NCBI GenBank assembly: GCA_023450615.1
Contig: JAEXGT010000018.1
Span: forward strand, 8,808 to 72,807
Direction of reading: 5' to 3'
DNA from: Pseudomonadota bacterium
Lineage (GTDB): Bacteria > Pseudomonadota > Alphaproteobacteria > Rhizobiales > Beijerinckiaceae
DNA: 64,000 nucleotides
The notes under the pieces were generated by a model. The model had not been told where the DNA came from. It saw only the letters and a program-made list of their open reading frames with translations, and made no database searches. This document shows positions 1-64,000 of this stretch, piece after piece; positions within the stretch are counted from its first letter, which is position 1, and each line of letters opens with the position of its first letter. Both the position numbers and the translations under genes were made by a program.

Positions 1-1
1 G

Positions 2-814
2 CAGAACGTGGCGACGGCCCGCGAGGTCGAAGCCGTCGTACGGGAAAACGGAGCGGTGCCTGCAACGATTGCGATCATCGCCGGACGGATCAAGATTGGC
101 CTGACGGACGAGGAGCTCGACTGGCTTGGCACCGCGAAGGACGTGATGAAGCTCAGCCGCGCGGACCTGCCCTATGCCGTCGCGGCAAAGCGCCATGGCG
201 CGACGACGGTGGCGGCGACCATGATCTGCGCCCATCTGGCAGGCATCCGCGTATTCGCCACCGGCGGGATCGGCGGCGTCCATCAGGGCGTCGAGGCCAC
301 GATGGATATCTCCGCCGATCTGGACGAACTGGCCCGGACCCCCGTCGCGGTCGTGTGCGCCGGTGCGAAGGCCATCCTCGATCTGCCGCGAACCCTCGAA
401 TATCTCGAAACCCGCGGCGTACCCGTGGTGGGCTATGGAACGGACAGGTTCCCAGCCTTCTGGAGCCGGACGAGCGAGCTTCCCGTCCCGATCCGGCTCG
501 ACGATCCCGATGGCCTGGCCGATCTGGTTCTCACCAAGGAGGCGCTTGGCCTGGACGGCGGCGTTCTCGTCGCGAACCCGGTGCCGGAGGCTGCCGAAAT
601 CCCCGCCGCCGACATGAAGGGCTTCATCGATCAGGCCGTCTCCGAGGCCCGCCGCCGTGGCATTACGGGCAAGGCCGTGACGCCTTTCCTCCTCTCGTTC
701 CTGTTCGAGAGCACAGGCGGGCGCAGCCTCGCCACGAACATTGCTCTGGTCAAGAACAATGCCGCGCTGGCGGCGCGCTTGGCGGCATCGCTGACAGCTC
801 GAAAGCGCGGCTAA
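2..814 (+). CDS. psuG: Pseudouridine-5'-phosphate glycosidase, 5' end cut by window edge
   Basis: The frame is open to the window start. The translation carries VFATGGIGGVHQG, DISADLDEL, VVCAGAKAILDL and TPFLL blocks typical of the PsuG/IndA (YeiN) family. Confidence 0.85.
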   Translation, partial: QNVATAREVEAVVRENGAVPATIAIIAGRIKIGLTDEELDWLGTAKDVMKLSRADLPYAVAAKRHGATTVAATMICAHLAGIRVFATGGIGGVHQGVEATMDISADLDELARTPVAVVCAGAKAILDLPRTLEYLETRGVPVVGYGTDRFPAFWSRTSELPVPIRLDDPDGLADLVLTKEALGLDGGVLVANPVPEAAEIPAADMKGFIDQAVSEARRRGITGKAVTPFLLSFLFESTGGRSLATNIALVKNNAALAARLAASLTARKRG

Positions 815-1809
815 ACGGCCTCCCAGGCCGACGATCCCGACGAACGACGCAGCGCATCGAGAATGCGCATGTTCTTGAGCGCGTCGTCGAGATCATATCG
901 GAGAGGCTCCGCTCCCCGGACGACCCGGCTGAACGCTTCCCCCTGAAGCTGATACTGGTCCACGACAGGAAGCTCGACCACCCGGGCCGATTGGCCGCCA
1001 TGGATGGAGCCATCGTCGACGAATATCCGGCTCGGCTTATCCGGGGGAGCGTTGAAGGGGATCTCGATTTCGATCCGCCCCCTTGTCCCGAAGACCTGTA
1101 TCCGCTGGTGAGGCACGAGTTGGGTCGAGACCGTGAAGGTCGCGTGCCGGCCCGCTCCGAAATCCATGAGCGCGCTGGTCATCCGGTCGACCCCGAATGC
1201 GGGATCGAGCTCTTCGAGAGCGACGACGCGGATGGGTTCGGCGTCGAAGAAATAGCGCCCGGCCACCACCGCATAGCAGCCGATATCCAGCAATCCCCCG
1301 CCCCCGATGCCCGCCATGTTGCGGATATTGGATGGATCGGCGTTGAAATAGGAGAAGAAGACCTGGACCGCTTTCACCTCTCCGATAGAGCCTTCCTGAA
1401 TGAGGCTTCTGGCATGCTGCCATTGCGGATGGTGACGGACCATGAAAGCCTCGGCGATGGAGACTATGGATGAGGCTTCCTTGAGCTGCTCCGCCTCCTG
1501 AGCGGTGATCGCAATCGGCTTCTCGCACAACACATGCTTGCCTGCCGCTGCCGCCATGAGCGTCAGCGGAACGTGCAGATGATTGGGAAGCGGGTTGTAA
1601 ACGGCCTCGATATCCGGATCCGCAAGCAGCGCCTCGTAGGACCCGTAGGCTTTCGGGATGCTTAGCTCCCGCGCCATGGCCTGGGCCGAGGCTTCATTCC
1701 GGGATGCGACGGCGACTATGTCGCAAAGCGGGCTTTTCATCATTCCCGGGATGACCTTGGTCCTTCCGATCTTAGCGGTGCTCAAGACACCCCAGCGAAC
1801 CGGCTTCAT
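811..1809 (-). CDS. Gfo/Idh/MocA family NAD(P)-dependent oxidoreductase
   Basis: N-terminal Rossmann segment VRWGVLSTAKIGR and an HVLCEKP motif. ATG at 1809 is preceded by GGGAGA. The in-frame extension to 1863 has no RBS. Confidence 0.85.
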   Translation of the reverse strand: MKPVRWGVLSTAKIGRTKVIPGMMKSPLCDIVAVASRNEASAQAMARELSIPKAYGSYEALLADPDIEAVYNPLPNHLHVPLTLMAAAAGKHVLCEKPIAITAQEAEQLKEASSIVSIAEAFMVRHHPQWQHARSLIQEGSIGEVKAVQVFFSYFNADPSNIRNMAGIGGGGLLDIGCYAVVAGRYFFDAEPIRVVALEELDPAFGVDRMTSALMDFGAGRHATFTVSTQLVPHQRIQVFGTRGRIEIEIPFNAPPDKPSRIFVDDGSIHGGQSARVVELPVVDQYQLQGEAFSRVVRGAEPLRYDLDDALKNMRILDALRRSSGSSAWEAV

Positions 1810-1849
1810 GTTTATCTCCCGAGAGAGTGTGTGTTGATGAGAGGCGCAG

Positions 1850-3457
1850 CTAATCGCTGCCATCCGCGTTCCGATAGATGAAGAAATCGAAATCCGCCGG
1901 CAGGGCGCGCCCCGTCAGGTCGTGCGCGGCCATTCCAACGAACGCGCCCGTGAACGAGCCATGCGCTCCCGGCCCGGCCTCGTCCGATAGGATGCTCGCA
2001 TCAAGGCCGGGGCCGACGGGATTCCAATTCGCGCCGTCCTTCGACCACCTGAACTGGAGATGCGACAGACGAACATCGACACCGAGATGGATCGGCCCAT
2101 CCGCCGGCAACGGCAGATCCTCGTCGAGCATGTAGGTCATCAGGGCATCCGGTGTATCGCCGAGACACGAGATGACCTGCAGCACCCGCCTGCCCTCGTC
2201 ATCCGCCGATACGGCGAGATAGTGGAAGCGCGCGCGGTCGTAGTAGCAGATCAGACCGGCAAGCTGCTGATAGGTTTCCGGCTTGAAATCCACCACGGTC
2301 TCGGCCGTATAGCTCCACTCCGTCTGCCGCCGCGCGACGAGAGCCTGCTCGAACCAGCTTCCGATGGATTCACGCCCGTAAAGCCGGAGATGGCCCGGCC
2401 TCGCACTCAGTGAGAAGAGGCGTTGCCAATCGGGCGAGCGCAGCCACTGAAACTCTGCGGGCAGCGCCTCCTCGTTGAAATCATGACGCTCCGGCTCGGG
2501 CGGAAAAGGGTGGAGCGGGAGTTCGGGCCCCTGCACCTCGACCGCGGGCACCTGCCCGCCATGGGCAAGATGGAGCCAGCCGTCGTCACCCCAGACCACT
2601 CTCTGGATCGCGGTCTCCCGGCCCAGCGGCGAACGCCTCGTTCCAGGCAGAGGGCGGCTGCAGAGATGCGTGTGAAAGACCTCGCCGGTGGGCGTCTCCA
2701 CGTAAAAGCCGTGCCCCGCCCGCTGAAGCGGAGCATCCGGCGCATCCTTGCTCGTCAGGAGATGGACATTCGGATGGAACTCATACGGCCCGTCGATGGC
2801 CCTGGAACGCGCCATCGTCACCGCATGATTGTAGGATGTGCCGCCCTCGGCCACCGTGAGATAGTACCAGCCGTTGCGCTTCCACAAATGAGGGCCCTCG
2901 ACCAAACCGAGAGGGCTGCCCTTGAAGATGTTCTTGATCGGGCCGACGAGGCGCTTCTCCTGCGGCGAGTATTCCTGAAGCAGGATGCCGTCGAAGGAGC
3001 TGCGGCGGCGGCGATGATCCCAGACCATGTTGACGAACCACTTCCGCCCGTCCTCATCGTGGAACAATGAAGGATCGAACCCCGACGAGTTCATGTAGAC
3101 GGGATCGGACCAGGGACCTTCGATGGAAGGCGCCGTCACGAGATAGTTGTGCGTATCCTTGAAGTTGCCGAGCCGCCGCTTCACGTCCGTATAGATCAGC
3201 CAGAAGAGGCCGTCCGCGTAGGTCAGGGCGGGCGCCCACACGCCGCAACTGTCGGGATTGCCGCGCATGTCGAGCTGCGACGCCCGGTCGAGCGGGCGGC
3301 AGATCAGACGCCAGTTCACGAGATCGCGCGAATGATGGATCTGCACGCCGGGATACCACTCGAAGGTCGAGGTCGCGATGTAGTAATCGTCTCCGACCCG
3401 ACAGAAGGCAGGATCGGGATTGAATCCGCGCAGGACAGGATTTCGAATGACGGCCAT
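1850..3457 (-). CDS. Glycoside hydrolase family 43 (beta-xylosidase/alpha-L-arabinofuranosidase type)
   Basis: The N-terminus NPVLRGFNPDPAFCRVGDDYYIATSTFEWYPG is classic GH43. The 535-aa length fits a catalytic propeller plus a C-terminal beta-sandwich. Confidence 0.85.
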   Translation of the reverse strand: MAVIRNPVLRGFNPDPAFCRVGDDYYIATSTFEWYPGVQIHHSRDLVNWRLICRPLDRASQLDMRGNPDSCGVWAPALTYADGLFWLIYTDVKRRLGNFKDTHNYLVTAPSIEGPWSDPVYMNSSGFDPSLFHDEDGRKWFVNMVWDHRRRRSSFDGILLQEYSPQEKRLVGPIKNIFKGSPLGLVEGPHLWKRNGWYYLTVAEGGTSYNHAVTMARSRAIDGPYEFHPNVHLLTSKDAPDAPLQRAGHGFYVETPTGEVFHTHLCSRPLPGTRRSPLGRETAIQRVVWGDDGWLHLAHGGQVPAVEVQGPELPLHPFPPEPERHDFNEEALPAEFQWLRSPDWQRLFSLSARPGHLRLYGRESIGSWFEQALVARRQTEWSYTAETVVDFKPETYQQLAGLICYYDRARFHYLAVSADDEGRRVLQVISCLGDTPDALMTYMLDEDLPLPADGPIHLGVDVRLSHLQFRWSKDGANWNPVGPGLDASILSDEAGPGAHGSFTGAFVGMAAHDLTGRALPADFDFFIYRNADGSD

Positions 3458-3501
3458 GAGCGCTTCCTGATGTTATGAGTGTCCGATGTGTGGAAGCGGC
3501 A

Positions 3502-4548
3502 TCATCCGCGCATCTCCTCCGGCGCTGGGCCGGTTGTGCCTCGTTCCAGCAACTCCAGCGGCAAGCGCACATTCCAGTCCGCCTGCCCTGCCTCTCCCTG
3601 AATCATCTTCAATAGAGCCTGCGCGCCGGTGCGCCCGATCTCGCGCAAAGGCTGCCGGAATGTGGTGAGTGTCGGCTCTGCGAAATCGGCGAACTCGATG
3701 CCGTCGAAGCCGATCACGGACACATCCTCGGGCACGCGCACTCCTGCCGCCTGAACGGTCTTGACGAAGCCGATCGCGCTCTCGTCGCAGGCCGCGAAGA
3801 TGCCCGTCGGACGCTTCTTCATACGCAGGAACGACTCCGCCGCGGCGACGCCGGTCGAGAACGTGAAAGGCCCCTCCCAACGCACGACCTTCTCGCTGAA
3901 ACCGGCGGCGGTGACGCCCTCCTGAAAGCCCTTGCAGCGCTCCGTTTCAATGTATGTGCCCGGAAGCCCCGAAATGTAGCCGAAGCTGCGATGACCGAGC
4001 TGCGCCAGATATTCCGCCGCCTTGCGGGAGGCCTCATGGTCCTGAACGGTGATGTTGGGAATGCCGCTGCCCGGAATGGCGGAGCACATGGCCACGATGG
4101 GGATTCCCGCATCCCCCATGCTGCGCTTGCCTCCTTGAGGAATGCGCCCATTCATCAGGAGCACCCCATCGACCTGACGGGAGAGCACGAGGTCGACATA
4201 GCGCGCCTCGCGCTCGGTCTGATTGTCCAGGTTGGCGACAATGATGCCGTACCCGCTCTGCGTGAGCTCGTCGTCCACTCCCCGCAGCACCTGCGCGAAG
4301 ACGGGATTCGTGAGCCTCGGCGCGACGACCAGCACGGCCATGGTGCGCCGGGTCCGGAGATTGCGGGCCACGCTGTTGGGCGTGTAGCCGCTGCGGCGCA
4401 CGGCCTCCATGACCGCCTTATGGGTCTTGGCCCGCACCTGATCCGGGTTCGCCAGAACGCGGCTGACGGTAGCCGTGGAAACGCCAGCAAGCTGGGCTAC
4501 GTCCGCAATGCGAACCCCTTTTACGCTTTTCCAGCTTCTACGGCTCAT
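3502..4548 (-). CDS. LacI family transcriptional regulator
   Basis: N-terminal HTH IADVAQLAGVSTATVSRVL followed by a periplasmic-binding-protein-like fold. ATG at 4548. It is divergent from the ABC sugar operon. Confidence 0.9.
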   Translation of the reverse strand: MSRRSWKSVKGVRIADVAQLAGVSTATVSRVLANPDQVRAKTHKAVMEAVRRSGYTPNSVARNLRTRRTMAVLVVAPRLTNPVFAQVLRGVDDELTQSGYGIIVANLDNQTEREARYVDLVLSRQVDGVLLMNGRIPQGGKRSMGDAGIPIVAMCSAIPGSGIPNITVQDHEASRKAAEYLAQLGHRSFGYISGLPGTYIETERCKGFQEGVTAAGFSEKVVRWEGPFTFSTGVAAAESFLRMKKRPTGIFAACDESAIGFVKTVQAAGVRVPEDVSVIGFDGIEFADFAEPTLTTFRQPLREIGRTGAQALLKMIQGEAGQADWNVRLPLELLERGTTGPAPEEMRG

Positions 4549-4661
4549 CGCTACACTCTTGAAGGCACAACAGAATATCAGCCCAATCATCCCTAAGGGA
4601 CGCTACGTAAATTTTAGTCTTGACTTACCTTGAAGCTGATTTCAACCTACATAAAACAAGA

Positions 4662-4675
4662 TGTAATCGATTACA
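4662..4675. promoter_or_regulatory. Candidate LacI-family operator (perfect 14-bp palindrome TGTAATCGATTACA)
   Basis: Read directly in the lacI / ABC-operon divergent intergenic region, 33 nt upstream of the SBP start codon. It matches the generic LacI-type half-site pattern TGnAAnCG|CGnTTnCA. Confidence 0.55.
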
Positions 4676-4707
4676 CCAAAACTTCACAACGCTTCTGGGA
4701 GGAAGCC

Positions 4708-5943
4708 ATGCGCCTGAAGACACGCATTTCTGCGTATACCTTTGCTGTTGCTATCGTCTCGAGCACGGGAGCTCTCGCTCAAAAGGCGGAAGTCCTTCAT
4801 TGGTGGACATCGGCCGGCGAGTCCGCCTCCGTGAAAGTGTTTGCCGATCAATATACGAAAGCCGGCGGCACATGGGTCGACAACGCCATCGCCGGTGGCC
4901 CGAACGCCCGCGCAGCAGGCCTCAACCGCATCGTCGGCGGCAACCCGCCGACCATGATGCAGTTCAACACCGGAAAGCAGTTCGACGAACTCGTCACCAA
5001 CGAGCTCGTGCGCGACGTGGAAAGCAAGGCGAAGGCCGGCAAGTGGCGGGACATCATGCCCAAGCCCATCGTCGATGCCACCGTCCGCGACGGCAAATTC
5101 TTCGCGGTGCCGATCAACATTCACGGCCAGAACTGGCTTTTCTATAATACCAAGCTCTTCAAGGACGCCGGTGTCGAGCCTCCGAAGACCTTCCCCGAGC
5201 TGATCGCAGCCGGTGAGAAGCTCAAGGCCAACGGCGTCATTCCGCTCGCCCTCGGCGGACAGCCCAACTGGGAACACAACCTCTTCCGTGCCGTGCTCGT
5301 CGGCAATGGCGGCGCGGATCTCTTCCGCAAGGTCTACGGCTCGCGGGATCAGGCCGCTGCCAAGAGTCCGGAGTTCAAGGAAGCGACGGAAATCTTCGGG
5401 AAGATGCGAGCCCTCGTCGATCCCGGCTCTCCCGGACGCAACTGGAATGACGCCGCCGCATTGGTCATCACCAACAAGGCAGCCATGCACTTCAATGGCG
5501 ATTGGGCCAAGGGCGAGTTCACCGCCGCAGGACAGACCGCAGGCAATGAATATGGCTGCACCATCGTCGGCAAGGACCCGAGGATCGTGATCGGCGGCGA
5601 CGTGTTCGTCTTCCCTGCGACCAAGGACAAGGACCAGCTGGCCGCACAGGAGAAGCTGGCCGATGTCCTCCTCGATCCGACGACGCAGCTCGAGTTCAAC
5701 AAGAAGAAAGGCTCGATCCCGGTCCGCCTGGATGTGGATGTCTCATCCATGGATGTCTGCGCGCAGAAATCCGCCGCCGTGCTGAAGAACCCGGAAAACC
5801 AGGTCGAAGCCATGGAGCTTCTGAGCACGCCGAACTTCTCAGGCGCCATGCAGGATGCGGTCACGCAATTCTGGAACAACCCGAACATGCCGACCGATGA
5901 GTTCGTGGCAAAAGTCGTGGCCGCCATGCAAAGTGCCAGCTGA
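4708..5943 (+). CDS. ABC sugar transporter, periplasmic substrate-binding protein
   Basis: Signal peptide MRLKTRISAYTFAVAIVSSTGALAQ. ATG at 4708 follows GGGAGGAAG. It is followed by two permeases and an ATPase. Confidence 0.85.
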   Translation: MRLKTRISAYTFAVAIVSSTGALAQKAEVLHWWTSAGESASVKVFADQYTKAGGTWVDNAIAGGPNARAAGLNRIVGGNPPTMMQFNTGKQFDELVTNELVRDVESKAKAGKWRDIMPKPIVDATVRDGKFFAVPINIHGQNWLFYNTKLFKDAGVEPPKTFPELIAAGEKLKANGVIPLALGGQPNWEHNLFRAVLVGNGGADLFRKVYGSRDQAAAKSPEFKEATEIFGKMRALVDPGSPGRNWNDAAALVITNKAAMHFNGDWAKGEFTAAGQTAGNEYGCTIVGKDPRIVIGGDVFVFPATKDKDQLAAQEKLADVLLDPTTQLEFNKKKGSIPVRLDVDVSSMDVCAQKSAAVLKNPENQVEAMELLSTPNFSGAMQDAVTQFWNNPNMPTDEFVAKVVAAMQSAS

Positions 5944-6016
5944 GATACCTTCATTCCAATGCGGTCCGGCGGAGCACTGCTCCCGCCGGACCGGCAAACT
6001 TTGAGGGATATTTCAG

Positions 6017-6955
6017 ATGGCTATCGTCACGATTCCGACTGCCGTTGCTAAGCCGGAGCGCCCTGTCAGAAGCCGCCGCCTCAACAGAGTCCGGCTGCCC
6101 GCGGCCCTTGCCCTGCTTCCCACGGCGCTCATCGTTCTCGTCGTCTATATCGGCTGCATGCTCTGGACGGTGCGGCTCTCGTTCACGAGCTCGACGCTGC
6201 TTCCCAAGCTCGATTGGGTCGGGTTTGCGCAATACAGCCGCCTTTTCATGAACGACCGTTTCCTGGTCTCCGCTGAAAACATCCTGATCTTCGGCGTTCT
6301 TTTCATCTCGGGCTGCCTCATCCTCGGCTTCCTGCTCGCGGTCTTCATCGATCAGAACATCCGCGCCGAAGGCGTCTTTCGCACGATCTTCCTTTATCCG
6401 TACTCGATGTCGTTCGTGGTGACCGGGGTCGCCTGGCAATGGTTTCTCAACCCGGGCCTCGGACTCCAAAAGCTCGTGCGGGACCTAGGCTTCGAGAGCT
6501 TCACCTTCGACTGGCTCGTGAACCAGCAGATGGCGATCTACACCATCGTCATTGCCGGGTTGTGGCACGGAGCTGGGCTGACCATGGCCATTCTCCTGGC
6601 GGGATTGCGCGGGATCGACTCCGAGCTTTGGAAGGCCTCCCGCATTGACGGAATCCCTGTCTGGCGCGTCTATCTCTCCATTGTTCTGCCGCTGCTTCGG
6701 CCCATGGTCGTGACCGCCACCGTGCTGCTCTCCGTCGGCGTCGTGAAGCTTTACGACCTCGTGGTCGCGATGACCCTCGGAGGCCCCGGCATTGCAACGG
6801 AAGTGCCTGCGAAATTCGTGATGGACCACCTGTTCGAGCGCAACAACATCGCCCTCGGAACGGCGGCGGCCACCGTCATGCTGATCACGGTCGTGGCGAT
6901 CATCGCTCCATGGGTCTACGCCAAGTACGTCCGGAAGCAAGGGAGGCCCGCATGA
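6017..6955 (+). CDS. Carbohydrate ABC transporter permease (MalF/UgpA-like)
   Basis: Multi-TM protein with the EAA-type loop WKASRIDGIPVWRVYLSIVLP. Its stop overlaps the next start (ATGA at 6952). Confidence 0.9.
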   Translation: MAIVTIPTAVAKPERPVRSRRLNRVRLPAALALLPTALIVLVVYIGCMLWTVRLSFTSSTLLPKLDWVGFAQYSRLFMNDRFLVSAENILIFGVLFISGCLILGFLLAVFIDQNIRAEGVFRTIFLYPYSMSFVVTGVAWQWFLNPGLGLQKLVRDLGFESFTFDWLVNQQMAIYTIVIAGLWHGAGLTMAILLAGLRGIDSELWKASRIDGIPVWRVYLSIVLPLLRPMVVTATVLLSVGVVKLYDLVVAMTLGGPGIATEVPAKFVMDHLFERNNIALGTAAATVMLITVVAIIAPWVYAKYVRKQGRPA

Positions 6956-7836
6956 CCAGCGTCATCCCGCAAGGCAGCCGCCCCAAGCGCCTCACCATCG
7001 GACGCGTCGGCATCTACGCCTTTCTGATCACGGCCGCCCTGTTCTTCACGTTGCCGCTCTGGATCATGATCGTCACCTCCCTCAAGCCGATGGAGGAGAT
7101 AAGGCTCGGGAACATCCTCGCGCTCCCTGCCAATCTCACGTTCGACGCGTGGATCAAGGCATGGTCGTCGGCCTGTACCGGGCTTGAATGCAACGGCATC
7201 AGTGTCGGTTTCTGGAACTCGGTCCGCATCCTGATCCCGTCCGTCATCCTGTCCATCGCGGCAGGCGCCATCAACGGTTATGCCTTGTCCTTCTGGAGGG
7301 TGAAGGGAGCCAATCTGATCTTCGGCATCCTGCTTATCGGCGCGTTCATCCCCTATCAGGTCTTCCTCTATCCCCTCGTACGCATCTTCTCCACGACCGG
7401 GATCTACAATTCGCTGCCCTGCATCATCATCGTGCACGTGATCTTCGGCCTGCCCACGATGACGCTGCTCTTCCGCAACTATTATGCCGGATTGCCCATC
7501 GAGCTGTTCAAGGCGGCGCGCATCGATGGCGGAGGCTTCTGGACCATCTTCTTCAGGGTGATGCTGCCCATGTCGACTCCGATGATCGTCGTGGCCGCGA
7601 TCCTTCAGGTCACTGGCATCTGGAACGACTTCATCTTCGGCCTGACTTTCGCAGGGCGGGAGAACCTGCCCATGACGGTGCAGCTCAACAACATCGTTCA
7701 CTCGACGCAGGGAGAGCGCGCCTACAACGTCGACATGGCCGCCACCATGCTCGCGGCGCTCGTTCCCCTCGTCGTCTATTTCGTTTCGGGCCGCTGGTTC
7801 GTCCGCGGCATCGCCGCAGGTGCAGTGAAAGGGTAA
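6952..7836 (+). CDS. Carbohydrate ABC transporter permease (MalG/UgpE-like)
   Basis: Multi-TM protein with FKAARIDGGGFWTIFFRVMLP. The ATG at 6952 overlaps the upstream stop. Confidence 0.9.
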   Translation: MTSVIPQGSRPKRLTIGRVGIYAFLITAALFFTLPLWIMIVTSLKPMEEIRLGNILALPANLTFDAWIKAWSSACTGLECNGISVGFWNSVRILIPSVILSIAAGAINGYALSFWRVKGANLIFGILLIGAFIPYQVFLYPLVRIFSTTGIYNSLPCIIIVHVIFGLPTMTLLFRNYYAGLPIELFKAARIDGGGFWTIFFRVMLPMSTPMIVVAAILQVTGIWNDFIFGLTFAGRENLPMTVQLNNIVHSTQGERAYNVDMAATMLAALVPLVVYFVSGRWFVRGIAAGAVKG

Positions 7837-7838
7837 AC

Positions 7839-8918
7839 ATGTCCGCCGTTTCCGTTCGCGATATCAGCGTAGCCTTCGAGGCGGTCCGCGTCTTCAACGG
7901 CCTCTCCCTCGATTTCGAAGCCGGCGAGTTCATCGTCCTGCTCGGTCCCTCGGGTTGCGGCAAGTCAACGCTGCTCAATGCGATTGCCGGTCTTCTCGAC
8001 ATTTCAGAGGGACAGATCTGGATCGGGGGGCAGAACGTCACCTGGGAGGAGCCGAAGGATCGCGGCATCGCCATGGTCTTCCAATCCTACGCGCTCTACC
8101 CGCGCATGAGCGTGCGCGAGAACATGTCCTTCGGGCTCAGGATGGCGAAGACCCCGAAGCCAGAGATCGAGAAGCGGGTCAAGCAGGCTGCGGAACTCCT
8201 GCAGATCACCCATCTCCTCGACCGCCGTCCCGATCAGTTGTCGGGCGGGCAACGTCAGCGCGTGGCGATCGGCCGAGCGCTCGTGCGCGATGCGGCGGTC
8301 TTCCTGTTCGACGAGCCGCTCTCCAATCTCGATGCGCAGCTTCGGAATGAATTGCGTGTCGAGATCAAGCGGCTGCACGCCCGTCTCGGCAAGACGACGA
8401 TGATCTACGTGACGCACGATCAGATCGAGGCCATGACATTGGCCGACCGGATCGTGGTCATGAAGGACCAGCAGATTCAGCAGGTCGGCTCTCCTTCGGA
8501 AATCTACCACCGCCCCGCCAACATGTTCGTGGCCGGGTTCGTCGGCTCGCCGCAGATGAACTTCATCAAGGGCAGGCTCGAGGATACCGGCAGCGGACCG
8601 ATCTTCGTGTCGGGCCATCGCCGCCTGCCGCTTCACGGCTACGCGTTCGCGGGCTCCGCGCCTTCCGGCCGTGATGTGGTGCTCGGTGTGCGGCCGGAGC
8701 ACCTGAAGATCGTCGAACTCGGCGCCTGGCCGGGATTCAGCGTCGATATCGTCGAGCCCATGGGAGCCGATACCGTGATCTGGTGCAGGGATGGCGACGG
8801 CGCGCTTCAGGTCCGCACCGGCGGGGATGTCAGATTGTCTGCGGGCGAGCGGCTCAATCTGGGCATCGACGCCGCGCAGGTCTCTCTCTTCGAGGCCGAT
8901 GGCGGCCAGCGTCTCTAG
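7839..8918 (+). CDS. ABC transporter ATP-binding protein (UgpC/MalK type)
   Basis: Walker A GPSGCGKST, signature LSGGQRQRVAIGRAL and Walker B FLFDEPLSNLD. ATG at 7839 lies 2 nt after the upstream stop. The 7188 extension in the ORF track overlaps the permease out of frame. Confidence 0.9.
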   Translation: MSAVSVRDISVAFEAVRVFNGLSLDFEAGEFIVLLGPSGCGKSTLLNAIAGLLDISEGQIWIGGQNVTWEEPKDRGIAMVFQSYALYPRMSVRENMSFGLRMAKTPKPEIEKRVKQAAELLQITHLLDRRPDQLSGGQRQRVAIGRALVRDAAVFLFDEPLSNLDAQLRNELRVEIKRLHARLGKTTMIYVTHDQIEAMTLADRIVVMKDQQIQQVGSPSEIYHRPANMFVAGFVGSPQMNFIKGRLEDTGSGPIFVSGHRRLPLHGYAFAGSAPSGRDVVLGVRPEHLKIVELGAWPGFSVDIVEPMGADTVIWCRDGDGALQVRTGGDVRLSAGERLNLGIDAAQVSLFEADGGQRL

Positions 8919-8985
8919 CCGCAGAGCCTTTGCGCTTGCCTGACGCGCAGACAAGCGCCCTCACCTCTCAAACCTTGAGGACTTC

Positions 8986-9753
8986 ATGAGCGTTTCAGAC
9001 TGCCTTTCGATTCAGCTTTACACCCTGCGCTCGATGGAAGACCTCGACCGCATTCTCGATACCGTGGCTCAGGCCGGCTACCGTTATGTGGAGACGGTCG
9101 GCTCCCATCTGGACGACGCCGGCGGCGTGCGCTCCAAACTGGATACGCGCGGATTGAAGGCTTCCTCCAGCCATGTCAGCCTGGCGGCGCTGCGGGAAAA
9201 GCCCGACGCCGTCATCGAGGCCTGCCGGGTTCTCGGCCTCACGGATATCTACATGCCTGCCGTCCCGCCCGAACAGCGCGACATGGCGGCGGATGGGTGG
9301 CGATCCCTCGGCCAGGAACTGGGCCGGATGGCTGAGCGCTTCCAGAAGGACGGCATCCGGCTCGGCTATCACAATCACCACTGGGAGATGATCCCGAAGG
9401 ACGGCGCCAAGACCGCGCTCGAACTCATTTTCGAGGAGGCGGAGGGAAGCCCCCTCGCCTGGGAGGTCGACGTGGCATGGCTCGTCCGTGGCAATGCTGA
9501 CCCCAAGACATGGATCAACCGCTACCGGAGCAAGATCACCGCAGCCCATGTCAAGGACATCGCCCCTGCGGGACAGAACGAAGATCAAGATGGCTGGGCG
9601 GATGTCGGCTCCGGCAGCCTCAACTGGCAGGATTTGTGGAAGATCTGCCGCGACGCCGGCGCCAAATGGATGGTCGTGGAACACGACAAGCCCACGGATC
9701 CCGCCAAGACAGCCCGCGCAAGCTTCGACTTCCTCCGCAAGATCGAGGGATAA
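8986..9753 (+). CDS. Sugar phosphate isomerase/epimerase (xylose-isomerase-like TIM barrel) family protein
   Basis: 255 aa. The content (IQLYTLRS..., YVETVG..., HNHHWE, WMVVEHD) is typical of the AP-endonuclease-2/xylose-isomerase-like TIM-barrel family. A GAGGA RBS is present. Confidence 0.75.
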   Translation: MSVSDCLSIQLYTLRSMEDLDRILDTVAQAGYRYVETVGSHLDDAGGVRSKLDTRGLKASSSHVSLAALREKPDAVIEACRVLGLTDIYMPAVPPEQRDMAADGWRSLGQELGRMAERFQKDGIRLGYHNHHWEMIPKDGAKTALELIFEEAEGSPLAWEVDVAWLVRGNADPKTWINRYRSKITAAHVKDIAPAGQNEDQDGWADVGSGSLNWQDLWKICRDAGAKWMVVEHDKPTDPAKTARASFDFLRKIEG

Positions 9754-9758
9754 TCGTT

Positions 9759-10934
9759 ATGGAAACCCTGAACGTCGGCATCATCGGATGCGGCAACATC
9801 TCGGGCATTTACCTTCAGAACATCCCGGCCTATCGGGGACTGACTCTGCGCGCCTGCGCCGATATGAGGCCGGAAATCGCGCAGGCCCAGGCCAGCCGCC
9901 ATGGGATCGAAGCCCTCACCGTCGATCAGCTCCTGGCTCGCGAGGACATCGACCTCGTTGTGAATCTCACGATTCCCAGCGCCCATTTCGGCGTGTCCCT
10001 CGCGGCACTCAGCGCAGGCAAGCACGTCTTCTCGGAAAAGCCTCTCGCGGTGGATTTCGAGCAAGGCCGCAAACTGGTGGATGAAGCCGAAGCACGCGGG
10101 CTGTTGCTGGGCTGCGCGCCGGACACCTTCCTCGGAGCCGGTGGGCGCCTCGCCCGCCAACTCGTGGACGATGGAGCCGTCGGGCGGATCCTTTCGGGGT
10201 CGGCATTCCTCATGTCCCATGGCATGGAGCACTGGCACCCGGACCCGGAGTTCTTCTTCAAGCCGGGCGGCGGCCCCATCCTCGATATGGCGCCCTATTA
10301 TCTCAGCACGCTCGTCAATCTCATCGGCCCCGTGCAGCGCGTGTTCTCCATGGCGAATATCGGATTTCCCGAACGCATCGTGACGGCAGATTCCCCCAAA
10401 AAGGGCCAGCGGATCACGGTGGAGACGCCGACAAGCGTCATGGCCCTTCTGGAATTCGCCTCCGGAGCCCAAGTCACTTTCTGCATGAGCTGGGATGTAT
10501 GGAAGCACGGTCACCCGGCAATTGAGCTCTATGGGACTGAAGGCTCCCTGCGCGTGCCCGATCCGAACTTCTTTGGCGGTCAGGTCGAGACGACTGAACG
10601 CGGTGGGGATTGGCAGTTGAAGGATTCGAGCGAGATGCCCCTCGGCGCTCCCAATTGGCGGTCTCCGAATTGGGCGCCCGATATGCCATCACGCGCCAAT
10701 TACCGCGCGCTCGGCCTTGCCGATCTTGCCAGCGCCGCCCTCAACGGCACGCCTCACCGTTCGACAGGCCGGCTGGCGCTTCATGTCCTTGAAGTCATGC
10801 ACAGGATCCTGGAAGGCGCCGGCACCGGACAGGCGATGCCGATCACGACCCTGCTGGAGCGCCCGGCGCCTCTCTCCGACCAGGATGCCGCTGCGCTTTG
10901 GCAAGGCCCTCCTGAGACCGCAACGGCGGCCTAG
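9759..10934 (+). CDS. Gfo/Idh/MocA family oxidoreductase
   Basis: METLNVGIIGCGNISGIYL Rossmann N-terminus and an HVFSEKP motif. ATG at 9759 lies 5 nt after the upstream stop. The 9510 extension is out of context. Confidence 0.85.
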   Translation: METLNVGIIGCGNISGIYLQNIPAYRGLTLRACADMRPEIAQAQASRHGIEALTVDQLLAREDIDLVVNLTIPSAHFGVSLAALSAGKHVFSEKPLAVDFEQGRKLVDEAEARGLLLGCAPDTFLGAGGRLARQLVDDGAVGRILSGSAFLMSHGMEHWHPDPEFFFKPGGGPILDMAPYYLSTLVNLIGPVQRVFSMANIGFPERIVTADSPKKGQRITVETPTSVMALLEFASGAQVTFCMSWDVWKHGHPAIELYGTEGSLRVPDPNFFGGQVETTERGGDWQLKDSSEMPLGAPNWRSPNWAPDMPSRANYRALGLADLASAALNGTPHRSTGRLALHVLEVMHRILEGAGTGQAMPITTLLERPAPLSDQDAAALWQGPPETATAA

Positions 10935-10949
10935 GCAATCGAACACTGC

Positions 10950-10988
10950 ACAAGCCCTGTCCAAAGACTGGCCAGGGCTTTTCGTATT
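10950..10988 (+). terminator. Stem-loop plus T-tract between convergent genes
   Basis: AAGCCCTG (10952-10959) pairs with CAGGGCTT (10973-10980), followed by TTTTCGTATT. Confidence 0.5.
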
Positions 10989-11031
10989 ACGGCTCCGACA
11001 TACGAAAGCGCGTTACTCTCGAAATCGGGGC

Positions 11032-12123
11032 TCATTTGCCCGATTTCGGAAAGCGGGCCAAAAGGCTGGTGAGCTGGGCCTGATGACTTGTGCCTGTTTT
11101 CGCGAATATCGACTTCAAGTGATAGCGAACCGTTTCAGGACTGACCCGATTCTCGGCTGCGATCTGCTGCGTATCAGCCCCCTTCAGAAGAGCTGCGGCC
11201 ACTCGCGCTTCAGCGGATGTCAGCCCAAAAACCTTCTGCAGAATATCCAGGGCAACCGGTCTGTGCGCGCTGAGATCCCTGATCAACAGGATTGCACGCG
11301 TGCCCTGAAAGACATCATTCGCATGCCGAACAACCGGATACGTGCTCACGATCAGCGGGATATTGTTGATCCGGTGTAGCAAGATCGATGCCGGCGCGGT
11401 CGACTTAATGTCGTAGGCGGGGTGGGTGCTCGCTGTGATGAGTTCCTGAAGCGCCTTGTTGGCCTCGCGTTGTTGAGAGCGGAGCTTGGATGAGATGACT
11501 TGCAGATCTTCTCCAAGCAATTCCTCCGCCTTCTTATTCATCCGGGTGACGCGCCCGAGCCGATCGAGCAGCATGGCTCCGCAATCGAATCGCTCAACGC
11601 TGTCGATCAACCCTTCGGCGAAGGCCGCGCGGCTGCTCACCGCAAGGCGGGCTGCTCTCCGCACATCTCCAAGGTCCTGCTGGATCCTCAATGCCGTGCC
11701 GTCGGAGAACGGCTCTTTATCGATCTTTCGGTGAATGGAAAGCGTCGTCAGCCCCCCACCGACATCGCCTAGAATGCTGCCGGCAAACCAGCCGAGCCCC
11801 AGCGGGCGCAGAAACTCAGCATAGAGCGGAAGATGCCCGATCTCATCATGAGTAAAGAGATCCTGATCCGTTACGACTTCCTTGCCCTTGCGGACCACCG
11901 GGACGCCGCGCGCTGCGCGTATATCGCGCTTGTACCACTCTTCACGGACAAAGCGCGCACACATCTCTCCGAGACTTTCGGACGCAACAACGCCCCCGAC
12001 ACAGTCTGGATAGGTTGAAATGACGACACCGTCTGCAGACCAAGCAGAACTCGCGATATTAAGTGCATTCGTCCAAAGTTCAGGGAGAATAGCAGCTTCG
12101 TAAAATGCTTCCGTAGCGAGCAT
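11032..12123 (-). CDS. LuxR-family (HTH, GerE-type) transcriptional regulator with a long non-receiver N-terminal domain
   Basis: C-terminal LTSAEARVAAALLKGADTQQIAAENRVSPETVRYHLKSIFAKTG is a LuxR/FixJ-type HTH. The N-terminal ~290 aa carry no REC motifs. Confidence 0.8.
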   Translation of the reverse strand: MLATEAFYEAAILPELWTNALNIASSAWSADGVVISTYPDCVGGVVASESLGEMCARFVREEWYKRDIRAARGVPVVRKGKEVVTDQDLFTHDEIGHLPLYAEFLRPLGLGWFAGSILGDVGGGLTTLSIHRKIDKEPFSDGTALRIQQDLGDVRRAARLAVSSRAAFAEGLIDSVERFDCGAMLLDRLGRVTRMNKKAEELLGEDLQVISSKLRSQQREANKALQELITASTHPAYDIKSTAPASILLHRINNIPLIVSTYPVVRHANDVFQGTRAILLIRDLSAHRPVALDILQKVFGLTSAEARVAAALLKGADTQQIAAENRVSPETVRYHLKSIFAKTGTSHQAQLTSLLARFPKSGK

Positions 12124-12278
12124 GATAAGCTTTACTTTTACTGATGTTGTTGTCGCTTATGGATATCATCTTCAATATCATTGGACTATGTTACTTGGTT
12201 TCATAGGTAAATTTGCCGCACCACTTTTTCCCCTCCCTTTTGGGGCACGCCTTAATACCGGCCCCTCTTATTGCTCCT

Positions 12279-12318
12279 CATTTGGGTAGGTCTCCTTGCG
12301 GCAGTCACTACCCAAATG
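12279..12318. promoter_or_regulatory. Perfect 11-bp inverted repeat (CATTTGGGTAG-N18-CTACCCAAATG) in the leader/promoter of the giant gene
   Basis: Read directly. The arms are at 12279-12289 and 12308-12318, in a relatively A/T-rich 376-bp divergent intergenic region. Confidence 0.4.
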
Positions 12319-12499
12319 GTCAGTGATGCCCCGAAATTTCCATGCTTCCTTCCCGCCACGAACCACAAGCACCAAGCCCTTCCCGCGTGGTTTTGAAGCG
12401 GCAGGGCATCTTCGCAGAAGCCAGAGGCAACGGCGCAGCATCGCGCATGCCGGCACATGGAACAGGGCCTGACGCAAGTTCAGGGCCGAGGGGGACAGA

Positions 12500-15400
12500 A
12501 TGGCAAGCCATCCAAATTTCGCGACGTTTTCAATATCTTACGATTCCGAGAAGGACTCTTGGACGATCCTGAACGGCGACGTGTCGTATGATGGCGCCAA
12601 CACGGGGCGCATTGTCATCGGCTCGGTCGGCTATGTGCTCGCTGGCGGCGATGCACATTCCACTCTGACGGAGGCCCTTGCTACAGCCAGCGACGGCGAC
12701 ATCATCATGGTCGCGCCCGGCACGTATGAGGAAACGCTCACCATCACCAAGGACGTCACTATCCGAAGCCTTGACGGCGAAGTTGCTACGACCGTCATCG
12801 AAGGTGGCATCCACATTCAGGCGGATGGCGTCACCATCAGCGGCCTGACCATCGAAGGCGGCTCGTCCTTCTTCGGCGCTGGCCCGGCCGGCATTCTCGT
12901 CCAGGCCAATGGCGTGACCCTGCAGAACAACGCGCTTTATGGCTCCGCCACCAGCATCAACGATGCGGCGCGCGGAATCCTCGTGGCTGTCGAGACCGGT
13001 GAAGACCTAATCATCTCCAACAACACTGTGATCGGTTGGGCCACAGGCGCTTATCTCAACCCCGGCGCATCCGGAATCGTCGAGGGCAACACCTTCAAGA
13101 GCAATGACGTAGGCGTGTCGATGGACGCTCCTGTCGGAATCTCTGTCACCGACAACACTTTCGATGGCAACTTCATCGAGCAAATCGGTGCCGGCGTCCC
13201 CGGCAATACTCTCGATCTATCCGAGATCGTGGCGGACAACACCTTTAAGAACACCCCTGAAGGTGAGCAGCAGGTCTTCATCTATGGTGACGCAGACAGC
13301 GAGACCATCGTCGGTACGGTCGCGGCCGATAAGATCATTGGCGGAGGCGGCATCGATACGGTGATCTACGGCGAAGATTCCATGATCGAGTTCGTGGACG
13401 GTGTGTGGACGGTCACTACCGCTGACGGCATCGTCGACACCCTGACCGGTGTGGAGCGCGTCACCATCGGCGATCATACCTACATCCTCGTGGATGACGA
13501 TGGCGAAGGCTTCACCTCGATCCAGGATGCTGTGAACGCCACCAATGCGGGCGATACGATCCTGGTTGCGGATGGCACCTATGCAGGAACGGTTGTCGTC
13601 AACAAAGCTGTGACCATCCAGGGCATTGAGGGCGAGGCCGAGAATACGATTGTCACCGGCGGCATCCACATCAACGCGGACGGCGTCACCATCGACGGCC
13701 TTCACATTTCGGGCGCCGGCACTATCCTCGGCGAGAAGGCTGGCGTTTACGTCAGCGCTGCCAATGTCACCATCGTCAACAGCATTCTGACCGGTCCCGA
13801 GAGCGCCACGAATGAGCGCGGCGTCCTGGCGGGCGGCTCTGCCGACGGCCTCACCATTTCCAACAACACGATGGAAGGTTGGGCCACAGGTGTATACCTT
13901 AACCCCGGCGCCACCGGCACCGTCGAAGGCAATACCTTCACCGAGAACAATGTCGGCGTGTCGATGGACGATCCGGAAGGCCTCACCGTCACCGGAAACA
14001 CCTTTGAGAATAACAAGACCGAGCAGGTGGGCGTCGGTGCTTCGGGTGCGGAACTCGACCTGTCGCAGATCGTAGCCGACAATGAATTCATCGGTTCCAC
14101 CGATCAGGTTGTTGTTTGGGGTGCCAATGGCGACCAGACGATCATCGGTTCGGAAGCTGCCGATGTGATTAAGGGATCGGGCGGCATCGACACGGTGATC
14201 TACGGCGAAGGCGCCACGATCGAGTTCGTGGACGGTGTATGGACGGTCACTACCGCTGACGGCATCGTCGATACCCTGACCGGTGTGGAGCGCGTCACCA
14301 TCGGTGATCAGACCTACATCCTCGTGGATGACGATGGCGAAGGCTTCACCTCGATCCAGGATGCCGTGAACGCCGCCCATGACGGCGACACGATCCTGGT
14401 TGCGGACGGCACGTATGAGGAAACGCTCATCGTTAACAAGGCTGTGACCATCACAAGCCTTGAAGGTGAGGTTTCCAATACCGTTGTCGAGGGCGGCATC
14501 CACATTCAGGCGGATGGCGTCACTATCAATGGCCTGACCATCGAGGGCGGCACGTCCTTCTTCGGCGCTGGCCCGGCCGGCATTCTCGTCCAGGCCAATG
14601 GCGTGACCCTGCAGAACAACGTGCTCTATGGCGCTGGCGATAGCATTGCTACCTCAGCTCGCGGCGTGCTCGTGGCTGTCGAGACCGGCAACGATCTCAC
14701 TCTCTCCAACAACCACATGGAAGGCTGGGCCACGGGTGCCTACCTCAACCCCGGCGCGACCGGCACAGTTACCGGCAACACCTTCGCCCAGAACGATGTT
14801 GGCTTGTCCATGGACGATCCGAGCGATCTGTCCGTGACCGGAAATACTTTCGACGGCAACTTCCTCGAGCAGATCGGCGCCGGCGTCCCCGGCAATACTC
14901 TCGATCTGTCCGAGATCGTGGCGGGCAACCGCTTCGAGCACACCCCTGCAGGTAAGCAGCAGGTCTTCATCTATGGTGACGCAGACAGCGAAACCATCGT
15001 CGGTACGGTCGCGGCCGATAAGATCATTGGCGGAGGCGGCATTGACACGGTGATCTACGGCGAAGGCGCCACGATCGAGTTCGTGGACGATGTATGGACG
15101 ATTACCACGGCTGACGGCATCGTCGATACCCTGACCGGGGTGGAGCGTGTCACCATCGGGAGCCAGACCTACATCCTCGTGGACGATGACGGCGTAGCCC
15201 TCGACTCGATCCAGGATGCCGTTGATCTCGCCAGCGACGGCGACATCATCATGGTCGCGGCCGGCTCCTACAGCGAGATGGTTACCGTCGACAAGGACGT
15301 CACCATTCTTGGCGTCAATGCAGGTGTCGCAGGATACGGGCGCGTGACCTCTGGCGGCTCGAACCCGGAGACCTATATCGACGGCGGCATCCATATCCTT

Positions 15401-17533
15401 AAGGACGGCGTCACGCTCGACGGGCTTGCGATTATGGGTGGTGACATGGGCGGCGAAGCTGCCGGTGTGTTCATCCAAGCTGCTAATGCGACCATCAGCA
15501 ACAGCATTCTCATGGGGCAATCCTCGGGTGGACCTGCCCGTGGCATCGTGACGGACGCTTCGGCTGAAGGCCTCGTCATCTCCGACAACGCCATAGCGGG
15601 CTGGGCCACGGGCGCGTACCTCAATCCCGGCGCCACCGGCACCGTGACGGGCAACGTCCTCATCGGTAATAACGTCGGCATCTCCATCGACGATCCGGAC
15701 GGTCTCTCTGTCAGCGGCAACGTCCTGTTCGGAAACGCCTTCGAGAATATCGGCCTGGGCATCTATGCGGGTACTGCTGACGCCAGCACGATCATTGGCG
15801 CCAACACGATCCTGTCGAATGCTCCTGGAGGCGATGTGAGCATCTATGGCCTCGGATCAGGGCATACTATCCAGGGCACAGCCTATGCGGACACGTTCCA
15901 TGGAAGCGACGAAGCCGACATCTTCGTGGGCGGAGCCGGCAATGACGTGATCAATGGCGGCGACGGCGAAGACACGGCGGTGTTCAGCGGCAATCGTTCC
16001 GACTACTCCGTATCGGTCGGTCAGAACGACAAAGTGACGATCACCGACCTCCGTCAGAATGGCGGAACCGGCACCGACATTCTCTCGGGCGTCGAGTCCT
16101 TCCAATTCGCCAACGGAAAGATCAGCTACGACACGCTCCTCAACAATGAAACCCCGACTGCCGTTTATCTGTCTGGCGATCAGAATGTTGCGGAGAATGC
16201 AGCCAATGGCACCATCATTGGGACGCTTTCTGCGGATGACGAGAATGAAGACGACAGCTTCGTCTATGAACTCGTTGACAACGCAGGTGGTCGCTTCGCC
16301 ATATCGGACGGCAAGCTCGTCGTGGCCAATGGCACCCTTCTCGACTACGAGAAGGGCGATAGCCATGAAGTGAAAGTGAAGGTGACAGATCTTTCCGGGG
16401 CCTCCTTCGTACAGAGCCTGTCGATCTACGTGGATGACGTGAATGAGGGCCCGACTCCCGTCAGGCTTCTTCAGCAGGTGGTTACCGCCGCTGAGAACGG
16501 CGCGGCCAAGAAAGTAGCGGACATCGACGTTACAGATGATGCGCTCGGCATCAACGAACTGTCGCTGGTCGGCGCTGACGCTGCCGCCTTCGAAATCCGC
16601 GGCACTGAGTTGTGGTTCAGAGGTAACGCCAACTTCGAGGCCAAAAGTTCCTACGCGGTTGCTGTCAAGGCGACCGATAAGAATGGTGCCGGCTCCGATA
16701 TTTCCGAGACTTTCACTCTGAAGATCACGGATGTGAACGAAGCTCCGACCGACATCGCCGTCAGCGGCGGCTCGGTGCTCGAGAACTCGGCTGTCGGCAC
16801 GCTTGTGGCCTCGCTCTCCGGAGTAGACCAGGACGCGGGCGAAACGTTCACCTTCGCGCTTCTTGACAACGCAGGTGGTCGTTTCGCCATCAGCGGCGAC
16901 AAGATCCTGGTGGCTGACTCGTTCAAGCTGGACTACGAACAGGCTACGAGCCACCAAGTCGTCGTTCGGGTTACCGACAAAAATGGCGCTACCTACGACG
17001 AGGCCGTTACTCTCTCCGTCGGAGACGTTCGGGTCGAGAACATCAGTGGCTCGTCCGGCTCTGACAAGGTCGTCGGCGGCTCGGGTAACGACAAGATGTC
17101 CGGCGGCTCGGGCAACGACATCCTTGATGGCGGAGCTGGCAAGGACGTGCTGAATGGCGGCTCTGGCAACGACCGCCTTATCGGCGGTGCAGGCCAGGAT
17201 ACGCTGACCGGCGGCTCAGGTAAGGACGTGTTCGTCTTCGGCCCCAAGAGCACAGGCTCTTCCAAGAAGACAGCCGACTACATCACGGACTTCTCCGGCC
17301 GTGGCGGCGACAAGATCGACCTGAGCGCAATCGACGCCAATGTCTCGAAGAAGGGCAACCAGGCCTTCTCTTTCATCGGCACTGGCGACTTCACGAAGGC
17401 CGGCCAAGTCCGTTACGAGAAGGATGGGAAGGACACCTACGTCTATCTCAACACTGACAACGACAAGGCTGCCGAAGCCGTGATTAGGCTCAAGGGCGCG
17501 ATGGACCTGCAGAAGAGCTGGTTCGTGCTCTAA
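12500..17533 (+). CDS. Giant secreted-type repeat protein: 4 right-handed beta-helix modules, 3 cadherin-like domains, RTX Ca-binding repeats and a T1SS-type C-terminus
   Basis: 1677 aa with no signal peptide. DGDxIxVAxGTYxExxxVxKxVTI and GWATGAYLNPGATGTVxGN blocks recur four times. DVNEGPT/DVNEAPT linkers separate three cadherin-like units. GGSGNDxxxGGxGxD nonapeptides precede an acidic/hydrophobic end, KSWFVL. Confidence 0.9.
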   Translation: MASHPNFATFSISYDSEKDSWTILNGDVSYDGANTGRIVIGSVGYVLAGGDAHSTLTEALATASDGDIIMVAPGTYEETLTITKDVTIRSLDGEVATTVIEGGIHIQADGVTISGLTIEGGSSFFGAGPAGILVQANGVTLQNNALYGSATSINDAARGILVAVETGEDLIISNNTVIGWATGAYLNPGASGIVEGNTFKSNDVGVSMDAPVGISVTDNTFDGNFIEQIGAGVPGNTLDLSEIVADNTFKNTPEGEQQVFIYGDADSETIVGTVAADKIIGGGGIDTVIYGEDSMIEFVDGVWTVTTADGIVDTLTGVERVTIGDHTYILVDDDGEGFTSIQDAVNATNAGDTILVADGTYAGTVVVNKAVTIQGIEGEAENTIVTGGIHINADGVTIDGLHISGAGTILGEKAGVYVSAANVTIVNSILTGPESATNERGVLAGGSADGLTISNNTMEGWATGVYLNPGATGTVEGNTFTENNVGVSMDDPEGLTVTGNTFENNKTEQVGVGASGAELDLSQIVADNEFIGSTDQVVVWGANGDQTIIGSEAADVIKGSGGIDTVIYGEGATIEFVDGVWTVTTADGIVDTLTGVERVTIGDQTYILVDDDGEGFTSIQDAVNAAHDGDTILVADGTYEETLIVNKAVTITSLEGEVSNTVVEGGIHIQADGVTINGLTIEGGTSFFGAGPAGILVQANGVTLQNNVLYGAGDSIATSARGVLVAVETGNDLTLSNNHMEGWATGAYLNPGATGTVTGNTFAQNDVGLSMDDPSDLSVTGNTFDGNFLEQIGAGVPGNTLDLSEIVAGNRFEHTPAGKQQVFIYGDADSETIVGTVAADKIIGGGGIDTVIYGEGATIEFVDDVWTITTADGIVDTLTGVERVTIGSQTYILVDDDGVALDSIQDAVDLASDGDIIMVAAGSYSEMVTVDKDVTILGVNAGVAGYGRVTSGGSNPETYIDGGIHILKDGVTLDGLAIMGGDMGGEAAGVFIQAANATISNSILMGQSSGGPARGIVTDASAEGLVISDNAIAGWATGAYLNPGATGTVTGNVLIGNNVGISIDDPDGLSVSGNVLFGNAFENIGLGIYAGTADASTIIGANTILSNAPGGDVSIYGLGSGHTIQGTAYADTFHGSDEADIFVGGAGNDVINGGDGEDTAVFSGNRSDYSVSVGQNDKVTITDLRQNGGTGTDILSGVESFQFANGKISYDTLLNNETPTAVYLSGDQNVAENAANGTIIGTLSADDENEDDSFVYELVDNAGGRFAISDGKLVVANGTLLDYEKGDSHEVKVKVTDLSGASFVQSLSIYVDDVNEGPTPVRLLQQVVTAAENGAAKKVADIDVTDDALGINELSLVGADAAAFEIRGTELWFRGNANFEAKSSYAVAVKATDKNGAGSDISETFTLKITDVNEAPTDIAVSGGSVLENSAVGTLVASLSGVDQDAGETFTFALLDNAGGRFAISGDKILVADSFKLDYEQATSHQVVVRVTDKNGATYDEAVTLSVGDVRVENISGSSGSDKVVGGSGNDKMSGGSGNDILDGGAGKDVLNGGSGNDRLIGGAGQDTLTGGSGKDVFVFGPKSTGSSKKTADYITDFSGRGGDKIDLSAIDANVSKKGNQAFSFIGTGDFTKAGQVRYEKDGKDTYVYLNTDNDKAAEAVIRLKGAMDLQKSWFVL
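12640..15700 (+). repeat. Nested in-frame tandem duplications inside the giant gene (834/855-bp modules; 1689-bp two-module super-repeat)
   Basis: ATCGAGTTCGTGGACG recurs at 13385, 14219 and 15074. CCACATTCAGGCGGATGGCGTCAC recurs at 12811 and 14500 (offset 1689). GGCAACTTC..GGCGTCCCCGGCAATACTCTCGATCT recurs at 13166 and 14855 (offset 1689). Confidence 0.85.
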
Positions 17534-17551
17534 CAGGCGAAGCAACAACTC

Positions 17552-17620
17552 CCCCGCGACGCCCCGGCGTCGCGGGGAAACTACCATCATCCCCTGCGGC
17601 ATCTGTCGCAGGGGATGTTC
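17552..17620. terminator. Two GC-rich hairpins between convergent genes (bidirectional terminator region)
   Basis: CCCCGCGACGCC / GGCGTCGCGGGG at about 17552-17577. CATCCCCTGCG / CGCAGGGGATG at 17588-17617, followed by TTCATTT. Confidence 0.55.
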
Positions 17621-17639
17621 ATTTGGAAAGCCACCGATT

Positions 17640-18887
17640 TCAGAAGCGATTTGCCCGATACGGATGCGGATCGATCGTCGGCGTCCTGCCCGCAACCAGA
17701 TCGGAAACCAGCAGTCCTGTCGTCGAGCCGCCGATCAAGCCGGTCTGGCCGTGTCCGAAAGCCAGCATGACGTTCTTGTGCTGTGGCGATGGCCCTATGA
17801 CCGGCAGGGAGTCCGGGGTTGCTGGGCGATGGCCCATCCAGACCGATGCCGGCTCGCCCGTCATGCCTGGGAAATAACGCTTTGCAATCTTTCCGAGGGC
17901 GACGGCACGGCGCTCGTTCATGGGGGCGTCGAGACCGGCGATCTCCGCGGTTCCCGCGACCCGCAGCCCGTTCTCCATCGGCGTCATCATGATCTTTGTA
18001 GCGAGCGGATAGAGCGGGCGCTTCGGAGCCGTCTCAGGCATCGGCAGCATCACATGATAGCCCCGCAGGCTCTCGAGGGGGATCTTGAGGCCGAGCCGCC
18101 CGGCCAACCGCTGAGACCATGCGCCGGCTGCGATGACCACCATATCGCACGGCATGGAGCCTGCATCCGTCACGATGGCGCGGACCTGTCCTCCATCGAG
18201 CTCGAAATCCTTGACCGACGCCCGCACGAAACGTCCGCCATTTCGCGCGATGTCCTCAGCGATCGTCGTCACCAGACGATACGGATTGCTGCAATGACCG
18301 AAGTCGGGAAGATAGACCGCCTTTGCGAAGCTCGGCTCCAGGGAAGGCTCCAACTGACGGATCTCGTCGGAATTGAGAATCTCCGAACGGATCCCGAGCG
18401 CATCCCTGATTTCCCGGCCGAGCGTATCCTTAACGAAAGCCGCATCGTTCTCATAGAGATAGAGCTGACCGGAGATGTGAAGCAGGCTTTTGGCATCGAC
18501 GCCCAGCAGCGTCCGGTAATTATCGAAGCTGTCGACATGCAGCATGCGGAGCGCCTGTGCGATGCCGTCGATGCGCGGGCGTGATCCTGCGGCAATGAAC
18601 TTGGCGAGCCATGGCAGGGCGCGGGGCAGGTAGCGCCAATCGATCCAGAGGGGGCTGTCCGGATCGGTGATCCATGACATGGCCTGCCGCACGATGCCCG
18701 GTGTTGAAAGCGGCACGACGGAGCCGGGGCCGATGCTTCCGGCATTGCCGAAGGAGCATCCCTCGCCTGGAGGCAAGGGATCGTAAATGGTCACCGAGTG
18801 CCCATCGCGCTGAAGGAAGGCCGCGCACGACACCCCGATGACGCCCGCGCCGATGATGGCTATGTTGGCCAAAGCTCTCTCCTTCAC
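17640..18887 (-). CDS. FAD-dependent oxidoreductase, D-amino-acid dehydrogenase (DadA)-like
   Basis: N-terminal IAIIGAGVIGVSCAAFL dinucleotide-binding motif; 415 aa. The GTG start overlaps the upstream stop (GTGA). Confidence 0.75.
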   Translation of the reverse strand: MKERALANIAIIGAGVIGVSCAAFLQRDGHSVTIYDPLPPGEGCSFGNAGSIGPGSVVPLSTPGIVRQAMSWITDPDSPLWIDWRYLPRALPWLAKFIAAGSRPRIDGIAQALRMLHVDSFDNYRTLLGVDAKSLLHISGQLYLYENDAAFVKDTLGREIRDALGIRSEILNSDEIRQLEPSLEPSFAKAVYLPDFGHCSNPYRLVTTIAEDIARNGGRFVRASVKDFELDGGQVRAIVTDAGSMPCDMVVIAAGAWSQRLAGRLGLKIPLESLRGYHVMLPMPETAPKRPLYPLATKIMMTPMENGLRVAGTAEIAGLDAPMNERRAVALGKIAKRYFPGMTGEPASVWMGHRPATPDSLPVIGPSPQHKNVMLAFGHGQTGLIGGSTTGLLVSDLVAGRTPTIDPHPYRANRF

Positions 18888-19849
18888 AATGGAAGATGCA
18901 GTCCACGACCGGTTCGCCCGGCCTCCGCGATGACCTCGGCCGCAATGGCGAGATCGCCGAGCGCGAAGCCCGGGAAAAGGAACATGGCGCGCTGCTTCTC
19001 ATGCGTACGGCCGGGAGCGGTCCCGCTCACGAGAGATGCCAGATCCGCATCGAAGGGACCGGGATAGCGGAGCTTGGCCCGATTGGCCGGATCCGCCGCC
19101 TGAGCATGATCGTCGGTTGCCAATATATCGAGAGAGCGCAGCATCTCGCCGCGCCAGGGTCGACCAAGATCGACTGCAGCCACAAAGCAACCGGGCCTCA
19201 GGAGTGAGGCGTCGATGAAAGGCTCAAGGCCGGGCTGCGCTGGAACAGTCGAGACGACCACGTCGCAGGCAAGCACCTCGTCCGGAGCATCCACCACCTC
19301 GGCATCAAGGCCGATGTCCCGGGCATGTGCGGCGAGCTTTTCCGCAGAGGAGCGGCCACGTGAGTTGCAGACAACCTTGCTTAGCCCCGGAAGCACATCC
19401 CGGAGATGGGCAAGATGCCCATAAGCCTGGGCGCCGCATCCGATGAAACCGATGGTGGAACTATCGGGACGGGCCAGATGGGAAGCCGCCAGAGCCGACA
19501 TGGCAGCGGTGCGAACCACTGTCAGGCTGGTCCCGTCGAGAACGGCCACCGGAACGCCGGTCGTAAAGTCGCTCACTACGATCAGGCCATTGACGTTCGG
19601 CAATCCGCGCTCGCTGTTATCGGCAGCGACGCCCACCCATTTCGTCGTCGCGAACGGAGGATCGGGCATGGCCGCGCAGAGCGATTGAAAGAAGTGCCCC
19701 GGTCCAACGGCCACCGTGAGCTTCGGCTGAACGTGGGTCCTTCCTTCGGCATGCAGGCGGAAAGCGTGCGCAAGCGCTTCGCGTACGGCTCGAGGCTTTA
19801 TGTCCAAAGCCGCAATGTCCTCACTGGAAAGATAAAGCAGCTTGCTCAT
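18884..19849 (-). CDS. Ornithine cyclodeaminase / mu-crystallin family protein
   Basis: About 320 aa with an internal Rossmann motif GFIGCGAQAYGHL and family-typical length and layout. ATG at 19849 is preceded by GAGGA. Confidence 0.75.
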   Translation of the reverse strand: MSKLLYLSSEDIAALDIKPRAVREALAHAFRLHAEGRTHVQPKLTVAVGPGHFFQSLCAAMPDPPFATTKWVGVAADNSERGLPNVNGLIVVSDFTTGVPVAVLDGTSLTVVRTAAMSALAASHLARPDSSTIGFIGCGAQAYGHLAHLRDVLPGLSKVVCNSRGRSSAEKLAAHARDIGLDAEVVDAPDEVLACDVVVSTVPAQPGLEPFIDASLLRPGCFVAAVDLGRPWRGEMLRSLDILATDDHAQAADPANRAKLRYPGPFDADLASLVSGTAPGRTHEKQRAMFLFPGFALGDLAIAAEVIAEAGRTGRGLHLPL

Positions 19850-19854
19850 TGTCC

Positions 19855-21039
19855 TCACCCTGCCCTGTTATTGCTGGACGCTGCCGGCATATCGAATTCT
19901 CGCGCCAGCTTGTCCGAAACCTGCACGGTATTCTTGAAACGGCCGATGGAGAAAATGTCGATCGGCGTGTCGGTCTTGCCGTCCACGATGAGATCGACAA
20001 GCACCGCGGCAACTCCAGGGCCGACCTGAAAACCGTGCCCGCAGAATCCGAAGGCATGAAACAGGCCGGGCGTCGTCTCGCTCTTGCCTATGACGGGCAG
20101 CATGTCGGGCAGATACCCCTCGATGCCCGACCACACGCGAATGACCTGCGTCGATTTCAGGAACGGTGCGATGTTCATGAGATTGCGCATGCCGGCGAGT
20201 GTCTTCACCGGCGGCACAGGAGCCCGGTTGAGCACGGGATCGGCGGCAGTTCGAGGATAGCCTGCGAAGATCACGTTACCGCGCGGGATCTGTCGGAAGA
20301 TGACCGAGCCGTCGACGGCCTGAACTGAGGGAGTGACCCGATAGGGAACGGGTTCTGTCACGAATTGGGGAGGACCGGCTGCGAACATTGGCGCAGTCTC
20401 GCCAAACGCTTCCGCAATGTTCAAAGCCCAGGCGCCTGCGGAGTTCACCACCGCATCGCAATCCAGCATACGCCCGGTATCGGTCTTGACCGTGAAACCC
20501 GCGCCGTTGCGCTGCACTTCCGTGACCCGCGTATTCTCCGCGATTTCTGCGCCGAGGCGTTGCGCGGCTCTTGCGACAGCCACCGACACGAGGCGAGGAT
20601 TGGCCGTGGCATCGCGAGCCGAATAGGTCGCGGTCTGCGGCCCCTCTCCGATCCAGGGCCACCGGCGACGAAGCTCGTCACGGCCGATGCGTTCGATCAC
20701 GAGGCCGTGGCTCTCGGCGACACGCGCGTGCTGCTCCAGCTTTTCCTGCTCGGCGTCGTTCATCCCGACATAGAGATGACCCGTCCTCTCGAACTCGCAC
20801 CTGTCGCCGATGAGCTGTTCGATATCTTCCCAAAGCGCCTGAGACCTGAGCGACAATGGATATTGCCCCGGATGGCGTCCCTGAAGGCGCAGGTTGCCGA
20901 AATTCGTTCCGCTCGATTGGGCGCCGACGATGCCCTTCTCGATCAGGATGACATCCAGTCCGCGCTTGGTCAGGAACAAGGTTGTCCAGGTGCCTATGAG
21001 CCCACCGCCGACAACGACGACCCGCATCTTCGTCTTCAT
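19855..21039 (-). CDS. FAD-dependent oxidoreductase, HcnC/OoxB/sarcosine-oxidase-beta-like subunit
   Basis: MRVVVVGGGLIGTWTTLFL FAD motif; 394 aa. ATGA overlap with the upstream gene. Confidence 0.8.
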   Translation of the reverse strand: MKTKMRVVVVGGGLIGTWTTLFLTKRGLDVILIEKGIVGAQSSGTNFGNLRLQGRHPGQYPLSLRSQALWEDIEQLIGDRCEFERTGHLYVGMNDAEQEKLEQHARVAESHGLVIERIGRDELRRRWPWIGEGPQTATYSARDATANPRLVSVAVARAAQRLGAEIAENTRVTEVQRNGAGFTVKTDTGRMLDCDAVVNSAGAWALNIAEAFGETAPMFAAGPPQFVTEPVPYRVTPSVQAVDGSVIFRQIPRGNVIFAGYPRTAADPVLNRAPVPPVKTLAGMRNLMNIAPFLKSTQVIRVWSGIEGYLPDMLPVIGKSETTPGLFHAFGFCGHGFQVGPGVAAVLVDLIVDGKTDTPIDIFSIGRFKNTVQVSDKLAREFDMPAASSNNRAG

Positions 21040-22403
21040 GGCTCCATCTCCGCCGCGGCATGAAGAGGAACAGGCTTCACCGGCGCCTGCATGCGCAACC
21101 GCCCGGCTTCCGCAATCGGTCTATCGCACACCCCGGCCACGATTTCCTGCAAGGCCGGGCCGCAGAACCGTCCCTGGCATCGGCCCATGCCGCAGCGCGT
21201 GATCGCCTTGACGCGATTGACTTCCCGCGGCCCCAAGGGCGCACGGACCGCCGCTCGGATTTCTCCGACCGTCACCGCCTCGCACCGGCAAGCGATTGTT
21301 TCATCCGCAAGATTTGCCGCCTGCGCGACCGGCCATGCGAAAGCCTTGGCAAGCCCCCGCTGGAATTTCCGCAACCGCTCGACTTCCCTCCGCAAATGGG
21401 TCATCTCGCCCTCGGGCCGTGGTCGCCCCATATCTGCAAGCAGCGCGTGAGCAGCAAGCGCACCACTGGCTTCTGCCGCATCCGCACCGCCGATGGCTGC
21501 GCCATCGCCCGCCAGATACAGATCTCCTCCCGCCCGTCCGTCGAGGTCCGTTTCCGGCAACCAAAGCCGGAAGTTCGAATCGAACTGGAAACGCGCCCCG
21601 GCCAACTCCGCCAGCTGCGTCTCCGGCTTAAGGCCATAGCCGTATGCGACGGCATCGCAGGGGATGAGCCTTTCGCGTCCTCTGCCATCGGTGACCCGAA
21701 CGCCCTCGACATACTTTTCACCGTCGATTCCACGTGGGGTCGCACCATCGATGATGGGGATGCCCGCCATATGAAGGGCCGCCCGGTACATGATGCCCCG
21801 CGCCAAGGTACGCGGGCTCGCCGCGAGATCGCGCAAGGCGGCCCGCTTCGCGGAAAGCGGTGTCGTATCCACGACTGCCGCAATCGAAGCGCCGGACTTG
21901 TGGTATTGCAGCGCGGCCAGGAACAGCAGCGGAGAGCTTCCCAGGAAGACGATGCGGCGGCCGATCAGGCATCCTTGATCTTTGAGGATCACCTGCGCGC
22001 CGCCCAGAGTGAAGACCCCTGGCAGCGTCCATCCCGGCAGCGGCATAGTTCGGTCCGTGGCGCCAGTTGCGAGGATCAGCGCGTCATATGGGATCGTGCC
22101 TGCCACGCCGTCACACAGGGAATGCAGAACCTTGTCATGGACGCCCCAGACAAGGGTGCCGGGCCGATAATCAATCCGCTCCTGGATAGAGGCGAAGAGC
22201 GAATGCAGGCGCAGATATTTCCCTGCCTCCGATCCCATCAACGACTTGATGTTCAATGCAAGGTTTTTGGACGGTGCGCGATAGCCCTGACCTCCCACCT
22301 GCCGCGTCTCGTTCACGAGAATGGGCTTCAGGCCAGCCTCGACCAGAACGGATGCCGCTCGTATCCCAGCCGGGCCGCCACCGACGATCACCACGTTACG
22401 CAT
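21036..22403 (-). CDS. FAD/NAD(P)-binding oxidoreductase, HcnB/OoxA-like subunit with a BFD-like [2Fe-2S] segment
   Basis: VVIVGGGPAGIRAA motif, a second dinucleotide motif, and a C-terminal CRCEAVTVGEI...CGMGRCQGRFC cysteine cluster. Confidence 0.8.
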   Translation of the reverse strand: MRNVVIVGGGPAGIRAASVLVEAGLKPILVNETRQVGGQGYRAPSKNLALNIKSLMGSEAGKYLRLHSLFASIQERIDYRPGTLVWGVHDKVLHSLCDGVAGTIPYDALILATGATDRTMPLPGWTLPGVFTLGGAQVILKDQGCLIGRRIVFLGSSPLLFLAALQYHKSGASIAAVVDTTPLSAKRAALRDLAASPRTLARGIMYRAALHMAGIPIIDGATPRGIDGEKYVEGVRVTDGRGRERLIPCDAVAYGYGLKPETQLAELAGARFQFDSNFRLWLPETDLDGRAGGDLYLAGDGAAIGGADAAEASGALAAHALLADMGRPRPEGEMTHLRREVERLRKFQRGLAKAFAWPVAQAANLADETIACRCEAVTVGEIRAAVRAPLGPREVNRVKAITRCGMGRCQGRFCGPALQEIVAGVCDRPIAEAGRLRMQAPVKPVPLHAAAEMEP

Positions 22404-22734
22404 CGGTCTGAGCCTTCTGCTGATCGGTCGATATGGTCATGCCATCGGCCGCGAGAGTCGTGCAGGCTCTTACGCGCTCGCCATCTCCGAGCGAGACCCA
22501 GCAATCCTGACAGGCTCCCATGAGGCAGAACCCGGCGCGCGGCACGCCACCGAATTCGAGGCTCCGGACAGCTCTTCCATTCAACAGAAGCACCGCAAGC
22601 AGACTGTCGCCTTCAATGGCCTCGACCGCTGTTCCATCGATCGTCAGACGCAACGTAGCGCCTTGCCGAGGAACGGCCCTCACGAATTGCCCTTTATGCG
22701 CCATATGTCTCGGCCCGCCTGTCATCCTACGCAC
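22396..22734 (-). CDS. Small (2Fe-2S)-binding subunit, HcnA-like
   Basis: TIDGTAVEAIEGDSLLAVLL...GFCLMGACQDCWV is typical of HcnA / sarcosine-oxidase-alpha N-terminal type ferredoxin modules. The start is uncertain (22734 GTG, 22725 ATG or 22704 ATG). Confidence 0.7.
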   Translation of the reverse strand: MRRMTGGPRHMAHKGQFVRAVPRQGATLRLTIDGTAVEAIEGDSLLAVLLLNGRAVRSLEFGGVPRAGFCLMGACQDCWVSLGDGERVRACTTLAADGMTISTDQQKAQTDA

Positions 22735-22740
22735 ACACTT

Positions 22741-22757
22741 TTATCGCGATGCAATAA
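22741..22757 (-). promoter_or_regulatory. Candidate shared operator, copy 1 (reads TTATTGCATCGCGATAA on the minus strand)
   Basis: It lies in the leader of the flavoenzyme operon, 35 nt downstream of a CTTGAC -35-like box (22793-22798, minus sense). 14/17 identical to the site at 23760-23776. Confidence 0.35.
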
Positions 22758-22856
22758 CTTTTGTGGAATGGTAGGATTGACGGAAAACGCCTGTCAAGAA
22801 AAAGCCCGTCGATCTTTAGGGCAATACGCTTAAATATTGGCCGGGAGTGAGTGCGT

Positions 22857-23687
22857 TCAGGTCGACGAGACGGAATGTGCTCCCGAGATGATATGCATGG
22901 CGAACCGCTCTATGACTGCTTCTGGCGAGAAACGCGAAAGTGGGACGGCGATGTTGATTGCGCCTTCCGGGCGATTGTTTGCCGCCACAACCGCCGCAGC
23001 GATTGACGCGTCCCCACGATAGAATTCATCGAAGGCAGTGGCATATCCCTGCTCGCGCGAAACGCGGAGCTTCTTCACGAGATCGTCGAGCTTCCATGTC
23101 GTCAATGGCGTGTGCGCCTTTCGATCGGAGCGTTCGAGAATCGAAACGGCCTCGTCTTCCGGCAGACGCGATAGAATCGCCATGCCTGGAGCGGTGCAAT
23201 AGGCCGGCATGCGGGAGCCGATGATCACGTTCGTGTTAAGCATGTGCCGGCTCATGAAGCGGGAGATGAAGATGATCTCCGTGTCATCGAGCACGGTCAG
23301 GTTGACCGTCTCCTCTGTCTCTTTCGAGAGTTGCAGGAGATAAGGCATCGCCCGTTCCACGAGACGATTGCTGCGCAGGTAGTAGTACCCAAGTTGCAGC
23401 GTCTTGGCGGTTAGCTCGAACCGCTTCGTATCGGGATCTTTGCGCAAATAACCCAACTTCGTCAGCGTATGCGTGAAGCGTTGTGCCGCGCTCACATCCA
23501 TATCTGTTGCAGCAGCGATCTGAGAAAGGCTCAGGTTCATGCTCTGGTGATCGAAAGCCGAGAGTACACGAAAGGCTTTTTCCACTGACATTACCATCAG
23601 CGGATCTGTGGCACGGCCGCGCTTGGCCGGCTCTTCATCTTCAATCGTCTTCATTTTGCTGACCGTCATTCTTGAATTCTCTCGCAT
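22857..23687 (-). CDS. IclR family transcriptional regulator
   Basis: SVEKAFRVLSAF...LSLSQIAAATDMDVSAAQRFTHTLTKLGYL winged HTH followed by an IclR effector domain. The ATG at 23687 has a GAGG RBS; 23669 is an alternative start. Confidence 0.85.
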   Translation of the reverse strand: MRENSRMTVSKMKTIEDEEPAKRGRATDPLMVMSVEKAFRVLSAFDHQSMNLSLSQIAAATDMDVSAAQRFTHTLTKLGYLRKDPDTKRFELTAKTLQLGYYYLRSNRLVERAMPYLLQLSKETEETVNLTVLDDTEIIFISRFMSRHMLNTNVIIGSRMPAYCTAPGMAILSRLPEDEAVSILERSDRKAHTPLTTWKLDDLVKKLRVSREQGYATAFDEFYRGDASIAAAVVAANNRPEGAINIAVPLSRFSPEAVIERFAMHIISGAHSVSST

Positions 23688-23759
23688 GTGAACGGCCTCG
23701 ATAAAAATCTCAATAGCAGTTGACAACATGAGCAAGTTAAGCGGAACATACAATAAGAA

Positions 23760-23776
23760 CTATTGCATTGCAATAA
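23760..23776 (+). promoter_or_regulatory. Candidate shared operator, copy 2 (CTATTGCATTGCAATAA; core palindrome TATTGCA-T-TGCAATA)
   Basis: It lies in the iclR / crotonase divergent intergenic region, 34 nt downstream of TTGACA (23720-23725) and 19 nt upstream of the GTG start. Confidence 0.4.
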
Positions 23777-23795
23777 ACTATCAGGAGTTCCAGGC

Positions 23796-24569
23796 GTGGC
23801 TGAATTTATCTTGAGTGAAAAGAAGGGTGCTGTCGGCATCATCACCCTCAACCGTCCCCAGATTCTGAATGCCTGGAACACGGCCATGCGGGAGGAGCTG
23901 AGTGCGACCCTGACGGCCATGGAAGAGGAAGCCGAGGTTCGCGCCATCATTCTTACCGGCGCAGGCGATCGCGCTTTCGGCGCTGGCCAAGACCTCAATG
24001 AGACGAAGACCTTCGATCCGGATCGCGCCGAGTTGTGGATGGGCGAATGGGAGCGCCTCTATGACCGCATCCGTTCGCTCTCGAAGCCTATCATTGCCGC
24101 GCTGAACGGTGTCGCTGCCGGCTCAGCCTTCCAGGTGGCTCTTCTCTGCGACATCCGCGTCGGCCATCCCGGCGTGACGATGGGCCAGCCAGAGATCAAC
24201 TCCGGCATTGCCAGCTCCACCGGTCCCTGGATCATGCGCGAGCATATCGGTCTTGCAAGAACCATTGATCTCACGCTCACCGGACGCATGATGGATGCCG
24301 ATGAGTGTTACCGCATCGGCGTCATCAGCCGCCTGGTACCGCAGGACAAGGTGATGAGCGAGTCGCTTGCACTTGCAGAACTCCTCGCGAGCAAGCCCCC
24401 CGTCGCCATGCGCCTGAATCGCAAGCGCTTCCGTGAGATGACATCGGAAGGTTTCCACGACTGCCTTGCGGCGGGCGTTCGCATCCAGCGCGAAGCATAC
24501 GCAACCGGCGAGCCGGCTCGGATGATGGAAGAGTTTTTGGCTCGCAAGGCCGCGGCAAAGAAGGGCTAA
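23796..24569 (+). CDS. Enoyl-CoA hydratase/isomerase (crotonase) family protein
   Basis: GAVGIITLNRPQILNAW, ILTGAGDRAFGAGQDL and IAALNGVAAGSAFQVALLCD oxyanion-hole blocks. GTG at 23796 lies 8 nt after AGGAG. Confidence 0.85.
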   Translation: MAEFILSEKKGAVGIITLNRPQILNAWNTAMREELSATLTAMEEEAEVRAIILTGAGDRAFGAGQDLNETKTFDPDRAELWMGEWERLYDRIRSLSKPIIAALNGVAAGSAFQVALLCDIRVGHPGVTMGQPEINSGIASSTGPWIMREHIGLARTIDLTLTGRMMDADECYRIGVISRLVPQDKVMSESLALAELLASKPPVAMRLNRKRFREMTSEGFHDCLAAGVRIQREAYATGEPARMMEEFLARKAAAKKG

Positions 24570-24629
24570 AGCCCCTGCCATAACCACGAGGGAATGCAGG
24601 TCAGCGACCTGCGAAACTGGAGGACGAAC

Positions 24630-25697
24630 ATGAGCGATACCAATCTGACCATCAATCGGCGAAACCTGTTCAAGACGGCAGGTGGAGCAGCGCTGGCTCT
24701 CGGAATGCCGGGCTTCGCCGGCCGGGCTCTGGCGGCAACGACGATCACCGTCGCCGATCCCGGCGGCCCCTTCGGCCAAGCATTCCGGAAAGCCTTCTAC
24801 GATCCGTTCGAGAAGGCGACCGGCATCAAGGTCGTCAACGTGGCCCGCGAAGCCGAGCCCACGGCTCAGTTCAAGGCAATCGTCGAAACGAAGTCCTATA
24901 CCTGGGACGTCTGCACGCTGACACTCTCGGCACGCGACATTCTGGTGAAGCAGAACCTTCTGGAGCCCATCGGCTTCACACGCGATGCTGCACCTGGTTT
25001 GATGCCTGAAGGCATTACCGATTACTGGATGGGCACGGACGTGTATTCCGCGGTCTTCGCCTACCGGAATGACCACTTCAAGGACAATGCGCCGAAAAGC
25101 TGGGCCGATTTCTGGAACGTGGAAAAGTTCCCTGGCCGCCGCTCCCTGCGCAAGAATCCCATCGATACCCTCGAGCAGGCTTTGTTGGCCGACGGCGTGC
25201 CGCTCGATCAGCTCTATCCGCTCGACGTCGACCGCGCCTTCAAGAGCCTGGACAAGATCAAGCAGCACATTGCCGTGTGGTGGACAGGCGGCGCGCAGTC
25301 GACGCAGCTTCTGCAGAGCGGTGAGGTCGATCTCATTTCCGGCTGGAACGCACGCCTCCAATCGGCCATCGATGGCGGCACGCCGGCCACGATCATCTGG
25401 GATCAGGGCCTCTACTCCATCGAGGGCTGGGCTATTCCGAAGGGTTGCCCGCGCGCAGACGCCGCGAAGCAGTTCATCAAGTTCTGCTCGGCTCCTGATC
25501 GTCAGGCCGCCTTCACGGATTCCCTGGCCTATGGCCCGACCAACCTCGATGCTTACAAGAGCATCTCGGCTGAGCGCGCGAAGTTCCTGCCGACATCGCC
25601 CGACAATCTCAAGAAGATGCGGGTCGCCGACGAGAACTGGTGGAGCGCGAACCGTGCTGCGGTGACCGAACGCTTCAACAGCTGGCTGCTGAGCTAA
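24630..25697 (+). CDS. ABC transporter substrate-binding protein, PotD/PotF-like, Tat-type signal
   Basis: Twin-arginine leader INRRNLFKTAGGAALALGMPGFAGRALA. GGAGGA RBS. It is followed by a PotA-like ATPase and PotB/C-like permease domains. Confidence 0.8.
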   Translation: MSDTNLTINRRNLFKTAGGAALALGMPGFAGRALAATTITVADPGGPFGQAFRKAFYDPFEKATGIKVVNVAREAEPTAQFKAIVETKSYTWDVCTLTLSARDILVKQNLLEPIGFTRDAAPGLMPEGITDYWMGTDVYSAVFAYRNDHFKDNAPKSWADFWNVEKFPGRRSLRKNPIDTLEQALLADGVPLDQLYPLDVDRAFKSLDKIKQHIAVWWTGGAQSTQLLQSGEVDLISGWNARLQSAIDGGTPATIIWDQGLYSIEGWAIPKGCPRADAAKQFIKFCSAPDRQAAFTDSLAYGPTNLDAYKSISAERAKFLPTSPDNLKKMRVADENWWSANRAAVTERFNSWLLS

Positions 25698-25704
25698 GCA
25701 CAGA

Positions 25705-25746
25705 CGCCGCCGCCTCGATCCATAAAGCGCGAGAGAGGCGGCGGCG
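25705..25746 (+). terminator. Intercistronic 12-bp perfect stem-loop after the binding-protein gene (attenuator or mRNA-stabiliser candidate)
   Basis: CGCCGCCGCCTC (25705-25716) pairs with GAGGCGGCGGCG (25735-25746). Only a weak T-tract (CATTTCG) follows. Confidence 0.35.
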
Positions 25747-25958
25747 CATTTCGACAGGACTGAGTCGTGTTTCACGGTCCGGCTGCGCGTGAGCCTTTGC
25801 TGACGCCTGGCGGCTCGGCTGCGGAGTCATATGCTTCGTGATCGCACTCAGGCTTCGCGGAGTCTGTTTTTATTGCATTTTTCGACTGGGCGGATGTCGC
25901 GGATCCATTCACCGCCACGCCCGCACACGGCTTCGAGTTGAAGGAAGGAAGGGCTACG

Positions 25959-27035
25959 ATGACCACGGTAGCGAAGAATGGCGTAACCGCGCCGAAGCTG
26001 ATCATTGAAGGCCTGTCAAAGCAATATGGCTCCGTGACAGCGCTGGAACCGACCCATCTCACCGTACCGACAGGGGAATTCCTCACCCTGCTCGGACCGT
26101 CCGGATCGGGAAAAACGACGCTGCTGCAGATGGTCTGCGGCCTCGTCGAGCCGACCTCGGGCCGCATTCTCATCGATGGCCGCGACCAGACTCACACGCC
26201 TGTCCACCAGCGCGATATCGGTCTCGTGTTTCAGCACTACGCGCTTTTTCCGCACCTGACCGTCGCCGAGAACATCGAGTTCCCGCTGCGCATGCGCGCC
26301 ATGCCGGCGACCGAACTCAAGCAGCGGGTCAAGGACGTGCTGGCGATGGTCCAGCTCGATCATCTCGCCGCGCGCTTCCCCCGAGAGTTGTCCGGCGGCC
26401 AGCAGCAGCGCGTCGCCCTCGCCCGCTCCTTCGTCTACCAGCCGTCGATCATCCTCATGGACGAGCCGCTGGGCGCACTCGACAAGAAGCTGCGCGAGCA
26501 CATGCAGATCGAGATCAAGCAGCTCCATCGCGAGACAGGCGCAACCATCATCTATGTCACGCACGATCAGGAAGAGGCGCTCGCCATGTCTGATCGGATC
26601 TGCCTGATGAATCATGCCCGGATTGAGCAGCTCGGCTCTCCCCATGAGATTTATGCGCATCCGGCGACAGCCTTCGCCGCCGACTTCATCGGCATCTCGA
26701 ACATCTTCCGCGGTAAAGTCGACAGCGCCAATGGAGAGGCTCGCCTCGCTACGAAGCACGGGCGCTTCCGTCTGCCAACGGGCGCTTCGCATTCCGGTGC
26801 GGAGGCGGCCATCGTTGTCCGCCCTGAGCAGATCAGCCTCGGGGGTGACCACGGCAACACCGTCGTAGGCCGTGTCGCCGACGCGGTTTACGCCGGATCC
26901 GAGACGCGGCTCATCGTCGATCTCGATGAGGGCGAAACGGTTATCGTGCGCCTGCCGCCGGGCCATCCCGCACCCGCCTATGGAGAACGCGCCACCCTGG
27001 GCTGGAACCCGGATGCGGCGGTTCTGGTGCCATGA
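25959..27035 (+). CDS. ABC transporter ATP-binding protein (PotA-like)
   Basis: Walker A GPSGSGKTT, LSGGQQQRVALARS and ILMDEPLGALD. ATG at 25959 follows GAAGGAAGGAAGGG. Confidence 0.9.
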   Translation: MTTVAKNGVTAPKLIIEGLSKQYGSVTALEPTHLTVPTGEFLTLLGPSGSGKTTLLQMVCGLVEPTSGRILIDGRDQTHTPVHQRDIGLVFQHYALFPHLTVAENIEFPLRMRAMPATELKQRVKDVLAMVQLDHLAARFPRELSGGQQQRVALARSFVYQPSIILMDEPLGALDKKLREHMQIEIKQLHRETGATIIYVTHDQEEALAMSDRICLMNHARIEQLGSPHEIYAHPATAFAADFIGISNIFRGKVDSANGEARLATKHGRFRLPTGASHSGAEAAIVVRPEQISLGGDHGNTVVGRVADAVYAGSETRLIVDLDEGETVIVRLPPGHPAPAYGERATLGWNPDAAVLVP

Positions 27036-28816
27036 ACGGTAAGGGAACCGCAAGCATGACAGCCATAACCGCTCCCGCCGTCCCGCTCCGACAGCGAATT
27101 CTCCGCCCGAATGCACTCTGGCTCGCCGCTCCGGGCCTCGCATTCCTGGCCATCTTCTTTCTCTATCCGGTCCTGCGTCTTCTGGCTCTGAGCGTGCAGG
27201 ATCCGGCCAGCGGCGACCTCAGCATCGCCACCTATGCCCGTATCGCCAACACTGACGTGTATCTCCAGGTCCTGGGCATCACGTTCAAGATCGCGGCCAA
27301 TACAGCGCTCTTCTCGATCCTGCTCGGCTATCCGCTTGCCTATTGGCTGGCCGGACTGAGGGAGGGATTGCGGGAACGCATGGTGCTTCTCGTGATGGTG
27401 CCGTTCTGGACCAGCTATCTCGTGAAGACCTTCGCCTGGATGGTCGTTCTCGGCCGTACCGGCGTGATCAACAGCATGCTGACCGGAAGCGGCATCACCT
27501 CCCAGCCTCTGCCCCTCGCCTACAACGAATTCGGCGTGATGGTAGGCATGATTCATGCCATGGTTCCGCTCGCGGTGCTCACGATGTTGCCCGTCATGAT
27601 CGGCATCGACCGGCGCCTGATCCAGGCGGCGCAGGCGTTGGGCGCAGCACCTGCTCAATCCTTCTGGCTCGTCTACTTCAAGCTCTCCCTGCCGGGCGTC
27701 ACGGCCGGCGGTCTGCTTGTCTTCATCTCGTCTCTCGGCTTCTTCATCGTGCCCGCTCTCCTGGGCGGACGACGCGAGACGATGCTGGCGCAGCTGATCA
27801 TTACGCAGGTGCAGGAGCTGCTCAACTGGGCCTTCGCCGGTGCGCTCGCGGCCATGATGCTGGTAGCGGCGCTCGTCACGGTCTGGATCTACGACCGTCT
27901 CTTCGGCCTGTCGTCTCTATCCGGCGATACCTCGGCACAGGATGCAGGCCCGGGACGTCTGCGCCTGCTCGGAATCGCGATCCTGCAAGTCATCGGCAAA
28001 GCGAGCGCCATGCTGGCCGATGCCGTCCGCCGGATCATCGGAACACGCGGGACGACCAAGCTCCTGCCGATCTACTGCGCGATCGCCCTCGCCTTCCTGG
28101 TGCTGCCGACGCTGCTGGTGATCCCCATCGGCTTCACGAGCTCGCAGTTCCTGGAATTCCCGCCTCCGGGATACAGCCTGCAATGGTTCGAGACCTATTT
28201 CTCCTCGCCCGTGTGGCTCTCCGCTACCTTGCGCTCCTTCGGCGTGGCCGCGGCAACCGCAATTTGCGCGACCCTCATCGGCGGCTTGGCGGCCCTGGCG
28301 CTGGCGCGTTCCAACACTCGCTGGGGCGGGCTCGTCTTCGCGACGTTCCTCGCACCGTTGATCGTCCCGCGCATCATCATCGCGGTCGGCCTGTTCTATC
28401 TCTTCGCACAGATCGGACTCGTCGCGACGGATCTCGGTCTGGTCATCGGTCACACTGTCCTGGCCCTTCCCTTCGCCTTCGTGACCATCACGGCGATCCT
28501 GAAGAACTACGACTGGCGTCTTGATCAGGCAGCAGCGGTGCTTGGGGCCAACCGGTTCAAGACCCTGCTCCTCGTCACGGTTCCTCTCGTCAAGGGCGGG
28601 TTGGTCGCGGCCTTCCTGTTCGCCTTCATCACCTCCTTCGACGAGCTCACGATTGCGATCTTCGTCAGCGGCGGGATCAAGACGACGCTGCCCAAGCAGA
28701 TGTGGGACGACATGATCCTGCAGCTCAACCCAACCCTCGCTGCCGTGTCCGTCGTGGTCTTCGTGATCGTGACCGTCCTCCTCCTTCTCGCGGAACGTTT
28801 CCGCCGCACAACCTAA
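27032..28816 (+). CDS. Fused ABC permease (PotB-like and PotC-like halves in one 594-aa polypeptide)
   Basis: Two successive about-6-TM permease halves, each with its own EAA-like loop (IDRRLIQAAQALGAAPAQSFWLVYFKLSLP and DWRLDQAAAVLGANRFKTLLLVTVPL). ATGA overlap with the ATPase gene. Confidence 0.85.
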   Translation: MNGKGTASMTAITAPAVPLRQRILRPNALWLAAPGLAFLAIFFLYPVLRLLALSVQDPASGDLSIATYARIANTDVYLQVLGITFKIAANTALFSILLGYPLAYWLAGLREGLRERMVLLVMVPFWTSYLVKTFAWMVVLGRTGVINSMLTGSGITSQPLPLAYNEFGVMVGMIHAMVPLAVLTMLPVMIGIDRRLIQAAQALGAAPAQSFWLVYFKLSLPGVTAGGLLVFISSLGFFIVPALLGGRRETMLAQLIITQVQELLNWAFAGALAAMMLVAALVTVWIYDRLFGLSSLSGDTSAQDAGPGRLRLLGIAILQVIGKASAMLADAVRRIIGTRGTTKLLPIYCAIALAFLVLPTLLVIPIGFTSSQFLEFPPPGYSLQWFETYFSSPVWLSATLRSFGVAAATAICATLIGGLAALALARSNTRWGGLVFATFLAPLIVPRIIIAVGLFYLFAQIGLVATDLGLVIGHTVLALPFAFVTITAILKNYDWRLDQAAAVLGANRFKTLLLVTVPLVKGGLVAAFLFAFITSFDELTIAIFVSGGIKTTLPKQMWDDMILQLNPTLAAVSVVVFVIVTVLLLLAERFRRTT

Positions 28817-28838
28817 AAATAAAAGCCGAGAACACTCG

Positions 28839-30374
28839 ATGTCAGTCGATAATATCAGTCTCGCCAGTCTGCTGCGTCAGCATGCCGAGACGAACCCGGA
28901 TGGGATCTTCGCCCGGTTCAACGGCGAGCCCATCACCTTCGCCACGCTGGATTCCCAGTCCTCCGCTCTGGCGGCATGGGCACGCTCCCGAGGACTACAA
29001 TCGGGCGAGCATGTTGCCGTCATGATGCGCAACAGCGTGCAGACGCTTGCTGTGGTCTTCGGTCTTGCCAAGGCCGGCCTGGTCTGGGTGCCCCTCAACG
29101 CCCAGCAGCGCGGCCAGGGCCTGCAATACATCATCAACCACTCTAAGCCGGCCCTCGTGATCGCCGATGCGGACCTTCTGGAAACGATTGCCGAATGCGA
29201 GGCGAACCAGCCCCGCGAAGGCTTCCTCGTTCATGGAGATGTTGAGGGCCATCCCCATCTGACCGATGTCCTGAGTGCTGGCACTCCATTCACCGAACCG
29301 GCGCCGGGCCTGGATGCGCCTTTCGCCATCATGTACACCTCCGGCACGACCGGACAGCCCAAAGGCGTGATCGTCTCCAACCGGATGATCCGTCTGGCGG
29401 GAGAAGGCGTCAGCCTCGTCGCCGCATCTCGCTCGGGCGACGTCATGTTCGTGTGGGAGCCTCTCTACCATATCGGCGGCGCCCAGCTTCTGGGCTTGCC
29501 CATGACCCACGGCGTGGTCCTGGCCATGGTCGATCGCTTCAGCGCGAGCCGCTTCTGGGGTCAGGTGCGCGAATACGGCGCGACGCATATCCATTATCTC
29601 GGCGGCATCCTGCAAATTCTCCTCAAGCAGCCGGAATCCCCGCTGGATCGCGACCATGCGGTGCGGATCGCCTGGGGCGGAGGCTGCCCGGGCGATATCT
29701 GGGAGGCGTTCCAGAACCGCTTCGGCGTTCAGATCCGTGAATGCTACGGCATGACGGAGGCCTCCAGCATCACGACCTTCAATGGCAAGGGCATCGTGGG
29801 CTCGGTCGGAAACCCCGTTCCGTGGTTCACGGTGGAACTGCTCGACCCCGAGGGCAAGCCCATGCCTCAGGGCGAGCGCGGCGAGATCGTGGTGCGCACC
29901 TCGCTTCCGGGTGCGATCTTCCCGGGCTATTTCGACAATCCGGCTGCGACCGAGAAAGCCCTTCGCAACGGTGCTTTGTACACGGGCGATCTCGGCACTT
30001 ACGACCCGAATGGCAACCTGACCTTCCACGGCCGCATGACCGATAGCGTCCGCTGCCGGGGTGAGAATGTCTCTGCCTGGGAGGTCGAGCGCGTCGCCTC
30101 AGACCACCCGTCCGTCGAAGATTGTGCAATGATCGGCGTCGCGGCGGATATCGGCGAGCAGGACATCAAGCTCTTCGTCAAACTGAAGGCAGGCACCAGC
30201 CTTCAGCCATCGGAACTCTCCGGGTGGCTGTCGACCCGCCTCGCGAGCTACCAGAACCCTCGTTACATCGCCGTCATCGACGATTTCGAGCGCACGCCGA
30301 GCCAACGCATCATGAAGCACAAACTCTCCAAGCGTCTCGACGATTGCTGGGACAGACTCGCGAAAGGAATCTGA
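28839..30374 (+). CDS. AMP-dependent synthetase/ligase (acyl-CoA synthetase family)
   Basis: AMP-binding signature IMYTSGTTGQPKGV, plus YGMTE and TGDLG...GRMTDSVRCRGENVS motifs. Confidence 0.85.
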   Translation: MSVDNISLASLLRQHAETNPDGIFARFNGEPITFATLDSQSSALAAWARSRGLQSGEHVAVMMRNSVQTLAVVFGLAKAGLVWVPLNAQQRGQGLQYIINHSKPALVIADADLLETIAECEANQPREGFLVHGDVEGHPHLTDVLSAGTPFTEPAPGLDAPFAIMYTSGTTGQPKGVIVSNRMIRLAGEGVSLVAASRSGDVMFVWEPLYHIGGAQLLGLPMTHGVVLAMVDRFSASRFWGQVREYGATHIHYLGGILQILLKQPESPLDRDHAVRIAWGGGCPGDIWEAFQNRFGVQIRECYGMTEASSITTFNGKGIVGSVGNPVPWFTVELLDPEGKPMPQGERGEIVVRTSLPGAIFPGYFDNPAATEKALRNGALYTGDLGTYDPNGNLTFHGRMTDSVRCRGENVSAWEVERVASDHPSVEDCAMIGVAADIGEQDIKLFVKLKAGTSLQPSELSGWLSTRLASYQNPRYIAVIDDFERTPSQRIMKHKLSKRLDDCWDRLAKGI

Positions 30375-30375
30375 G

Positions 30376-31461
30376 ATGACCACCGAACCGACCATTCTTC
30401 TGACCGGAACGGGCGCTTTCGCCGCCCGCATCCTGTTCGACATCGCAGCCACGGCAAAAGCCCCCACCCGTGTGGTCCTCGCAGGCCGCAACCGCGAGCG
30501 CCTGCAATGGCTGAAGGTGGCAGCGGGCGCGCGAGCCGCAATCTTCAACACCCCCGTGACCGTCGTTGCGCGTGAGGCGGATCTTCTCGCCGAGGGCGCT
30601 CCCACCGAACTGCTCGAAGCGACGAAGCCGAATGTGGTTGTGCAGGCCGCTTCCGTGCAGACCTCGTCCGTGATTGCCGGACCGGGCGACGCCTGGAGCA
30701 AGCTCGTTCAGGAAGGCGGGTTGAGCGCGACCGCGGTCTTCCAGACGCTTCTCAGCTCCCGCGTCGCAGCCGCCATGACGCGCCTCGGAAGCACCGCCCC
30801 TCTGATCAATTGCAGCTTCCCGGATGTGGTGAATGGATTGATTAAGGCGCTCGGGCATGAGGTGATGTGCGGCATGGGCAACGTGGCGATCCTGTCCAAT
30901 GTCTTCGCCGCCGACCACAACCTGATGGACAGGAACCGCATCAAGGTTCTGGCTCATTATCAGCATCTCGGCGCCTGGCGCCGCCCGGCTGAAGCGCGCT
31001 CCGGATCGGCGCCGAGGGTGTGGATCGACGATGAAGAGATCGCCGACGTGTACGGCGCGTTCCGCGATGTGAAGCTCACGCCGGAACCGGTCATCGACAT
31101 CTCCGGAGCCAGCGGCGTACCGATGATCCTCGCCCTGGCAGAGGGGCGCACATGGACCGGCCATGTTCCGGGTCCTTACGGCCTGCCGGGCGGCTATCCC
31201 GTGCAGCTTGCCGATGGCGCTCTGTCGCTGAACCTGCCGCCGTCAGTCTCTCAGGAAGAAGCCGTGGCCTGGAATGCACGCTTCGAGGAAGAGAACGGCC
31301 TCGTTATCGGCGAGGATCGGCGGGCACATTACACGGGCGTTCTGCGCGAGCGCTTGGCCCAGCACTCTCCCGCTCTCGCCGAAGGCTTCGACGTGGCGGA
31401 CATCGAAGACGTCCACCGCTCGATGCAGGAGCTTCGCACGAAGTTGCAGCAGCAAGGCTGA
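30376..31461 (+). CDS. Hypothetical protein with an N-terminal Rossmann-like motif (possibly saccharopine-dehydrogenase-like)
   Basis: ILLTGTGAFAARIL glycine-rich N-terminus. The gene starts 2 nt after the ligase stop. I cannot make a firmer family assignment by eye. Confidence 0.45.
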   Translation: MTTEPTILLTGTGAFAARILFDIAATAKAPTRVVLAGRNRERLQWLKVAAGARAAIFNTPVTVVAREADLLAEGAPTELLEATKPNVVVQAASVQTSSVIAGPGDAWSKLVQEGGLSATAVFQTLLSSRVAAAMTRLGSTAPLINCSFPDVVNGLIKALGHEVMCGMGNVAILSNVFAADHNLMDRNRIKVLAHYQHLGAWRRPAEARSGSAPRVWIDDEEIADVYGAFRDVKLTPEPVIDISGASGVPMILALAEGRTWTGHVPGPYGLPGGYPVQLADGALSLNLPPSVSQEEAVAWNARFEEENGLVIGEDRRAHYTGVLRERLAQHSPALAEGFDVADIEDVHRSMQELRTKLQQQG

Positions 31462-31541
31462 ACTCAACATTTCGGCTGCGCGCGTACAGCACCGCGCGCA
31501 GCTTTGAATTTCGGCGCGTCACTTCTTACGGCACTGGCATC

Positions 31542-32972
31542 ATGAAAACCTCCCTGCCCTCCATCGCCCCTTCCGACCGCTCCTGGTGGCTTGAGGAGGC
31601 ATTGAGGAATGAGGGCAATGTGCCTTCCGCCGCGCCGCTCGAAGGTGAATTTACGGTCGATATCGCCATTGTCGGCGGCGGCTTTGCGGGGCTCTGGACG
31701 GCGCTCACTCTCAAGAAGCGCCGCCCTGATCTTTCCATCGCCCTGATAGAGGCATCGATCTGCGGCTCCGGCGCAAGCGGCAAGAACGGCGGAAAGGCCC
31801 ATGGCTACTGGGCCTCCCTCGGCAACACTGTTCAAGCTCTCGGCCGGGACGGCGCGCTTGCCATCGCCAAGGCCGGCGACTGGGCCCAGGACGGCATCAG
31901 GAACTTCGCCTCCGAGTGCGGCCGCGACATCTGGTGGAGAGACGGGGGAAACCTCATCGTTGCCACCACGGCTCAACAGGACGAGAAGATCGCAGACATC
32001 GCGCAGCGAGCCCGTGAACTGGGCGCGGAAGATCATGTCACGGTCTTGTCCGAGAAAGAGGTTCAGGCGCGCTGTGCGTCGCCGGTGTTCCGGCGGGGTG
32101 TTTTCTATCCCGATGCAGCAACCGTGCATCCCGCGCGCCTGGCCCGCGCTCTTCGGCAGGCCGTGATCGACCGGGGCGTCGCGCTTTTCGAAAACACGCC
32201 CATGTTGAGCGTCGATCCAGGCCAATCATGTCGCATCAAGACGCCTCGCGGCCAGATCATCGCCCGCGAGGTCGTGCTTGCGACCAATGCGGCACTCAGC
32301 GAGCGGCGGGAGATCAGACCGCATGTCAGCATCTTTTCCAGCTATGCGGTCATGAGCGAGCCTGCTCCGGCTCAACTGGCCTCCATGAAGTGGACGGGCG
32401 ATGAAGGCCTCGCCGATCTGCGCATGTTCCTGCATTATTTCCGTAAAACGGACGACAATCGCGTTCTGATGGGCTCGGGGTCCGGCCCGGTCGGCTACGG
32501 CGCTGGCGCGCAGGCGCGGCATCTGACACATGACAAGGCGAGCATCGGACGGGCGGAAGCAGGTCTTCGCCGGCTGCTTCCCGCATTGCGTGATGTCCCG
32601 CTCGCCGGTGCCTGGGGCGGCGCGATTGATGTTTCCGCCGACCGGCTGCCTTTCTTCAAGACGATCTCCGGCACACGCATCCATTACGCCTGCGGCTTCT
32701 CAGGCCACGGCGTGAACGCCACCTATATCGCGGGCCAATGCCTCGCTTCGCTGGTCCTCGACGAAAAGGATCGCTGGTCGACCCTGCCGTTCTGCACACG
32801 ATCCTTGCCGCGCTTGCCGCCGGAGCCCTTCCGCTTTACCGGCGCAAATGCCATCCGCTCCGCCATTCTGGCCTGTGAAGAGGCCGACGAGCAAAATCGT
32901 CAGGCCCCTGCTCTCGCGAGTGCCGTTGCGCAACTCCCGAAACTCTTCGGGCTCAGGATCGGTGTTCGATAG
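31542..32972 (+). CDS. FAD-dependent oxidoreductase (PuuB / DAO-family-like)
   Basis: VDIAIVGGGFAGLWTALTL FAD motif. The ATG at 31542 is in frame with the 31152 ORF, whose upstream part is Arg/Ala-rich junk overlapping the previous gene. Confidence 0.8.
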   Translation: MKTSLPSIAPSDRSWWLEEALRNEGNVPSAAPLEGEFTVDIAIVGGGFAGLWTALTLKKRRPDLSIALIEASICGSGASGKNGGKAHGYWASLGNTVQALGRDGALAIAKAGDWAQDGIRNFASECGRDIWWRDGGNLIVATTAQQDEKIADIAQRARELGAEDHVTVLSEKEVQARCASPVFRRGVFYPDAATVHPARLARALRQAVIDRGVALFENTPMLSVDPGQSCRIKTPRGQIIAREVVLATNAALSERREIRPHVSIFSSYAVMSEPAPAQLASMKWTGDEGLADLRMFLHYFRKTDDNRVLMGSGSGPVGYGAGAQARHLTHDKASIGRAEAGLRRLLPALRDVPLAGAWGGAIDVSADRLPFFKTISGTRIHYACGFSGHGVNATYIAGQCLASLVLDEKDRWSTLPFCTRSLPRLPPEPFRFTGANAIRSAILACEEADEQNRQAPALASAVAQLPKLFGLRIGVR

Positions 32973-32974
32973 CT

Positions 32975-33046
32975 CTGCTTTAAGCTTTTGTTTTGGCGCA
33001 TCTTGTCACGCAAAACCGGTGCCCACTTTTGCGTTCGATGCTCTAG
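32975..33046. repeat. 72-bp intergenic repeat, copy A
   Basis: 69/72 identical to 48314-48385. It fills the gap between the convergent stops at 32970-32972 and 33043-33045. Internal stem ACGCAAAA / TTTTGCGT. Confidence 0.85.
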
Positions 33047-35853
33047 TCGCCTTCGATGATCTCACGGATTCGTACGGCCAGGTCCTCTATGCCGAACGGC
33101 TTCGTGATCATCTCCATGCCCGGATCGAGGAAGCCGGAGGCCATGGCGGCCTGTTCGGCATAACCGGTGATGAAGAGGACCTTGAGATTGGGCCTGATCA
33201 CGCGTGCATAATCTGCAAGCTGCCGGCCATTCAGCCCCGGAAGACCGACATCAGTCACGAGCAGGTCCACCCGCTGCTTCGATTCCAGGATTTTGAGACC
33301 TGATGGGCCATCCACCGCTTCGATGGCTTGATAGCCAAGGTCGGCCAGGACTTCCATGATCAGGGAGCGGACGACGCGCTCGTCCTCCACGACCAGAACT
33401 GTTTCACCAGCCTCCGCCCGATGCATCTCGCCGAGGCCTGTCACGGCGACAGGTTCCGAAGCCTCGCCCTCATGAGCCGGCAGGTAGAGCTTGACGGCTG
33501 TTCCCCTGCCGACCTCGCTGTGAATGCGAACATGCCCCTCCGATTGCTTGGTGAAGCCATACACCATGGAGAGGCCAAGGCCCGTTCCTACGCCGATCGG
33601 CTTGGTCGTGAAGAAGGGGTCGAAGACCTGCGAAAGAACATCGGCAGGCATCCCGGTTCCGGTATCGGAGACGCTGATCGTAACGTAGCGGCCAGGCGCG
33701 ATAGCCTGCTGAGCCGCCGCATAGAGATCGTCCAGGTGAGAAATGCCTGTTTCAACGATGAGCGCGCCGCCATCGGGCATGGCATCTCGCGCATTGATCG
33801 CGAGATTGAGGATGGCGCTTTCCAGCTGATTGGGATCGCACAGGGTCAGCGGCAGTTCTTCAGAAATCGCGAACCCGAGCTCAATGGATTCTGAAATGGT
33901 CCGCCGGAGAAGCTCCTCCATGGACATGACGAGCCGATTGACGTTGACGGGCTTCGGATCGAGAGGCTGGCGCCGCGCAAACGCCAGAAGGCGATGTGTC
34001 AAGGCCGCAGCGCGATTGGCCGAGGACGTGGCAGCCGAAATGTACCGGTCGAGATTATCGAGGCGGCCTTGCGCCATGCGGGTCTTCAGAAGATCGAGCG
34101 AGCCGACGATTCCCGTCAGAAGATTATTGAAGTCGTGCGCAATGCCTCCCGTCAGCTGGCCGACGGCTTCCATCTTTTGGGCCTGCCGCAGCGCCTCTTC
34201 GGTCCGCTTCAGTTCCGTGATGTCGTGTCCTTCCGCCACCAGGAAGATAGGCGTGCCCGTCTCATCCAGAACGGGTTTCATCGAAAAGTCGAAAATGCGG
34301 TTGCCGCCCGGCAGCAGGAGTTCCGACTCGTAGCGCACGAACTCTCCGGCGGCGACGCGCGCGACACTTTCGCGCGCCCGCTGGGCCTCGTCGGGAGAAT
34401 TCACCCACCAGGGAGCATCCCAAATCTTCAACCCCGCAACCTGTCTCTGCGCAGTTCCTGCGGCCTGCAAGGCCGCATTGTTGACGATCACCACGGTGCC
34501 ATCCAGCGCGCTAAGCGCCATCAGCTGGAAAGTGGTGTTGAAGATCGCCCGGAACCGGCGTTCGCTCTCGGCGAGTTCGGCCGTGCGCTCAGCAACACGG
34601 CTTTCGAGCCTTTCGTTGAGCTCCCGCAATCGCTCTTCCGACTGCTTTACCGCCGTAATGTCATAGATGACGCCGATAAATCGCAGGCCCGCTGTTTCGG
34701 TATCACGAACATACTCGCCCCGGCGAGCCAGCCAGCGAAGTTTCTTGTTGTCCGCCCGCTGAATCCGGCATTCGGCGTATGACGCACTTTCAGAAGCTGA
34801 ACCCTGCTCGACGAGAACGGGATCTCCCGGCATGACGAGATTGTTGATCGTGCGGATGGGCAAGACATTGGTCGGGTGAAGCCCAACCAGCCTGCAAAAT
34901 TCCTCCGAGACGCTGACGGTCGCAAAGCCGTCCACATATTCGAACGTTCCGATGCCACCGGCGCTCTGCGCAATCCGCAGCCGCTCCTCGATATGCTTCT
35001 GCTCAGTTACATCGAGGACGACGCCCGTGAAACGGACGGGATGATCCCCATCGCCAAAATGGCTGCGCCCTCGCGCATGGACCCAGCGCACCGAGCCGTC
35101 AGCGGAAAGAAGCCGGTATTCCTTGGAAAAGATTTCCGCTCCGTTGAGGATGCCTGCGACGGCCAAGCGGATTCTCAAGCGGTCTTCGGGATGGATGGCT
35201 TTGAAGAAATCGTCGGCGGGCAGACCTTTCCCGGCGCGGACCGGATCAAGGCCGTGGAGCGCTGCGAACCGCGCATCGGCGGTGAAGCATCCGCGAGGAA
35301 TGTCCCAATCCCAGGATCCGCCCGTTCCGGCAACGGTCAGCGTCTGGCGGAGCCGCTCATTGGTCCGATCGAGCTCCTGCTGGTTCGTCTGCAGAGCGGC
35401 GCGCATCTCCTCGGCCTGATGCGATTGCGTAACATCGACCTGGGTTGAGAGAAGGAAAAGCGGCTCGCCGTTCTCATCGTTGACGGGAGTCACGAAGAGA
35501 TGGTTCCAGAAGCGACTTCCGTCCTTGCGCTGGTTCAGAATTTCAATCGAGACGGCGTTGCCCTCCCGAATTGACTCGTGCAACCGCCGAACGGCTTCCT
35601 GATCGGTTTCCGGCGCCTGGAGGAAATCGCAATTACGCCCGACAGCCTCCTCGACCGAGTATCCCGTCATCCGGCAGAACGCCTCGTTCACGAAGACGAT
35701 CGGGTTATCGGGCAGCCGCGGATTTGTTGCCAGCATCGATAGGCCTGAGCGCTCCAGGGCCGAAAAGATCGGCCCTGCGATGCGGCGCAACTCTTCAAGC
35801 GCGCCCCCAATACTCTTATCAAGCGTATCATATGGGAGCTTTCGGGCCGTCAT
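33043..35853 (-). CDS. Hybrid sensor histidine kinase: LOV-type PAS, 3 PAS/PAC, HisKA, HATPase_c, REC
   Basis: LOV block DNPIVFVNEAFCRMTGYSVEEAVGRNCDFLQ...NQRKDGSRFWN...QVDVT. H-box GGIAHDFNNLLTGI. G-boxes DTGTGM and GLGLSMV. The C-terminal receiver has VLVVEDE...DLLVTDVGLPG...ITKP. Confidence 0.9.
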   Translation of the reverse strand: MTARKLPYDTLDKSIGGALEELRRIAGPIFSALERSGLSMLATNPRLPDNPIVFVNEAFCRMTGYSVEEAVGRNCDFLQAPETDQEAVRRLHESIREGNAVSIEILNQRKDGSRFWNHLFVTPVNDENGEPLFLLSTQVDVTQSHQAEEMRAALQTNQQELDRTNERLRQTLTVAGTGGSWDWDIPRGCFTADARFAALHGLDPVRAGKGLPADDFFKAIHPEDRLRIRLAVAGILNGAEIFSKEYRLLSADGSVRWVHARGRSHFGDGDHPVRFTGVVLDVTEQKHIEERLRIAQSAGGIGTFEYVDGFATVSVSEEFCRLVGLHPTNVLPIRTINNLVMPGDPVLVEQGSASESASYAECRIQRADNKKLRWLARRGEYVRDTETAGLRFIGVIYDITAVKQSEERLRELNERLESRVAERTAELAESERRFRAIFNTTFQLMALSALDGTVVIVNNAALQAAGTAQRQVAGLKIWDAPWWVNSPDEAQRARESVARVAAGEFVRYESELLLPGGNRIFDFSMKPVLDETGTPIFLVAEGHDITELKRTEEALRQAQKMEAVGQLTGGIAHDFNNLLTGIVGSLDLLKTRMAQGRLDNLDRYISAATSSANRAAALTHRLLAFARRQPLDPKPVNVNRLVMSMEELLRRTISESIELGFAISEELPLTLCDPNQLESAILNLAINARDAMPDGGALIVETGISHLDDLYAAAQQAIAPGRYVTISVSDTGTGMPADVLSQVFDPFFTTKPIGVGTGLGLSMVYGFTKQSEGHVRIHSEVGRGTAVKLYLPAHEGEASEPVAVTGLGEMHRAEAGETVLVVEDERVVRSLIMEVLADLGYQAIEAVDGPSGLKILESKQRVDLLVTDVGLPGLNGRQLADYARVIRPNLKVLFITGYAEQAAMASGFLDPGMEMITKPFGIEDLAVRIREIIEGD

Positions 35854-35897
35854 GCCGATAATGACTTCGTTGAGGCGATGCGGACAAGTGGCATAGC

Positions 35898-36539
35898 CTA
35901 GGCCTCGTCTCCGACAACTCGCTGGATGAAGCCCGCAATGAGTTCCTTCAGGGCCGCAAGCGAGGGCAGATCCATGAGCATGGCGATATAGCCCCGGATA
36001 TTCCGGTTGCGGACGGAGAAGTTGATATACAGGAAAAGGACCAAGCCCTCATCCGGGCGGGGCTGCATGAGCCTGAACAACTGAGCCCCGTCGCCGCGAA
36101 CGACTTCCGGCAGGGAGATGTTGAGAGAACGCTTCAACATGTTCGCCATCGTGGCAAGACAACCGTTCAGTATCACGTTGCCCGTTTCGGCCAGGGCCTC
36201 CTGTTCCATCTCGTCAACCTGATCGGGGGGCACCTCATCCCCAATGATGGCGCGGACGAGGTCCAGGCTTATGACTTGAGGCAAGATCAGAAGAGCTTGA
36301 CCGGAAAATGCACCTTCGAACTGCTGCTGAATGGCGACAAGCTCGTCTGTCTCACGTTCTCCGATCAGTCGAACCGCATCCTCCGGGGCCATGATCTCGA
36401 CGGATGGAACGGAGAGAAGCACTTCCTCCCCGATCATCTTGCGCAGGCTCGAAGCTGCCCGGCTGACGCCGATATTGACGAGTTCCGTCAGAGCGTCGCG
36501 TTCGAGTTCGGAAAGAGCGATTTCTCGGGGCATGGACAT
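35898..36539 (-). CDS. CheC-type CheY-P phosphatase
   Basis: Two copies of the CheC active-site pattern [DS]-x3-E-x2-N-x22-P: DALTELVN+22aa+P and EALAETGN+22aa+P (the second starts with E). The ATG overlaps the REC stop (TGATG). Confidence 0.75.
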   Translation of the reverse strand: MSMPREIALSELERDALTELVNIGVSRAASSLRKMIGEEVLLSVPSVEIMAPEDAVRLIGERETDELVAIQQQFEGAFSGQALLILPQVISLDLVRAIIGDEVPPDQVDEMEQEALAETGNVILNGCLATMANMLKRSLNISLPEVVRGDGAQLFRLMQPRPDEGLVLFLYINFSVRNRNIRGYIAMLMDLPSLAALKELIAGFIQRVVGDEA

Positions 36540-36922
36540 CACATCCCGCCTGTCCGCAGGCGCAGCGCCGCTCCCGAGATGAAACCTCGCAACCCCTCTT
36601 CGGTCAGAGGCTTGCTGACGAAGGTGGCATTGACCTCACGCGCCCGGGCGATGACCTCGTCCTGGATATTGGCCGTGATCACGGCAATCGGCATCGCCGG
36701 ATGGCTTGAGCGTATTTCACCTGCAAGCTCGAGGCCGTCCTTCTCAGGCATGTTGAAGTCGATCATCGCCACGTCGACCTTCCTAGTACCGAGAACGTCG
36801 AGCGCCTCCTGGGCGTTGCCTGCCTCGACTTTTTCCCAATCAGGCTGCAGGGCCGCCAGAGCCTTGCCTGCAACGATGCGTGCCAGCTTGCTGTCGTCGA
36901 CGATCAGAACGGTTATCGCCAC
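36539..36922 (-). CDS. Single-domain response regulator (CheY-like receiver)
   Basis: LIVDDS, phospho-acceptor context VAMIDFNMPEKDG, VITAN and SKP. 127 aa. The GTG start has a GGAG RBS. Confidence 0.85.
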   Translation of the reverse strand: MAITVLIVDDSKLARIVAGKALAALQPDWEKVEAGNAQEALDVLGTRKVDVAMIDFNMPEKDGLELAGEIRSSHPAMPIAVITANIQDEVIARAREVNATFVSKPLTEEGLRGFISGAALRLRTGGM

Positions 36923-37055
36923 TCAGGTACTCCACTAGGGATAAATTGCCCGGAAGGACCGGAGCGGAATGAAAGGAAACGCTATCAATCTCTTTTAGAG
37001 TATGCCCGAAGAATGACAACTGTTCAGCCTGCCTGTGCTGTCATGCCACCGGCAC

Positions 37056-37292
37056 TTAGCCGGACAGAACCGGGGCAATCCACGCTCGTAAAAATGGGTC
37101 CGCCGCGGCTCCTTTTAGACCTGGTTTGAAGGCCATCAGAATCTGAAGCACGGCGGCATGAAGGTGTTCGGCTTCCGACAGGTCGACGAGCCGGCTCGCA
37201 TCGGCCTGAAGCCATCGAAGCAAGGGCTCCGCATCTTCGACGCGGCACACCCCTTCAAGAACGATGACCTGTCCCTCCAGACGCACGCTCAT
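37056..37292 (-). CDS. Small (78 aa) STAS-like hypothetical protein translationally coupled to cheA
   Basis: ATGA overlap with the cheA stop. The pattern VIVLEGVCRVEDAEPLLRWL...VDLSEAEHLHAAVLQILMA resembles a short anti-sigma-antagonist (STAS) fold without the phosphorylatable Ser. Confidence 0.45.
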   Translation of the reverse strand: MSVRLEGQVIVLEGVCRVEDAEPLLRWLQADASRLVDLSEAEHLHAAVLQILMAFKPGLKGAAADPFLRAWIAPVLSG

Positions 37293-39259
37293 CCGATCAG
37301 CTCCGGAATATCGAGGATCATGAGAACGCGGCCGTCGCCGAGCAGGGTCGTTCCCATGACGCCAGGCATGCCGGCAAGAATGCCTGACATGGGGCGCATC
37401 AGCACATCCATTCTCTCGGCGAATGCATCCACGGCGATCCCAACCGGCCCGTCATCCAGTGCCATCACCACAACCTTCATGCCCGAATTCGGCTCCGTCT
37501 GGCGCGGAATGTCCAAAAGGTCGGAGAGCCTGACCAGAGGAATCGTCCGGTCGCGCAGGACGAAGGCCTCGGCCTCGCGGACCGGAAGGATGCGAGAGGC
37601 GGGCACAAAGGTCGTCTCGATCACTCCATCGAGAGGAATGCCATAGATTTCATGTCCGACCCTGACAGCCATGATCCTTGCCATGACGATGGTCAGGGGC
37701 AGGGTCAGCCGGATCGTCGTGCCGTGGCCCTGCTCGCTTTGAACGGTGGCCTGCCCGCCTAATCTTTCAATAGCGGAGCGTACGGCATCCATACCGACCC
37801 CCCTGCCCGACAGGTCGGTCACCTCCGAAGCCGTCGAGAATCCCGGCGCGAAGATCAGATTGATGATCTCGGAATCGCTCATCCGCTCGATTTCGTCCGC
37901 CGGGGCGACATTCCGCTCGCGGGCGACACGACGGATGACAGCGGGATCGATACCGCGCCCGTCATCCTGAACCTCGACCTGGACCCGGTCGCCCTCGCGA
38001 CGGGCCCGGAGCGCGACCCTGGTCCTTGCTGGCTTCCCGCTTTCCAGACGAACATCCTCCGGCTCGGCCCCATGGCCGATGGCATTGCGCAGGATGTGAA
38101 GCAAAGGTTCGAACAAGCCTTCGACGACGGACTTGTCCGCCTCGACATCTTCGCCCTCCATGGAAAAATCGACCGCCTTTCCCAGCGAACCCGCGATCTC
38201 GCGCACGACGCGGGGGATGCGCCGGAAGATGTCCCGCATGGGCATCATGCGGACATCCATGACGGCCCTGTGCAGCTCCGCCACGATCCGGTCGATGGCG
38301 AACTGGCTCGCGAGAAGTCCCTGCGACAATTCCTTCTGATCCAGCCGGTCCGTGATCTGCCCCGCCAGATGCGCTAAAGCATTCTTCGCAATAACCATCT
38401 CACCGACGAGATCCGCCAGATGGTCGATGCGCGTAGCATCGATGCGGAGCGACCGGGCATGAGTTCCCCCTGCCGCGTCCACTGTAGTGCTTCCGGCTCC
38501 CACTTCGCTGCGGTCCGTCCTGCGATGGGCGACCTCATGGATCGTGACTTGGTCCGGCACGAAACGGAAGACCGCTTTCACTGCATCGAGCCCTGCGCCG
38601 GAAAGCGCCTCGATCCTGAGATTGCATGCGAAGGGATCAATCTCGGAGCTGGGCGGCCAAGGGTCCCGGCTCGAGAAACGGACCGAGACGAGAGCGGGAA
38701 CGGAGCGCAGGAGAGCAACCGGATCGTCGCCCGCAAAGAAGCAATCGGCCCGTGGTGTGTAGCAGATGGTCACGAGGGAGCTTGCCTGCGCCGCCGCATC
38801 CGGGTTCAGAGCCATCAACTCCTCAACCCAGCCAAGGTCGACCAGCGGCGCGGCGGGAGCGGCAGGTGTCAAACCTTGGTCGACCTGTGACCGCAAGCCT
38901 CGCGCGAGACGGTAGCCTTCCTCGGCCGCGCCTTCCGGCAATTGCCCCGTTCGTTCGATATCGCCGATCCACCGCTCCGCTTGTGCGATGCATTCCAGGA
39001 GCGTGTCGATCACTTCGGCATCGGCCCTCGCCTGCCCCTCCTTGAGAGCGCCCAGCAGATCTTCGGCTGCGTGAAGGGCAAGCCCCATGGGCGCGAAGTC
39101 GAAGAGGCCGACGGAGCCTTTGAGCGTATGCACGGCCCGAAAAGCGCTGTCCATCTGCGCCGCGGTGCCAGGATCGCGCTCAAGCGCCAAAAGGTCATCC
39201 GTGGCCTGCTGGATCAACTCGCGGGCTTCGACGACGAAGTGCTGAAGGAGATCATCCAT
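37289..39259 (-). CDS. cheA: Chemotaxis histidine kinase CheA (P1-P5, no fused receiver)
   Basis: Hpt FRAVHTLKGSVG. HATPase N/G boxes HILRNAIGHG, DDGRGID and GRGVGMDAV. C-terminal CheW-like domain. The ATG at 39259 overlaps the cheR stop by 8 nt. Confidence 0.9.
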   Translation of the reverse strand: MDDLLQHFVVEARELIQQATDDLLALERDPGTAAQMDSAFRAVHTLKGSVGLFDFAPMGLALHAAEDLLGALKEGQARADAEVIDTLLECIAQAERWIGDIERTGQLPEGAAEEGYRLARGLRSQVDQGLTPAAPAAPLVDLGWVEELMALNPDAAAQASSLVTICYTPRADCFFAGDDPVALLRSVPALVSVRFSSRDPWPPSSEIDPFACNLRIEALSGAGLDAVKAVFRFVPDQVTIHEVAHRRTDRSEVGAGSTTVDAAGGTHARSLRIDATRIDHLADLVGEMVIAKNALAHLAGQITDRLDQKELSQGLLASQFAIDRIVAELHRAVMDVRMMPMRDIFRRIPRVVREIAGSLGKAVDFSMEGEDVEADKSVVEGLFEPLLHILRNAIGHGAEPEDVRLESGKPARTRVALRARREGDRVQVEVQDDGRGIDPAVIRRVARERNVAPADEIERMSDSEIINLIFAPGFSTASEVTDLSGRGVGMDAVRSAIERLGGQATVQSEQGHGTTIRLTLPLTIVMARIMAVRVGHEIYGIPLDGVIETTFVPASRILPVREAEAFVLRDRTIPLVRLSDLLDIPRQTEPNSGMKVVVMALDDGPVGIAVDAFAERMDVLMRPMSGILAGMPGVMGTTLLGDGRVLMILDIPELIG

Positions 39260-40109
39260 CTCGGTCGTTCCCCGGGCGCTGATAGACGATCGCATCCTCA
39301 AAACGGCGCAAGTCGAAGCGCTTCGAGATCCGCGTCATCGACTCGGTGTGGCCGAGACAGATGTATCCTTCCGGATTCAGGGCCTTGTAAAGGTTGTTCA
39401 CGGTCACGAGACGCGCGGGATCGTCGAAATAGATCAGGACGTTGCGGCAGAAGATGACGTCGAACCGTCCCTGCGCCGCCACGGATGCCGGATCGATGAG
39501 ATTGGCTGCCGTAAACTTCACCGACTCCCGCAGATCCTGGATCAGTCTGCGGCGTCCGTCCCGAAGCGGCTCGAAATAGCGGTCGATCACATCCTGAGGC
39601 AAACGGGAAAGAGCACGTTCTCCATACCTCCCGTCCTGCGCTTCGAGCAGGACGCGCGTATCGATATCCGAGCCGACAATCTCGATGTGATAGGCATCGA
39701 CAAGGGGCCAATTCTCGAGAAGCCAGATGGCGATGGAGTAAGGCTCTTCTCCCGTGGAGCACGGCACCGACCAGATCCGCACGAGATCCCCCGGCTTCCT
39801 GTTCTGCGCGATACTCGGCAGAAGGGAACGGCTGAGGCAGCGCAGCTGATGCTCCTCACGGTAGAAATAGGTTTCATTGACCGTGAAGAGGTTGATCAGG
39901 TGTTCGATTTCGCCCTCGTTGGACGCGATATGCGCGAAATAGGCAGGGAACGTATACGTTCCGGTCGCCGCCATACGGTCGGCGACCCGCCTCTCGATGT
40001 AGTAACGCTTGCTCTCGCCGAAAATCATTCCCGTATGGCGGTAGAGAAATGCGCAAAGCTGGCGGATCTCATCGACAGTCAGCGCATGCTCCTTCCGCGG
40101 CCTGCTCAT
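39252..40109 (-). CDS. cheR: Chemotaxis protein methyltransferase CheR
   Basis: CheR N-domain followed by the SAM-binding core IWSVPCSTGEEPYSIA and VIFCRNVLIYF. ATGA overlap with cheB. Confidence 0.9.
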   Translation of the reverse strand: MSRPRKEHALTVDEIRQLCAFLYRHTGMIFGESKRYYIERRVADRMAATGTYTFPAYFAHIASNEGEIEHLINLFTVNETYFYREEHQLRCLSRSLLPSIAQNRKPGDLVRIWSVPCSTGEEPYSIAIWLLENWPLVDAYHIEIVGSDIDTRVLLEAQDGRYGERALSRLPQDVIDRYFEPLRDGRRRLIQDLRESVKFTAANLIDPASVAAQGRFDVIFCRNVLIYFDDPARLVTVNNLYKALNPEGYICLGHTESMTRISKRFDLRRFEDAIVYQRPGNDRDG

Positions 40110-41209
40110 GGCGACAGCACCATATCCATGATCCGGTCGGCGATTTGCTCAAGAGGCACGACAATCTCGGCCCCACCGCGTCGAACCAACTCACCGGGCA
40201 TGCCCCAAACAACGGCGGTTTCCTCCGCTTCGGCAATGGTCCGCCCGCCCTCGCGCTTCAAACGCGCCATGGTTTCGGCCCCGTCGCTGCCCATCCCGGT
40301 CATCAATACGCCGATGAGACTTTCCGCTGCGAAGTGCTGCATGGCGCTCTCAACCAGGCGGTCGACGCTCGGGTGCCAACGATGCTCAGGCAAAGATGGC
40401 GCGGCCATCACGACGGGACCATCGGGCCGAGTGCTGATGATGACGTCGGCATCGCCCTTGCCGATATAGACATTGCCGGGTTCGAGCGGCATCGGTTGGA
40501 CGGCTTCCATTACCGTGAGAGCGCACAGCTTATCGAGACGGCGCGCCAGAGGACCGGTGAACGAGCCGGGCATGTGCTGGGCCACAACAATCGGCCAGGG
40601 AAAATCCTCAGGCAACCGGGACAGGAGCGCATCCAGGGCAGGCGGTCCGCCCGTCGATGTGCCGATCAGCACGATGCCATGGGCCGGTGCATTTTTGCGC
40701 CGCCGCCGCACCGGGACAGCGGCCACAGGCAGGCGTGGCACGACAACTCTCGCCGGATTTCTTCCCAAGCCGCTGCGCAGGCGCACTCGCTCAGCCAGCC
40801 TCAGGCTGCGGGGCAGACGCGCCCGTGATGCGGCGCGGACCTTCTCCACCAACTGGGGGCCAAGGGTTTCCATTTCGAGCGAAATCGCGCGGTCGGGCTT
40901 TGCGATGAAATCGACAGCCCCAAGCTCCAGCGCTTCCAGTGTGACGCGTGCGCCCGCATCCGTGAGGGATGAAACCATCACCACTGGACATGGGCGCTCC
41001 AGCATGATGCGGTCGAGACAGGTGAGCCCATCCATCTCGGGCATGTTCACATCGAGAGTGATCACGTCCGGCTTGAAGGCGTGCACCTGCTCCAGCGCCT
41101 CCACGCCGTTGCGAGCGAGAGCGATTTCGAAATCGCCCTCGGCGGTGAAGACACTGCCGATCAGACGTCGCATCAATGGAGAGTCGTCTACGACGAGCAG
41201 CCGGATCAC
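40106..41209 (-). CDS. cheB: Protein-glutamate methylesterase CheB (REC plus methylesterase)
   Basis: LLVVDDSPLMRR...ITLDVNMPEMDG receiver, plus an esterase domain with GTSTGGP and the AQHMP...F block. GTGA overlap with the CheW-domain gene. Confidence 0.9.
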   Translation of the reverse strand: MIRLLVVDDSPLMRRLIGSVFTAEGDFEIALARNGVEALEQVHAFKPDVITLDVNMPEMDGLTCLDRIMLERPCPVVMVSSLTDAGARVTLEALELGAVDFIAKPDRAISLEMETLGPQLVEKVRAASRARLPRSLRLAERVRLRSGLGRNPARVVVPRLPVAAVPVRRRRKNAPAHGIVLIGTSTGGPPALDALLSRLPEDFPWPIVVAQHMPGSFTGPLARRLDKLCALTVMEAVQPMPLEPGNVYIGKGDADVIISTRPDGPVVMAAPSLPEHRWHPSVDRLVESAMQHFAAESLIGVLMTGMGSDGAETMARLKREGGRTIAEAEETAVVWGMPGELVRRGGAEIVVPLEQIADRIMDMVLSP

Positions 41210-42639
41210 GGAGCGGAGCGCTCCGGATGATCTTCGTCCATGGCAGCAAGCAGATCCTTCTCGGCGCGATCCAACAACTCGCGCGGATCGAGCAGGAGGA
41301 TCATGCGTCCCTCGACCTCGATATTGGCGATGCGATCGATGACCTGGCTCCCGTCCGCTGCGAGATCGGGGGTCTGGCGAAGCTGCGCTTGAGAAATTTT
41401 GAGAACCTCCGACACGGTGTCGACGACGAAGCCGGCTTGCAGCTCATCAATCCGGACAACCACGATGCGTTCCCGTCGCCTCTCACCCTGAGCGTCGAGC
41501 TTGAATCGCCGCCGCTGATCGATGACCGGAACGACACGGCCGCGCAGGTTCATCACCCCTTCGATGAAGGCAGGAGCCTTGGGCAGCCGGGTCAGCGCAT
41601 CGGGCACGCGCACGACCTCATCGACCGCCCCGATGGGTAACCCGTATTCTTCACCACCCAGCTGGAAGACGATGAACTGCTCCTCGTCACGGTGCGAAGG
41701 CCCGTCAGCTGTACCCATGTCGTGGTTCTTTTCCGTTTGAGAGGAAATCTGCTCGAGCAGGGCCTGATCGCGGAACAGATGGTCCGGCGACAGGATCGAG
41801 ACCAGCCGCTGCCCCCCATCGAGCCGACAGATTCCCTGGATCTGTGCCTCCGCATCTCCCCGGGTGAGGATCGTCGGAACGGGATCGATCATGTCGGGAG
41901 ATATCCGAAGGATTTCCTTCATGCCGTCGGTCGCAAGACCCACCAGCCCTTCACCGATCCGTATCACGACGACCCGGGCTCTCCTGGCATCGCCAGTCGC
42001 GCGAAGGCCAAGCAACCCCCGTAGGGAAACTAGAGGCACGAGCTTTCCGCGCAGGGGAAGCACGCCGAGCATGACAGCATCGGTCTGCGGAACCGCCGTC
42101 ACATGCTCCGGGAGAGCGACAACCTCATGAACGGAAGGCAATGGCAGGGCAAAATCCTGTCCACCCACGGCAAAGCATACCAGGGCGATCTTGTCCGGGT
42201 CCGCGGCCTGCTCATGGTGCACCCGTGGAGCGGCGATTGACCGGCCAGATGCCCGGCGCGTGAAGCTGCCGAAATCCTTGGCGAGCAGCGCATCCAGATC
42301 AATCATCCGCGCCCGCACGTCATCGTTCTCTGACGATGCAAGCGATGCCACCCTATCCACCGCGAGGCCTACAGGGGAACCGCGGTCGATCACGACGACG
42401 CGGGCATTTCCAGAAGGAAGCCCCTCCCGTCCCAGGAGTTTGTGCAGCGACACAACAGGCATCACCGCGCCCCTGAGATTGGCCACGCCAAGCAGGCTGG
42501 AGGGACCAAGCGGCACTCGGGTAACAGCCGGACGGCGGATCACCTCGGCAACATCGGACGCGGGAAGGGCAAAACGTTCGCCCCCCAATTCAACCGTCAG
42601 GAACGATCGCGCGACGGACGCAGGAGCCGCCTGGGCCAT
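41206..42639 (-). CDS. Triple CheW-domain scaffold protein
   Basis: Three CheW-like units (FLTVELGGERFALP..., LVCFAVGGQDFALP..., FIVFQLGGEEYGLP...), each with an NLRG-type motif. The ATG at 42639 lies 5 nt after the MCP stop. The track extension to 42849 overlaps the MCP. Confidence 0.85.
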   Translation of the reverse strand: MAQAAPASVARSFLTVELGGERFALPASDVAEVIRRPAVTRVPLGPSSLLGVANLRGAVMPVVSLHKLLGREGLPSGNARVVVIDRGSPVGLAVDRVASLASSENDDVRARMIDLDALLAKDFGSFTRRASGRSIAAPRVHHEQAADPDKIALVCFAVGGQDFALPLPSVHEVVALPEHVTAVPQTDAVMLGVLPLRGKLVPLVSLRGLLGLRATGDARRARVVVIRIGEGLVGLATDGMKEILRISPDMIDPVPTILTRGDAEAQIQGICRLDGGQRLVSILSPDHLFRDQALLEQISSQTEKNHDMGTADGPSHRDEEQFIVFQLGGEEYGLPIGAVDEVVRVPDALTRLPKAPAFIEGVMNLRGRVVPVIDQRRRFKLDAQGERRRERIVVVRIDELQAGFVVDTVSEVLKISQAQLRQTPDLAADGSQVIDRIANIEVEGRMILLLDPRELLDRAEKDLLAAMDEDHPERSAP

Positions 42640-42643
42640 CACA

Positions 42644-44590
42644 TTACGACTCCACGATCTGGAGTTCATCCGCCAGGGAGGCGATCTCTTCAATCGCGGC
42701 GGCAAGGTCCTCTGATCCTTGCGCCTGCTGACGCGCCGCGCTTGCCGCTTGTGCGGCGGCCGCTCCGGCCTCTTCGGCGACGGCTGCGATCTGTTGGGTG
42801 CCGAGCCGAACCTCGCGCACGGACGTGAGAATGGTGTCCGAACCGGCAAAAATCGCGCTGTTGCCGCGACGGAGCGCCTCGACGTCAGCCTCCACCGCGT
42901 TGAGCCTCTCGGCAGTCAAGGTATTCTTGGCCACCTCGGCTTCCGCAACGACGGCGCTCTGCTCCAAGTCGCGCCGGACGATGATGATCTGCTCGCGGAT
43001 CTGGCGAATGACGTCCTTGATCCGGTCTGCATTCTCGGATGCATCGCGCGCCAGATTGCGGATATCACTGGAGACGATGGCGAAGCCGCGCCCCGCCTCG
43101 CCTACCCGCGCCGCCTCGATGGAGCCGCTCACGGCCAGCATGTTGGTCTGAACCGCCACGAGGGCGATGCTGTCGACGATCTTCTCGATGCGGCGCCCCG
43201 ACTCGTCCAACCCGCTCATCATGTCGATTACGGCACGGGTTTCCTTGAGCCCGCCCTCGACGCCCCTTGCGAGGCGCATGGTTGCGGAGCGGTTTTCCTG
43301 GAACGCGCCGGCAAGGCTTTCGATGCGCTGGACTGCGGTTTCGGCAACCTCCCGCGACGCGCTGGTAGCCCGCTCGATCTGCTCCATGGCCGCAGTGGTC
43401 TGCTGGGTCGCCGCAGCCTGCATCTGCGCTCCCCGGCTGATCTGATCGACCGCCGTCATGATCTCGCCCGCAGCGCCCGAAAGCTCCTGGATGGCCGCCG
43501 AAAGCTCCTCAGCCGCCGAACCGACCTGCTCGGAACTCGCCGAACCCGCCGTGTCGGACTGCAGATTGTCGGCCAGAACCGCCAGGGCATGTGCGGTCTG
43601 CTGGCTCTGGTCCAGCGCGACGCTCTGCTGCTGGACGGCCCGCTGAGCCTCCGCAGCCGCAGCGGCCTGCTCCTCTGCGGCGCTGGCGACCTGCTCGGCC
43701 CCGCGCTGCGCCTCGCGGATAGCTGCTTCCGCCTCGACGGCGGCAACGAGGATTGTCTGGCTGCCCTCCGCGAGGAGGGTAATGTCAGAGCGGATCTTGT
43801 CCAGGGCGGCAACGATGCCGCGCCCGGATTGCGCCTCGCCCGAAGCGGTTTCCGCAGCAGCCCTGATCCTCTCGGCGACGGAGCGCACTTCGCCCGCGAT
43901 CACCTCTGCCAGGGTTTGAATGTCCTGCGCGCTTTTCTCCGAGCTTCCGGCCAGAGCCCGCACCTCGTCGGCCACGACCGCGAACCCGCGACCGTTCTCG
44001 CCGGCCCGCGCGGCTTCGATTGCCGCGTTGAGAGCCAGAAGGTTGGTCTGGTCGGAGATGTCTCCAACCATGCTGGTGATTTCGCCGATGGTGGTGGCCT
44101 GCTGTTCCAAGAGCGAGATGATCTCGACCATGGCTCTCTGACGGGTAGCGTTCGCCTCGACGGATGCCACCGATGTATCGATTTGAGCAGCAGTCTCGAT
44201 CAGGAGGCTCTGGAGGCTCGCGGTCTTCGTGCGCGCCTCTTCCGCATGCTGCCGCGCGCCCGAGAAAGAAGCGCCGAGGCTCACGATGGCGGAAAGCGAT
44301 TGCTGGGATGCGCCCGCAGCCTCCTCGGCTCCGGCGGCGATCTGTTCCATGGAGCGTCGGAGTTCCTCCGCAGCGGCAGACGCCTCCGCCACTCCGCTCG
44401 CCAATTGCTCTGTCGCCGCGCCGATGCGCTCCGCAGCCTGCTGCTTGCGGGCCCTGACCCGCCCGAGGATCCGGCGCTGGGACGCGCCGCCCCGCACAGG
44501 GGAAGGGGATGCATTCGCAGCAGGCGCTTCATCACCGCCCGAGCGAGGGTTGCCCTTGCCCGGGAGTTCGGACGTCTTGACCAATGCCAT
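42644..44590 (-). CDS. Soluble methyl-accepting chemotaxis protein with two tandem signalling (MA) domains
   Basis: No hydrophobic TM segment. Two hairpin-tip motifs lie 300 aa apart: [32 protein letters not shown] (about aa 183-214) and [32 protein letters not shown] (about aa 483-514). Several EE/EQ methylation-like sites are present. Confidence 0.9.
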
Positions 44591-44873
44591 TGAGGCCCCT
44601 TGGGATTGATGGACGATGTTCGGTCGCCTGCCCTACCGGGAAGCCAAACGGACGGCTTCGTCAGAGCGGGTAAGAGCTGGCTTAACTTTTATAGTTGCCG
44701 ATCCTGTCCGAGCAAGGCGCCGCCTGGATTCTTCCTTGATAAAGACGCCCTTTGGCCCCTCTCCGGCCACTTATCCAAACCCTAGCGCGCCCGCCACATA
44801 GACTATGCAAGGATATAAGCTAGAGTGTACGGGAACCGTGTTGCAGCGGTTTTGCCTTCATGAGGGAAACAAG

Positions 44874-45857
44874 ATGTCCATGAAACTGACCCGTCGCGAT
44901 CTGGCCAAGCTCGGCCTTGGCTTTGGCGCTGCCGCCGCCCTGGGCCGCAATGCCTTTGCACAAGCGCCGGCCTTCTTCCGCATCGGGACTGGCGGTACCG
45001 CAGGAACCTACTACCCGGTCGGCGGCCTGATCGCAAATGCCGTTTCGAATGCGCCGCAGCTCGTTCTGACGGCCCAGGCTTCCAACGGCTCCGTGGCGAA
45101 CGTGAACTCCATCGTCTCCGGCGCTCTCGAGTCCGGCTTCACCCAGGCCGACGTGGCCTACTGGGCCTATACCGGCACCGGCCTCTTCGAGGGCAAGGGC
45201 AAGATGGAGGATCTGCGCCTCGTTGCGAACCTTTATCCCGAGAGCATCCATCTGGTCGCCGCCAAGTCCGCGAACATCAAGTCCGTAAACGACCTGAAGG
45301 GCAAGCGCGTATCCCTTGACGAGCCGGGCTCCGGAACCCTCGTCGATGCCCGCATCATCCTGAACGGCTGGGGCCTCAAGGAAAGCGACGTGAAAGCGGA
45401 TTTCCTGAAGCCGAACCAGGCAGCCGAGCGCATGCGCGACGGCGGCCTCGACGCCTTCTTCTTCGTCGGCGGCTATCCGACGAGCGCGATCACGGAGCTT
45501 GCTGCCACCGGCGGCGGCATCGACATCGTGCCCCTGTCCGGCCCCGAGGCGGACGCCATCCGCAAGCAGTACAGCTTCTTCGCCGCGGACGAGATTCCGG
45601 CAGGCACCTACAAGGATGTCGGCGCCGTGAAGACGCTGGCAGTCGGCGCGCAGTGGGTCACGTCCGCGAAGGTGCCGGACGCTGTCGTCTATGAAGTCGT
45701 GAAGGGCCTCTGGAGCGACAAGACCCGCGCCGCCCTCGATGCTGGTCACGCCAAGGGCAAGCTGATCCGCAAGGAGAACGCTCTGGCCGGTGCCGGCATT
45801 CCGATCCATGCCGGAGCTGAGCGCTTCTACAAGGAAGCCGGCCTCCTCAAAGGCTGA
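44874..45857 (+). CDS. TAXI-family TRAP transporter solute-binding protein
   Basis: Tat-like leader LTRRDLAKLGLGFGAAAALGRNAFA and the family block FFRIGTGGTAGTYYPVGGLIANAV. GAGGGA RBS. Confidence 0.85.
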   Translation: MSMKLTRRDLAKLGLGFGAAAALGRNAFAQAPAFFRIGTGGTAGTYYPVGGLIANAVSNAPQLVLTAQASNGSVANVNSIVSGALESGFTQADVAYWAYTGTGLFEGKGKMEDLRLVANLYPESIHLVAAKSANIKSVNDLKGKRVSLDEPGSGTLVDARIILNGWGLKESDVKADFLKPNQAAERMRDGGLDAFFFVGGYPTSAITELAATGGGIDIVPLSGPEADAIRKQYSFFAADEIPAGTYKDVGAVKTLAVGAQWVTSAKVPDAVVYEVVKGLWSDKTRAALDAGHAKGKLIRKENALAGAGIPIHAGAERFYKEAGLLKG

Positions 45858-45877
45858 TTCCGTCCGTCACCCTAAAA

Positions 45878-45916
45878 CGGCCTCCCGCGTCGTCAGTCGC
45901 GGGAGGCGTCGTTTTG
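45878..45916 (+). terminator. Intercistronic hairpin plus T-tract between the TAXI binding-protein and permease genes
   Basis: GCCTCCCGCG (45880-45889) pairs with CGCGGGAGGC (45898-45907), followed by GTCGTTTTG. Confidence 0.45.
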
Positions 45917-46020
45917 AAAGCGTTTGCTCACCTCATTCAAGGCCGAGCAAACGTCCAAGCCTACCCTGGAAGAGCGGCGGCGCATGAATGCGTAAGCGCT
46001 GCCTGCATATGAGACCCGCC

Positions 46021-48192
46021 ATGTCTACTGTCGACACGTCCGCCCTGATCGAGAACCGCAGCCTCGAGGAAAAATTCGATCCCGAGATGCGCTTCCGCCC
46101 TCTGCTGCCAGGAACGGCGTGGCTCGTGGCCGGCCTTCTGCTGGCGCTCTCGCTCTTTCATTACTACACAGCGGGTTTCGGATTGCTGCGCGAAGCAACG
46201 CATCGCGGCATCCACATGGCCTTCGTCCTTGGCCTGATCTTCCTCGTATTCACCGCCTTCAAGACCGACCAGGACAAGGTCATCCCTTCCAGCCTGTGGC
46301 GGCCGGGGGGCATCTCCATCATCGATTGGCTTTTTGCCATCGCTGTTTCGATCGCGAGCCTGTACGTGCCGTGGATCTTCACCGATCTGGCATTCCGTGT
46401 AGGCAATCCGACTTTGACGGACGTCGCAATGGGAACGACCCTGATCGTTCTCCTGCTCGAAGCCACACGCCGTTCTGTCGGCTGGCCCCTTCCCGTCATC
46501 GCCATCGGCATGATGCTTTATGCCTATTTCGGCCCGTCGATGCCCGGCATTCTACAGCACCCCGGCGCCTCGTGGTCGAACATCGTCAACCATCTCTATC
46601 TGACGAGCCAGGGCATCTACGGCATCGCGCTCGGCGTCGTGGCGACTTATGTCTTCCATTACGTGCTCTTCGGCGTGCTTGCGACCCGCGTCGGCCTCGG
46701 CAAGCTCTTCATCGATCTCGCGACCTGTCTCGCCGGACGCTATGCAGGCGGCCCCGCGAAGGTTTCGATCTTCGGGTCGGCCCTGTTCGGCATGATCTCG
46801 GGTTCGTCCATCGCCAATACGGTGACCGTCGGCTCGCTAACGATCCCGGCCATGATCCGCGTCGGCTACAAGCGCCATTTCGCGGCTGCCGTTGAATCGG
46901 CGGCCTCCACCGGCGGACAGATCACTCCGCCGATCATGGGCGCCGCGGCCTTCCTGATGGTCGAGTTCCTGAACATTTCGTACCAGACGGTCATTCTCGC
47001 GGCCATCGTTCCGGCTTTCATGCATTTCTTCGGCGTCTTCATGCAGGTTCACCTGGAGGCAAAGCGCGCGGGCCTGCGTGGATTGCCCGCCGAGGAGCTT
47101 CCGAACGCCCGCAAGGTGATCCGTGAAGGCTGGCAGACGATCATGCCCCTGGCCGTGCTGCTGATGGTGCTGTTCTCCGGCTTCACACCCTATCTCGCCG
47201 CCTTCTGGGGCATCACGGGCTGCATCGTCGTGGGCGTCAGCCGCAATCCGGTCGTGACGCTCGGCTTCCTGGCGGCCATTGCCATCGCCATCACAACCGG
47301 AATGCTCACGCAGCTCGCCTTCTCGCTGCCGGCTCTTCTGTTCGTCACGGGCTTGATGATCTACGCCTATGTGAAGAGCGACGCAGGCAAGGCGAAGGTG
47401 ATCGACCTCATCGACGCCTTCGTCGTCGGCGCGAAATATGCCATCAGCGTGGGCGCCGCGGCGGCGACGGTCGGCATCATCGTCGGCATCGTGACGCTCA
47501 CCGGTGTGGGCTTCAAGATCTCCTTCATCGTGACCTCGTTCGCCGCGCAAATGGCGCAGACCGTAGGCGATATCCTGCCTGCGGGATTGATGGAAGCGAA
47601 GGCGCTGACCCTGCTCTTCACCCTGGCAATGACGGCAATCGTCTGCATCCTCCTCGGTTGCGGCGTTCCGACGACGGCCAACTACATCATCATGGTCACC
47701 GTCGCCGCCCCTGCCCTGATCCTGCTCGGCGTGCAGCCGATCGTAGCGCACTTCTTCGTGTTCTATTACGGCGTGCTCGCGGATATCACTCCGCCCGTCG
47801 CCCTGGCGGCCTATGCGGGGGCGAGCATGGCGGGCGCCGATCCGTTCAAGACCGGCAACACAGCGTTCCGCCTCGGCCTCGGCAAGGCACTTGTGCCCTT
47901 CGTGTTCGTCTACGGCCCCGCCATGCTGATCGTGACACCCGACTTCACCTGGCCGAGCTTCCTCCTGGTGACCGGAGGCGCGATCGCCGGCATCCTGTGC
48001 CTGTCGGCAGCTTTCGCCGGCTATGCCCTGACGGAGATGCGCGCCTGGGAGCGCTGGCTCATCGGCATCGCCTCTCTGCCGATCATCGCGCCCGACTTTA
48101 AGACCACCTTGATCGGTCTGGCGCTGGCAAGCCCTGTGGCCCTGTCTCAGATCATCAAGGCTCGCACCGGACCAGCGTCGGTCCCGGCCTGA
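46021..48192 (+). CDS. TRAP transporter fused permease (TAXI-type, DctQ/DctM-like fusion)
   Basis: About 720-aa polytopic membrane protein directly downstream of the TAXI SBP. The start is uncertain (ATG at 45988, 46009 or 46021). Confidence 0.85.
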   Translation: MSTVDTSALIENRSLEEKFDPEMRFRPLLPGTAWLVAGLLLALSLFHYYTAGFGLLREATHRGIHMAFVLGLIFLVFTAFKTDQDKVIPSSLWRPGGISIIDWLFAIAVSIASLYVPWIFTDLAFRVGNPTLTDVAMGTTLIVLLLEATRRSVGWPLPVIAIGMMLYAYFGPSMPGILQHPGASWSNIVNHLYLTSQGIYGIALGVVATYVFHYVLFGVLATRVGLGKLFIDLATCLAGRYAGGPAKVSIFGSALFGMISGSSIANTVTVGSLTIPAMIRVGYKRHFAAAVESAASTGGQITPPIMGAAAFLMVEFLNISYQTVILAAIVPAFMHFFGVFMQVHLEAKRAGLRGLPAEELPNARKVIREGWQTIMPLAVLLMVLFSGFTPYLAAFWGITGCIVVGVSRNPVVTLGFLAAIAIAITTGMLTQLAFSLPALLFVTGLMIYAYVKSDAGKAKVIDLIDAFVVGAKYAISVGAAAATVGIIVGIVTLTGVGFKISFIVTSFAAQMAQTVGDILPAGLMEAKALTLLFTLAMTAIVCILLGCGVPTTANYIIMVTVAAPALILLGVQPIVAHFFVFYYGVLADITPPVALAAYAGASMAGADPFKTGNTAFRLGLGKALVPFVFVYGPAMLIVTPDFTWPSFLLVTGGAIAGILCLSAAFAGYALTEMRAWERWLIGIASLPIIAPDFKTTLIGLALASPVALSQIIKARTGPASVPA

Positions 48193-48215
48193 GGCTTGAC
48201 TAAGGCTCCTGATGC

Positions 48216-48250
48216 AAAAAGCCCCCGCTGCATAGCGGGGGCTTTCTTTA
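48216..48250 (+). terminator. Rho-independent terminator after the TRAP permease gene
   Basis: AAAAAGCCCCCGC-TGCATA-GCGGGGGCTTTCTTTA: 8-bp GC stem at 48221-48228 / 48235-48242, then a T-tract. Confidence 0.75.
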
Positions 48251-48276
48251 TGGATGTCTCAGGATCGCTTGCCGCA

Positions 48277-48385
48277 GCCTAAAGCAGGGGACGTGGAATC
48301 GAACTCACGTCCACTGCTTTAGGCTTTTGTTTTGGCGCATCTTGTCACACAAAACCGGTGCCCACTTTTGCGCTCGATGCTCTAG
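48277..48385. repeat. Intergenic repeat, copy B, extended form (18-bp split hairpin plus the 72-bp core)
   Basis: GCCTAAAGCAG / CTGCTTTAGGC (48277-87 / 48314-24) with inner GGACGTG / CACGTCC, followed by TTTTGTTTT. The core 48314-48385 is 69/72 identical to 32975-33046. Confidence 0.85.
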
Positions 48386-50067
48386 ATGACGATGAAGTCG
48401 TCGCTCGTGAGAGCAAGGCCCGGCTTGAGCTTCGCGAACAGAACCGCGCCGACCTTTTTCCCCGATCCATCCGCATCGTAATACAGATAGCCATTCTTCT
48501 TGTTGTAGATCAGGTAATCGTTCTTATCGAGCGCCTTGCTGCCGATGACGAAATAGGCCGCCTTCAGCTTTCCGGCCGAGCCCAGTTTCTTGAAGATAGA
48601 ATTTTCCAGCTTGATCGTATCGTCGGCGACATTGAAATCCGTGATCGTGCTGACATTCACCTTCGACTTCAGCGCGGTGTTGAAGACGAACGTGTCCTTG
48701 CCAGAACCGCCCGAGAGCGTGTTGAGCCCGAGACCGCCGTTGAGGACATCGTTTCCGGCATCGCCATAGAGCTTGTCGTTCCCCGCGCCGCCCGAAAGCG
48801 TGTCGTTCTGGGTTCCGCCGTAAAGAGTGTCGTTGCCGTTCCCACCCGACAGGTTGTTCTTACCCAGGCCGCCGTAGAGCTTGTCGTTACCGTGGCCGCC
48901 CGAGATCGTATCGTTCCCCACATCGCCGTAGAGGATGTCGTTGTTGTCTCCTCCATCCAGGCGATCGTTGCCGGGACCGCCATAGAGAGTGTCGTTTCCG
49001 GCACCGCCAGAGAGATTGTCGTTTCCGACATCTCCATAGAGCTTGTCGTTGCCGTTCCCACCGTCGAGCCGGTCGTTGCCCTTCCCTCCATAGAGGAGGT
49101 CGTTGCCGTTTCCGCCGGTCAGCGTGTCGTTGCCGCCATCGCCGTAGAGCTTGTCGTTGCCGTCGCGCCCATGGAGAATGTCGATGCCGGAGCTCCCATA
49201 GATCTCATTCGACAATTCGTTGCCGATGAGCGTGAGACGCGATGTTCCGGGAGACGCTTTCAGGATTTCGATGCCGCTTCCCAGCTCATACGAGGACGTT
49301 GCGATGACCGTATCGCGCCCGCTCGTGTCCATCACGACGTCGAACGCGTTGTCGACGAGATAGGTGTCGTTTCCAGCGCCACCGATCAGCGTATCGACGC
49401 CTCCCTTGCCGTCGAGGAAGTCGTTGCCTGCGGTCCCGATGATCTGGTTGGCGAACCTGTTGCCCGTGAGCTGAAGAGAACGCGCGTGCGAGGCCGCCCT
49501 CAAAACCTCGACCTCCGCATCGGACATCAGGGCATAGGATACGCCCGTCTCGACAATGTCATATCCGGCACCAACAGCTTCAAAGACACGGTCTTCCTTG
49601 CTGTCGACATAATAGGTGTCGTTTCCGTAGCCACCCTGGAGGGTATCGTTCCCCCCTCTTCCATCGAGAATGTCGTCGCCGGAATAACCTTCCAGATAAT
49701 CACCACGTGACGTTCCGGTGATGACGTCATTCCCCGCAAGGATAATTGCTGCGGCATCGCCGCCGCGCCTATGGAAGGAGAGAAGATCGGTATACGAGAA
49801 AAGAACGGGCCCGCCGATAGCGCCATATGTCAGCCAGGGCGAAGCGTTCGGTCCAAAGCGCAGATAGGAAACCTGACCGAAGGCGTTGGAGAGGGCCTGC
49901 CCTTCGTAACGGACATCGACGGGCGACTGATAGACGGTCACCCGGAAGTCGGCGTTCCAGCGAGAGCCTACACTCGTAATATTGAAGCTGTTGCCGATGA
50001 TGGTCGTAAACAGAGCCTGCAGACGAAGGCCAGCAGGCATGCTGTTATGAAGTGTAACAACGGCCAT
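48382..50067 (-). CDS. RTX (hemolysin-type calcium-binding repeat) protein, T1SS-substrate type
   Basis: More than 20 GGxGNDxLx nonapeptides ([29 protein letters not shown]...). No signal peptide. C-terminus ...[19 protein letters not shown]...SDDFIVI. Confidence 0.9.
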
Positions 50068-50235
50068 CTTTTACTTTCCGACTGCCCAAGACATGGCGGA
50101 TTGGGAATTCATCCTACAGTTCAGGCAGGACGGGAGAGAACATCGAATGCGATGCTCTCCTACCACAGCCTTACGTTAGGAGAATACCCTCATAATCACC
50201 AAGCTCGGGCCTGCGTCGAAAAGACTTAAAGCCTA

Positions 50236-50658
50236 CTAGGCGGCAGACTGGACTTTTCGCTCGTCATCGCCTTCAGGCGCGCTGCTCCGCTCCAGTTGAA
50301 CGGCATAGGCTGCCTCCAGCCCCCTGAAGCGGAGGCTGTCGTCGGGTTCCGAGAGGCCGGCCACTACAGGGACCCGTTCCGTGAACCGGGTGAGCGCGCT
50401 GCGCATGCAGCGTACGTTCCTGGGCACCGGATGAACACCGACTGCGGCATCCTTCATAACCGCGCGGGCAGCTGCGTAGAGATCGTCAACGGCCGCTTCC
50501 ACGCCAGGGTCGCGCTTCATCAGGCTCATGGTGTTGATGAGCAGAACGCGCAGGTCACGCAGGTCCGTTTCCTTCCCATGGCCGGCAATCGCGTCCACCA
50601 CCAATTCAATCCCTGCGATCCTTTCGCGGATCGTCTCTGCGAAGCTCGTATCGGTCAT
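50236..50658 (-). CDS. Hypothetical protein (140 aa)
   Basis: ATG-initiated ORF with ordinary amino-acid composition, upstream of and co-directional with the RTX gene. I recognise no motif. Confidence 0.45.
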   Translation of the reverse strand: MTDTSFAETIRERIAGIELVVDAIAGHGKETDLRDLRVLLINTMSLMKRDPGVEAAVDDLYAAARAVMKDAAVGVHPVPRNVRCMRSALTRFTERVPVVAGLSEPDDSLRFRGLEAAYAVQLERSSAPEGDDERKVQSAA

Positions 50659-50828
50659 GTGCGCTACCCCCGTCAGTCACCTGGAACGATTCCATCGGCC
50701 TATGGGGAGAGCATGCGCGCGCATGGTTAATGAATGCTTACGGCGCCCGTGAAAGCCTTTATTTCCCAGGCTTTCCGAATCACCGACAGCACCTCATCGC
50801 ACCTCGCGCAACAGGTGTTGACCGATTC

Positions 50829-51206
50829 TCAGCACCCCTCGCAAACGCCGCGCCTCGCTCTCTGATCCAGAGCTTCGCCTTGCCTCTGGAGTTCCCGCTC
50901 TCGGGACGAAGGTTCGATTGCGGAAGGCGTTCCCGATTGTCGCCCGGAGACCCCGCCCGTGGTCGTCGGGGAATTACCGCTTCCTCCCATACCCTGCTGA
51001 AGAGGCGGACGAACGGAGGAGTTGCCGGATGGGTCCGTGGAGCCTGCCGAGGGCGCAGCGCCTCCCGAGGAAGCTCCTGTACCGCCCCCAGCCGCACCAC
51101 CACCTGCGCTTCCCCCACCTGAGCCTCCTCCAGACGAGCCCTGAGCCCAGGCCGCGCCGATCATGAGGGAACCGGCAATCAGAACGACTGGAATTGTGAC
51201 GCGCAT
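50829..51206 (-). CDS. Small secreted Gly/Ser-rich protein
   Basis: Signal peptide MRVTIPVVLIAGSLMIGAAWAQ after a GGGAGA RBS, then a G/S/A low-complexity stretch. The C-terminus is charged and ends in CEGC. Confidence 0.5.
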   Translation of the reverse strand: MRVTIPVVLIAGSLMIGAAWAQGSSGGGSGGGSAGGGAAGGGTGASSGGAAPSAGSTDPSGNSSVRPPLQQGMGGSGNSPTTTGGVSGRQSGTPSAIEPSSRERELQRQGEALDQRARRGVCEGC

Positions 51207-51267
51207 GAGTGTTCTCCCGATTGAGGGATCTCGCAAACCAACTCGCCGCATGCGCTATAGGTTTCCC

Positions 51268-51816
51268 TCAGCTGCGCCAGACGACGAGGCTGACGGGTAC
51301 GGCCTGATCGATCACCTGCCGCGCTCCGGGGCTGAGGCCGGCCTCCGAGAGAACCGTTTCCGCGCTCCTGCCGGAATCGCATTGCGAGAACACGGCAACC
51401 CCGCCGGGAACGACGACGCCCTCGGCCCGCGTGAGGTGAAACGCGTCGTAGCCGATGCCGAGGAAGAGATCGAAGACCTGTCGCCCGCCCGGCACGGCGA
51501 CCCTTCCGCCATAGGGCAGGACCCTGCGGATCGCTTCCTCCCATGAGAGCTTCTGCGGATTCCACCACCAGCCGTCGACACGCCTTTCGATGCCGTTGGA
51601 TGAAGACGACAGGATCATCCGAACACGGTTTCTGGGGTTCGGGTTGGCCTCATGCCCCAGCCTCCCCAGCACCGTCACGTCGGACCGGTTGAGTTCGGAC
51701 TGAAAATAGGCCCAATCCGCATCGTTGCGCAGCGCATCCGGCGTCCGGCCGGTGGCATCGGCAATGCGGTCATCGTCCGACACGATGGCATAGCCGTGGA
51801 TTTCAACGCGGGGCAT
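51268..51816 (-). CDS. Dihydrofolate-reductase-like (RibD C-terminal domain) family protein
   Basis: Layout GYAIVSDDDRIADA...F...DVTVLGRLGHE...VPGGRQVFDLFL resembles the RibD_C/DHFR-like family. The start (51816 or 51840) overlaps the upstream gene end. Confidence 0.5.
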   Translation of the reverse strand: MPRVEIHGYAIVSDDDRIADATGRTPDALRNDADWAYFQSELNRSDVTVLGRLGHEANPNPRNRVRMILSSSSNGIERRVDGWWWNPQKLSWEEAIRRVLPYGGRVAVPGGRQVFDLFLGIGYDAFHLTRAEGVVVPGGVAVFSQCDSGRSAETVLSEAGLSPGARQVIDQAVPVSLVVWRS

Positions 51817-52495
51817 GACGCAACCTTTCCTCGGAACCATGGACGAGCGCCGCGTTCATGAGGATCCAGAGCACCAGCGCATTCAGCATGTGCCAGAGCG
51901 CATGCGTGCCGAGTGGTAGCGTAGAGCAGACTGCGCTGTCGATGGAGCGGAAGACCAGAGACAGGAAGAAAACGAAAGCAGCCCACAAGAGCGCCCTGCC
52001 CGGCTGCTTCACGCCTATGAAGCGGCACGCCACGCCCACACAGGCGAGCGCCATGAGCGCAGGGAGATAGCCCACCGATCCGTTGAGACCGATACCGGGA
52101 AAAAGCCCGAACCACAGGCGCGCGAAGGACAGGTTGAAGGCCGCGAAGGCAAGAGTGGCCGCGATGGCGGCGAAGAGCCTCAGATGCAGGTAACGCCTCA
52201 TGGCCAGCAGGAAATAACTGTAGATGAATATCGCGATGGGCAGCACATCGGCGAGCAGCGACCAGCGGTTGGCGAAGGTGTGAAACAGGAAGCTCCCGAT
52301 GCCGACGACAGCCGTGACAGCGATCAGCCAAAGAACGGGCCAGTCGCGGTTGTCCTTGCCGCGCCAGCCCCAAAAGGCATAAGCGGCGGCGAGCAGGAAG
52401 AACCCGTTGGAGACGGCATTGACCGGCTCCGCCCAGAAGCCGGTGTCGAGGCGCTCGCAATAGCTGTCGATGGACTGAAACCAGGATGATGCCAT
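51803..52495 (-). CDS. Ceramidase-family integral membrane protein
   Basis: The N-terminus SIDSYCERLDTGFWAEPVNAVSNGFFLLAA plus about 7 TM segments and His-rich motifs are typical of bacterial ceramidase-domain proteins. Confidence 0.65.
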   Translation of the reverse strand: MASSWFQSIDSYCERLDTGFWAEPVNAVSNGFFLLAAAYAFWGWRGKDNRDWPVLWLIAVTAVVGIGSFLFHTFANRWSLLADVLPIAIFIYSYFLLAMRRYLHLRLFAAIAATLAFAAFNLSFARLWFGLFPGIGLNGSVGYLPALMALACVGVACRFIGVKQPGRALLWAAFVFFLSLVFRSIDSAVCSTLPLGTHALWHMLNALVLWILMNAALVHGSEERLRHAPR

Positions 52496-52623
52496 GAGAT
52501 TGATTCAGGTATGCGCGGGACAGGGGGGTGCACCATGCGATGCCCGGAAACATAATCCCCCGGCATTGAGTTTCCACGACAACCCGGCAGCAAGGCCGTC
52601 TCTCATCAGCATCGGAATCAATC

Positions 52624-53571
52624 ATGGAAAAGCGTCAACTCGGCCAAAGCAGCCTCCACGTGCCTCCCCTCTGCATCGGCGGCAACGTTTTCGGTTGGAC
52701 GGCGGATGAGTCGACATCGTTCGAATTGCTCGACGCCTGCTTCGATGCGGGCCTCACCTTCATCGACACCGCCGACGTGTATTCGAAATGGGTTCAGGGC
52801 AACACGGGCGGCGAGTCGGAAAGCATCATCGGCAGGTGGATGAAGGAGCGCGGCAACCGCGACCGGCTCGTGATCGCCACCAAGGGCGGCCAGGAAATGC
52901 CTTACGGAAAAGGGCTCTCGAAGGCTCATATCCGCATGGCGGTCGACGCGTCCCTGAAGCGCCTTCAGACCGATTATATCGATCTTTATCAATCCCATAC
53001 CGACGATGCCGCAACCCCGCTCGAAGAAACGCTTGGGGCCTATGCGGAGCTGATCCAGGCCGGAAAGATCCGGTTCATCGGAGCCTCGAACTACACCGCG
53101 GAACGGCTGAAGGAGGCTCTCGACATCAGCGCGCGGAACAGCCTGCCGCGCTACGAATCCTTGCAGCCGGAATACAACCTCTACAATCGCGCCGGGTATG
53201 AGAGCGCCCTTGAGCCGCTCTGTCGCGACAACGAGATCGGGGTCATTCCCTATTACGCGCTGGCCAGCGGATTTCTGACGGGCAAGTACCGCTCGGAGCA
53301 GGATTTCGGCAAGAGCCCGCGCGGAGGCTCCATGGGCAAGTATCTGAATGCGCGGGGCTTGAGGATTCTGAAGGCGCTCGACGAGGTTACCGAAAAGCAC
53401 AAGGCCACGCCGGCTCAAGTGTCCCTTGCCTGGCTCATGGCCCGCCCCGGCCTGACGGCCCCGATCGCCAGCGCGACGAAACTGGCGCAGGTCAAGGATC
53501 TCGCCGCCTCGACCGCCCTGCGGCTCGATGGACCCGATATCGAGGCTCTCAATCAGGCATCGGCCGCCTAG
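52624..53571 (+). CDS. Aldo/keto reductase
   Basis: LGQSSLHVPPLCIGGNVFGW, FIDTADVYS and DLYQSHTDD blocks of the AKR superfamily. Confidence 0.9.
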   Translation: MEKRQLGQSSLHVPPLCIGGNVFGWTADESTSFELLDACFDAGLTFIDTADVYSKWVQGNTGGESESIIGRWMKERGNRDRLVIATKGGQEMPYGKGLSKAHIRMAVDASLKRLQTDYIDLYQSHTDDAATPLEETLGAYAELIQAGKIRFIGASNYTAERLKEALDISARNSLPRYESLQPEYNLYNRAGYESALEPLCRDNEIGVIPYYALASGFLTGKYRSEQDFGKSPRGGSMGKYLNARGLRILKALDEVTEKHKATPAQVSLAWLMARPGLTAPIASATKLAQVKDLAASTALRLDGPDIEALNQASAA

Positions 53572-53672
53572 TCGCCCTGGGCCGATGCTCTTCCTCACCG
53601 CCCGCAAGCTCTGCCATCTTGCCAGATGCGCTCCGACATCCGATGAAGGCAATGGATGAAGAAGGCACAACG

Positions 53673-54458
53673 ATGCGCATAGCCACATGGAACGTGAACT
53701 CGATCAAGCAGCGGTTGGACCACCTCGCGACCTTCGTGAAAAGCGCGGAACCGGATGTGCTGTGCCTGCAAGAGCTGAAATGCATGGACGAGGCCTTTCC
53801 GCGGGCCGAGGTCGAAGCGCTCGGCTACAACGTCGTCACCCATGGGCAGAAGGCCTATAACGGCGTCGCCATTCTCTCCAAGCGCCCGCTCGAAGACGTG
53901 CGGCGCGGGTTGCCGGGGGACGAGAGCGACGAGCAGGCGCGTTATCTCGAAGGCACCATCTCGACATCATCGGGCGTGGTCAGGGTCGCGTCGATCTACC
54001 TGCCCAACGGCAATCCCATCGGCACGCCGAAATTCGACTACAAGCTCGCCTGGATGGACCGGCTCATCGCCCATGCGCGCCGCCTCCTCCCGCAGGAGGA
54101 GCCGCTGGTGCTGTGCGGAGACTACAATGTGATCCCCGAGCCGAAGGACGCGGCTTTTCCGGAAGCATGGACCAACGACGCGCTCTTCCAGCCGGAAAGC
54201 CGCGCGAAGTTCCGGGCTCTCGAAAATCTCGGCTTCCTCGATGCCGTCCGTGCCTGCAGCGACCAGCCGGGCCTCTATTCGTTCTGGGATTATCAGGCCG
54301 GGGCTTTCCAGCGGAACAACGGCATCCGCATCGATCACCTCATGCTGTCCCCGCAGGCGCAGGACAAGCTGAGAAGCGCCTCGATCCGCAAGGAAGTGCG
54401 CGGATGGGACAAGCCCTCCGACCACGTGCCGGTGATGGTGGATCTGGATCTCGACTGA
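53673..54458 (+). CDS. xthA: Exodeoxyribonuclease III
   Basis: MRIATWNVNSIKQR...DVLCLQELK...CGDYNV...FWDY...RIDH...SDHVPV are canonical ExoIII/APE motifs. Confidence 0.9.
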   Translation: MRIATWNVNSIKQRLDHLATFVKSAEPDVLCLQELKCMDEAFPRAEVEALGYNVVTHGQKAYNGVAILSKRPLEDVRRGLPGDESDEQARYLEGTISTSSGVVRVASIYLPNGNPIGTPKFDYKLAWMDRLIAHARRLLPQEEPLVLCGDYNVIPEPKDAAFPEAWTNDALFQPESRAKFRALENLGFLDAVRACSDQPGLYSFWDYQAGAFQRNNGIRIDHLMLSPQAQDKLRSASIRKEVRGWDKPSDHVPVMVDLDLD

Positions 54459-54463
54459 GGTCT

Positions 54464-55369
54464 TTAACGGCGGGACTGGATGTACTGCTCGAGCAGAGCG
54501 AGCGCCAGTTTGCGGTCGTTCTCGCTCGCGGCGGCGAAAGCCTCCTCGTAGAGGCTTTCGATCCATTCGTCCTTGCTGGAATCCGTCGCCGCCTCACGGG
54601 CGAGGGTCAGCCACATCAGGCCCTTCGCCCGCTGGCGCGGAACGCCCTGTCCGTTCATGAGCATATGGCCGAGCAGCGCCTGCGAGGGATGATGCCCCTT
54701 CTCGGCAGCCAGATTGAACCAGCGCGCCGCCTGACGGGGATCCCGGGGGACGCCGGTGCCTTCCATGTAAAGACGGGCGAGATTGTACTGCGCATTGGAG
54801 TCGCTGAAATAGGACGCCGCGTAGTTGAACATCTCTACGGCCCGAACCGGATTGGCCGACACGTAGGTGCCCTTGATGCCATCCAGGAAATAGGAGCCGA
54901 GCGCCACGAAGGCACTGGAAACGACGAGCGCATTCGGAGAATCCGGGCTCTCGTCCGCATGCTGGTCCGCGAGCCGGGAGAAATACTCGAACGCCTTCAG
55001 ATCGTCGTGCTCCACCCCGTCGCCATCGGCATACATCCGGCCAAGCTTCCAGAGCGCCAGGGTATGCCCCTGCCCCGCCGCATATTCGAGAGCGGCGGCC
55101 GCGCCGAGCTTGTCGCCCGCATTGTAGTCGCGCATGCCCGTCCGCAAAGCTTCACGGACGGAGCCGTACTTCACAGGGGGCGTCAGAACGGGAGAGAGGG
55201 ACGGCGTCAGAGGCTGAGGACGCGGGGCGGCATCGAGAGCGAAGGCAGAAGAGGAAGCGAGCAGCAAGGACGCGCAGGCAGCGACCATCGTCAGACGGTG
55301 TGTCAGCTTCAAGTTATCGGTCAGGCGCGCGTTCATGGACTTCTGCTCTTTTTCCATCTGGCTTTTCAT
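54464..55369 (-). CDS. exoR: Periplasmic Sel1-repeat protein, ExoR-like
   Basis: Signal peptide followed by repeated Sel1 units (ALWKLGRMYADGDGVEHDDLKAFEYF, AQYNLARLYMEGTGVPRDPRQAARWFNLAAEKGH, SQALLGHMLMNGQGVPR). Start uncertain (55369, 55357 or 55336). Confidence 0.6.
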   Translation of the reverse strand: MKSQMEKEQKSMNARLTDNLKLTHRLTMVAACASLLLASSSAFALDAAPRPQPLTPSLSPVLTPPVKYGSVREALRTGMRDYNAGDKLGAAAALEYAAGQGHTLALWKLGRMYADGDGVEHDDLKAFEYFSRLADQHADESPDSPNALVVSSAFVALGSYFLDGIKGTYVSANPVRAVEMFNYAASYFSDSNAQYNLARLYMEGTGVPRDPRQAARWFNLAAEKGHHPSQALLGHMLMNGQGVPRQRAKGLMWLTLAREAATDSSKDEWIESLYEEAFAAASENDRKLALALLEQYIQSRR

Positions 55370-55600
55370 GACAGCCCCAACCAGATGGAACTTTCATGAT
55401 TTGCCACGTGCCACATCATCTATGCAATGACTCACACAACAGGCAGTCCGATAGCGTTAATCGGTGGTACCCCTGAAGCGCCTTATCATAAAGCGTTGGT
55501 TTAGCAGCACTTTAGCTGAGTTTTACAGGTGCTTGCGCTTTATGGCGGGATCGCGGCGGCGTTTAGGCCAAGAGCGGCAGGATAAGGATGGTTTCAGGGT

Positions 55601-55623
55601 GTTGCCCGCTGGCAACATTTTTT
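55601..55623 (+). terminator. Orphan terminator-like hairpin in a long non-coding gap
   Basis: GTTGCC-CGCT-GGCAAC followed by ATTTTTT. There is no plus-strand CDS upstream. Confidence 0.3.
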
Positions 55624-55858
55624 AGGCCTTTCCATCATCGACTCAGCCTCGCGAAACCAAAACAGCCCGCACATCACTTAAAGGAATTAAGTAAATTTAC
55701 GCCGTGCCATAGCGCACACGGCAGGTAATTGATGTTATCATGATGCATTATAACGCCCCACCCCGAACCGATGGAGAGGCTTATTCAGCCAATCGCATGT
55801 AATGAGCGATGATTACCGCCCCTTCGTCTGGTTCTTGTTATCAACTGACCAGAACTGA

Positions 55859-56137
55859 CCGAATGCCTACAGAATATGCGCCGATAAGACCGTTATTCTC
55901 GGACCGGACGAGTTTTTCTTCGACCTGTCAGAGGCCCCCACCTATCGCGACTGGAATATGATGGGTAACGACCTCGTCAACACCATCCTCGCCAATGCCT
56001 CAAACAACATCATCGATGGCGGCCTTCGCTACGATGCGGATGGCTCAGGCCCGGAATGCAGCTCCGAGCTGATTGCCATGCTCAGGCCAAGCACGGAAAT
56101 GGCGGCCATCTCCAACCTCAACATCTTCGTCGTCTAA
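55859..56137 (+). pseudogene. Remnant of an RTX-protein C-terminus (or a very short RTX-tail ORF)
   Basis: The frame reads ...MMGNDLVNTILANASNNIIDGGLRYDADGSGPECSSELIAMLRPSTEMAAISNLNIFVV*. The YDADGSG...FVV tail parallels the C-terminus of the 48382-50067 RTX protein. An in-frame stop lies at 55856. Confidence 0.35.
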
Positions 56138-56187
56138 CCGACCTGAATCATACCCTCATGGCCGGGATGCCCCGATCACGAGGCCAA

Positions 56188-57018
56188 TCAGGCTTCGACC
56201 TGCGCCGAAGAGAGCCAGACGGTCCCATAAACAGCAACCGCACTTTCGTCCGGAGATTTGACCTCAGTCAGCCAGACCGAGCGCACAGCGGCCAAGCCCG
56301 CTTCGGTTGGAGCTTGTGACGGCGCTGCTTCCTCCGTCGTCCCGCTGCAGGAGATGAAGCCCACTGTCATGAGTTGTTTTGCGCTGAAGCCCCCAGCCCG
56401 GCGCTCGACCAGGATAGCGGGGCCCCAGCCCTCGCGGGGCTGCCAGGGAAAGATCAGCCGGCCACCCGGTTTCAATGCCTTCAGCCACTCGGCATCGGGA
56501 GCCCTGACACCGGCATTCACATAGATCACGTCCGCCTGCGGAAGCGGCCGACCGAAAGCCGATCCGGCATGCACGGTCACGTTGGCGTAATCGCTCAGGT
56601 TCTGCGCTGCCTTGGCGGCGAGGTCTTCCTCGTATTCGTAAGCCTCCACATGCCCTCCCGGCTCCACGAGACATGCGAGCATCGCAGTGTAATAGCCAAG
56701 GCCCGCTCCTACATGGACGACCGTCTCGCCGGGCTGCGGGCTCACCGCATCGAGCCAAGCGGCATGAAGGGTGGGCTCCCCATTATTGATGCCGCGCTCC
56801 CGATCGATGGCCACGAGGACGTTGTCGTAGATTCCGGCAACATCGCTCGTCACGGTGGCGATGCCGACGCTGATCGTGGTCCACGGCGGCGGCGGAAGAA
56901 AGTTCTCGCGGGGAACGGTGGCGAACGCCTGCTCGATGCGCCTGTCGCGGAGATCGGCCAGACGCGCGATCTGCTCTGCATATTCGGAGCGGTATGTCTC
57001 AAACGGAGTGGCGGACAT
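56188..57018 (-). CDS. Protein-L-isoaspartate O-methyltransferase-like SAM methyltransferase
   Basis: PRENFLP and the SAM motif VVHVGAGLGYYTAMLA. ATG at 57018 (the track start at 57027 is TTG). Confidence 0.65.
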   Translation of the reverse strand: MSATPFETYRSEYAEQIARLADLRDRRIEQAFATVPRENFLPPPPWTTISVGIATVTSDVAGIYDNVLVAIDRERGINNGEPTLHAAWLDAVSPQPGETVVHVGAGLGYYTAMLACLVEPGGHVEAYEYEEDLAAKAAQNLSDYANVTVHAGSAFGRPLPQADVIYVNAGVRAPDAEWLKALKPGGRLIFPWQPREGWGPAILVERRAGGFSAKQLMTVGFISCSGTTEEAAPSQAPTEAGLAAVRSVWLTEVKSPDESAVAVYGTVWLSSAQVEA

Positions 57019-57074
57019 ATTTTGCAATTCGCGCCAGCCTCGCCCGGTTCCGAATAAACGCAGGACTCTCGCAC

Positions 57075-58682
57075 CTACATCCTGAACACGCCGAACTTCG
57101 TTTCAGGAATCGGCGCATTCAGCGCGGCCGAAAATGCCAGAGCCAGCACGCGGCGGGTCTCGGACGGCAGGATGATGCCGTCGTCCCACAGGCGCGCAGT
57201 GGCGTGGTACGGAGAGCCCTCCTCCTCGTACTTGGCTTTGATCGGGGCCTTGAAAGCCTCCTCCTCGTCCGCGCTCCAGCTTTTGCCTTCGGCTTCGATA
57301 TTGTCGCGGCGGACGGTGGCCAGAACGCTCGCGGCCTGCTCGCCGCCCATCACCGAAATACGGGAATTAGGCCAGGTGAACAGGAAGCGCGGAGAATAGG
57401 CGCGGCCGCACATGCCGTAATTGCCCGCGCCGAATGAGCCGCCCACGAGAAGAGTGATCTTCGGCACCTGCGCGCAGGCGACCGCCGTCACGAGTTTCGC
57501 GCCATCCTTGGCGATGCCGCCCGCCTCATATTGGCTGCCTACCATGAAGCCCGAGATATTCTGAAGGAAGAGCAGTGGAATACGGCGCTGGCAGCACAGC
57601 TCGATGAAATGCGCACCTTTCAGCGCGCTTTCCGAGAACAGGATGCCGTTGTTTGCGATGATGCCGACCGGCATGCCCCAGAGACGGGCGAAGCCCGTCA
57701 CGAGCGTTGTGCCGTAGAGACGCTTGAACTCGTCGAACTCGGAGCCGTCGACGAGACGCGCGATCACCTCGCGGATGTCGTATTGCTTCTTGAGGTCGGT
57801 CGGCACGATCGCTTCAAGATCGTCGATGGCATATTTCGGCTCGACAGGTTCGGCGATGTCGATGTCAATCGTCTTGCGGGTGTTCAGCGTACCGACGATG
57901 CGGCGCACGATGGCGAGCGCATGCACGTCGTCGGTGGCGTAATGGTCCGCGACGCCCGACTGGCGCGCATGCACATCCGCGCCGCCGAGATCCTCCGCCG
58001 ACACCACCTCGCCGGTCGCGGCCTTCACGAGCGGGGGGCCGCCGAGGAAGATGGTGCCCTGGCGGCGCACGATGATCGTCTCGTCCGACATGGCCGGCAC
58101 ATAGGCTCCGCCTGCGGTGCAGGAGCCCATGACGCAGGCGATCTGCGGAATGCCCATCGAGGAGAGCGTCGCCTGATTGTAGAAGATGCGTCCGAAATGC
58201 TCGCGGTCGGGAAACACGTCGGTCTGGTGCGGCAGGTTCGCACCGCCGGAATCGACCAGATAGATACACGGCAAACGGTTCTCGCGCGCGATCTCCTGCG
58301 CCCGCAGGTGCTTCTTCACCGTCATCGGATAATAGGTGCCGCCCTTGATCGTCGAATCGTTACAGACGATCATGACCTCGCGGCCTTCGACCCGCCCGAT
58401 GCCGGTGATGATGCCGGCGCCATGGATCGCATCCTCATACATGCCGTGGGCGGCAAGGGAGCCGAGTTCCAGAAAGGGAGCGCCCGGATCGAGGAGGCGC
58501 ATCACGCGTTCGCGCGGCAGGAGCTTGCCGCGGGCGAGATGCCGCTCACGGGCCTTCTCAGGCCCGCCTTCGGCAACGGCCTGCCGCTTGGCCTGGAGTT
58601 CCCGGGCCAGATCCGCCCAGGAGGCGCGGTTCGCCCTCGCATTATCCGATGACAGGTCGGCGGAAGAGGCAATGACAGGCAC
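57075..58682 (-). CDS. mccB: Methylcrotonoyl-CoA carboxylase, carboxyltransferase (beta) subunit
   Basis: 535 aa. [20 protein letters not shown]...[28 protein letters not shown]...[12 protein letters not shown] is typical of MCCase beta / LiuB. Confidence 0.9.
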
Positions 58683-58837
58683 GGCGTCGGGCTCCCTGTA
58701 TTCTTATCGGCTCCTCGGCGACTGGAGCGGCGCACCGCTTGGCATGGACACGGGGTCCGTACGATGCACCGAACCGAGGGCTCTCCATCAGTCGCAGGGA
58801 CCAGGGAGCCCGGCAACTTAGCCTTCAGGCTGAGTAA

Positions 58838-59164
58838 TCAGCCTTTCGCACTCACGACCGCTTCCCGGCGGACCTCGCCAGGGCCGCAGCGATACGCGAT
58901 GCCACGTACGAGGGACCAATCCTGGGTGGTTTGCTGAAGGTAGAGATGGGTTCCGCCCAAGGCGACCACGGCTTCCTTCATGCTGTCCGTCGCGGAGCCG
59001 AAGCCCAGGGTGGTCGGCACCACGGGGCTCACCTCTCCCAGGTTCTGGCAGACGCGCACGTCGGCCGGCGAATCGACGATAAACACCAGATCCACCGGAT
59101 CGGGGCGGTAGGCACAGGCCGAAACGCTTACGAGGAGAAGAGAGGCAAGAAGAATGCGCTGCAT
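58838..59164 (-). CDS. Putative lipoprotein
   Basis: Lipobox LLLVSVSAC after a short basic N-terminus; 108 aa. Confidence 0.6.
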   Translation of the reverse strand: MQRILLASLLLVSVSACAYRPDPVDLVFIVDSPADVRVCQNLGEVSPVVPTTLGFGSATDSMKEAVVALGGTHLYLQQTTQDWSLVRGIAYRCGPGEVRREAVVSAKG

Positions 59165-59260
59165 GAAATATCCGCCAATAAGTCAGCTGTTCGCCCTAGC
59201 TTAGAGCACGAAGCGGCGTTGAGGAGAAGCCTGACTATGGCAGATGTGAAAAACTGTCAC

Positions 59261-59989
59261 TCAGTTGCCCCAAGGCAACGGAGCCTCCACCCTCTCGGTA
59301 GGGCCGAAGATGTCCTCAAAAGCCTTTCGCATGACCGCATCAACCTCGGGCATGGTGACGGGAATCCCTAAGTCAACGAGGCTGGTGACCCCATGCTGAG
59401 TGACGCCGCAGGGGACGATTCCCGAGAAATGGCCAAGATCGGGCTCCACGTTCAGACTGATGCCGTGATAGGTCGCCCAGCGCCGCACACGGATGCCGAT
59501 GGCAGCAATCTTGTCCTCCGAGGTTTCGCCCTTGTCGGGACGGCGCACCCACACGCCGACTCGGTCCTCCCGGCGCTCACCACGGATATTGAAGGCGTCG
59601 AGGGTTTGGATCAGCCACGCCTCGAGAGACGCCACATAGCGGCGCAGATCGGGCGTGCGGCGCTTCAGGTCCAGCATCACATAGGCAACTCGCTGGCCCG
59701 GCCCGTGATAGGTATATTGCCCTCCCCGGCCCGTCTGATGAACGGGAAACCGGTCGGGATCGACAAGGTCGGCGGTTTGGGCCGAGGTGCCGGCCGTATA
59801 GAGCGGCGGATGCTCCACGAGCCAGACGAGCTCGCGCGCCCGGCCATCCGCAATCGCCTGGGCTCGGTCTTCCATGAAGGCGACCGCCTGCTCATAGGGC
59901 GTCAGCCCCTCGGCAATCGCCCATTCCACGACATCGGAGCCACTTTCGCTCAAGAATCGATCAGCCAAGCTGTCGCGCGGATTCGCCAC
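59261..59989 (-). CDS. lipB: Octanoyltransferase (lipoyl(octanoyl) transferase) LipB
   Basis: [49 protein letters not shown] and PCG motifs. GTG start. Confidence 0.9.
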
Positions 59990-60220
59990 CGTTTCACCTT
60001 CTGCCCGTGAGGAGCGATGTTGTGTTCCCTGGATGCCTCAAGGGTCAAGACGCGACCTCTTCAGACTGCCCCTCATATAGTGATTGAAGGTGCCGTCATG
60101 CACATCCTTTGGAACGAATTGTCGAGTTTCGAAAGAGATTGAAAAGATGGGCTTGCAGTGCCCGAATTCATCTGTTAGATCGACCGCCTCTTCAGGAGAA
60201 ACCCTCCTGGAACCGAGTTC

Positions 60221-60305
60221 GCGGTCATGGCGGAATTGGTAGACGCACTACCTTGAGGTGGTAGCGGGGAGACCCGTGGAGGTTCGAGTCCTCTTGACCG
60301 CACCA
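60221..60305 (+). tRNA. tRNA-Leu (anticodon GAG), class II with long variable arm, CCA encoded
   Basis: Acceptor GCGGTCA/TGACCGC. Anticodon stem CTACC/GGTAG with loop TTGAGGT. Variable arm CGGGGAGACCCGT. T-arm GGAGG-TTCGAGT-CCTCT. 3' ACCA. Confidence 0.9.
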
Positions 60306-60334
60306 ACTATCGGCACACTTCGTGCCGGTAACAG

Positions 60335-60362
60335 AAAGGCCCCTTTACGGGGCCTTTTTTGT
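60335..60362 (+). terminator. Rho-independent terminator after tRNA-Leu
   Basis: AGGCCCC-TTTAC-GGGGCCT followed by TTTTTTG. Confidence 0.7.
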
Positions 60363-60525
60363 TGCCCATACGGGGCAACGCCCCAGGTTCTAGAACGCTG
60401 CTTCGCGAACCTGAATCAATCTTACAGAAACGACGGCTAAACGATTCCCTGAACAAGGCTTTTCAGGTGCATTGCATCGGCTTGCACACGAACCTAAAAA
60501 GCCACAGCAACTTGAGGACAGGCCC

Positions 60526-61950
60526 ATGATGGAAGTCGAAAACAACACGACGCTTCCACCGCCCGAAGGACCGGGTCCTCAGCCGCTCACGTTCAGAGAC
60601 GAAGAAGGCGAGATCAATCGGGAGTTCCTTGCCGCCGCCGCGGATGCAATCGAAGCATCCGATTCCAAGCGCCTGCAGGAGCTGGTGGAGGATTTCCACG
60701 AATCCGAACTCGGCGACCTGCTCGAGGCCCTTGAGCCGGAGCAACGCCCTCGCCTCATCGAACTTCTTGGATCGGCCTTCGACTTCACGGCTCTGACCGA
60801 AGTGGACGACGCCGTCCGCGAAGAGATTCTCGAAGAGCTCGAAACGTCGACCGTCGTCGAGGGCGTGCGCGACCTCGATTCCGACGACGCCGTCACCATT
60901 CTCGAAAGCCTTCCCGAAGAAGAGCAGGCCGAGGTTCTCGAACAGCTCCCGGCCATGGAGCGTGTCGCGCTTCAGCGCTCCCTCGATTACCCCGAGGACA
61001 GCGCCGGCCGGCGCATGCAGACCGAGTTCATCGCCGTGCCGCCGTTCTGGACGGTGGGACAGACCATCGACTTCATGCGCGAGACGGCGGACCTGCCCGA
61101 TACCTTCTATGAGATCTTCGTCATCGATCCGGCGGGGCATCTTCTCGGCGCCGTCGCTCTCGATAGGCTGTTGCGTTCGAAGCGCCCCGTCACGATCCAG
61201 GAGATCATGGACGACGAGCCGGACCGGGTGGAAGCGACCGATCACCAAGAGGACGTCGCGCGCCTCTTCGAGCGTTTCAACCTGGTTTCCGCCGCCGTGG
61301 TGGATTCCGAGAACCGTCTCGTGGGCACGATCCTCGTCGACGACATCGTCGACGTGCTCGAAGAAGAGGCCGATGCGGACATCAAGCAGCTCGGCGGCGT
61401 GAAGTCGGACGAAGAGCTTTCGGATACGGTGTTCTACACCCAGCGCAGCCGCTTCCCCTGGCTCTTCGCCAATATGTGCACGGCCTTTCTGGCGGCAGGC
61501 GTCATCCGCATGTTCGAGGAATCGATTCAGCACATGGTGGCGCTCGCAATCCTCATGCCCATCGTCGCGTCCATGGGCGGGAATGCAGGCACGCAAACCA
61601 TGACCGTGACCGTCCGCGCGCTTGCGACCCGCGACCTCGGGCGCTCGAACGCCTGGCGCATCATCACCCGCGAGGCCGCCGTCGGACTTCTCAACGGCAT
61701 CGTGTTCGCGTTCATCCTGGGCGGCTTGGCGACACTCTGGTTCCAGACGCCGGAAATCGGGCTGGTGATCGGCCTCGCGCTCATCACGGTGCTGCTCTTC
61801 GCGGCTCTCGGCGGCATCCTCGTGCCCTTAAGCCTCAACCGCCTGGGGGTGGATCCGGCCGTGTCTTCGGGCCCCTTCGTCACCACAATCACGGATATCG
61901 TAGGCTTCTTCTCCTTCTTGGGTATAGCGACACTGTGGTTTAACCTGTAA
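60526..61950 (+). CDS. mgtE: Magnesium transporter MgtE
   Basis: Acidic N-domain, tandem CBS region (VFVIDPAGHLLGAV..., AAVVDSENRLVGTILVDDIVDVLEEEA) and a C-terminal 5-TM domain with GNAGTQ and PFVTTITD motifs. GAGGACA RBS. Confidence 0.9.
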   Translation: MMEVENNTTLPPPEGPGPQPLTFRDEEGEINREFLAAAADAIEASDSKRLQELVEDFHESELGDLLEALEPEQRPRLIELLGSAFDFTALTEVDDAVREEILEELETSTVVEGVRDLDSDDAVTILESLPEEEQAEVLEQLPAMERVALQRSLDYPEDSAGRRMQTEFIAVPPFWTVGQTIDFMRETADLPDTFYEIFVIDPAGHLLGAVALDRLLRSKRPVTIQEIMDDEPDRVEATDHQEDVARLFERFNLVSAAVVDSENRLVGTILVDDIVDVLEEEADADIKQLGGVKSDEELSDTVFYTQRSRFPWLFANMCTAFLAAGVIRMFEESIQHMVALAILMPIVASMGGNAGTQTMTVTVRALATRDLGRSNAWRIITREAAVGLLNGIVFAFILGGLATLWFQTPEIGLVIGLALITVLLFAALGGILVPLSLNRLGVDPAVSSGPFVTTITDIVGFFSFLGIATLWFNL

Positions 61951-62042
61951 TCTCATTACAAAGAGCGTGATCGTAAGGGGCTTATTAACCCACTTCGGGC
62001 ATCCCTGATGCGATCAAGTCTGCGTTCATTATAGATAGCCCG

Positions 62043-62948
62043 ATGAAGATACGCCGCCGTTCCCCCCGCCGCTCCCAAAGCTCCGGCCTGACGACGTTCC
62101 TTCGGGTTACTCGTTTCGGCGCCCTGGCCGCGATCGCCCTGGGGCTTGCCTCCTGCGCTATCTCGCCGAGCATGACGTCCAGCCGCTACCCCGCGAAAAG
62201 CGACGCCCGCCCTCATCATGGGGTGGCCAAGGCTCATCGCCTGCCCATCCATGGGGTCGATATCTCCAAATGGCAGGGTCAGGTGGACTGGGCTGCCCTG
62301 CGCAAGGCCGGTACTCAGTTCGCCTTCATCAAGGCGACGGAAGGCGGCGACCATATCGACAGCAAGTTCCACGAAAACTGGCATGCGGCCAGACGCGCCG
62401 GTGTCCCGCGTGGAGCCTATCACTTCGTGTATTGGTGCCGCCCGGCCCATGAACAGGCGGCTTGGTTCAAGCAAAACGTTCCCAACGACCCGGATGCCCT
62501 GCCCCCGGTCCTCGACGTGGAATGGAACGGCCAGTCCGTGAACTGCCCGAAAAAGGTTCCACGCGAGCAGGCGCTCGCCATGATCAACGTGATGCTGCGC
62601 GAAATGGAAGCCCATACCGGCAAACGTCCGATCATTTACACCGACATCACCTTCCATAAGGAAATTCTGGAAGGCGAGTTCAACGATTACCCGTACTGGA
62701 TCCGCAGCACCGCCGCAGAGCCCCACGAGCGCTACAACAACCGCCGCTGGACCTTCTGGCAGTTCACCACCACCGGCCGCGTACCCGGCGTCACCGGCGA
62801 CGTGGACCGCAACACCTTCTACGGTACGGAAAACCAGTGGCGCATGTTCGTTCAGAGCGCTTGCGACCCGCGCGATTACCGCAGGCTTGCAAGCGCCGGA
62901 AAGTGCCTTCCCTTGGACCCGGTCCAGACGGCCAGCATCGACGAGTAA
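62043..62948 (+). CDS. Glycoside hydrolase family 25 muramidase (lysozyme), lipoprotein-type leader
   Basis: GVDISKWQGQVDWAALRKAGTQFAFIKATEG...GAYHF...WQFT...G.VDRN is the GH25 pattern. The leader ends LGLASC. Confidence 0.85.
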   Translation: MKIRRRSPRRSQSSGLTTFLRVTRFGALAAIALGLASCAISPSMTSSRYPAKSDARPHHGVAKAHRLPIHGVDISKWQGQVDWAALRKAGTQFAFIKATEGGDHIDSKFHENWHAARRAGVPRGAYHFVYWCRPAHEQAAWFKQNVPNDPDALPPVLDVEWNGQSVNCPKKVPREQALAMINVMLREMEAHTGKRPIIYTDITFHKEILEGEFNDYPYWIRSTAAEPHERYNNRRWTFWQFTTTGRVPGVTGDVDRNTFYGTENQWRMFVQSACDPRDYRRLASAGKCLPLDPVQTASIDE

Positions 62949-62973
62949 CGCCTTTCTTTAAACGAAAGCCGCC

Positions 62974-63012
62974 AAGCTCCCCTCCCGCAAGGCAGGGGAG
63001 CTTTTCTTTTGC
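62974..63012 (+). terminator. Rho-independent terminator after the GH25 gene
   Basis: AAGCTCCCCT (62974-62983) pairs with AGGGGAGCTT (62994-63003), running into TTTTCTTTT. Confidence 0.7.
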
Positions 63013-63141
63013 GGTTGCCTCTTCGACCAATTTCCTGCGGCGGTCCCGCTTGAAAAGGTCAGCACTGCTGTCCAGGATGATGTCATAACGACAAGCGATC
63101 TGCGGCGCACCGACGCCAGTGGACATGTGGAGGATCCGAGA

Positions 63142-64000
63142 ATGCTGCCGAACGCCGCAAAAGCCTTCAACTTCGACCTTGGCGAAACCGCTGATGCCAT
63201 CCGCGAGACCGTGCGCGACTTCGCCCAGGAGAAGATCGCGCCGCGTGCCGAGGAGATCGACCGCACGAACCAGTTTCCGCGCGATCTCTGGCCCCAGATG
63301 GGAGAGCTTGGCCTCCATGGCATCACGGTCGAGGAGGAATACGGCGGCACGGGGCTCGGCTATCTTGAGCACGTGATCGCGATGGAGGAAGTCTCCCGCG
63401 CCTCCGCCTCGGTCGGCCTGTCCTACGGCGCCCATTCCAACCTCTGCGTCAACCAGATCCGGCGCAACGGCACCGACGAGCAGAAGCGCCGCTACCTGCC
63501 GAAGCTCATTTCCGGCGAGCATGTGGGCGCGCTCGCCATGTCCGAGCCTGGTTCGGGCTCCGATGTGGTGTCCATGCGCACCCGCGCCGAGAAGCGCGGC
63601 GACCGCTATGTGCTCAACGGCAACAAGATGTGGATCACCAACGGCCCCATCGCCGAAACGCTCGTGGTCTATGCAAAAACCGATCCTGAGGCCGGCCCGC
63701 GCGGCATGACCGCTTTCCTCATCGAGAAGGGTTTTAAGGGATTCTCCACCCACCAGAAACTCGACAAGCTCGGCATGCGCGGTTCCGACACCTGTGAACT
63801 CGTGTTCGAGGATTGCGAAGTGCCGGAAGAGAACGTGCTCGGTCAGGTCGGCAAGGGCGTGAACGTGCTCATGTCGGGCCTCGACTATGAGCGTGCGGTG
63901 CTGGCGGCGGGCTCCACGGGCATCATGCAGGCCTGCATGGACGTAGTGCTGCCCTATATCCACGAGCGCAAGCAGTTCGGTCAGGCCATCGGCGAGTTTC
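63142..64000 (+). CDS. ivd: Isovaleryl-CoA dehydrogenase, 3' end cut by window edge
   Basis: Absent from the ORF track because it runs off the window. My translation from ATG 63142 (GGAGGA RBS) gives [15 protein letters not shown]...[50 protein letters not shown]...[11 protein letters not shown], a typical IVD/LiuA sequence. Confidence 0.9.

What the first reader, a model, noticed from the sequence alone, without database searches (positions are those of the whole stretch)
12500..17533. 1677-aa beta-helix / cadherin / RTX giant protein with no secretion genes nearby
The architecture read from the translation is as follows. Four beta-helix modules of about 280 aa resemble polysaccharide lyase/NosD/CASH-type carbohydrate-binding or -modifying folds. 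Each is followed by a conserved about-50-aa unit, DTVIYGExATIEFVDGVWTVTTADGIVDTLTGVERVTIG. Next come a short RTX-like block and three cadherin-like domains with DVNE(G/A)PT linkers. The protein ends with a run of GGxGNDxxx nonapeptides and a non-cleaved C-terminal secretion-type tail. It has no N-terminal signal peptide, so type I secretion is implied, yet the 64-kb window shows no T1SS ABC, MFP or TolC genes. The only neighbour that looks dedicated is a divergent LuxR-type regulator. Four tandem putative glycan-active modules on an adhesin-like stalk is an unusual combination; it could be a surface adhesin that also binds or degrades polysaccharide, for example host or biofilm matrix.
Basis: partly seen in the sequence, partly recalled or inferred. 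Interest (0 to 1): 0.65.

Follow-up and report, generated by a model that had tools for sequence, protein, structure and literature searches.

The report
Giant secreted beta-helix RTX protein
A Microvirga-like soil bacterium encodes a 1677-residue calcium-binding protein built from four sugar-enzyme-like beta-helix modules, three cadherin-like domains and a type I secretion tail; it is real, but it is an ordinary member of a large, uncharacterised family of secreted surface or matrix proteins.

Summary
ORF 12500-17533(+) encodes 1677 aa with four diverged ~280-aa modules, each a ~50-aa beta domain plus a NosD/CASH-type right-handed beta-helix. These are followed by a short RTX block, three cadherin-like domains, seven C-terminal RTX nonapeptides and a type-I-secretion C-terminal domain. 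There is no signal peptide, no Cys, and 236 acidic against 69 basic residues. No T1SS gene lies within about 84 kb.

The module is common: 296 50%-identity clusters at E<=1e-30, in proteins of up to 7073 aa with up to 16 matched stretches. Distant T1SS genes are normal, as for Rhizobium PrsDE substrates. A homologue in Algihabitans albus sits next to a complete OEP/ABC/MFP operon. No known lyase, hydrolase or epimerase signature was found. There is only a family-conserved groove (R, W, Y, N, D, E) at the position of the GH120 active site, with Asn in place of the nucleophile.

The divergent regulator is a dedicated partner. It has two PAS/GAF-like sensor domains and a LuxR HTH. It sits next to an RTX exoprotein gene, with a near-invariant ~45-nt upstream element, in 10 loci.

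Best reading: a T1SS-exported, Ca2+-stiffened matrix or adhesin protein that binds polysaccharide and may modify it. It is a new member of a known kind.

The parts
11032..12123 (-). Divergent regulator, 363 aa: two PAS/GAF-like sensor domains, a long helix and a C-terminal LuxR/GerE HTH
   Evidence: Pfam GerE at aa 301-353. AF2 model has pLDDT 89.4. Foldseek matches bacteriophytochrome PAS-GAF, DhaR(N), SdiA/RhlR/QscR/TraR and VqmA. Orthologues are 55-82% identical and always sit next to an RTX exoprotein gene.
12279..12318 (.). Inverted repeat CATTTGGGTAG / CTACCCAAATG with an 18-nt spacer in the shared intergenic region
   Evidence: Read from the sequence. M. guangxiensis has CATATGGGTAG / CTACCCATATG, a matched change in both arms. 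The 3' half, ACT.CCCA.ATGGG.A.TGA, is conserved in 7 loci.
12361..12408 (+). Near-invariant cis element AACCACA..GCCC..CCCGCGTGG..GAAGCGGCAGGGCA, ending 92 nt upstream of the ATG
   Evidence: Alignments A3 and A4. In a metagenome scan, 5 of 8 exact matches lie in regulator/RTX intergenic regions and 3 are a chance coding match. No Rfam match. No covariation beyond one paired change in L019.
12488..12495 (+). Ribosome-binding site GAGGGGGA
   Evidence: Read from the sequence.
12500..17533 (+). Gene for the 1677-aa beta-helix / cadherin / RTX exoprotein
   Evidence: The exact protein is on record on a 116-kb metagenome contig.
12500..13345 (+). Module 1 (aa 1-282): degenerate small beta domain plus NosD/CASH-type beta-helix
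   Evidence: Alignment A1. Pfam Beta_helix, NosD and DUF1565.
13346..14179 (+). Module 2 (aa 283-560): RTX-like junction, small beta domain and beta-helix
14180..15034 (+). Module 3 (aa 561-845), 65% identical to module 1; this is the module that was modelled
   Evidence: AF2 model of aa 561-897 has pLDDT 94.7 and pTM 0.92. Foldseek returns only generic right-handed beta-helix polysaccharide enzymes.
15035..15880 (+). Module 4 (aa 846-1127), pairs with module 2 in an ABAB pattern
   Evidence: (repeat families D3 and D6).
15881..16135 (+). Internal RTX block (nonapeptides at aa 1144, 1153 and 1188) plus the canonical small beta domain
   Evidence: HemolysinCabind E 6.9e-9. Weak HCBP_related hit, E 0.0075, below the Pfam cut-off. 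Nonapeptide positions.
16136..16450 (+). Cadherin-like domain 1
   Evidence: PF00028, 33.3 bits against a cut-off of 28.8.
16451..16780 (+). Cadherin-like domain 2 (divergent)
   Evidence: No Pfam hit. Pairwise similarity to domains 1 and 3, E 6e-5 and 7e-7. Absent from the M. guangxiensis orthologue.
16781..17047 (+). Cadherin-like domain 3
   Evidence: PF00028, 29.1 bits.
17048..17236 (+). Seven consecutive GGxGxDxUx calcium-binding nonapeptides (aa 1517-1579)
   Evidence: Pattern search. HemolysinCabind.
17237..17530 (+). C-terminal secretion domain ending ...LQKSWFVL
   Evidence: TIGR03661 T1SS C-terminal target domain, above its cut-off. Peptidase_M10_C E 2e-14. The tail is conserved in P0002-P0004.
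17588..17617 (+). Terminator-like hairpin with a 13-bp stem, 55 nt after the stop codon

Best explanation
**What it is.** The gene encodes a type-I-secreted, calcium-dependent extracellular protein of the RTX family. It belongs to a Microvirga-like alphaproteobacterium.

**Export (inferred).** The unfolded, very acidic, Cys-free chain is probably recognised through its C-terminal domain. It would then be exported C-terminus first by an ABC/MFP/OEP system encoded elsewhere in the genome.

**Folding (inferred).** Outside the cell, Ca2+ should fold three kinds of element:
- the seven C-terminal nonapeptides
- the internal RTX block
- the two RTX-like nonapeptides at each module junction

The result would be a stiff rod: four units of small beta domain plus beta-helix, carried on three cadherin-like domains.

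**Likely function (inferred).** Each beta-helix has the same family-conserved groove on its PB1 sheet. In module 3 the residues are R721, W743, Y748, N750, D772 and E790, and they are identical in all four modules. The most likely role is multivalent binding of a polysaccharide, either the cell's own exopolysaccharide or a plant or fungal wall polymer. That would make the protein a matrix or adhesion factor. Catalysis is possible but not shown.

**Regulation (inferred).** Expression is probably controlled by the divergent one-component regulator (two PAS/GAF-like domains plus a LuxR HTH), acting through conserved elements in the shared 376-bp intergenic region.

**Shown versus inferred.** Shown here: the architecture, the fold, the family distribution, the conserved regulator pairing and the T1SS linkage in a homologue. 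Everything else above is inference.
For: **Type I secretion features**
- RTX repeats, a TIGR03661 match and a Peptidase_M10_C-like tail.
- No signal peptide or TM segment, 0 Cys, 236 acidic against 69 basic residues.
- Homologue P0019 of Algihabitans albus carries the same modules (three matches of 109-152 bits). It is followed directly by OEP, C39-ABC and AprE-type MFP genes.

**Beta-helix fold**
- The AF2 model has pLDDT 94.7 and pTM 0.92, with both flanking small domains placed confidently.
- Every Foldseek hit is a polysaccharide-active beta-helix: PL6, PL9, CE8, GH28, AlgE4 or RbmB, or a phage tailspike or tail fibre.

**Conserved groove**
- Family conservation of the groove residues is shown. 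They are invariant in all four window modules.
- The module profile matches GH120 XylC at E 1.5e-9.
- In the printed HMMER alignment (made with the four-module profile A1, whole-sequence E 0.0033), N750 aligns with the nucleophile Asp382 and D772 with the acid/base Glu405 (PMC3507262).

**Regulator pairing**
- The regulator sits next to an RTX exoprotein gene in 10 loci, in two different chromosomal neighbourhoods.
- It has a sensor-type fold.
- A conserved cis element lies upstream of the RTX gene.
Against: - No T1SS genes were found in about 84 kb around the gene, and the rest of the genome could not be searched.
- No carbohydrate-binding or catalytic family is matched beyond generic Beta_helix and NosD.
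- Foldseek scores are weak (E 3e-4 to 1e-2, TM at most 0.46), so the fold class is the only structural inference available.
- NosD, the closest named family, is not a glycan protein.
- The groove was deduced from sequence periodicity and secondary structure, not from model coordinates.
- There are no expression or secretion data.
Confidence: 0.55

Rival explanations
1. The four beta-helix modules are enzymes. They would form a new family of Ca2+-dependent polysaccharide lyases, epimerases or hydrolases. The protein would then be a multi-catalytic secreted enzyme that remodels exopolysaccharide or plant wall polymers, comparable to AlgE1 and AlgE3 with their two A-modules.
For: - All structural neighbours are polysaccharide-active beta-helix enzymes.
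- The conserved R/N/D/E patch lies on PB1 at the position of the GH120 catalytic pair.
- An Arg together with acidic residues is the chemistry used by beta-helix lyases and epimerases (PMC4444821).
- All four modules keep every one of these residues.
- AlgE epimerases show that beta-helix catalytic modules can be joined to RTX modules.
Against: - No PL, GH or CE Pfam family is matched at E<=1.
- The AlgE DPH motif is absent.
- The GH120 nucleophile position holds Asn in 83% of family modules.
- The helix is short, about 230 aa against 385 aa for an AlgE A-module.
- In related Microvirga loci the same slot holds cadherin/Big_9 RTX proteins with no beta-helix. That fits an interchangeable adhesin better than an enzyme.
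Confidence: 0.22
2. It is a purely structural surface protein, an S-layer or surface-fibril subunit. The beta-helices and cadherin-like domains would only provide a rigid Ca2+-dependent scaffold, with no specific glycan ligand.
For: - RTX S-layer proteins secreted by T1SS are known, for example Caulobacter RsaA and cyanobacterial examples (PMC3034196).
- NosD-type beta-helix repeats occur in haloarchaeal and methanogen repeat proteins.
- The model suggests a rigid rod (pTM 0.92).
Against: - A conserved polar and aromatic surface patch kept in all modules, and across a family with only ~34% mean column identity, is not expected for a mere spacer.
- Module number varies between 2, 3 and 4 in close relatives, which is unusual for a lattice-forming subunit.
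- The gene is tightly paired with a sensor regulator rather than showing a constitutive, high-expression context.
Confidence: 0.13
3. It is a cell-anchored LapA/MpIBP-type biofilm adhesin, held in the outer-membrane T1SS pore by an N-terminal retention module and released by a LapG-type protease.
For: Large size, a cadherin/Ig-like stalk, RTX repeats and Ca2+ dependence resemble Bap/Lap-type adhesins (PMC12153261).
Against: - The N-terminus is simply a degenerate copy of the small beta domain.
- There is no TAAG-type LapG site.
- No LapG- or LapD-like genes occur in about 84 kb.
Confidence: 0.05
4. The four-module array is an assembly artefact of a repeat.
For: - The source is a short-read metagenome contig at coverage ~6.5.
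- Another metagenome contig breaks inside the gene.
- Logan contigs of other runs are fragmented here.
Against: - The modules are only 60-85% identical in DNA.
- The reading frame is intact over 5 kb.
- The cultured M. guangxiensis genome has an orthologue with four modules in the same order.
- Independent contigs cross all three module junctions.
Confidence: 0.02

Closest known systems
AlgE1-7 / PsmE secreted mannuronan C-5 epimerases (Azotobacter, Pseudomonas syringae)
   Same: They are modular secreted proteins made of right-handed beta-helix modules alternating with Ca2+-binding RTX modules. AlgE1 and AlgE3 carry two beta-helix modules, and the molecule is rod-shaped (PMC4444821). AlgE4 A-module appears among the Foldseek hits.
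   Different: The window modules are about 230 aa, not 385 aa, and lack the DPH catalytic motif. Sequence similarity is marginal. The small beta domain and the cadherin-like domains have no AlgE counterpart, and there are four modules rather than one or two.
Rhizobium leguminosarum PrsDE type I substrates: pRL90140 (parallel beta-helix repeat + RTX), RL2961 and pRL100309 (cadherin-like + RTX), Rap CHDL lectins, PlyA/PlyB glycanases
   Same: These come from the same bacterial order. They are RTX or Ca2+-binding exoproteins without signal peptides, shown to need prsD for secretion. Their genes are mostly not next to prsDE, and they act on or bind exopolysaccharide and shape the biofilm matrix (PMC2275737; abstracts of PMC5061743 and PMC9298526).
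   Different: In Rhizobium these elements occur on separate, smaller proteins. tblastn of a window module against PLSDB plasmids found no rhizobial hit, so the relation is one of kind, not demonstrated homology.
NosD (periplasmic beta-helix protein of N2O reductase maturation; PDB 7o0y)
   Same: It is among the better sequence matches to the beta-helix among named families and solved structures (E 2.6e-7; PF05048 E 4e-36 and TIGR04247).
   Different: TIGR04247 scores 68.9 bits per module and 197 in total, against a cut-off of 300. There are no nos genes nearby. The window protein is extracellular, multi-module and RTX-linked. NosD is not known to handle glycans (own knowledge).
GH120 beta-xylosidase XylC (PDB 3vst)
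   Same: The module profile matches its beta-helix at E 1.5e-9. The Asn ladder aligns, and the family-conserved N750 and D772 fall on catalytic Asp382 and Glu405 (PMC3507262).
   Different: The nucleophile is replaced by Asn. The GH120 beta-sandwich insertion carrying Trp113 is absent, and XylC is a much longer helix that forms a tetramer.
RTX S-layer proteins and LapA/MpIBP/BapP-type RTX adhesins
   Same: They are large T1SS substrates with Ca2+-dependent repetitive extender domains and roles at the cell surface or in biofilm (PMC3034196; PMC12153261).
   Different: The window protein has no N-terminal retention module, no LapG site and no adjacent T1SS. Its passenger region is four beta-helices rather than Ig-like repeats.

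Membership tests
RTX proteins / type I secretion substrates | Tandem GGxGxDxUx Ca2+-binding nonapeptides close to the C-terminus | tested here: met
   Seven consecutive repeats at aa 1517-1579. PF00353 E 1.6e-29 over 6 stretches.
RTX proteins / type I secretion substrates | Uncleaved C-terminal secretion domain and no N-terminal signal peptide | tested here: met
   TIGR03661 19.2 bits against a cut-off of 17.6. Peptidase_M10_C E 2e-14. The N-terminus, MASHPNFATFSISYDSEKDS, has no basic or hydrophobic leader, and maximum KD19 is 1.21. This is sequence-level evidence only.
RTX proteins / type I secretion substrates | Acidic protein with few or no cysteines | tested here: met
   236 D+E, 69 K+R, 0 Cys.
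RTX proteins / type I secretion substrates | A cognate ABC exporter, MFP and OEP in the genome | tested here: inconclusive
   None found in the 64-kb window or 10 kb on either side. Homologue P0019 is adjacent to OEP, C39-ABC and MFP genes.
RTX proteins / type I secretion substrates | Demonstrated T1SS-dependent export | not testable with these tools
   Needs secretome analysis of wild type against a T1SS mutant.
NosD (TIGR04247, N2O reductase maturation) | Score above the family cut-off, and a nosZ/nosF/nosY/nosL context | tested here: not met
   197 bits summed over four modules and 68.9 bits for one module, against a cut-off of 300. No nos genes among the neighbours.
AlgE-type mannuronan C-5 epimerases | A-module of ~385 aa with the catalytic Tyr/Asp/His/Asp site (YG[FI]DPH[DE] motif; own knowledge) | tested here: not met
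   No DPH anywhere in the protein. PDB sequence matches to epimerases are weak and largely fall in the RTX-contaminated part of the profile. Foldseek to 2pyg gives E 2.5e-3 and TM 0.26.
GH120 glycoside hydrolases | Catalytic Asp nucleophile and Glu acid/base (Asp382 and Glu405 of XylC) | tested here: not met
   The aligned residues are Asn (83% of family modules) and Asp. The beta-sandwich insertion is absent.
Polysaccharide lyases PL1 / PL6 / PL9 and pectin methylesterases CE8 | Match to the family profile or close structural superposition including catalytic residues | tested here: inconclusive
   No Pfam lyase or esterase family at E<=1 for a single module. Only 'faint' precomputed Pel9A-like and Pectinesterase hits. 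Foldseek E 5e-4 to 1e-2 with TM at most 0.46. Sequence similarity is confined to the N-terminal cap.
Cadherin domain (PF00028) | Profile score above the gathering threshold, with Ca2+-binding DxNE linker motifs | tested here: met
   Domains 1 and 3 score 33.3 and 29.1 bits against 28.8. Domain 2 is recognised only by internal similarity. DVNE at aa 1313 and 1411.
LapA-like (BTLCP-linked) RTX adhesins | N-terminal retention module with a LapG cleavage site, and lapG/lapD genes (own knowledge) | tested here: not met
   The N-terminus is a degenerate small beta domain. No TAAG motif. No such genes in about 84 kb.
Rap / CHDL lectins of Rhizobium | Ra/CHDL domain that binds acidic EPS in a Ca2+-dependent way | not tested
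The comparison rests on the literature only.

The most novel reading that the evidence does not exclude
The ~280-aa unit (small beta domain plus short beta-helix with the conserved R/W/Y/N/D/E groove) is the catalytic module of an undescribed family of Ca2+-dependent polysaccharide lyases or epimerases. Proteins like this one would then be multi-site secreted enzymes that remodel exopolysaccharide. In Microvirga they would be switched on by a ligand-sensing PAS/GAF-LuxR regulator through an unusually invariant ~45-nt upstream element, which might act as an RNA structure.
Probability: 0.15. Interest if true: 0.6.

Novelty: new member of a known kind. Interest (0 to 1): 0.3.

Why it matters
Giant RTX exoproteins carrying NosD-type beta-helix modules are abundant in soil and aquatic alphaproteobacteria and cyanobacteria: 296 clusters at E<=1e-30 and 3870 at E<=1e-10. 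I found no report of one being characterised, and databases label them only 'NosD domain-containing' or 'beta-helix repeat' protein.

- **A testable family.** A defined, well-modelled module with a short list of conserved groove residues makes this family open to experiment.
- **A usable organism.** A cultured organism, Microvirga guangxiensis CGMCC 1.7666, carries the orthologue.
- **Why the ligand matters.** If the modules bind or modify exopolysaccharide, this would add a widespread class of matrix-organising proteins to the Rap/Ply picture known from Rhizobium.
- **A regulatory handle.** The regulator, cis element and RTX gene form a cassette whose passenger region is swapped between species. 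That gives a simple system for studying how adhesin repertoires are regulated and exchanged.

For the scan itself, the main lesson is negative. Absence of local T1SS genes and multi-module beta-helix architecture are not anomalies.

Tried and rejected
- **Self-BLAST.** A self-BLAST script printed no off-diagonal hits. It was replaced by the repeat finder and an alignment of the modules.
- **Homology to pRL90140.** tblastn of module 3 against PLSDB plasmids gave only a Roseivivax hit and archaeal hits, nothing rhizobial. The Rhizobium comparison is therefore analogy only.
- **Genome scan.** The genome-contig scan with the module alignment used patterns that were too specific. It returned only M. 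guangxiensis, so no taxonomic survey or T1SS co-occurrence count could be made from it.
- **Contig look-up.** The look-up of window ORF 811-1863 was not on record. The GH43 gene was used instead.
- **Family memberships.** NosD, AlgE, GH120 and LapA-type memberships were all tested and rejected (see the membership table).
- **PDB search with A2.** The profile was contaminated by RTX repeats in its C-terminal extension, so the top hits were CyaA and lipases. It was repeated with A1.
- **Intergenic element as a known RNA.** No Rfam match.
- **Intergenic element as a sigma-54 promoter.** The spacing TGG-N9-GCA fits, but M. flocculans has TGA in place of TGG. Rejected.
- **Intergenic element as a structured RNA.** RNAalifold finds a GCCC/GGGC plus CCGC/GCGG stem, but every pair is invariant. 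One paired A-T to G-C change in L019 supports an AACCAC/GTGGTT pairing or palindrome. This is too little to decide between RNA and operator.
- **Sequencing runs.** The runs found hold only fragmentary contigs. They support the module junctions but give no expression evidence.
Full report
**Observation**

ORF 12500-17533(+) is the longest in the window and starts at the first possible start codon. A GAGGGGGA ribosome-binding site lies 4 nt upstream. Codon-position GC of 0.60/0.44/0.74 is typical of real genes here.

Pfam finds NosD four times (E 4.3e-36), HemolysinCabind six times (1.6e-29), Cadherin twice (1.1e-16) and DUF1565. NCBIfam adds several matches:
- a sub-threshold NosD_copper_fam hit (197 bits against a cut-off of 300)
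- serralysin-type C-terminal similarity
- para_beta_helix
- a 'bluetail' domain hit
- the T1SS C-terminal target domain TIGR03661, above its cut-off

The DNA holds four copies of an ~850-nt unit at only 60-85% identity. As protein, the four units (aa 1-282, 283-560, 561-845, 846-1127) align with 44-65% identity to the first. Modules 1 and 3 are closest to each other, and modules 2 and 4 pair up, which points to duplication of a two-module block.

Each unit consists of three parts:
- one or two RTX-like nonapeptides
- a ~50-aa all-beta domain
- a ~230-aa beta-helix

The very N-terminus is a degenerate copy of the small domain.

After module 4 come a short RTX block and a canonical version of the small domain, which gives a weak, sub-threshold HCBP_related hit. 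Then follow three cadherin-like domains. Two exceed the Pfam cut-off, and the middle one is recognisable only through its neighbours. The protein ends with seven consecutive nonapeptides and a 98-aa tail.

The protein has no Cys, 236 acidic against 69 basic residues, and no hydrophobic segment. A 13-bp terminator-like hairpin follows the stop codon.

**Is it an assembly artefact?**

This is unlikely, for four reasons:
- The copies are diverged.
- The reading frame is intact over 5 kb.
- The orthologue in the cultured Microvirga guangxiensis genome also has four modules.
- Short contigs from four other public runs cross each of the three module junctions.

The same runs hint at strain variants in the cadherin region: a joint from 16146 to 16733, and loose ends at 16146. 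This fits the M. guangxiensis protein, which lacks the middle cadherin-like domain.

**Source and surroundings**

The exact protein is on record on a 116-kb ENA metagenome contig. The best homologue, at 65% identity, is a 'NosD domain-containing protein / Type I secretion C-terminal target domain' protein of Microvirga guangxiensis.

Synteny with that genome runs as follows: GH43, LacI, sugar ABC importer, xylose-isomerase-like TIM barrel, GFO/IDH/MocA oxidoreductase, GerE regulator, giant gene, then TRAP transporter and a 551-561-aa RTX protein. In the window, a ~27-kb block sits between the giant gene and the TRAP genes. It contains:
- opine-oxidase-like genes
- an ABC importer
- a PAS hybrid kinase
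- a che cluster

No ABC exporter, MFP or OEP gene occurs in the window, or in 10 kb beyond either end.

**How unusual is the architecture?**

It is not unusual. An HMM of the four window modules finds full-length copies of the same unit (small domain plus helix) in about 50 segments of the first 120 homologues. Most of these are 1,300-2,900-aa proteins from alphaproteobacteria, and one is from Microcystis. They usually carry HemolysinCabind and sometimes Cadherin.

Against 1.84 billion cluster representatives, the profile finds 296 proteins at E<=1e-30, 3870 at <=1e-10 and about 30,000 at <=1e-3. These include proteins of up to 7073 aa with up to 16 matched stretches. Close relatives carry 4, 3 or 2 modules (P0002, P0003, P0004). 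Four tandem modules on a cadherin/RTX stalk is thus one arrangement among many in a large, unstudied family.

**Secretion**

All sequence hallmarks of a type I substrate are present. Two further lines bear on the missing T1SS genes.

- *Linkage in the family.* P0019 of Algihabitans albus carries three modules scoring 109-152 bits against the window HMM. It is followed immediately by genes for an OEP, a C39-domain ABC exporter and an AprE-type MFP. Another member, P0006, has none nearby, like the window.
- *Precedent in the same order.* In Rhizobium leguminosarum one system, PrsDE, exports many substrates, including:
  - the RTX protein pRL90140, described as a 'parallel beta-helix repeat protein'
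  - the cadherin-like RTX proteins RL2961 and pRL100309
  - PlyA, PlyB and the Rap proteins

  Most of their genes are not next to prsDE (PMC2275737; see also PMC3034196).

The absence of local T1SS genes is therefore ordinary. I put T1SS export at about 0.85-0.9.

**What do the beta-helix modules do?**

An AF2 model of aa 561-897 was built from a 41-sequence alignment of modules. It has pLDDT 94.7 and pTM 0.92. It shows a small six-stranded domain, a capped right-handed beta-helix and the next small domain in a fixed arrangement, which suggests a continuous rod.

Foldseek against the PDB returns only generic beta-helix proteins:
- GH28
- PL6 and PL9 lyases and other alginate lyases
- CE8 pectin methylesterases
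- the AlgE4 A-module
- RbmB
- phage tailspikes and tail fibres

The scores are weak (E 3e-4 to 1e-2, TM at most 0.46). Sequence searches of the PDB hit NosD (2.6e-7), GH120 xylosidase XylC (1.5e-9), and the N-terminal caps of PL6 lyases and pectinesterases. A single module matches only Beta_helix, NosD and DUF1565 in Pfam at E<=1. No known catalytic family is matched.

The family does conserve, beyond the Asn ladder and glycines, a set of surface-type residues: K647, R721, W743, Y748, N750, D772 and E790 (module 3 numbering). They are conserved in 73-90% of 41 diverse modules and are identical in all four window modules. From the model's strand pattern, they fall on or beside the PB1 strands of three successive coils.

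In the HMMER alignment to XylC:
- the Asn ladders coincide
- N750 aligns with the nucleophile Asp382
- D772 aligns with the acid/base Glu405
- R721 lies among the residues that line the -1 subsite

The residue roles come from PMC3507262. This places the conserved patch where beta-helix enzymes bind substrate. The nucleophile is not conserved, however, and the AlgE DPH motif is absent.

I conclude that a glycan-binding groove is likely and that catalysis is open. NosD membership is rejected on score and context.

**The regulator**

The divergent 363-aa gene (11032-12123) has a C-terminal GerE/LuxR HTH and an N-terminal 290 aa with no Pfam match. Its relatives are almost confined to Microvirga and soil metagenomes.

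An AF2 model (pLDDT 89.4) shows two alpha/beta sensor domains joined by a long helix, then the HTH. Foldseek matches PAS-GAF phytochrome cores, DhaR(N), the LuxR-type receptors SdiA, RhlR, QscR and TraR, and VqmA. It is thus a ligand-sensing one-component regulator.

The orthologue (55-82% identity) lies divergently next to an RTX exoprotein gene in every locus examined:
- the window
- M. guangxiensis
- two metagenome loci in a different chromosomal neighbourhood, where the partner is a 3- or 2-module beta-helix protein
- M. lupini, Microvirga sp. VF16 and M. flocculans, where the same slot holds a 931-938-aa Cadherin_4/5 + Big_9 + RTX protein without beta-helices
- three further metagenome fragments

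The window protein's C-terminal third is 36-42% identical to those proteins. The locus is therefore a regulator-plus-RTX-exoprotein cassette in which the passenger region is exchanged.

**Intergenic region**

Alignments of 4 and 7 loci show two conserved features:
- An inverted repeat at 12279-12318, with a matched change in both arms in M. guangxiensis.
- A nearly invariant ~45-nt element at 12361-12408. It ends 92 nt before the ATG here, and 80-110 nt before it in the other loci.

A metagenome-wide exact search for the element found it in five regulator/RTX intergenic regions and in three copies of an unrelated coding sequence. It has no Rfam match. A sigma-54 reading fails in one species. 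RNAalifold finds an invariant stem without covariation. One paired change in L019 is compatible with either a palindromic operator or RNA pairing. Its nature is unresolved.

**Comparison with known systems**

In how it probably works, the protein is closest to two groups.

- *AlgE/PsmE mannuronan epimerases.* These have beta-helix modules alternating with RTX modules. They are rod-shaped and secreted, and they act on the producer's own polysaccharide (PMC4444821).
- *Rhizobial PrsDE substrates.* These are discussed under Secretion above.

It is not a member of the AlgE, NosD, GH120 or LapA-type families, because defining features were tested and not met. It is a member of the RTX/T1SS-substrate class by every sequence criterion.

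**Verdict**

The finding is real and accurately described, but its two claimed oddities are ordinary. It is a new, uncharacterised member of a known kind.

The most useful results are these:
- a defined module with a candidate groove
- a cultured organism that carries the orthologue
- a dedicated sensor regulator with a strongly conserved cis element

Interest is 0.3. The most novel reading still open is a new family of Ca2+-dependent polysaccharide-modifying modules (probability about 0.15).

Noticed in passing
window 12361-12408 and 12279-12318; also L001, L006, L007, L009-L011, L014, L015, L019: A nearly invariant ~45-nt element and an upstream inverted repeat lie between the regulator gene and the RTX gene in 10 loci, although the encoded proteins are only ~55% identical. 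There is no Rfam match. Whether it is an operator, a promoter or a 5'-leader RNA structure is undecided.
   Followed up: partly
window 48382-50067 (-): A second RTX protein of 561 aa with 11 HemolysinCabind stretches. It is 81% identical to a M. guangxiensis protein at the syntenic position. Its tail, ...DDFIVI, is the type seen on the cadherin-type RTX proteins next to the regulator in other Microvirga, and differs from the giant protein's ...SWFVL tail. This suggests two classes of C-terminal signal.
   Followed up: partly
window ~17600-44700: A ~27-kb block is absent from the syntenic M. guangxiensis locus. It holds DAO/OCD/DAO/Pyr_redox opine-oxidase-like genes, IclR, an enoyl-CoA hydratase, a polyamine-type ABC importer, an AMP-binding enzyme, a PAS hybrid histidine kinase and a cheX-A-R-B-W-MCP cluster. 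In M. guangxiensis the TRAP transporter directly follows the giant gene.
   Followed up: no
window 16146-16733: Contigs of other public runs show a joint that skips 586 nt, and loose ends at 16146 that continue with a different cadherin-like start. This suggests strain variants with fewer or different cadherin-like domains. Support is thin: 32 nt on the short side of the joint.
   Followed up: no
L009, L010, L011 (M. lupini, Microvirga sp. VF16, M. flocculans); L006, L007: In other Microvirga genomes the slot divergent from the orthologous regulator holds a 931-938-aa Cadherin_4/5 + Big_9 + RTX protein instead of a beta-helix protein. In L006, L007 and M. lupini the regulator is flanked by RTX genes on both sides.
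   Followed up: partly
P0091 (2520 aa): A homologue combines this beta-helix module with a PF05860 two-partner-secretion (haemagglutination activity) domain. The module is therefore also carried by type Vb secretion substrates.
   Followed up: no
L005 1-958: In another metagenome (ERZ28598342) the contig ends 702 codons into the orthologous giant gene. This is a typical short-read break in a repeat-rich gene.
   Followed up: no
window 1850-10934: Upstream lies a conserved cluster: GH43, LacI, a sugar ABC importer (SBP, two permeases, MalK-like ATPase), a xylose-isomerase-like TIM barrel and a GFO/IDH/MocA oxidoreductase. It suggests use of plant pentose or oligosaccharide. It adjoins the giant gene in both the window and M. 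guangxiensis, but not in the L006/L007 type of locus, so the linkage is probably incidental.
   Followed up: partly
window 60221-60305 (+) and 62043-62948 (+): tRNA-Leu(GAG) is the only Rfam/ARAGORN hit in the window. A GH25 lysozyme-family gene lies nearby.
   Followed up: no

Follow-up and report, generated by a model that had tools for sequence, protein, structure and literature searches.

Judged by its protein architectures and gene order, this Microvirga locus belongs to the known F9 class of chemosensory clusters and is not a new type of Che system. The PAS hybrid histidine kinase encoded at its end is, on the sequence comparisons described below, the ninth conserved member of the alphaproteobacterial F9 branch. 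The class and the order of the first eight genes are already known; the kinase, the conservation of its FATGUY-type motif, and two promoter-like blocks go beyond the literature that we searched, in which we found no description of the conserved F9-linked kinase. We consider it likely that the genes encode an F9 cytoplasmic array and an accessory kinase, both acting on the CheY-like receiver.

Gene content and junctions of the cluster

Nine co-directional open reading frames were read on the minus strand of the window (the whole stretch of 64,000 nucleotides that was analyzed). An independent gene call on an identical public contig (ENA ERZ24911325 NODE_50) gave the same nine products, with lengths of 648, 477, 367, 285, 656, 78, 127, 213, and 936 aa, and also backed the start of CheA. 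Both readings confirm the nine-gene run that had been predicted here. The features are listed below by their positions in the window.

42644..44590, minus strand: dosM, soluble MCP with two tandem signalling domains, 648 aa (Pfam MCPsignal)
41206..42639, minus strand: cheW3, triple-CheW scaffold, 477 aa, ATG at 42639 (Pfam)
40106..41209, minus strand: cheB, REC plus methylesterase, 367 aa (Pfam; NCBIfam)
39252..40109, minus strand: cheR, methyltransferase, 285 aa (Pfam CheR_N and CheR)
37289..39259, minus strand: cheA, P1(Hpt)-P3-P4-P5 without a receiver, 656 aa (Pfam)
37056..37292, minus strand: orf78, predicted miniature STAS-fold protein, 78 aa (AF2 and Foldseek)
36539..36922, minus strand: cheY-like stand-alone receiver (REC), 127 aa (Pfam Response_reg, E = 1.6e-20)
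35898..36539, minus strand: cheC/cheX-family CheY-P phosphatase (CheC/X), 213 aa (Pfam CheX and CheC)
33043..35853, minus strand: hybrid histidine kinase (HK), 936 aa (Pfam)
35419..35766, minus strand: LOV-type PAS domain of the kinase, aa ~30-145 (PDB match 6ph4)
44686..44716, minus strand: P1, promoter-like block CTTGCT-N17-TATAAA, ~95 nt upstream of dosM (Microvirga alignment)
36990..37020, minus strand: P2, promoter-like block TTGTCA-N16-TAAAAG, in the orf78-REC gap (Microvirga alignment)
36947..36963, minus strand: short palindrome TCCGGTCCTTCCGGGCA, in the putative 5' leader of REC (Microvirga alignment)

The junctions, read directly from the sequence, are as the original prediction gave them. 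Between dosM and cheW3 (42644 and 42639) lie 4 nt (TAA-TGTG-ATG); cheW3 and cheB meet at GTGA (41206-41209), cheB and cheR at ATGA (40106-40109), and cheA and orf78 at ATGA (37289-37292), with an 8-nt overlap of cheR and cheA at 39252-39259. A gap of 133 nt separates orf78 from REC, which meets cheC/X at TGATG (36539), and the kinase gene follows cheC/X after 44 nt. A scan of 30 other large open reading frames in the window turned up neither flagellar or motor genes nor another MCP gene, in agreement with the predicted lack of flagellar and motor genes.

Signature proteins place the cluster in the F9 class

DosM contains two MCPsignal stretches (Pfam, E = 7.6e-48) and has a receptor-tip motif near each of residues 192 and 492. 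Its Kyte-Doolittle 19-residue maximum of 1.45 indicates a soluble protein with no transmembrane segment, which bears out the view that the array proteins are cytoplasmic and sensor-less. CheW3 carries three CheW stretches in its 477 aa (Pfam, E = 1.3e-91); the database holds an identical (100%) 477-aa protein, and the nearest named relatives are from Microvirga (83-84%). CheA comprises Hpt, H-kinase_dim, HATPase_c, and CheW domains in Pfam, with His-44 in HTLKG as the phospho-accepting histidine, and, as predicted, has no REC domain. CheB scores 370.8 bits for its NCBIfam subfamily, where 293 is the cut-off.

According to the literature, no class other than F9 has the DosM and CheW3 architectures. 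Here, DosM is cytoplasmic, lacks a sensor domain, and carries its two signalling domains in tandem, CheW3 concatenates three CheW domains in a single protein, and cheA, cheY, cheB, and cheR are all present in the cluster, in synteny with published F9 clusters; the assignment rests on these signature architectures and on synteny, not on class HMMs. The order DosM-W3-B-R-A-.-Y-X is tabulated as F9 for Microvirga ossetica, Methylobacterium terrae, and Nitrospirillum amazonense, and also for Novosphingobium, Sphingobium, and Sphingomonas (PMC9321776, S6 Table). This alphaproteobacterial variant includes the same genus and is identical in the order of the first eight genes, and the N. amazonense locus (L072) aligns with ours gene for gene in the same order. 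The table lists che genes only and stops at X; the kinase, the STAS fold, and the promoter-like blocks are not described there. M. ossetica has, besides its F9 cluster, a separate ACF system and an F5 system for motility (PMC9321776).

Because DosM and CheW3 are the F9 signature and this gene order has been listed under F9 before, we assign the cluster to F9 and not to the ACF class. An ACF cluster would be without these signature parts, and both are present. The original prediction named placement of CheA and the MCP in a flagellar class as a refuting condition, and by that condition its ACF label fails; F9 is, however, "flagellar" by name only. Likewise, the double-MA MCP and triple CheW that had been regarded as non-canonical are the published F9 signature, DosM and CheW3, and a composition thought to be undescribed turns out to be listed as F9 for its first eight genes, including in M. 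ossetica.

Among the closest known systems is V. cholerae cluster I (F9), in which DosM (VC1403) and CheW3 (VC1402) form a two-layer array and CheA is VC1397. Both clusters bring together a soluble double-signalling MCP, a triple CheW, a receiver-less CheA, CheB, CheR, and CheY; in both, a small gene follows cheA and DosM is sensor-less. The order of cluster I is DosM-W3-B-.-R-Y-A-.-Y-M; the present cluster lacks two of these genes, the small one that follows B and the CheY gene that separates R from A. V. cholerae-type clusters end in an MCP, whereas the present one ends in CheC/X and the hybrid kinase. The Che2 system of R. centenum is also of F9 type. Its genes run DosM-W3-B-.-R-Y-A, without a listed Y-X tail; the CheA is reportedly receiver-fused, and an associated PAS kinase has not been reported. 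Che3 of B. diazoefficiens was set aside as an experimental relative, since it reportedly has no cheY and its class is not given by the paper.

We surveyed gene order in relatives, a check that the original prediction had proposed. The survey covered 80 loci, defined as the nearest CheW3 relatives among the matches listed (at least 41% identity), all from alphaproteobacteria. DosM orthologues, 49-89% identical, lie upstream of CheW3 in 80 loci (among the matches listed).

The small gene after cheA

The orf78 product had no Pfam match at E ≤ 0.01, with Pfam STAS_2 below threshold at 13.7-16.4 bits (cut-off 29.2). Its AF2 model, with a pLDDT of 94.4, gave as top Foldseek PDB matches anti-sigma antagonists, RsbV, SpoIIAA, and MlaB (E from 6e-4 to 1e-2, TMq 0.5-0.63), and almost all of the top 30 PDB matches were STAS proteins (best E = 6.4e-4). 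The model and these matches uphold the earlier description of orf78 as STAS-like. The domain is short, at 78 aa versus about 110. Its conserved residues are Cys-16, Leu-44 and His-45, Gln-50, and Trp-71, and in a hand alignment the segment matching the canonical STAS DSSG reads E-H-L-H-A-A-V, containing the conserved LH and no serine. On the structural model, orf78 is thus predicted to be a miniature STAS fold without a phosphorylatable serine; no anti-sigma kinase was found in the cluster with Pfam. The gene follows cheA in 69 of the 80 loci, which is wherever the contig reaches, locus L049 alone being without a match (among the matches listed), and it is the "." of the published F9 gene order.

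The stand-alone receiver and the CheC/X phosphatase

The CheY-like receiver retains the DD pair, the acceptor Asp, the Thr, an aromatic residue at K-3, and the Lys, and few proteins of the cluster are as well conserved from locus to locus (56-92% among the matches listed). In Pfam, CheC/X reaches 47.8 bits for CheX and 33.6 bits for CheC, against cut-offs of 27 and 22, and its best NCBIfam match is CheC. It contains two active-site motifs, D15-x3-E-x2-N-x22-P and E114-x3-E-x2-N-x22-P. As CheX has a single active site, the phosphatase is CheC-like and not of the CheX type, so that the original classification of this protein stands.

Two conserved promoter-like blocks

P1 and P2 were found solely through cross-species alignment. 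In 16 Microvirga upstream regions, CTTG and CTATAA of P1 are invariant, with poor conservation elsewhere. P2 is nearly invariant in 15 of the 16 aligned Microvirga sequences, most of it missing from L047, and the surrounding intergenic DNA has diverged. The sequence CT[AC]TAAAAG is common to both blocks. The palindrome TCCGGTCCTTCCGGGCA is conserved in the Microvirga alignment and had no Rfam match; an Rfam scan of the entire window gave no match inside the cluster. A single tRNA was found by Rfam in the window, at 60221-60302.

Scans of the 32.5-45.2 kb region for sigma-70 promoters and terminators gave counts equal to those of shuffled controls, and P1 was not detected by them. Control by an EcfG-type general-stress promoter was rejected: the motif GGAAC-N15-18-CGTT has two matches in the window, none of them near the cluster and not above the number expected by chance.

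Because there are two conserved promoter-like blocks, the sequence suggests two transcription units, dosM-to-orf78 and cheY-cheX-HK. The internal promoter that had been proposed for the 133-bp gap is therefore plausible, with the block at 36990-37020 as its candidate.

A hybrid histidine kinase accompanies the cluster

Of the related alphaproteobacterial F9 loci (among the matches listed), 68 have at least 2 kb of sequence after cheX, and in all 68 a PAS hybrid histidine kinase follows cheX in the same orientation. The kinase lies within 1.3 kb of cheX in 67 of these, with gaps mostly of -37 to +60 nt, and in L031 it overlaps cheX by 11 nt. The loci include Microvirga, Sphingomonas, Geminicoccus, Hyphomicrobium, Aureimonas, and Acetobacteraceae, as well as Beijerinckia, Aliidongia, Nitrospirillum, Rhodopseudomonas, Bradyrhizobium, and Pseudolabrys, so that the linkage spans at least eight families. 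It is kept in both core orders, B-R-A and B-.-R-Y-A, and outlasts local duplications (Y-X-Y-X-HK in L066 and Y-X-HK-X in L032). The claim that the hybrid kinase belongs with the operon is well supported by this linkage.

The kinase has the domain order PAS_9/PAS_3/PAS_4-HisKA-HATPase_c-REC in Pfam, with His-573, the REC Asp-868, and an LFITGY motif. Without exception, the 70 orthologues compared (among the matches listed) keep the catalytic residues H573, N687, D730, D824, D868, T/S896, and K918 as well as the FATGUY-type motif [FL]x[TS]GY; the sensor region varies between LOV-PAS-PAS, PAS-PAS, and a single PAS. The FATGUY-type motif is that of the intermediary-receiver class of CckA, MrrA, and SdrG, and LFITGY provides the CckA-type F-x-[ST]-G-Y at β4 of the C-terminal receiver. 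The kinase further resembles CckA in its HisKA core with an HDFNNLL motif and in its C-terminal receiver with F-x-T-G-Y. It differs from CckA-type kinases and LOV-HK, however, in having no transmembrane segments, no adjoining ChpT, and Asp in place of the LOV motif Arg, and it is well below both the CckA and the LOV-HK equivalog cut-offs. In NCBIfam it reaches 564 bits for PRK13557, below the cut-off. Since the CckA-like score is 375 bits against a cut-off of 1000, the kinase, judged by sequence, is not a CckA orthologue.

Within Microvirga, the identities of CheX and HK co-vary (r = 0.85), and trees place the divergent CheX-HK module in a single nested clade. Co-variation was therefore dropped as proof that CheX acts on the kinase: it traces to one replacement event and is weak evidence for partnership. 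When helix 1 of the DHp, kinase receiver, and stand-alone receiver was compared across clades, the differences all followed phylogeny and therefore gave no pointer to the phosphotransfer partner.

These data bear on whether the kinase could be an independent two-component gene that travels with F9, with no phosphate passing between its product and either CheA or the CheY-like receiver. It has a full transmitter and its own receiver; FATGUY-type receivers normally pass phosphate to a separate Hpt/ChpT-type protein, which may be encoded elsewhere; the cheX-HK junction is a 44-nt gap and not an overlap; and the sole module signal within the genus is one recombination event. We nevertheless regard such independence as unlikely, given an adjacency that holds in every one of the 68 loci listed, across at least eight families, and persists through two core orders and local duplications. 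Conservation over such a range is unusual among functionally unrelated neighbors, and from the array genes to the kinase a single promoter-like block is conserved, which precedes cheY and not the kinase.

The LOV-type PAS domain and the light link

The first PAS domain is clearly of LOV type. In the PDB it is most similar to Brucella LOV-HK (6ph4, E = 4.6e-31), and matches to phototropin and aureochrome LOV domains are at about 1e-30, giving a PAS fold with LOV-level sequence similarity. In an alignment with 30 orthologues, the adduct cysteine is retained as Cys-75 in GRNCDFLQ. The motif Arg, however, is replaced by Asp-76 (NCDFLQ versus NCRFLQ, the latter being the motif of the M. vignae orthologue), and the second phosphate contact, Arg in most relatives and Lys in Brucella LOV-HK, is His-92. 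The FMN-phosphate clamp, which we take to consist of the NCRFLQ Arg and a second basic residue (AsLOV2 R451/R467 numbering), is thus not preserved. An assembly error does not explain Asp-76 and His-92, as two separate assemblies give the same sequence.

M. guangxiensis, the closest relative, has NGSFLQ in place of the Cys motif, which M. aerophila, Geminicoccus, and Nitrospirillum lack as well, and short and medium forms of the kinase are missing the entire LOV domain. Of the predicted light-linked system, the LOV-type PAS with Cys-75 stands; the light link of the cluster, as read from sequence, is weak, because the adduct Cys is missing in many orthologues and the motif Arg is Asp here.

The same observations weigh on the proposal of an ACF-type, non-motility, light-driven Che pathway, with the LOV kinase as a photoreceptor coupled like CheS3 of R. 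centenum. CheA has no obvious link to a motor, no flagellar genes were seen among the large open reading frames scanned, CheS3 is a precedent for a kinase within a Che pathway, and deletion of the F9 cheA of V. cholerae had no chemotaxis phenotype, for which reason "non-motility" may be functionally right. We judge the proposal as a whole very unlikely: DosM and CheW3 mark F9, the order is catalogued as F9 in Microvirga, the adduct Cys and even the LOV domain are dispensed with in relatives, and both phosphate contacts are altered here.

The coupling to CheS3 also needs qualification. In R. centenum Che3, CheA phosphorylates a receiver of a second kinase, and CheY is phosphorylated by that kinase only; what the two systems share is that the Che pathway includes a further histidine kinase alongside a single-domain CheY. 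Che3 is of the ACF class, however, its CheA3 is a CheA-REC hybrid, the receivers of CheS3 are N-terminal, and it is without DosM, CheW3, and CheC/X, whereas here CheA is REC-less and the kinase receiver is C-terminal and of FATGUY type. The predicted analogy therefore stands as a precedent for a kinase in a Che pathway and is otherwise only loose, as receiver layout and CheA type differ. Che3/CheS3 is still a useful working model for phosphate flow.

Discussion

Our analysis favors an F9 array and an accessory kinase that converge on the CheY-like receiver. By homology with V. cholerae, the only species for which such an array is known (from cryo-ET), DosM, CheW3, and CheA would form a membrane-free, two-layered cytoplasmic array. 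By the same homology, CheR and CheB would provide methylation-based adaptation of the array, CheA-P would pass its phosphate to the conserved stand-alone CheY-like receiver, and the two-site CheC/X phosphatase would reset that receiver. An input from outside is expected for F9 because 98% of DosM homologues are without sensor domains. The kinase may feed a second, cytoplasmically sensed input, which could be redox, light, or a metabolite depending on the lineage, into the same phosphorylation node, either by direct phosphorylation of the CheY-like receiver or by phosphate exchange with CheA via its own receiver. Two similar promoters would drive dosM-to-orf78 and cheY-cheX-HK. Two cautions apply to this model: the conserved adjacency may reflect shared regulation and nothing more, and the kinase, having a receiver of its own, could act on a partner whose gene lies elsewhere.

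Regulation, and not chemotactic steering, is the probable output, by analogy with the effect of R. centenum Che2 on flagellar biosynthesis and the stress-linked expression of the V. cholerae cluster. Least probable of the readings weighed is conventional flagellar chemotaxis, with CheY-P binding the motor, CheC/X ending the signal, and the kinase incidental: the class is labelled "F," 97% of F9-bearing species have flagellar genes, R. centenum Che2 mutants are hyper-flagellated or non-flagellated, and the receiver has the CheY-type Thr and aromatic switch residues, but those mutants are still chemotactic, the V. cholerae F9 cheA deletion had no detectable phenotype under standard conditions, and M. 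ossetica has an F5 system for motility besides F9 (PMC9321776).

A further version of the array-plus-kinase model would make the F9 array a phosphorelay hub, in which phosphate moves in either direction between the FATGUY receiver of the kinase and the Hpt domain (P1) of CheA, with CheC/X acting on that branch. Such a hub would combine the input of a dedicated soluble sensor kinase with that from receptor methylation. We consider this version doubtful; if true, F9 would gain its missing input and a testable function.

For the window alone, the outcome is mainly a correction, the "non-canonical" parts being textbook F9. For the class as a whole, reviews state that the physiological role of F9 is still to be discovered: its two-layered cytoplasmic arrays are structurally striking, and its input and output have so far been unexplained. 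Within the alphaproteobacterial F9 branch, a catalytically intact PAS hybrid kinase beside cheY-cheX, whose sensors are interchangeable, offers a cheap and concrete hypothesis for where the signal may enter or leave the system, and kinases with a Cys-bearing LOV domain, with a LOV domain lacking the Cys, and in short LOV-less forms provide natural variants with which it could be tested.

Gene Content of the Cluster and Its Surroundings

ORF reading recovered all nine minus-strand genes at exactly the positions given by the original prediction, and its gene junctions were all correct when the sequence was re-read. Pfam matched each of its domain assignments, the 78-aa ORF (orf78) excepted. The genes are listed in cluster order.

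Genes of the chemosensory cluster (33043-44590), with Pfam domains
dosM, minus strand: MCP of 648 aa with two MCPsignal stretches
cheW3, minus strand: three CheW domains in one protein
cheB and cheR, minus strand: CheB with REC and methylesterase domains; CheR
cheA, minus strand: Hpt, dimerisation, ATPase, and CheW domains, without a receiver
orf78, 37056-37292, minus strand: 78 aa, no significant Pfam match
REC (cheY-like), minus strand: stand-alone receiver of 127 aa
cheC/X, minus strand: CheX/CheC-family protein
HK, minus strand: hybrid histidine kinase of 936 aa, PAS-PAS-PAS-HisKA-HATPase-REC

The window sequence is identical to part of a 116-kb metagenome contig (ENA ERZ24911325 NODE_50), on which independent gene calls gave the same nine products. 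Its CheW3 is 83-84% identical to the Microvirga guangxiensis and M. vignae proteins, and we assign the source organism to Microvirga. The flanks, a divergent TAXI-type TRAP transporter and RTX protein on one side and a convergent FAD oxidoreductase, AMP-binding enzyme, and ABC transporter on the other, are unrelated to the cluster. The other large ORFs scanned in the window are metabolic, transport, or regulator genes, with no flagellar or receptor genes among them.

Other features of the window
44805-48192, plus strand: TAXI-type TRAP pair (NMT1_3 solute-binding protein and 734-aa DctM-type permease), divergent from dosM across a common 214-bp intergenic region that contains the promoter-like block P1
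48382-50067, minus strand: RTX-repeat protein of 561 aa with nine RTX repeat stretches, near the chemosensory cluster
12500-17533, plus strand: probable secreted adhesin, an RTX-repeat protein of 1677 aa with NosD/beta-helix, cadherin, and RTX calcium-binding repeats
17640-22403 (minus strand) and 1850-8918: FAD-dependent oxidoreductase run (DAO; Pyr_redox_2 with BFD-like 2Fe-2S and sarcosine-oxidase A3 domain) and GH43 xylosidase, LacI regulator, and ABC sugar-uptake cluster, all ordinary metabolic neighbours
60221-60302, plus strand: tRNA gene, the sole Rfam match in the window

Assignment of the Chemosensory Core to an F9 Variant

Receptor-tip motifs occur twice in the window MCP, around residues 192 and 492, and the protein has neither a hydrophobic segment nor a sensor domain; its sequence fits the DosM type. 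In cluster I (F9) of Vibrio cholerae, the triple CheW (VC1402) and CheA (VC1397) make two baseplates with a cytoplasmic receptor layer between them, and the DosM VC1403 staples this layer together (PMC7534058). The two-layer array is known from V. cholerae only. The order [DosM W3 B R A. Y X] appears under F9 in a supplementary table of PMC9321776, which gives it for Microvirga ossetica, Methylobacterium terrae, Nitrospirillum amazonense, Novosphingobium, Sphingobium, and Sphingomonas. The first eight window genes have exactly this order, with orf78 at the position of the dot. Because the order matches the tabulated one and the MCP is of the DosM type, we assign the cluster to this catalogued F9 variant, on the basis of signature architectures and synteny. 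The original prediction had proposed an ACF-type system of an undescribed combination; the architectures and published order point instead to F9, and the core was already catalogued for M. ossetica.

A Hybrid Kinase Is Conserved after cheX

The nine window proteins were mapped with tblastn onto 80 loci (L handles below) of the nearest CheW3 relatives among the matches listed, from species-representative genomes, all alphaproteobacteria. The sample holds about 29 Microvirga species together with Sphingomonas, Geminicoccus, Hyphomicrobium, Aureimonas, several Acetobacteraceae, Beijerinckia, Aliidongia, Nitrospirillum, Rhodopseudomonas, Bradyrhizobium, Pseudolabrys, and other Xanthobacteraceae. 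In each of the 68 loci whose sequence extends 2 kb or more beyond cheX, that gene is followed on the same strand by a hybrid histidine kinase, mostly at gaps of -37 to +60 nt (a script counted 67; in the 68th, L031, kinase and cheX overlap by 11 nt), which bears out the original grouping of the kinase with the Che operon. The linkage is present with both core orders, B-R-A-.-Y-X and B-.-R-Y-A-.-Y-X, and is kept where genes have been duplicated locally, as in L066 (Y-X-Y-X-HK) and L032 (Y-X-HK-X). We found no description of the kinase as an F9 part in the literature open to search.

Extra phosphatase copies occur near F9 clusters as a duplicated REC-CheX pair (L066:15677-20587), a second CheX 3' of the kinase (L032:10610-15096), and, in loci of Xanthobacteraceae and Bradyrhizobium (L065, L069, and L077), a CheX that lies 5' of dosM in divergent orientation.

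The phospho-His, N-box Asn, and G1 Asp are kept in 70/70 kinases, as are the receiver D, D, T/S, and K. The conserved portion comprises the last PAS domain, transmitter, and receiver; the N-terminal sensor region is variable, giving kinases of three sizes (~660, 780, and 920-940 aa). The NCBIfam models nearest to the kinase core were PRK13557 and CckA, both under the cut-off. An [FL]-x-[TS]-G-Y motif is invariant in the kinase receiver among the orthologues compared; the F-x-[TS]-G-Y type is the "FATGUY" signature of the intermediary receivers CckA-Rec, MrrA, and SdrG (PMC9981736). At the sequence level, these comparisons establish which parts make up the cluster, that they are catalytically competent, and that their linkage is conserved.

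Light Sensing Appears Lineage-specific

The first PAS domain of the kinase, with E=4.6e-31 to Brucella LOV-HK, is by sequence unmistakably LOV-type. Most long-form Microvirga orthologues have the canonical NCRFLQ. The closest full-length orthologues of the window kinase lack the LOV cysteine, with NGSFLQ in M. guangxiensis (L001:16792-19602), the nearest relative, and NGRFMQ in M. aerophila (L026), but retain the remainder of the LOV domain and all kinase residues; the cysteine is also missing in Geminicoccus, Nitrospirillum, and others. The short kinase forms miss the entire domain. The window kinase retains the cysteine, in NCDFLQ, and has His92 at a position that is Arg in most relatives and Lys in Brucella LOV-HK. 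Two basic LOV residues, the motif Arg and a second Arg/Lys position, clamp the FMN phosphate. Since the LOV sequence is the same in two assemblies, the NCDFLQ/His92 change is real. The cysteine losses, the LOV-less forms, and this change together suggest that light sensing is a lineage-specific option of the kinase and doubtful in this genome. The predicted link to light has the domain type and its cysteine in its favour but is weak, given these changes here and in relatives. Together with NCDFLQ, the cysteine losses in M. guangxiensis and M. aerophila look as if LOV photochemistry were still decaying or being repurposed in part of the genus.

Joint Replacement of cheX and Kinase in Microvirga

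Within Microvirga, identities rise and fall together from DosM through REC (r=0.63-0.95); CheX and HK form a pair of their own (r=0.85) that does not follow the rest of the cluster. Trees trace this signal to one nested clade (L003, L005, L007, L008, L009, L011, L013, L017, L018, and L024), in which a divergent CheX and a kinase of 664 aa have jointly taken the place of CheX and the long kinase. The CheX of this clade is 58-59% identical to the window's, versus 78-93% in other Microvirga, excluding the outlying L047; its kinases are short and LOV-less (about 664-675 aa), and its remaining cluster genes resemble the window as much as those of other species do. Because the core-gene trees place these loci in a single nested clade, one event exchanged cheX and HK together. 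The co-variation reflects that single event and so no more than hints at a specific CheX-kinase partnership.

Putative Transcription Units, orf78, and Phosphatase

Cross-species alignment revealed two promoter-like blocks, almost invariant amid diverged non-coding DNA and both terminating in CT[AC]TAAAAG.

Conserved promoter-like blocks
P1, 44686-44716, upstream of dosM: CTTGCT-N17-TATAAA
P2, 36990-37020, orf78-REC gap: TTGTCA-N16-TAAAAG

By its conservation, P2 backs the internal promoter that had been proposed for this gap. No comparable block lies ahead of the kinase in the alignment. P1 and P2 imply two putative transcription units, dosM-to-orf78 and cheY-cheX-HK.

The structure model of orf78 is confident (pLDDT 94.4), and nearly every PDB neighbour is a STAS protein, with anti-sigma antagonists, RsbV, SpoIIAA, and MlaB among them; Pfam STAS_2 gave a sub-threshold score only. 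The family adjoins the 3' side of cheA in both gene-order variants. In a hand alignment, Ala, beside a conserved Leu-His, occupies the usual phospho-Ser position. The proposed STAS-like character is supported for the modeled fold but not for a partner-switching module. Of the Microvirga homologues listed (P0122 and others; 80-100 aa overall), most have 89 aa against 78 in the window, the difference being a non-conserved C-terminal tail; in the relatives, the stop codon lies directly 5' of P2. The cheC/X phosphatase has two active-site motifs and is classed by sequence as CheC-like. The stand-alone REC is among the best-conserved cluster proteins (56-92% across loci).

A Possible Second Input to the F9 Node

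Very little is known of F9 function. Deletion of the V. cholerae F9 cheA gave no detectable phenotype under standard conditions, and the arrays were seen under low oxygen or starvation (PMC7534058). F9 is nearly always accompanied by another F class, and 98% of DosM homologues have no sensor domain, so input must enter from elsewhere. Rhodospirillum centenum Che2, another cluster listed as F9, encodes a tripartite CheW along with two small unknown proteins; mutants in it are hyper-flagellated or lack flagella and retain chemotaxis.

By homology, the window cluster would form a two-layer cytoplasmic array that adapts by methylation, with phosphotransfer from CheA to CheY and reset by CheC/X. 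Its linkage and the sensor-less DosM suggest that the kinase brings a second, PAS-sensed signal to the same node. It might act directly on the CheY-like receiver or trade phosphate with CheA via its FATGUY receiver; CheS3 of R. centenum Che3 is a precedent for such cross-talk in a Che pathway. What makes the system of interest is this conserved kinase, a possible way in to the function of F9, and not the parts first flagged as non-canonical.

What the first reader, a model, noticed from the sequence alone, without database searches (positions are those of the whole stretch)
35428..35733. N-terminal PAS of the hybrid kinase is a LOV domain with the photoactive Cys retained but NCRFLQ changed to NCDFLQ
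Residues about 41-142 read LATNPRLPDNPIVFVNEAFCRMTGYSVEEAVGRNCDFLQAPETDQEAVRRLHESIREGNAVSIEILNQRKDGSRFWNHLFVTPVNDENGEPLFLLSTQVDVT. This tracks the bacterial LOV consensus (DNPIVFxNxAF..TGY..EE..G.NCRFLQG..TD...NYRKDGS.FWN...Q.DVT) seen in the Brucella LOV-HK, Caulobacter LovK and YtvA. The adduct-forming Cys is present (TGC, complement of 35629-35631). The Arg that normally follows it and contacts the FMN phosphate is Asp here, and the following G is A (LQA). It may be a functional blue-light sensor with altered flavin binding or photocycle, or a degenerate LOV reused for another cue. In either case it places a putative photoreceptor at the end of the Che-like operon.
Basis: partly seen in the sequence, partly recalled or inferred. 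Interest (0 to 1): 0.7.

Follow-up and report, generated by a model that had tools for sequence, protein, structure and literature searches.

The report
LOV light sensor missing both phosphate-clamp arginines
The sensor kinase at the end of a chemotaxis-like operon in this Microvirga bacterium starts with a genuine blue-light (LOV) domain that keeps its light-reactive cysteine but, unlike all its relatives, has lost both arginines that normally grip the flavin's phosphate, so it may still sense light through an altered flavin or may be on the way to losing that ability.

Summary
Residues 41-142 of the 936-aa hybrid kinase (33043-35853, minus strand) form a LOV domain. Its best solved relative is the Brucella LOV-HK (E 3e-31; the AF2 model superposes at 0.7-1.4 A). 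Cys75 is present and the next residue is Asp (GAT).

New points:
- The second phosphate-contacting Arg (YtvA R79, AsLOV2 R467) is His92, and the ring-contact Phe134 is Leu.
- Only five residues in the whole protein depart from columns at least 95% conserved among 52 orthologs. Three of them are these flavin-pocket sites.
- All other close Microvirga orthologs in the set read N[C/G]RF[L/M]Q. No other of the 120 homologs has Asp there.
- The sister species M. guangxiensis reads NGSFLQ, having lost both Cys and Arg.
- All six Asn/Gln flavin-contact residues are intact, and LOV dN/dS is 0.11-0.16. Orthologs that are truly decayed have lost those residues.
- "LQA" is normal for this family.
- The order MCP-CheW-CheB-CheR-CheA-CheY-CheX-kinase is conserved. 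Rhizobiaceae orthologs lack the LOV domain.

Best reading (about 0.5): the domain still binds a flavin and is photoactive, with altered tail binding (weaker FMN hold or a riboflavin preference) and a faster photocycle. Main rival (about 0.35): a light-blind PAS domain. Only experiments can decide. Interest is moderate, because this is one lineage's variant of a known family.

The parts
33043..35853 (-). Hybrid sensor kinase gene, 936 aa: LOV - PAS_3 - (PAS-like) - PAS_4 - HisKA - HATPase_c - REC
   Evidence: ORF; Pfam domains; the identical protein P0001 and locus L081.
35746..35832 (-). N-terminal A'alpha cap helix (aa 8-36) ahead of the LOV core
   Evidence: AF2 model helix H8-36. Aligns with the N-cap of the Brucella LOV-HK construct. 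dN/dS is 0.11-0.20.
35428..35733 (-). LOV core (aa 41-142)
   Evidence: PAS_9 E 5e-40. LOV-HK 6ph4 E 3e-31. Foldseek 3t50/6ph2 rmsd 0.7-1.4 A, TM 0.90-0.95.
35629..35631 (-). Cys75 codon (TGC), the adduct-forming cysteine
   Evidence: Aligns with AsLOV2 C450 and YtvA C62.
35626..35628 (-). Asp76 codon (GAT), at the site of the first FMN-phosphate arginine (YtvA R63, AsLOV2 R451)
   Evidence: Orthologs have CGN or AGA (Arg); M. guangxiensis has AGC (Ser). Arg to Asp needs at least 2 nucleotide changes.
35578..35580 (-). His92 codon (CAC), at the site of the second FMN-phosphate arginine (YtvA R79, AsLOV2 R467, miniSOG R57)
   Evidence: Arg in 51 of 52 orthologs.
35452..35454 (-). Leu134 codon (CTT), at a Phe that contacts the isoalloxazine ring (DsLOV F131, AsLOV2 F509). 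The change, with the same codon, is shared with M. guangxiensis.
   Evidence: the contact list is from PMC4335406.
35314..35430 (-). Jalpha-like helical linker (aa 142-180) from the LOV domain to the next PAS domain
   Evidence: AF2 helix H142-159; sequence.
33967..34161 (-). HisKA domain, with phospho-acceptor His573 (34135-34137) in AHDFNNLL
33475..33837 (-). HATPase_c catalytic domain
33067..33399 (-). C-terminal receiver domain, with Asp868 (33250-33252) in LLVTDVGLPG
35898..36542 (-). CheX/CheC-type phosphatase gene. It ends 44 bp before the start of the kinase gene.
36539..36922 (-). CheY-like single-domain response regulator
37056..37292 (-). Conserved 78-aa ORF between CheA and CheY, with a faint STAS_2 similarity
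37289..39259 (-). CheA (Hpt - dimerisation - HATPase - CheW), with no receiver domain
39252..41209 (-). CheR (39252-40109) and CheB (40106-41209)
41206..44590 (-). Triple-CheW-domain protein (41206-42639) and MCP (42644-44590), the head of the Che-like operon

Best explanation
The domain is a true LOV domain. It belongs to the orthologue, in this unnamed Microvirga lineage, of a LOV-PAS-PAS-HK-REC hybrid kinase that closes a conserved Che-like operon. In the small clade formed by this strain and M. guangxiensis, the part of the pocket that holds the flavin tail has been remodelled. Phe134 became Leu, and the Arg after the Cys was lost (Asp here, Ser in the sister). This strain then also changed the second phosphate Arg to His, while the sister lost the Cys. 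Everything that holds and reads the isoalloxazine ring is intact here: N50, N74, Q79, N107, N117, Q138 and Cys75. I infer that the domain still binds a flavin through ring and ribityl contacts and still forms the Cys-C4a adduct in blue light. Without the two-arginine phosphate clamp, and with a carboxylate next to the phosphate site, FMN should be held less well relative to riboflavin, or flavin occupancy should be lower. The adduct should also decay faster, which would make this a less sensitive light input. The signal would pass along the Jalpha-like helix and the PAS domains to the kinase and its receiver, adding a light input to the output of the Che-like pathway. Shown here: domain identity, residue states, orthology, synteny and purifying selection. 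Inferred: flavin binding, cofactor preference, photocycle kinetics and coupling to the Che proteins.
For: LOV identity by sequence and fold. Nine of the ten residues that Yee et al. list as conserved in LOV domains are present (PMC4682037). The LOV domain is under purifying selection (dN/dS 0.11-0.16 against 0.10 for a canonical pair), and dS of about 0.9-1.1 means this has held over a long time. Internal control: orthologues that have really decayed (P0052, P0054, P0056, P0059, P0062) lost 5-6 of the 6 Asn/Gln contacts, whereas the window keeps 6 of 6. The changes are targeted: 3 of only 5 private changes at columns at least 95% conserved fall on flavin contacts. Losing the phosphate interaction need not abolish binding. 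YtvA-LOV binds riboflavin (KD 351 nM) at least as well as FMN (715 nM), and the authors state that the phosphate gives no energetic contribution (PMC3836802). LOV domains carrying riboflavin keep a working photocycle (PMC5314338). Crystal structures exist for miniSOG R57Q, mutated at the position of window H92, and for riboflavin-reconstituted miniSOG (7qf2, 7qf3, 7qf4). R63K in YtvA and R58K in Chlamydomonas LOV1 keep the photocycle but shorten the adduct lifetime (2100 to 312 s; 200 to about 70 s) (PMC4161478). Twelve homologues with Cys naturally lack the second Arg. NCDFLQ recurs in three unrelated metagenomic LOV proteins.
Against: No natural or engineered LOV domain with an acidic residue at this site has been characterised, as far as I could find (0 papers contain NCDFLQ). 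The tested mutants are R->K and R->Q, which are far milder. The first Arg also bonds to the conserved Asp of the DNP loop (YtvA D36, window D49) and stabilises the 3-10 helix that carries the Cys. Asp76 therefore puts two carboxylates together next to the Cys. The first Arg is normally one of the last residues to go: it is kept even in Cys-less and partly decayed orthologues. The sister species has lost the Cys, which suggests that selection for adduct photochemistry is relaxed in this clade. Cells hold much less free riboflavin than FMN or FAD (general knowledge).
Confidence: 0.5

Rival explanations
1. Light-blind, flavin-free PAS domain. The clade has stopped using this domain as a photoreceptor, and R76D plus R92H abolish stable flavin binding. 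The domain is kept under selection only as the dimerising N-terminal module that sets kinase activity, or it now binds another small ligand.
For: Both residues described as contacting the phosphate 'in all LOV proteins' are gone (PMC4335406). One is replaced by the opposite charge. The sister species has NGSFLQ, without Cys or Arg. The N-terminal sensor of this kinase family is evolutionarily labile: Cys was lost several times, the domain is fully decayed in some Microvirga, and it is absent in Rhizobiaceae orthologues within the same operon. Asp at this site was absent from 126 diverse LOV motifs.
Against: All ring and ribityl contacts and the Cys are retained over a divergence of dS about 1, whereas the truly decayed orthologues lost them. 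dN/dS of the LOV domain is no higher than in canonical pairs. The phosphate is dispensable for binding in YtvA-LOV.
Confidence: 0.35
2. Flavin-based redox sensor, or a sensor working through the semiquinone. The domain binds flavin but signals mainly through flavin reduction (N5 protonation read by Gln138) rather than the Cys adduct, as in natural Cys-less LOV-like proteins. This clade would be shifting from light sensing to redox sensing.
For: Cys-less LOV proteins still signal through the neutral semiquinone, and natural examples exist (PMC4682037). The sister species and several other orthologues are Cys-less with an otherwise intact pocket (NGRFMQ, NPRFLQ). Gln138 is retained.
Against: This strain keeps its Cys, and nothing in the sequence points to redox sensing in particular. 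A changed phosphate site has no known link to redox tuning.
Confidence: 0.1
3. Sequencing or assembly artefact in a low-coverage contig (coverage 6.5x).
For: The matching ENA contig is labelled cov_6.5. The variant is seen only in this one protein cluster.
Against: Three separate codons are involved, and R76D needs two adjacent base changes. The identical protein is recorded on 3-4 contigs. The frame and flanking codons are intact. The sister species independently shows a non-Arg at codon 76 and the same CTT codon at 134.
Confidence: 0.03

Closest known systems
Brucella abortus LOV-HK (PDB 3t50, 6ph2-6ph4, 6pps)
   Same: It has an N-terminal A'alpha helix, a LOV domain, a PAS domain and a histidine kinase. 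It is the best sequence hit (E 3e-31, about 44-48% identity) and the best structural hit (rmsd 0.7-1.4 A). It also has a non-Arg (Lys) at the second phosphate site (alignment).
   Different: Brucella keeps NCRFLQ. It has no C-terminal receiver domain and fewer PAS domains (PDB constructs and titles). The window protein has Asp and His at the two phosphate sites and lies in a Che-like operon.
Orthologous Microvirga LOV hybrid kinases (e.g. M. vignae P0002, M. solisilvae P0004)
   Same: They are 80-86% identical, have the same domain order and sit in the same operon position.
   Different: All have NCRFLQ, Arg92 and Phe134. The window differs at exactly these flavin-pocket sites.
Microvirga guangxiensis orthologue (L001)
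   Same: It is the sister lineage (21 shared derived nucleotide sites against 7 and 9 for the alternative groupings). It shares F134L with the same codon, and it has also lost Arg76.
   Different: It reads NGSFLQ, with Cys lost as well, but it keeps Arg92.
YtvA R63K, Chlamydomonas LOV1 R58K, miniSOG R57Q and riboflavin-loaded LOV domains
   Same: These are experimental changes of the same two arginines, or removal of the phosphate. Flavin binding and the photocycle persist, and adduct decay is faster.
   Different: These are conservative single changes made in the laboratory. None has an acidic residue, and none removes both arginines.
Rhodospirillum centenum Che3 cascade with the hybrid kinase CheS3
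   Same: It is a Che-like cluster (MCP, CheW, CheB, CheR, CheA, CheY) that includes a PAS-containing hybrid kinase and controls something other than swimming (PMC3868531).
   Different: CheS3 is phosphorylated on a receiver domain called REC1 and CheA3 is itself a hybrid, and no LOV domain is mentioned in its abstract. Here CheA has no receiver domain, the kinase's receiver is C-terminal, and a CheX/CheC phosphatase is present. No homology or shared output was tested.

Membership tests
LOV domain (flavin-binding PAS photosensor) | PAS alpha/beta fold closest to known LOV structures | tested here: met
   The top 60 PDB sequence hits are all LOV proteins, best E 3e-31. The AF2 model (pLDDT 87) matches Brucella LOV-HK LOV at rmsd 0.7-1.4 A and TM 0.90-0.95.
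LOV domain (flavin-binding PAS photosensor) | Adduct-forming Cys in the GxNCRFLQ motif (YtvA C62) | tested here: met
   Cys75, TGC at 35629-35631.
LOV domain (flavin-binding PAS photosensor) | Arg directly after the Cys (YtvA R63), which contacts the FMN phosphate and the DNP-loop Asp | tested here: not met
   Asp76 (GAT). It is R in 50 of 52 orthologues and R or K in 123 of 126 diverse LOV motifs.
LOV domain (flavin-binding PAS photosensor) | Remaining motif residues G, N, F, L, Q (YtvA G59, N61, F64, L65, Q66) | tested here: met
   G72, N74, F77, L78 and Q79. The residue list is from PMC4682037.
LOV domain (flavin-binding PAS photosensor) | Asn/Asn/Gln that hydrogen-bond the isoalloxazine ring (YtvA N94, N104, Q123), plus the DNP-loop Asn | tested here: met
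   N107, N117, Q138 and N50 are present.
LOV domain (flavin-binding PAS photosensor) | Second phosphate-contacting Arg on the Falpha helix (YtvA R79) | tested here: not met
   His92 (CAC). It is R in 51 of 52 orthologues. This feature is less strict: 12 Cys-containing homologues lack it, and Brucella has Lys.
LOV domain (flavin-binding PAS photosensor) | Binds a flavin (450-nm absorption) and forms a reversible 390-nm adduct in blue light | not testable with these tools
   This needs protein expression and spectroscopy.
Hybrid sensor histidine kinase | HisKA with phospho-acceptor His, HATPase_c, and a receiver domain with phospho-acceptor Asp | tested here: met
   Pfam HisKA, HATPase_c and Response_reg. 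His573 lies in AHDFNNLL and Asp868 in LLVTDVGLPG.
Che-like pathway with an attached hybrid kinase (Che3/CheS3-type, alternative cellular function) | One co-oriented cluster with MCP, CheW, CheB, CheR, CheA and CheY plus a PAS hybrid kinase | tested here: met
   Gene calls and Pfam hits. The order is conserved in Microvirga, Enterovirga, Rhizobium, Neorhizobium and Shinella.
Che-like pathway with an attached hybrid kinase (Che3/CheS3-type, alternative cellular function) | Phosphotransfer between CheA and the hybrid kinase's receiver, and a non-motility output | not testable with these tools
   This is known only for R. centenum (PMC3868531). The domain layout here is different.

The most novel reading that the evidence does not exclude
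This is a natural, working LOV photoreceptor that has given up the universal two-arginine phosphate clamp. Asp76, perhaps paired with His92 or Arg89/Arg90, occupies or neutralises the phosphate site. The domain would then prefer riboflavin (or a non-phosphorylated flavin or lumichrome-type chromophore) over FMN. That would make it the first natural LOV with a switched cofactor preference, feeding light into a Che-like pathway.
Probability: 0.2. Interest if true: 0.6.

Novelty: new variant of a known kind. Interest (0 to 1): 0.4.

Why it matters
LOV domains are central tools in photobiology and optogenetics, and the two phosphate arginines are described as present in every LOV protein. A natural domain lacking both, with Cys and the ring pocket intact, would test directly how much the flavin tail matters for cofactor choice, occupancy and photocycle speed. 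It could also provide a ready-made riboflavin-preferring scaffold. If the domain proves to be dead, the family still has value. It captures stepwise loss of a photoreceptor within one genus: canonical, Arg-less, Cys-less, fully decayed and absent forms, all in the same operon slot. The conserved placement of a LOV kinase at the end of a Che-like operon also suggests that light feeds into a chemotaxis-like pathway in Microvirga. The finding rests on one lineage and on sequence alone, so its weight is moderate.

Tried and rejected
1. A single-sequence AF2 run gave an unusable model (pLDDT 45). It was replaced by a run on a 47-sequence alignment (pLDDT 87).
2. A literature search for 'NCDFLQ' found nothing. 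The miniSOG R57Q/riboflavin paper is not in the library, so only the PDB entry titles could be used.
3. The Glantz et al. LOV census was found only as a citation, so no published frequency for this site was available. I made my own small census instead.
Only 3 of its 121 matches were LOV domains. It shows that the variant recurs but gives no frequency and found no closer relatives of this strain.
5. The representative-protein search was dominated by giant multi-PAS proteins. It was useful only as a source of diverse LOV motifs.
The genus is inferred from homologues.
7. Pseudogene-like decay of the LOV domain was rejected (dN/dS 0.11-0.16, intact frame).
8. A faster overall rate in the window lineage was rejected: 7 private amino-acid changes against 11 and 12 in its two closest relatives.
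Full report
**1. What is there**

The minus-strand ORF at 33043-35853 encodes a 936-aa protein. Pfam finds PAS_9 (aa 48-143, E 5e-40), PAS_3, PAS_4, HisKA, HATPase_c and Response_reg, which makes it a multi-PAS hybrid histidine kinase. The quoted peptide, the coordinates and the Cys codon are all correct. Residues 41-142 map to 35428-35733, Cys75 is TGC at 35629-35631, and Asp76 is GAT at 35626-35628.

The N-terminal 160 aa hit only LOV proteins among solved structures. The best hit is the Brucella abortus LOV-HK (E 3e-31), followed by Avena LOV2, aureochrome, phototropin-2, miniSOG and EL222. The alignments are ungapped from about aa 25 to 145. An AF2 model built on 47 homologues (pLDDT 87, pTM 0.77) has an A'alpha helix, the LOV core and a C-terminal helix. 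It superposes on the Brucella LOV domain at 0.7-1.4 A with TM 0.90-0.95.

The kinase looks intact, with His573 in AHDFNNLL and Asp868 in the receiver.

**2. The pocket, residue by residue**

The ungapped alignments give fixed offsets to the reference proteins: +375 to AsLOV2, -13 to YtvA and -3 to DsLOV.

- Nine of the ten residues that Yee et al. use as the LOV signature are present (YtvA G59, N61, C62, R63, F64, L65, Q66, N94, N104, Q123; PMC4682037). Here they are G72, N74, C75, F77, L78, Q79, N107, N117 and Q138, and N50 of the DNP loop is also present.
- The exception is R63, which is Asp76 here.
- Phe134, listed as a hydrophobic contact of the isoalloxazine ring in DsLOV (F131), is Leu.
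- The literature describes the two arginines as contacting the phosphate 'in all LOV proteins' (PMC4335406). In YtvA, R63 also bonds the loop Asp36 and is thought to stabilise the 3-10 helix that carries the Cys (PMC3836802; PMC4161478).

**3. How unusual it is**

The protein belongs to a well-populated orthologous group in Microvirga, 64-86% identical over the full length.

- None of the other 119 listed homologues has Asp after the Cys position. In the 51 closest, that position is always Arg (NCRFLQ, NCRFMQ or NGRFMQ).
- Across the whole 936-aa protein, only five residues depart from columns at least 95% conserved among 52 orthologues: R76D, R92H, F134L, R543H and L844I. Three of the five are flavin contacts. 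This enrichment was noticed after the fact, but a rough binomial estimate gives well below 1%.
- In 149 diverse representative proteins from a full HMMER scan, 126 LOV-signature motifs had R 118, K 5, S 3 and D 0 at this site.
Two of them keep an Arg at the Falpha position that aligns with window His92, and the third has an Arg one residue further on. The Asp is therefore rare but recurrent. Among the sequences I examined, the combination of Cys present and both arginines absent is unique to this window (1 of 121).
- No paper in the library contains 'NCDFLQ'.

**4. Evolutionary context**

The closest species representative is M. guangxiensis (87% identity). It is the sister lineage: 21 shared derived nucleotide sites support this grouping, against 7 and 9 for the alternatives.

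- Its motif reads GRNGSFLQ, so both the Cys and the Arg are lost. It keeps Arg92 and shares F134L through the same CTT codon.
- Codon 76 is GAT here, AGC in the sister and CGN in the other orthologues. Arg to Asp needs at least two steps.
- The simplest history is that F134L and the release of Arg76 happened in the common ancestor. R92H then followed here, and C75G followed in the sister.
- The LOV domain is not decaying. NG86 dN/dS for aa 41-145 is 0.112 (window vs guangxiensis) and 0.156 (window vs vignae), against 0.098 for a canonical pair. Whole-gene values are 0.08-0.10 and dS is about 0.8-1.1.
- The window lineage is not accelerated overall.

The family provides an internal control.

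| State (121 homologues compared) | Count |
|---|---|
| Fully canonical: Cys, both Arg, 6 of 6 Asn/Gln contacts | 77 |
| Cys and the first Arg kept, second Arg absent | 12 |
| Cys lost (G, P, T or W) with most of the pocket kept | several |
| Fully decayed (e.g. P0052, P0054, P0056, P0059, P0062): 5-6 of the 6 Asn/Gln contacts lost | about 11 |
| Window state: Cys kept, both Arg absent, 6 of 6 contacts | 1 |

The window protein and its sister both keep all six contacts. The first Arg usually survives even in Cys-less and half-decayed members. Losing it while the rest of the pocket is intact is therefore not the usual order of decay.

**5. Operon context**

Upstream and co-oriented lie an MCP, a triple-CheW-domain protein, CheB, CheR, CheA (without a receiver domain), a conserved 78-aa ORF, CheY and a CheX/CheC phosphatase. 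The kinase gene starts 44 bp after CheX ends. The order is conserved in Microvirga, Enterovirga, Rhizobium, Neorhizobium, Shinella and others.

In the Rhizobiaceae the terminal hybrid kinase is about 790-800 aa and has no LOV domain. The LOV is thus an exchangeable N-terminal input on a conserved Che-associated kinase. The nearest studied analogue is the R. centenum Che3 cascade, whose hybrid kinase CheS3 exchanges phosphate with CheA3 (PMC3868531). The domain layouts differ, and I tested no functional equivalence.

**6. Mechanism**

*Shown:* a LOV fold, an intact ring pocket and Cys, no phosphate clamp, purifying selection, an intact kinase and receiver, and membership of a Che-like operon.

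*Inferred:* flavin binding probably survives.

- Apo-YtvA-LOV binds riboflavin (351 nM) and FAD (224 nM) at least as tightly as FMN (715 nM), and the authors state that the phosphate makes no energetic contribution.
- LOV domains reconstituted with riboflavin still photocycle.
- miniSOG R57Q and riboflavin-loaded miniSOG have been crystallised.
- R63K in YtvA and R58K in Chlamydomonas LOV1 keep the photocycle with a 3- to 7-fold shorter adduct lifetime.
- Removing extra phosphate arginines in PpSB1-LOV speeds dark recovery 280-fold.

I therefore expect a flavin-binding, Cys-adduct-forming LOV. A carboxylate at the phosphate site should disfavour FMN and FAD relative to riboflavin, or lower the cofactor occupancy. 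Its lit state should be short-lived, which means a weaker light input to the kinase.

The main rival is that Asp76 wrecks cofactor binding, because it sits beside Asp49 and next to the Cys-bearing helix. In that case the domain survives only as a structural or signalling module. The Cys loss in the sister species and the repeated losses across the family support this rival. A redox-sensing role through flavin reduction is a minor alternative. A sequencing artefact is unlikely: three codons are affected, one with two adjacent base changes, the identical protein is on several contigs, and the sister lineage shows related changes.

**7. Verdict**

The domain is a member of the LOV lineage by fold, orthology and 9 of 10 signature residues, but it fails two tested features, the phosphate arginines. 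The defining property, a flavin photocycle, could not be tested here. It is a new natural variant of a known kind, of moderate interest, and a simple expression and spectroscopy experiment would settle the question.

Noticed in passing
L001:10001-12808 (Microvirga guangxiensis NZ_FMVJ01000002.1): The sister-species orthologue reads GRNGSFLQ, with both the photoactive Cys and the following Arg lost. It keeps all Asn/Gln flavin contacts and Arg92, so it is a natural Cys-less LOV-like kinase.
   Followed up: partly
Homologues P0046, P0048, P0063 (NGRFMQ); P0057, P0069, P0116 (NPRF/L/M..); P0053, P0120 (NWRLL); P0052, P0054, P0056, P0059, P0062 (fully decayed): Within this one orthologous kinase family the photoactive Cys has been replaced several times (G, P, T, W). 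In some members the whole flavin pocket has decayed. Together they form a graded series of photoreceptor loss in the same operon slot.
   Followed up: partly
L021-L038 (Rhizobium, Neorhizobium, Shinella and related loci), kinase ORFs starting near position 9900-10000: The same Che-like operon ends in a shorter hybrid kinase of about 790-800 aa that has no LOV domain. The LOV is therefore a lineage-specific N-terminal addition or loss.
   Followed up: partly
window 37056-37292 (-): A 78-aa ORF between CheA and CheY is conserved at 37-77% identity across Microvirga and some Rhizobiaceae loci. It has only a faint STAS_2 similarity (E 0.037) and no assigned function.
   Followed up: partly
window 42644-44590 (-): The operon's MCP (648 aa) has its MCPsignal domain near the N-terminus (aa 154-302). 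The roughly 340 aa that follow have no Pfam match, which is an unusual layout for a chemoreceptor.
   Followed up: no
window 41206-42639 (-): A single protein carries three CheW domains in a row (Pfam CheW, 3 stretches).
   Followed up: no
L164 (1767 bases), L098 (7760 bases), L157 (13371 bases); metagenome contigs: Three unrelated LOV proteins also carry NCDFLQ: a LOV-SpoIIE phosphatase, a LOV-PAS-GGDEF-EAL protein and a haloarchaeal REC-LOV-GAF-BAT-HTH_10 regulator. Two have an Arg at the Falpha position that aligns with window His92, and the third (L157) has an Arg one residue further on.
   Followed up: partly
P0129, P0131, P0250 and P0122, P0123, P0132, P0154 (representative proteins): Among diverse LOV motifs, NCSFLQ (3 cases) and NCKFLQ (5 cases) occur as natural variants of the Arg after the Cys.
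   Followed up: no
window 35581-35589 (-), residues 89-91 (R-R-L): This strain has Arg at both 89 and 90, just before His92. Arg89 occurs in 6 of 52 orthologues and Arg90 in 8 of 52, where Gln is usual. These could be compensating basic residues near the phosphate site.
   Followed up: no
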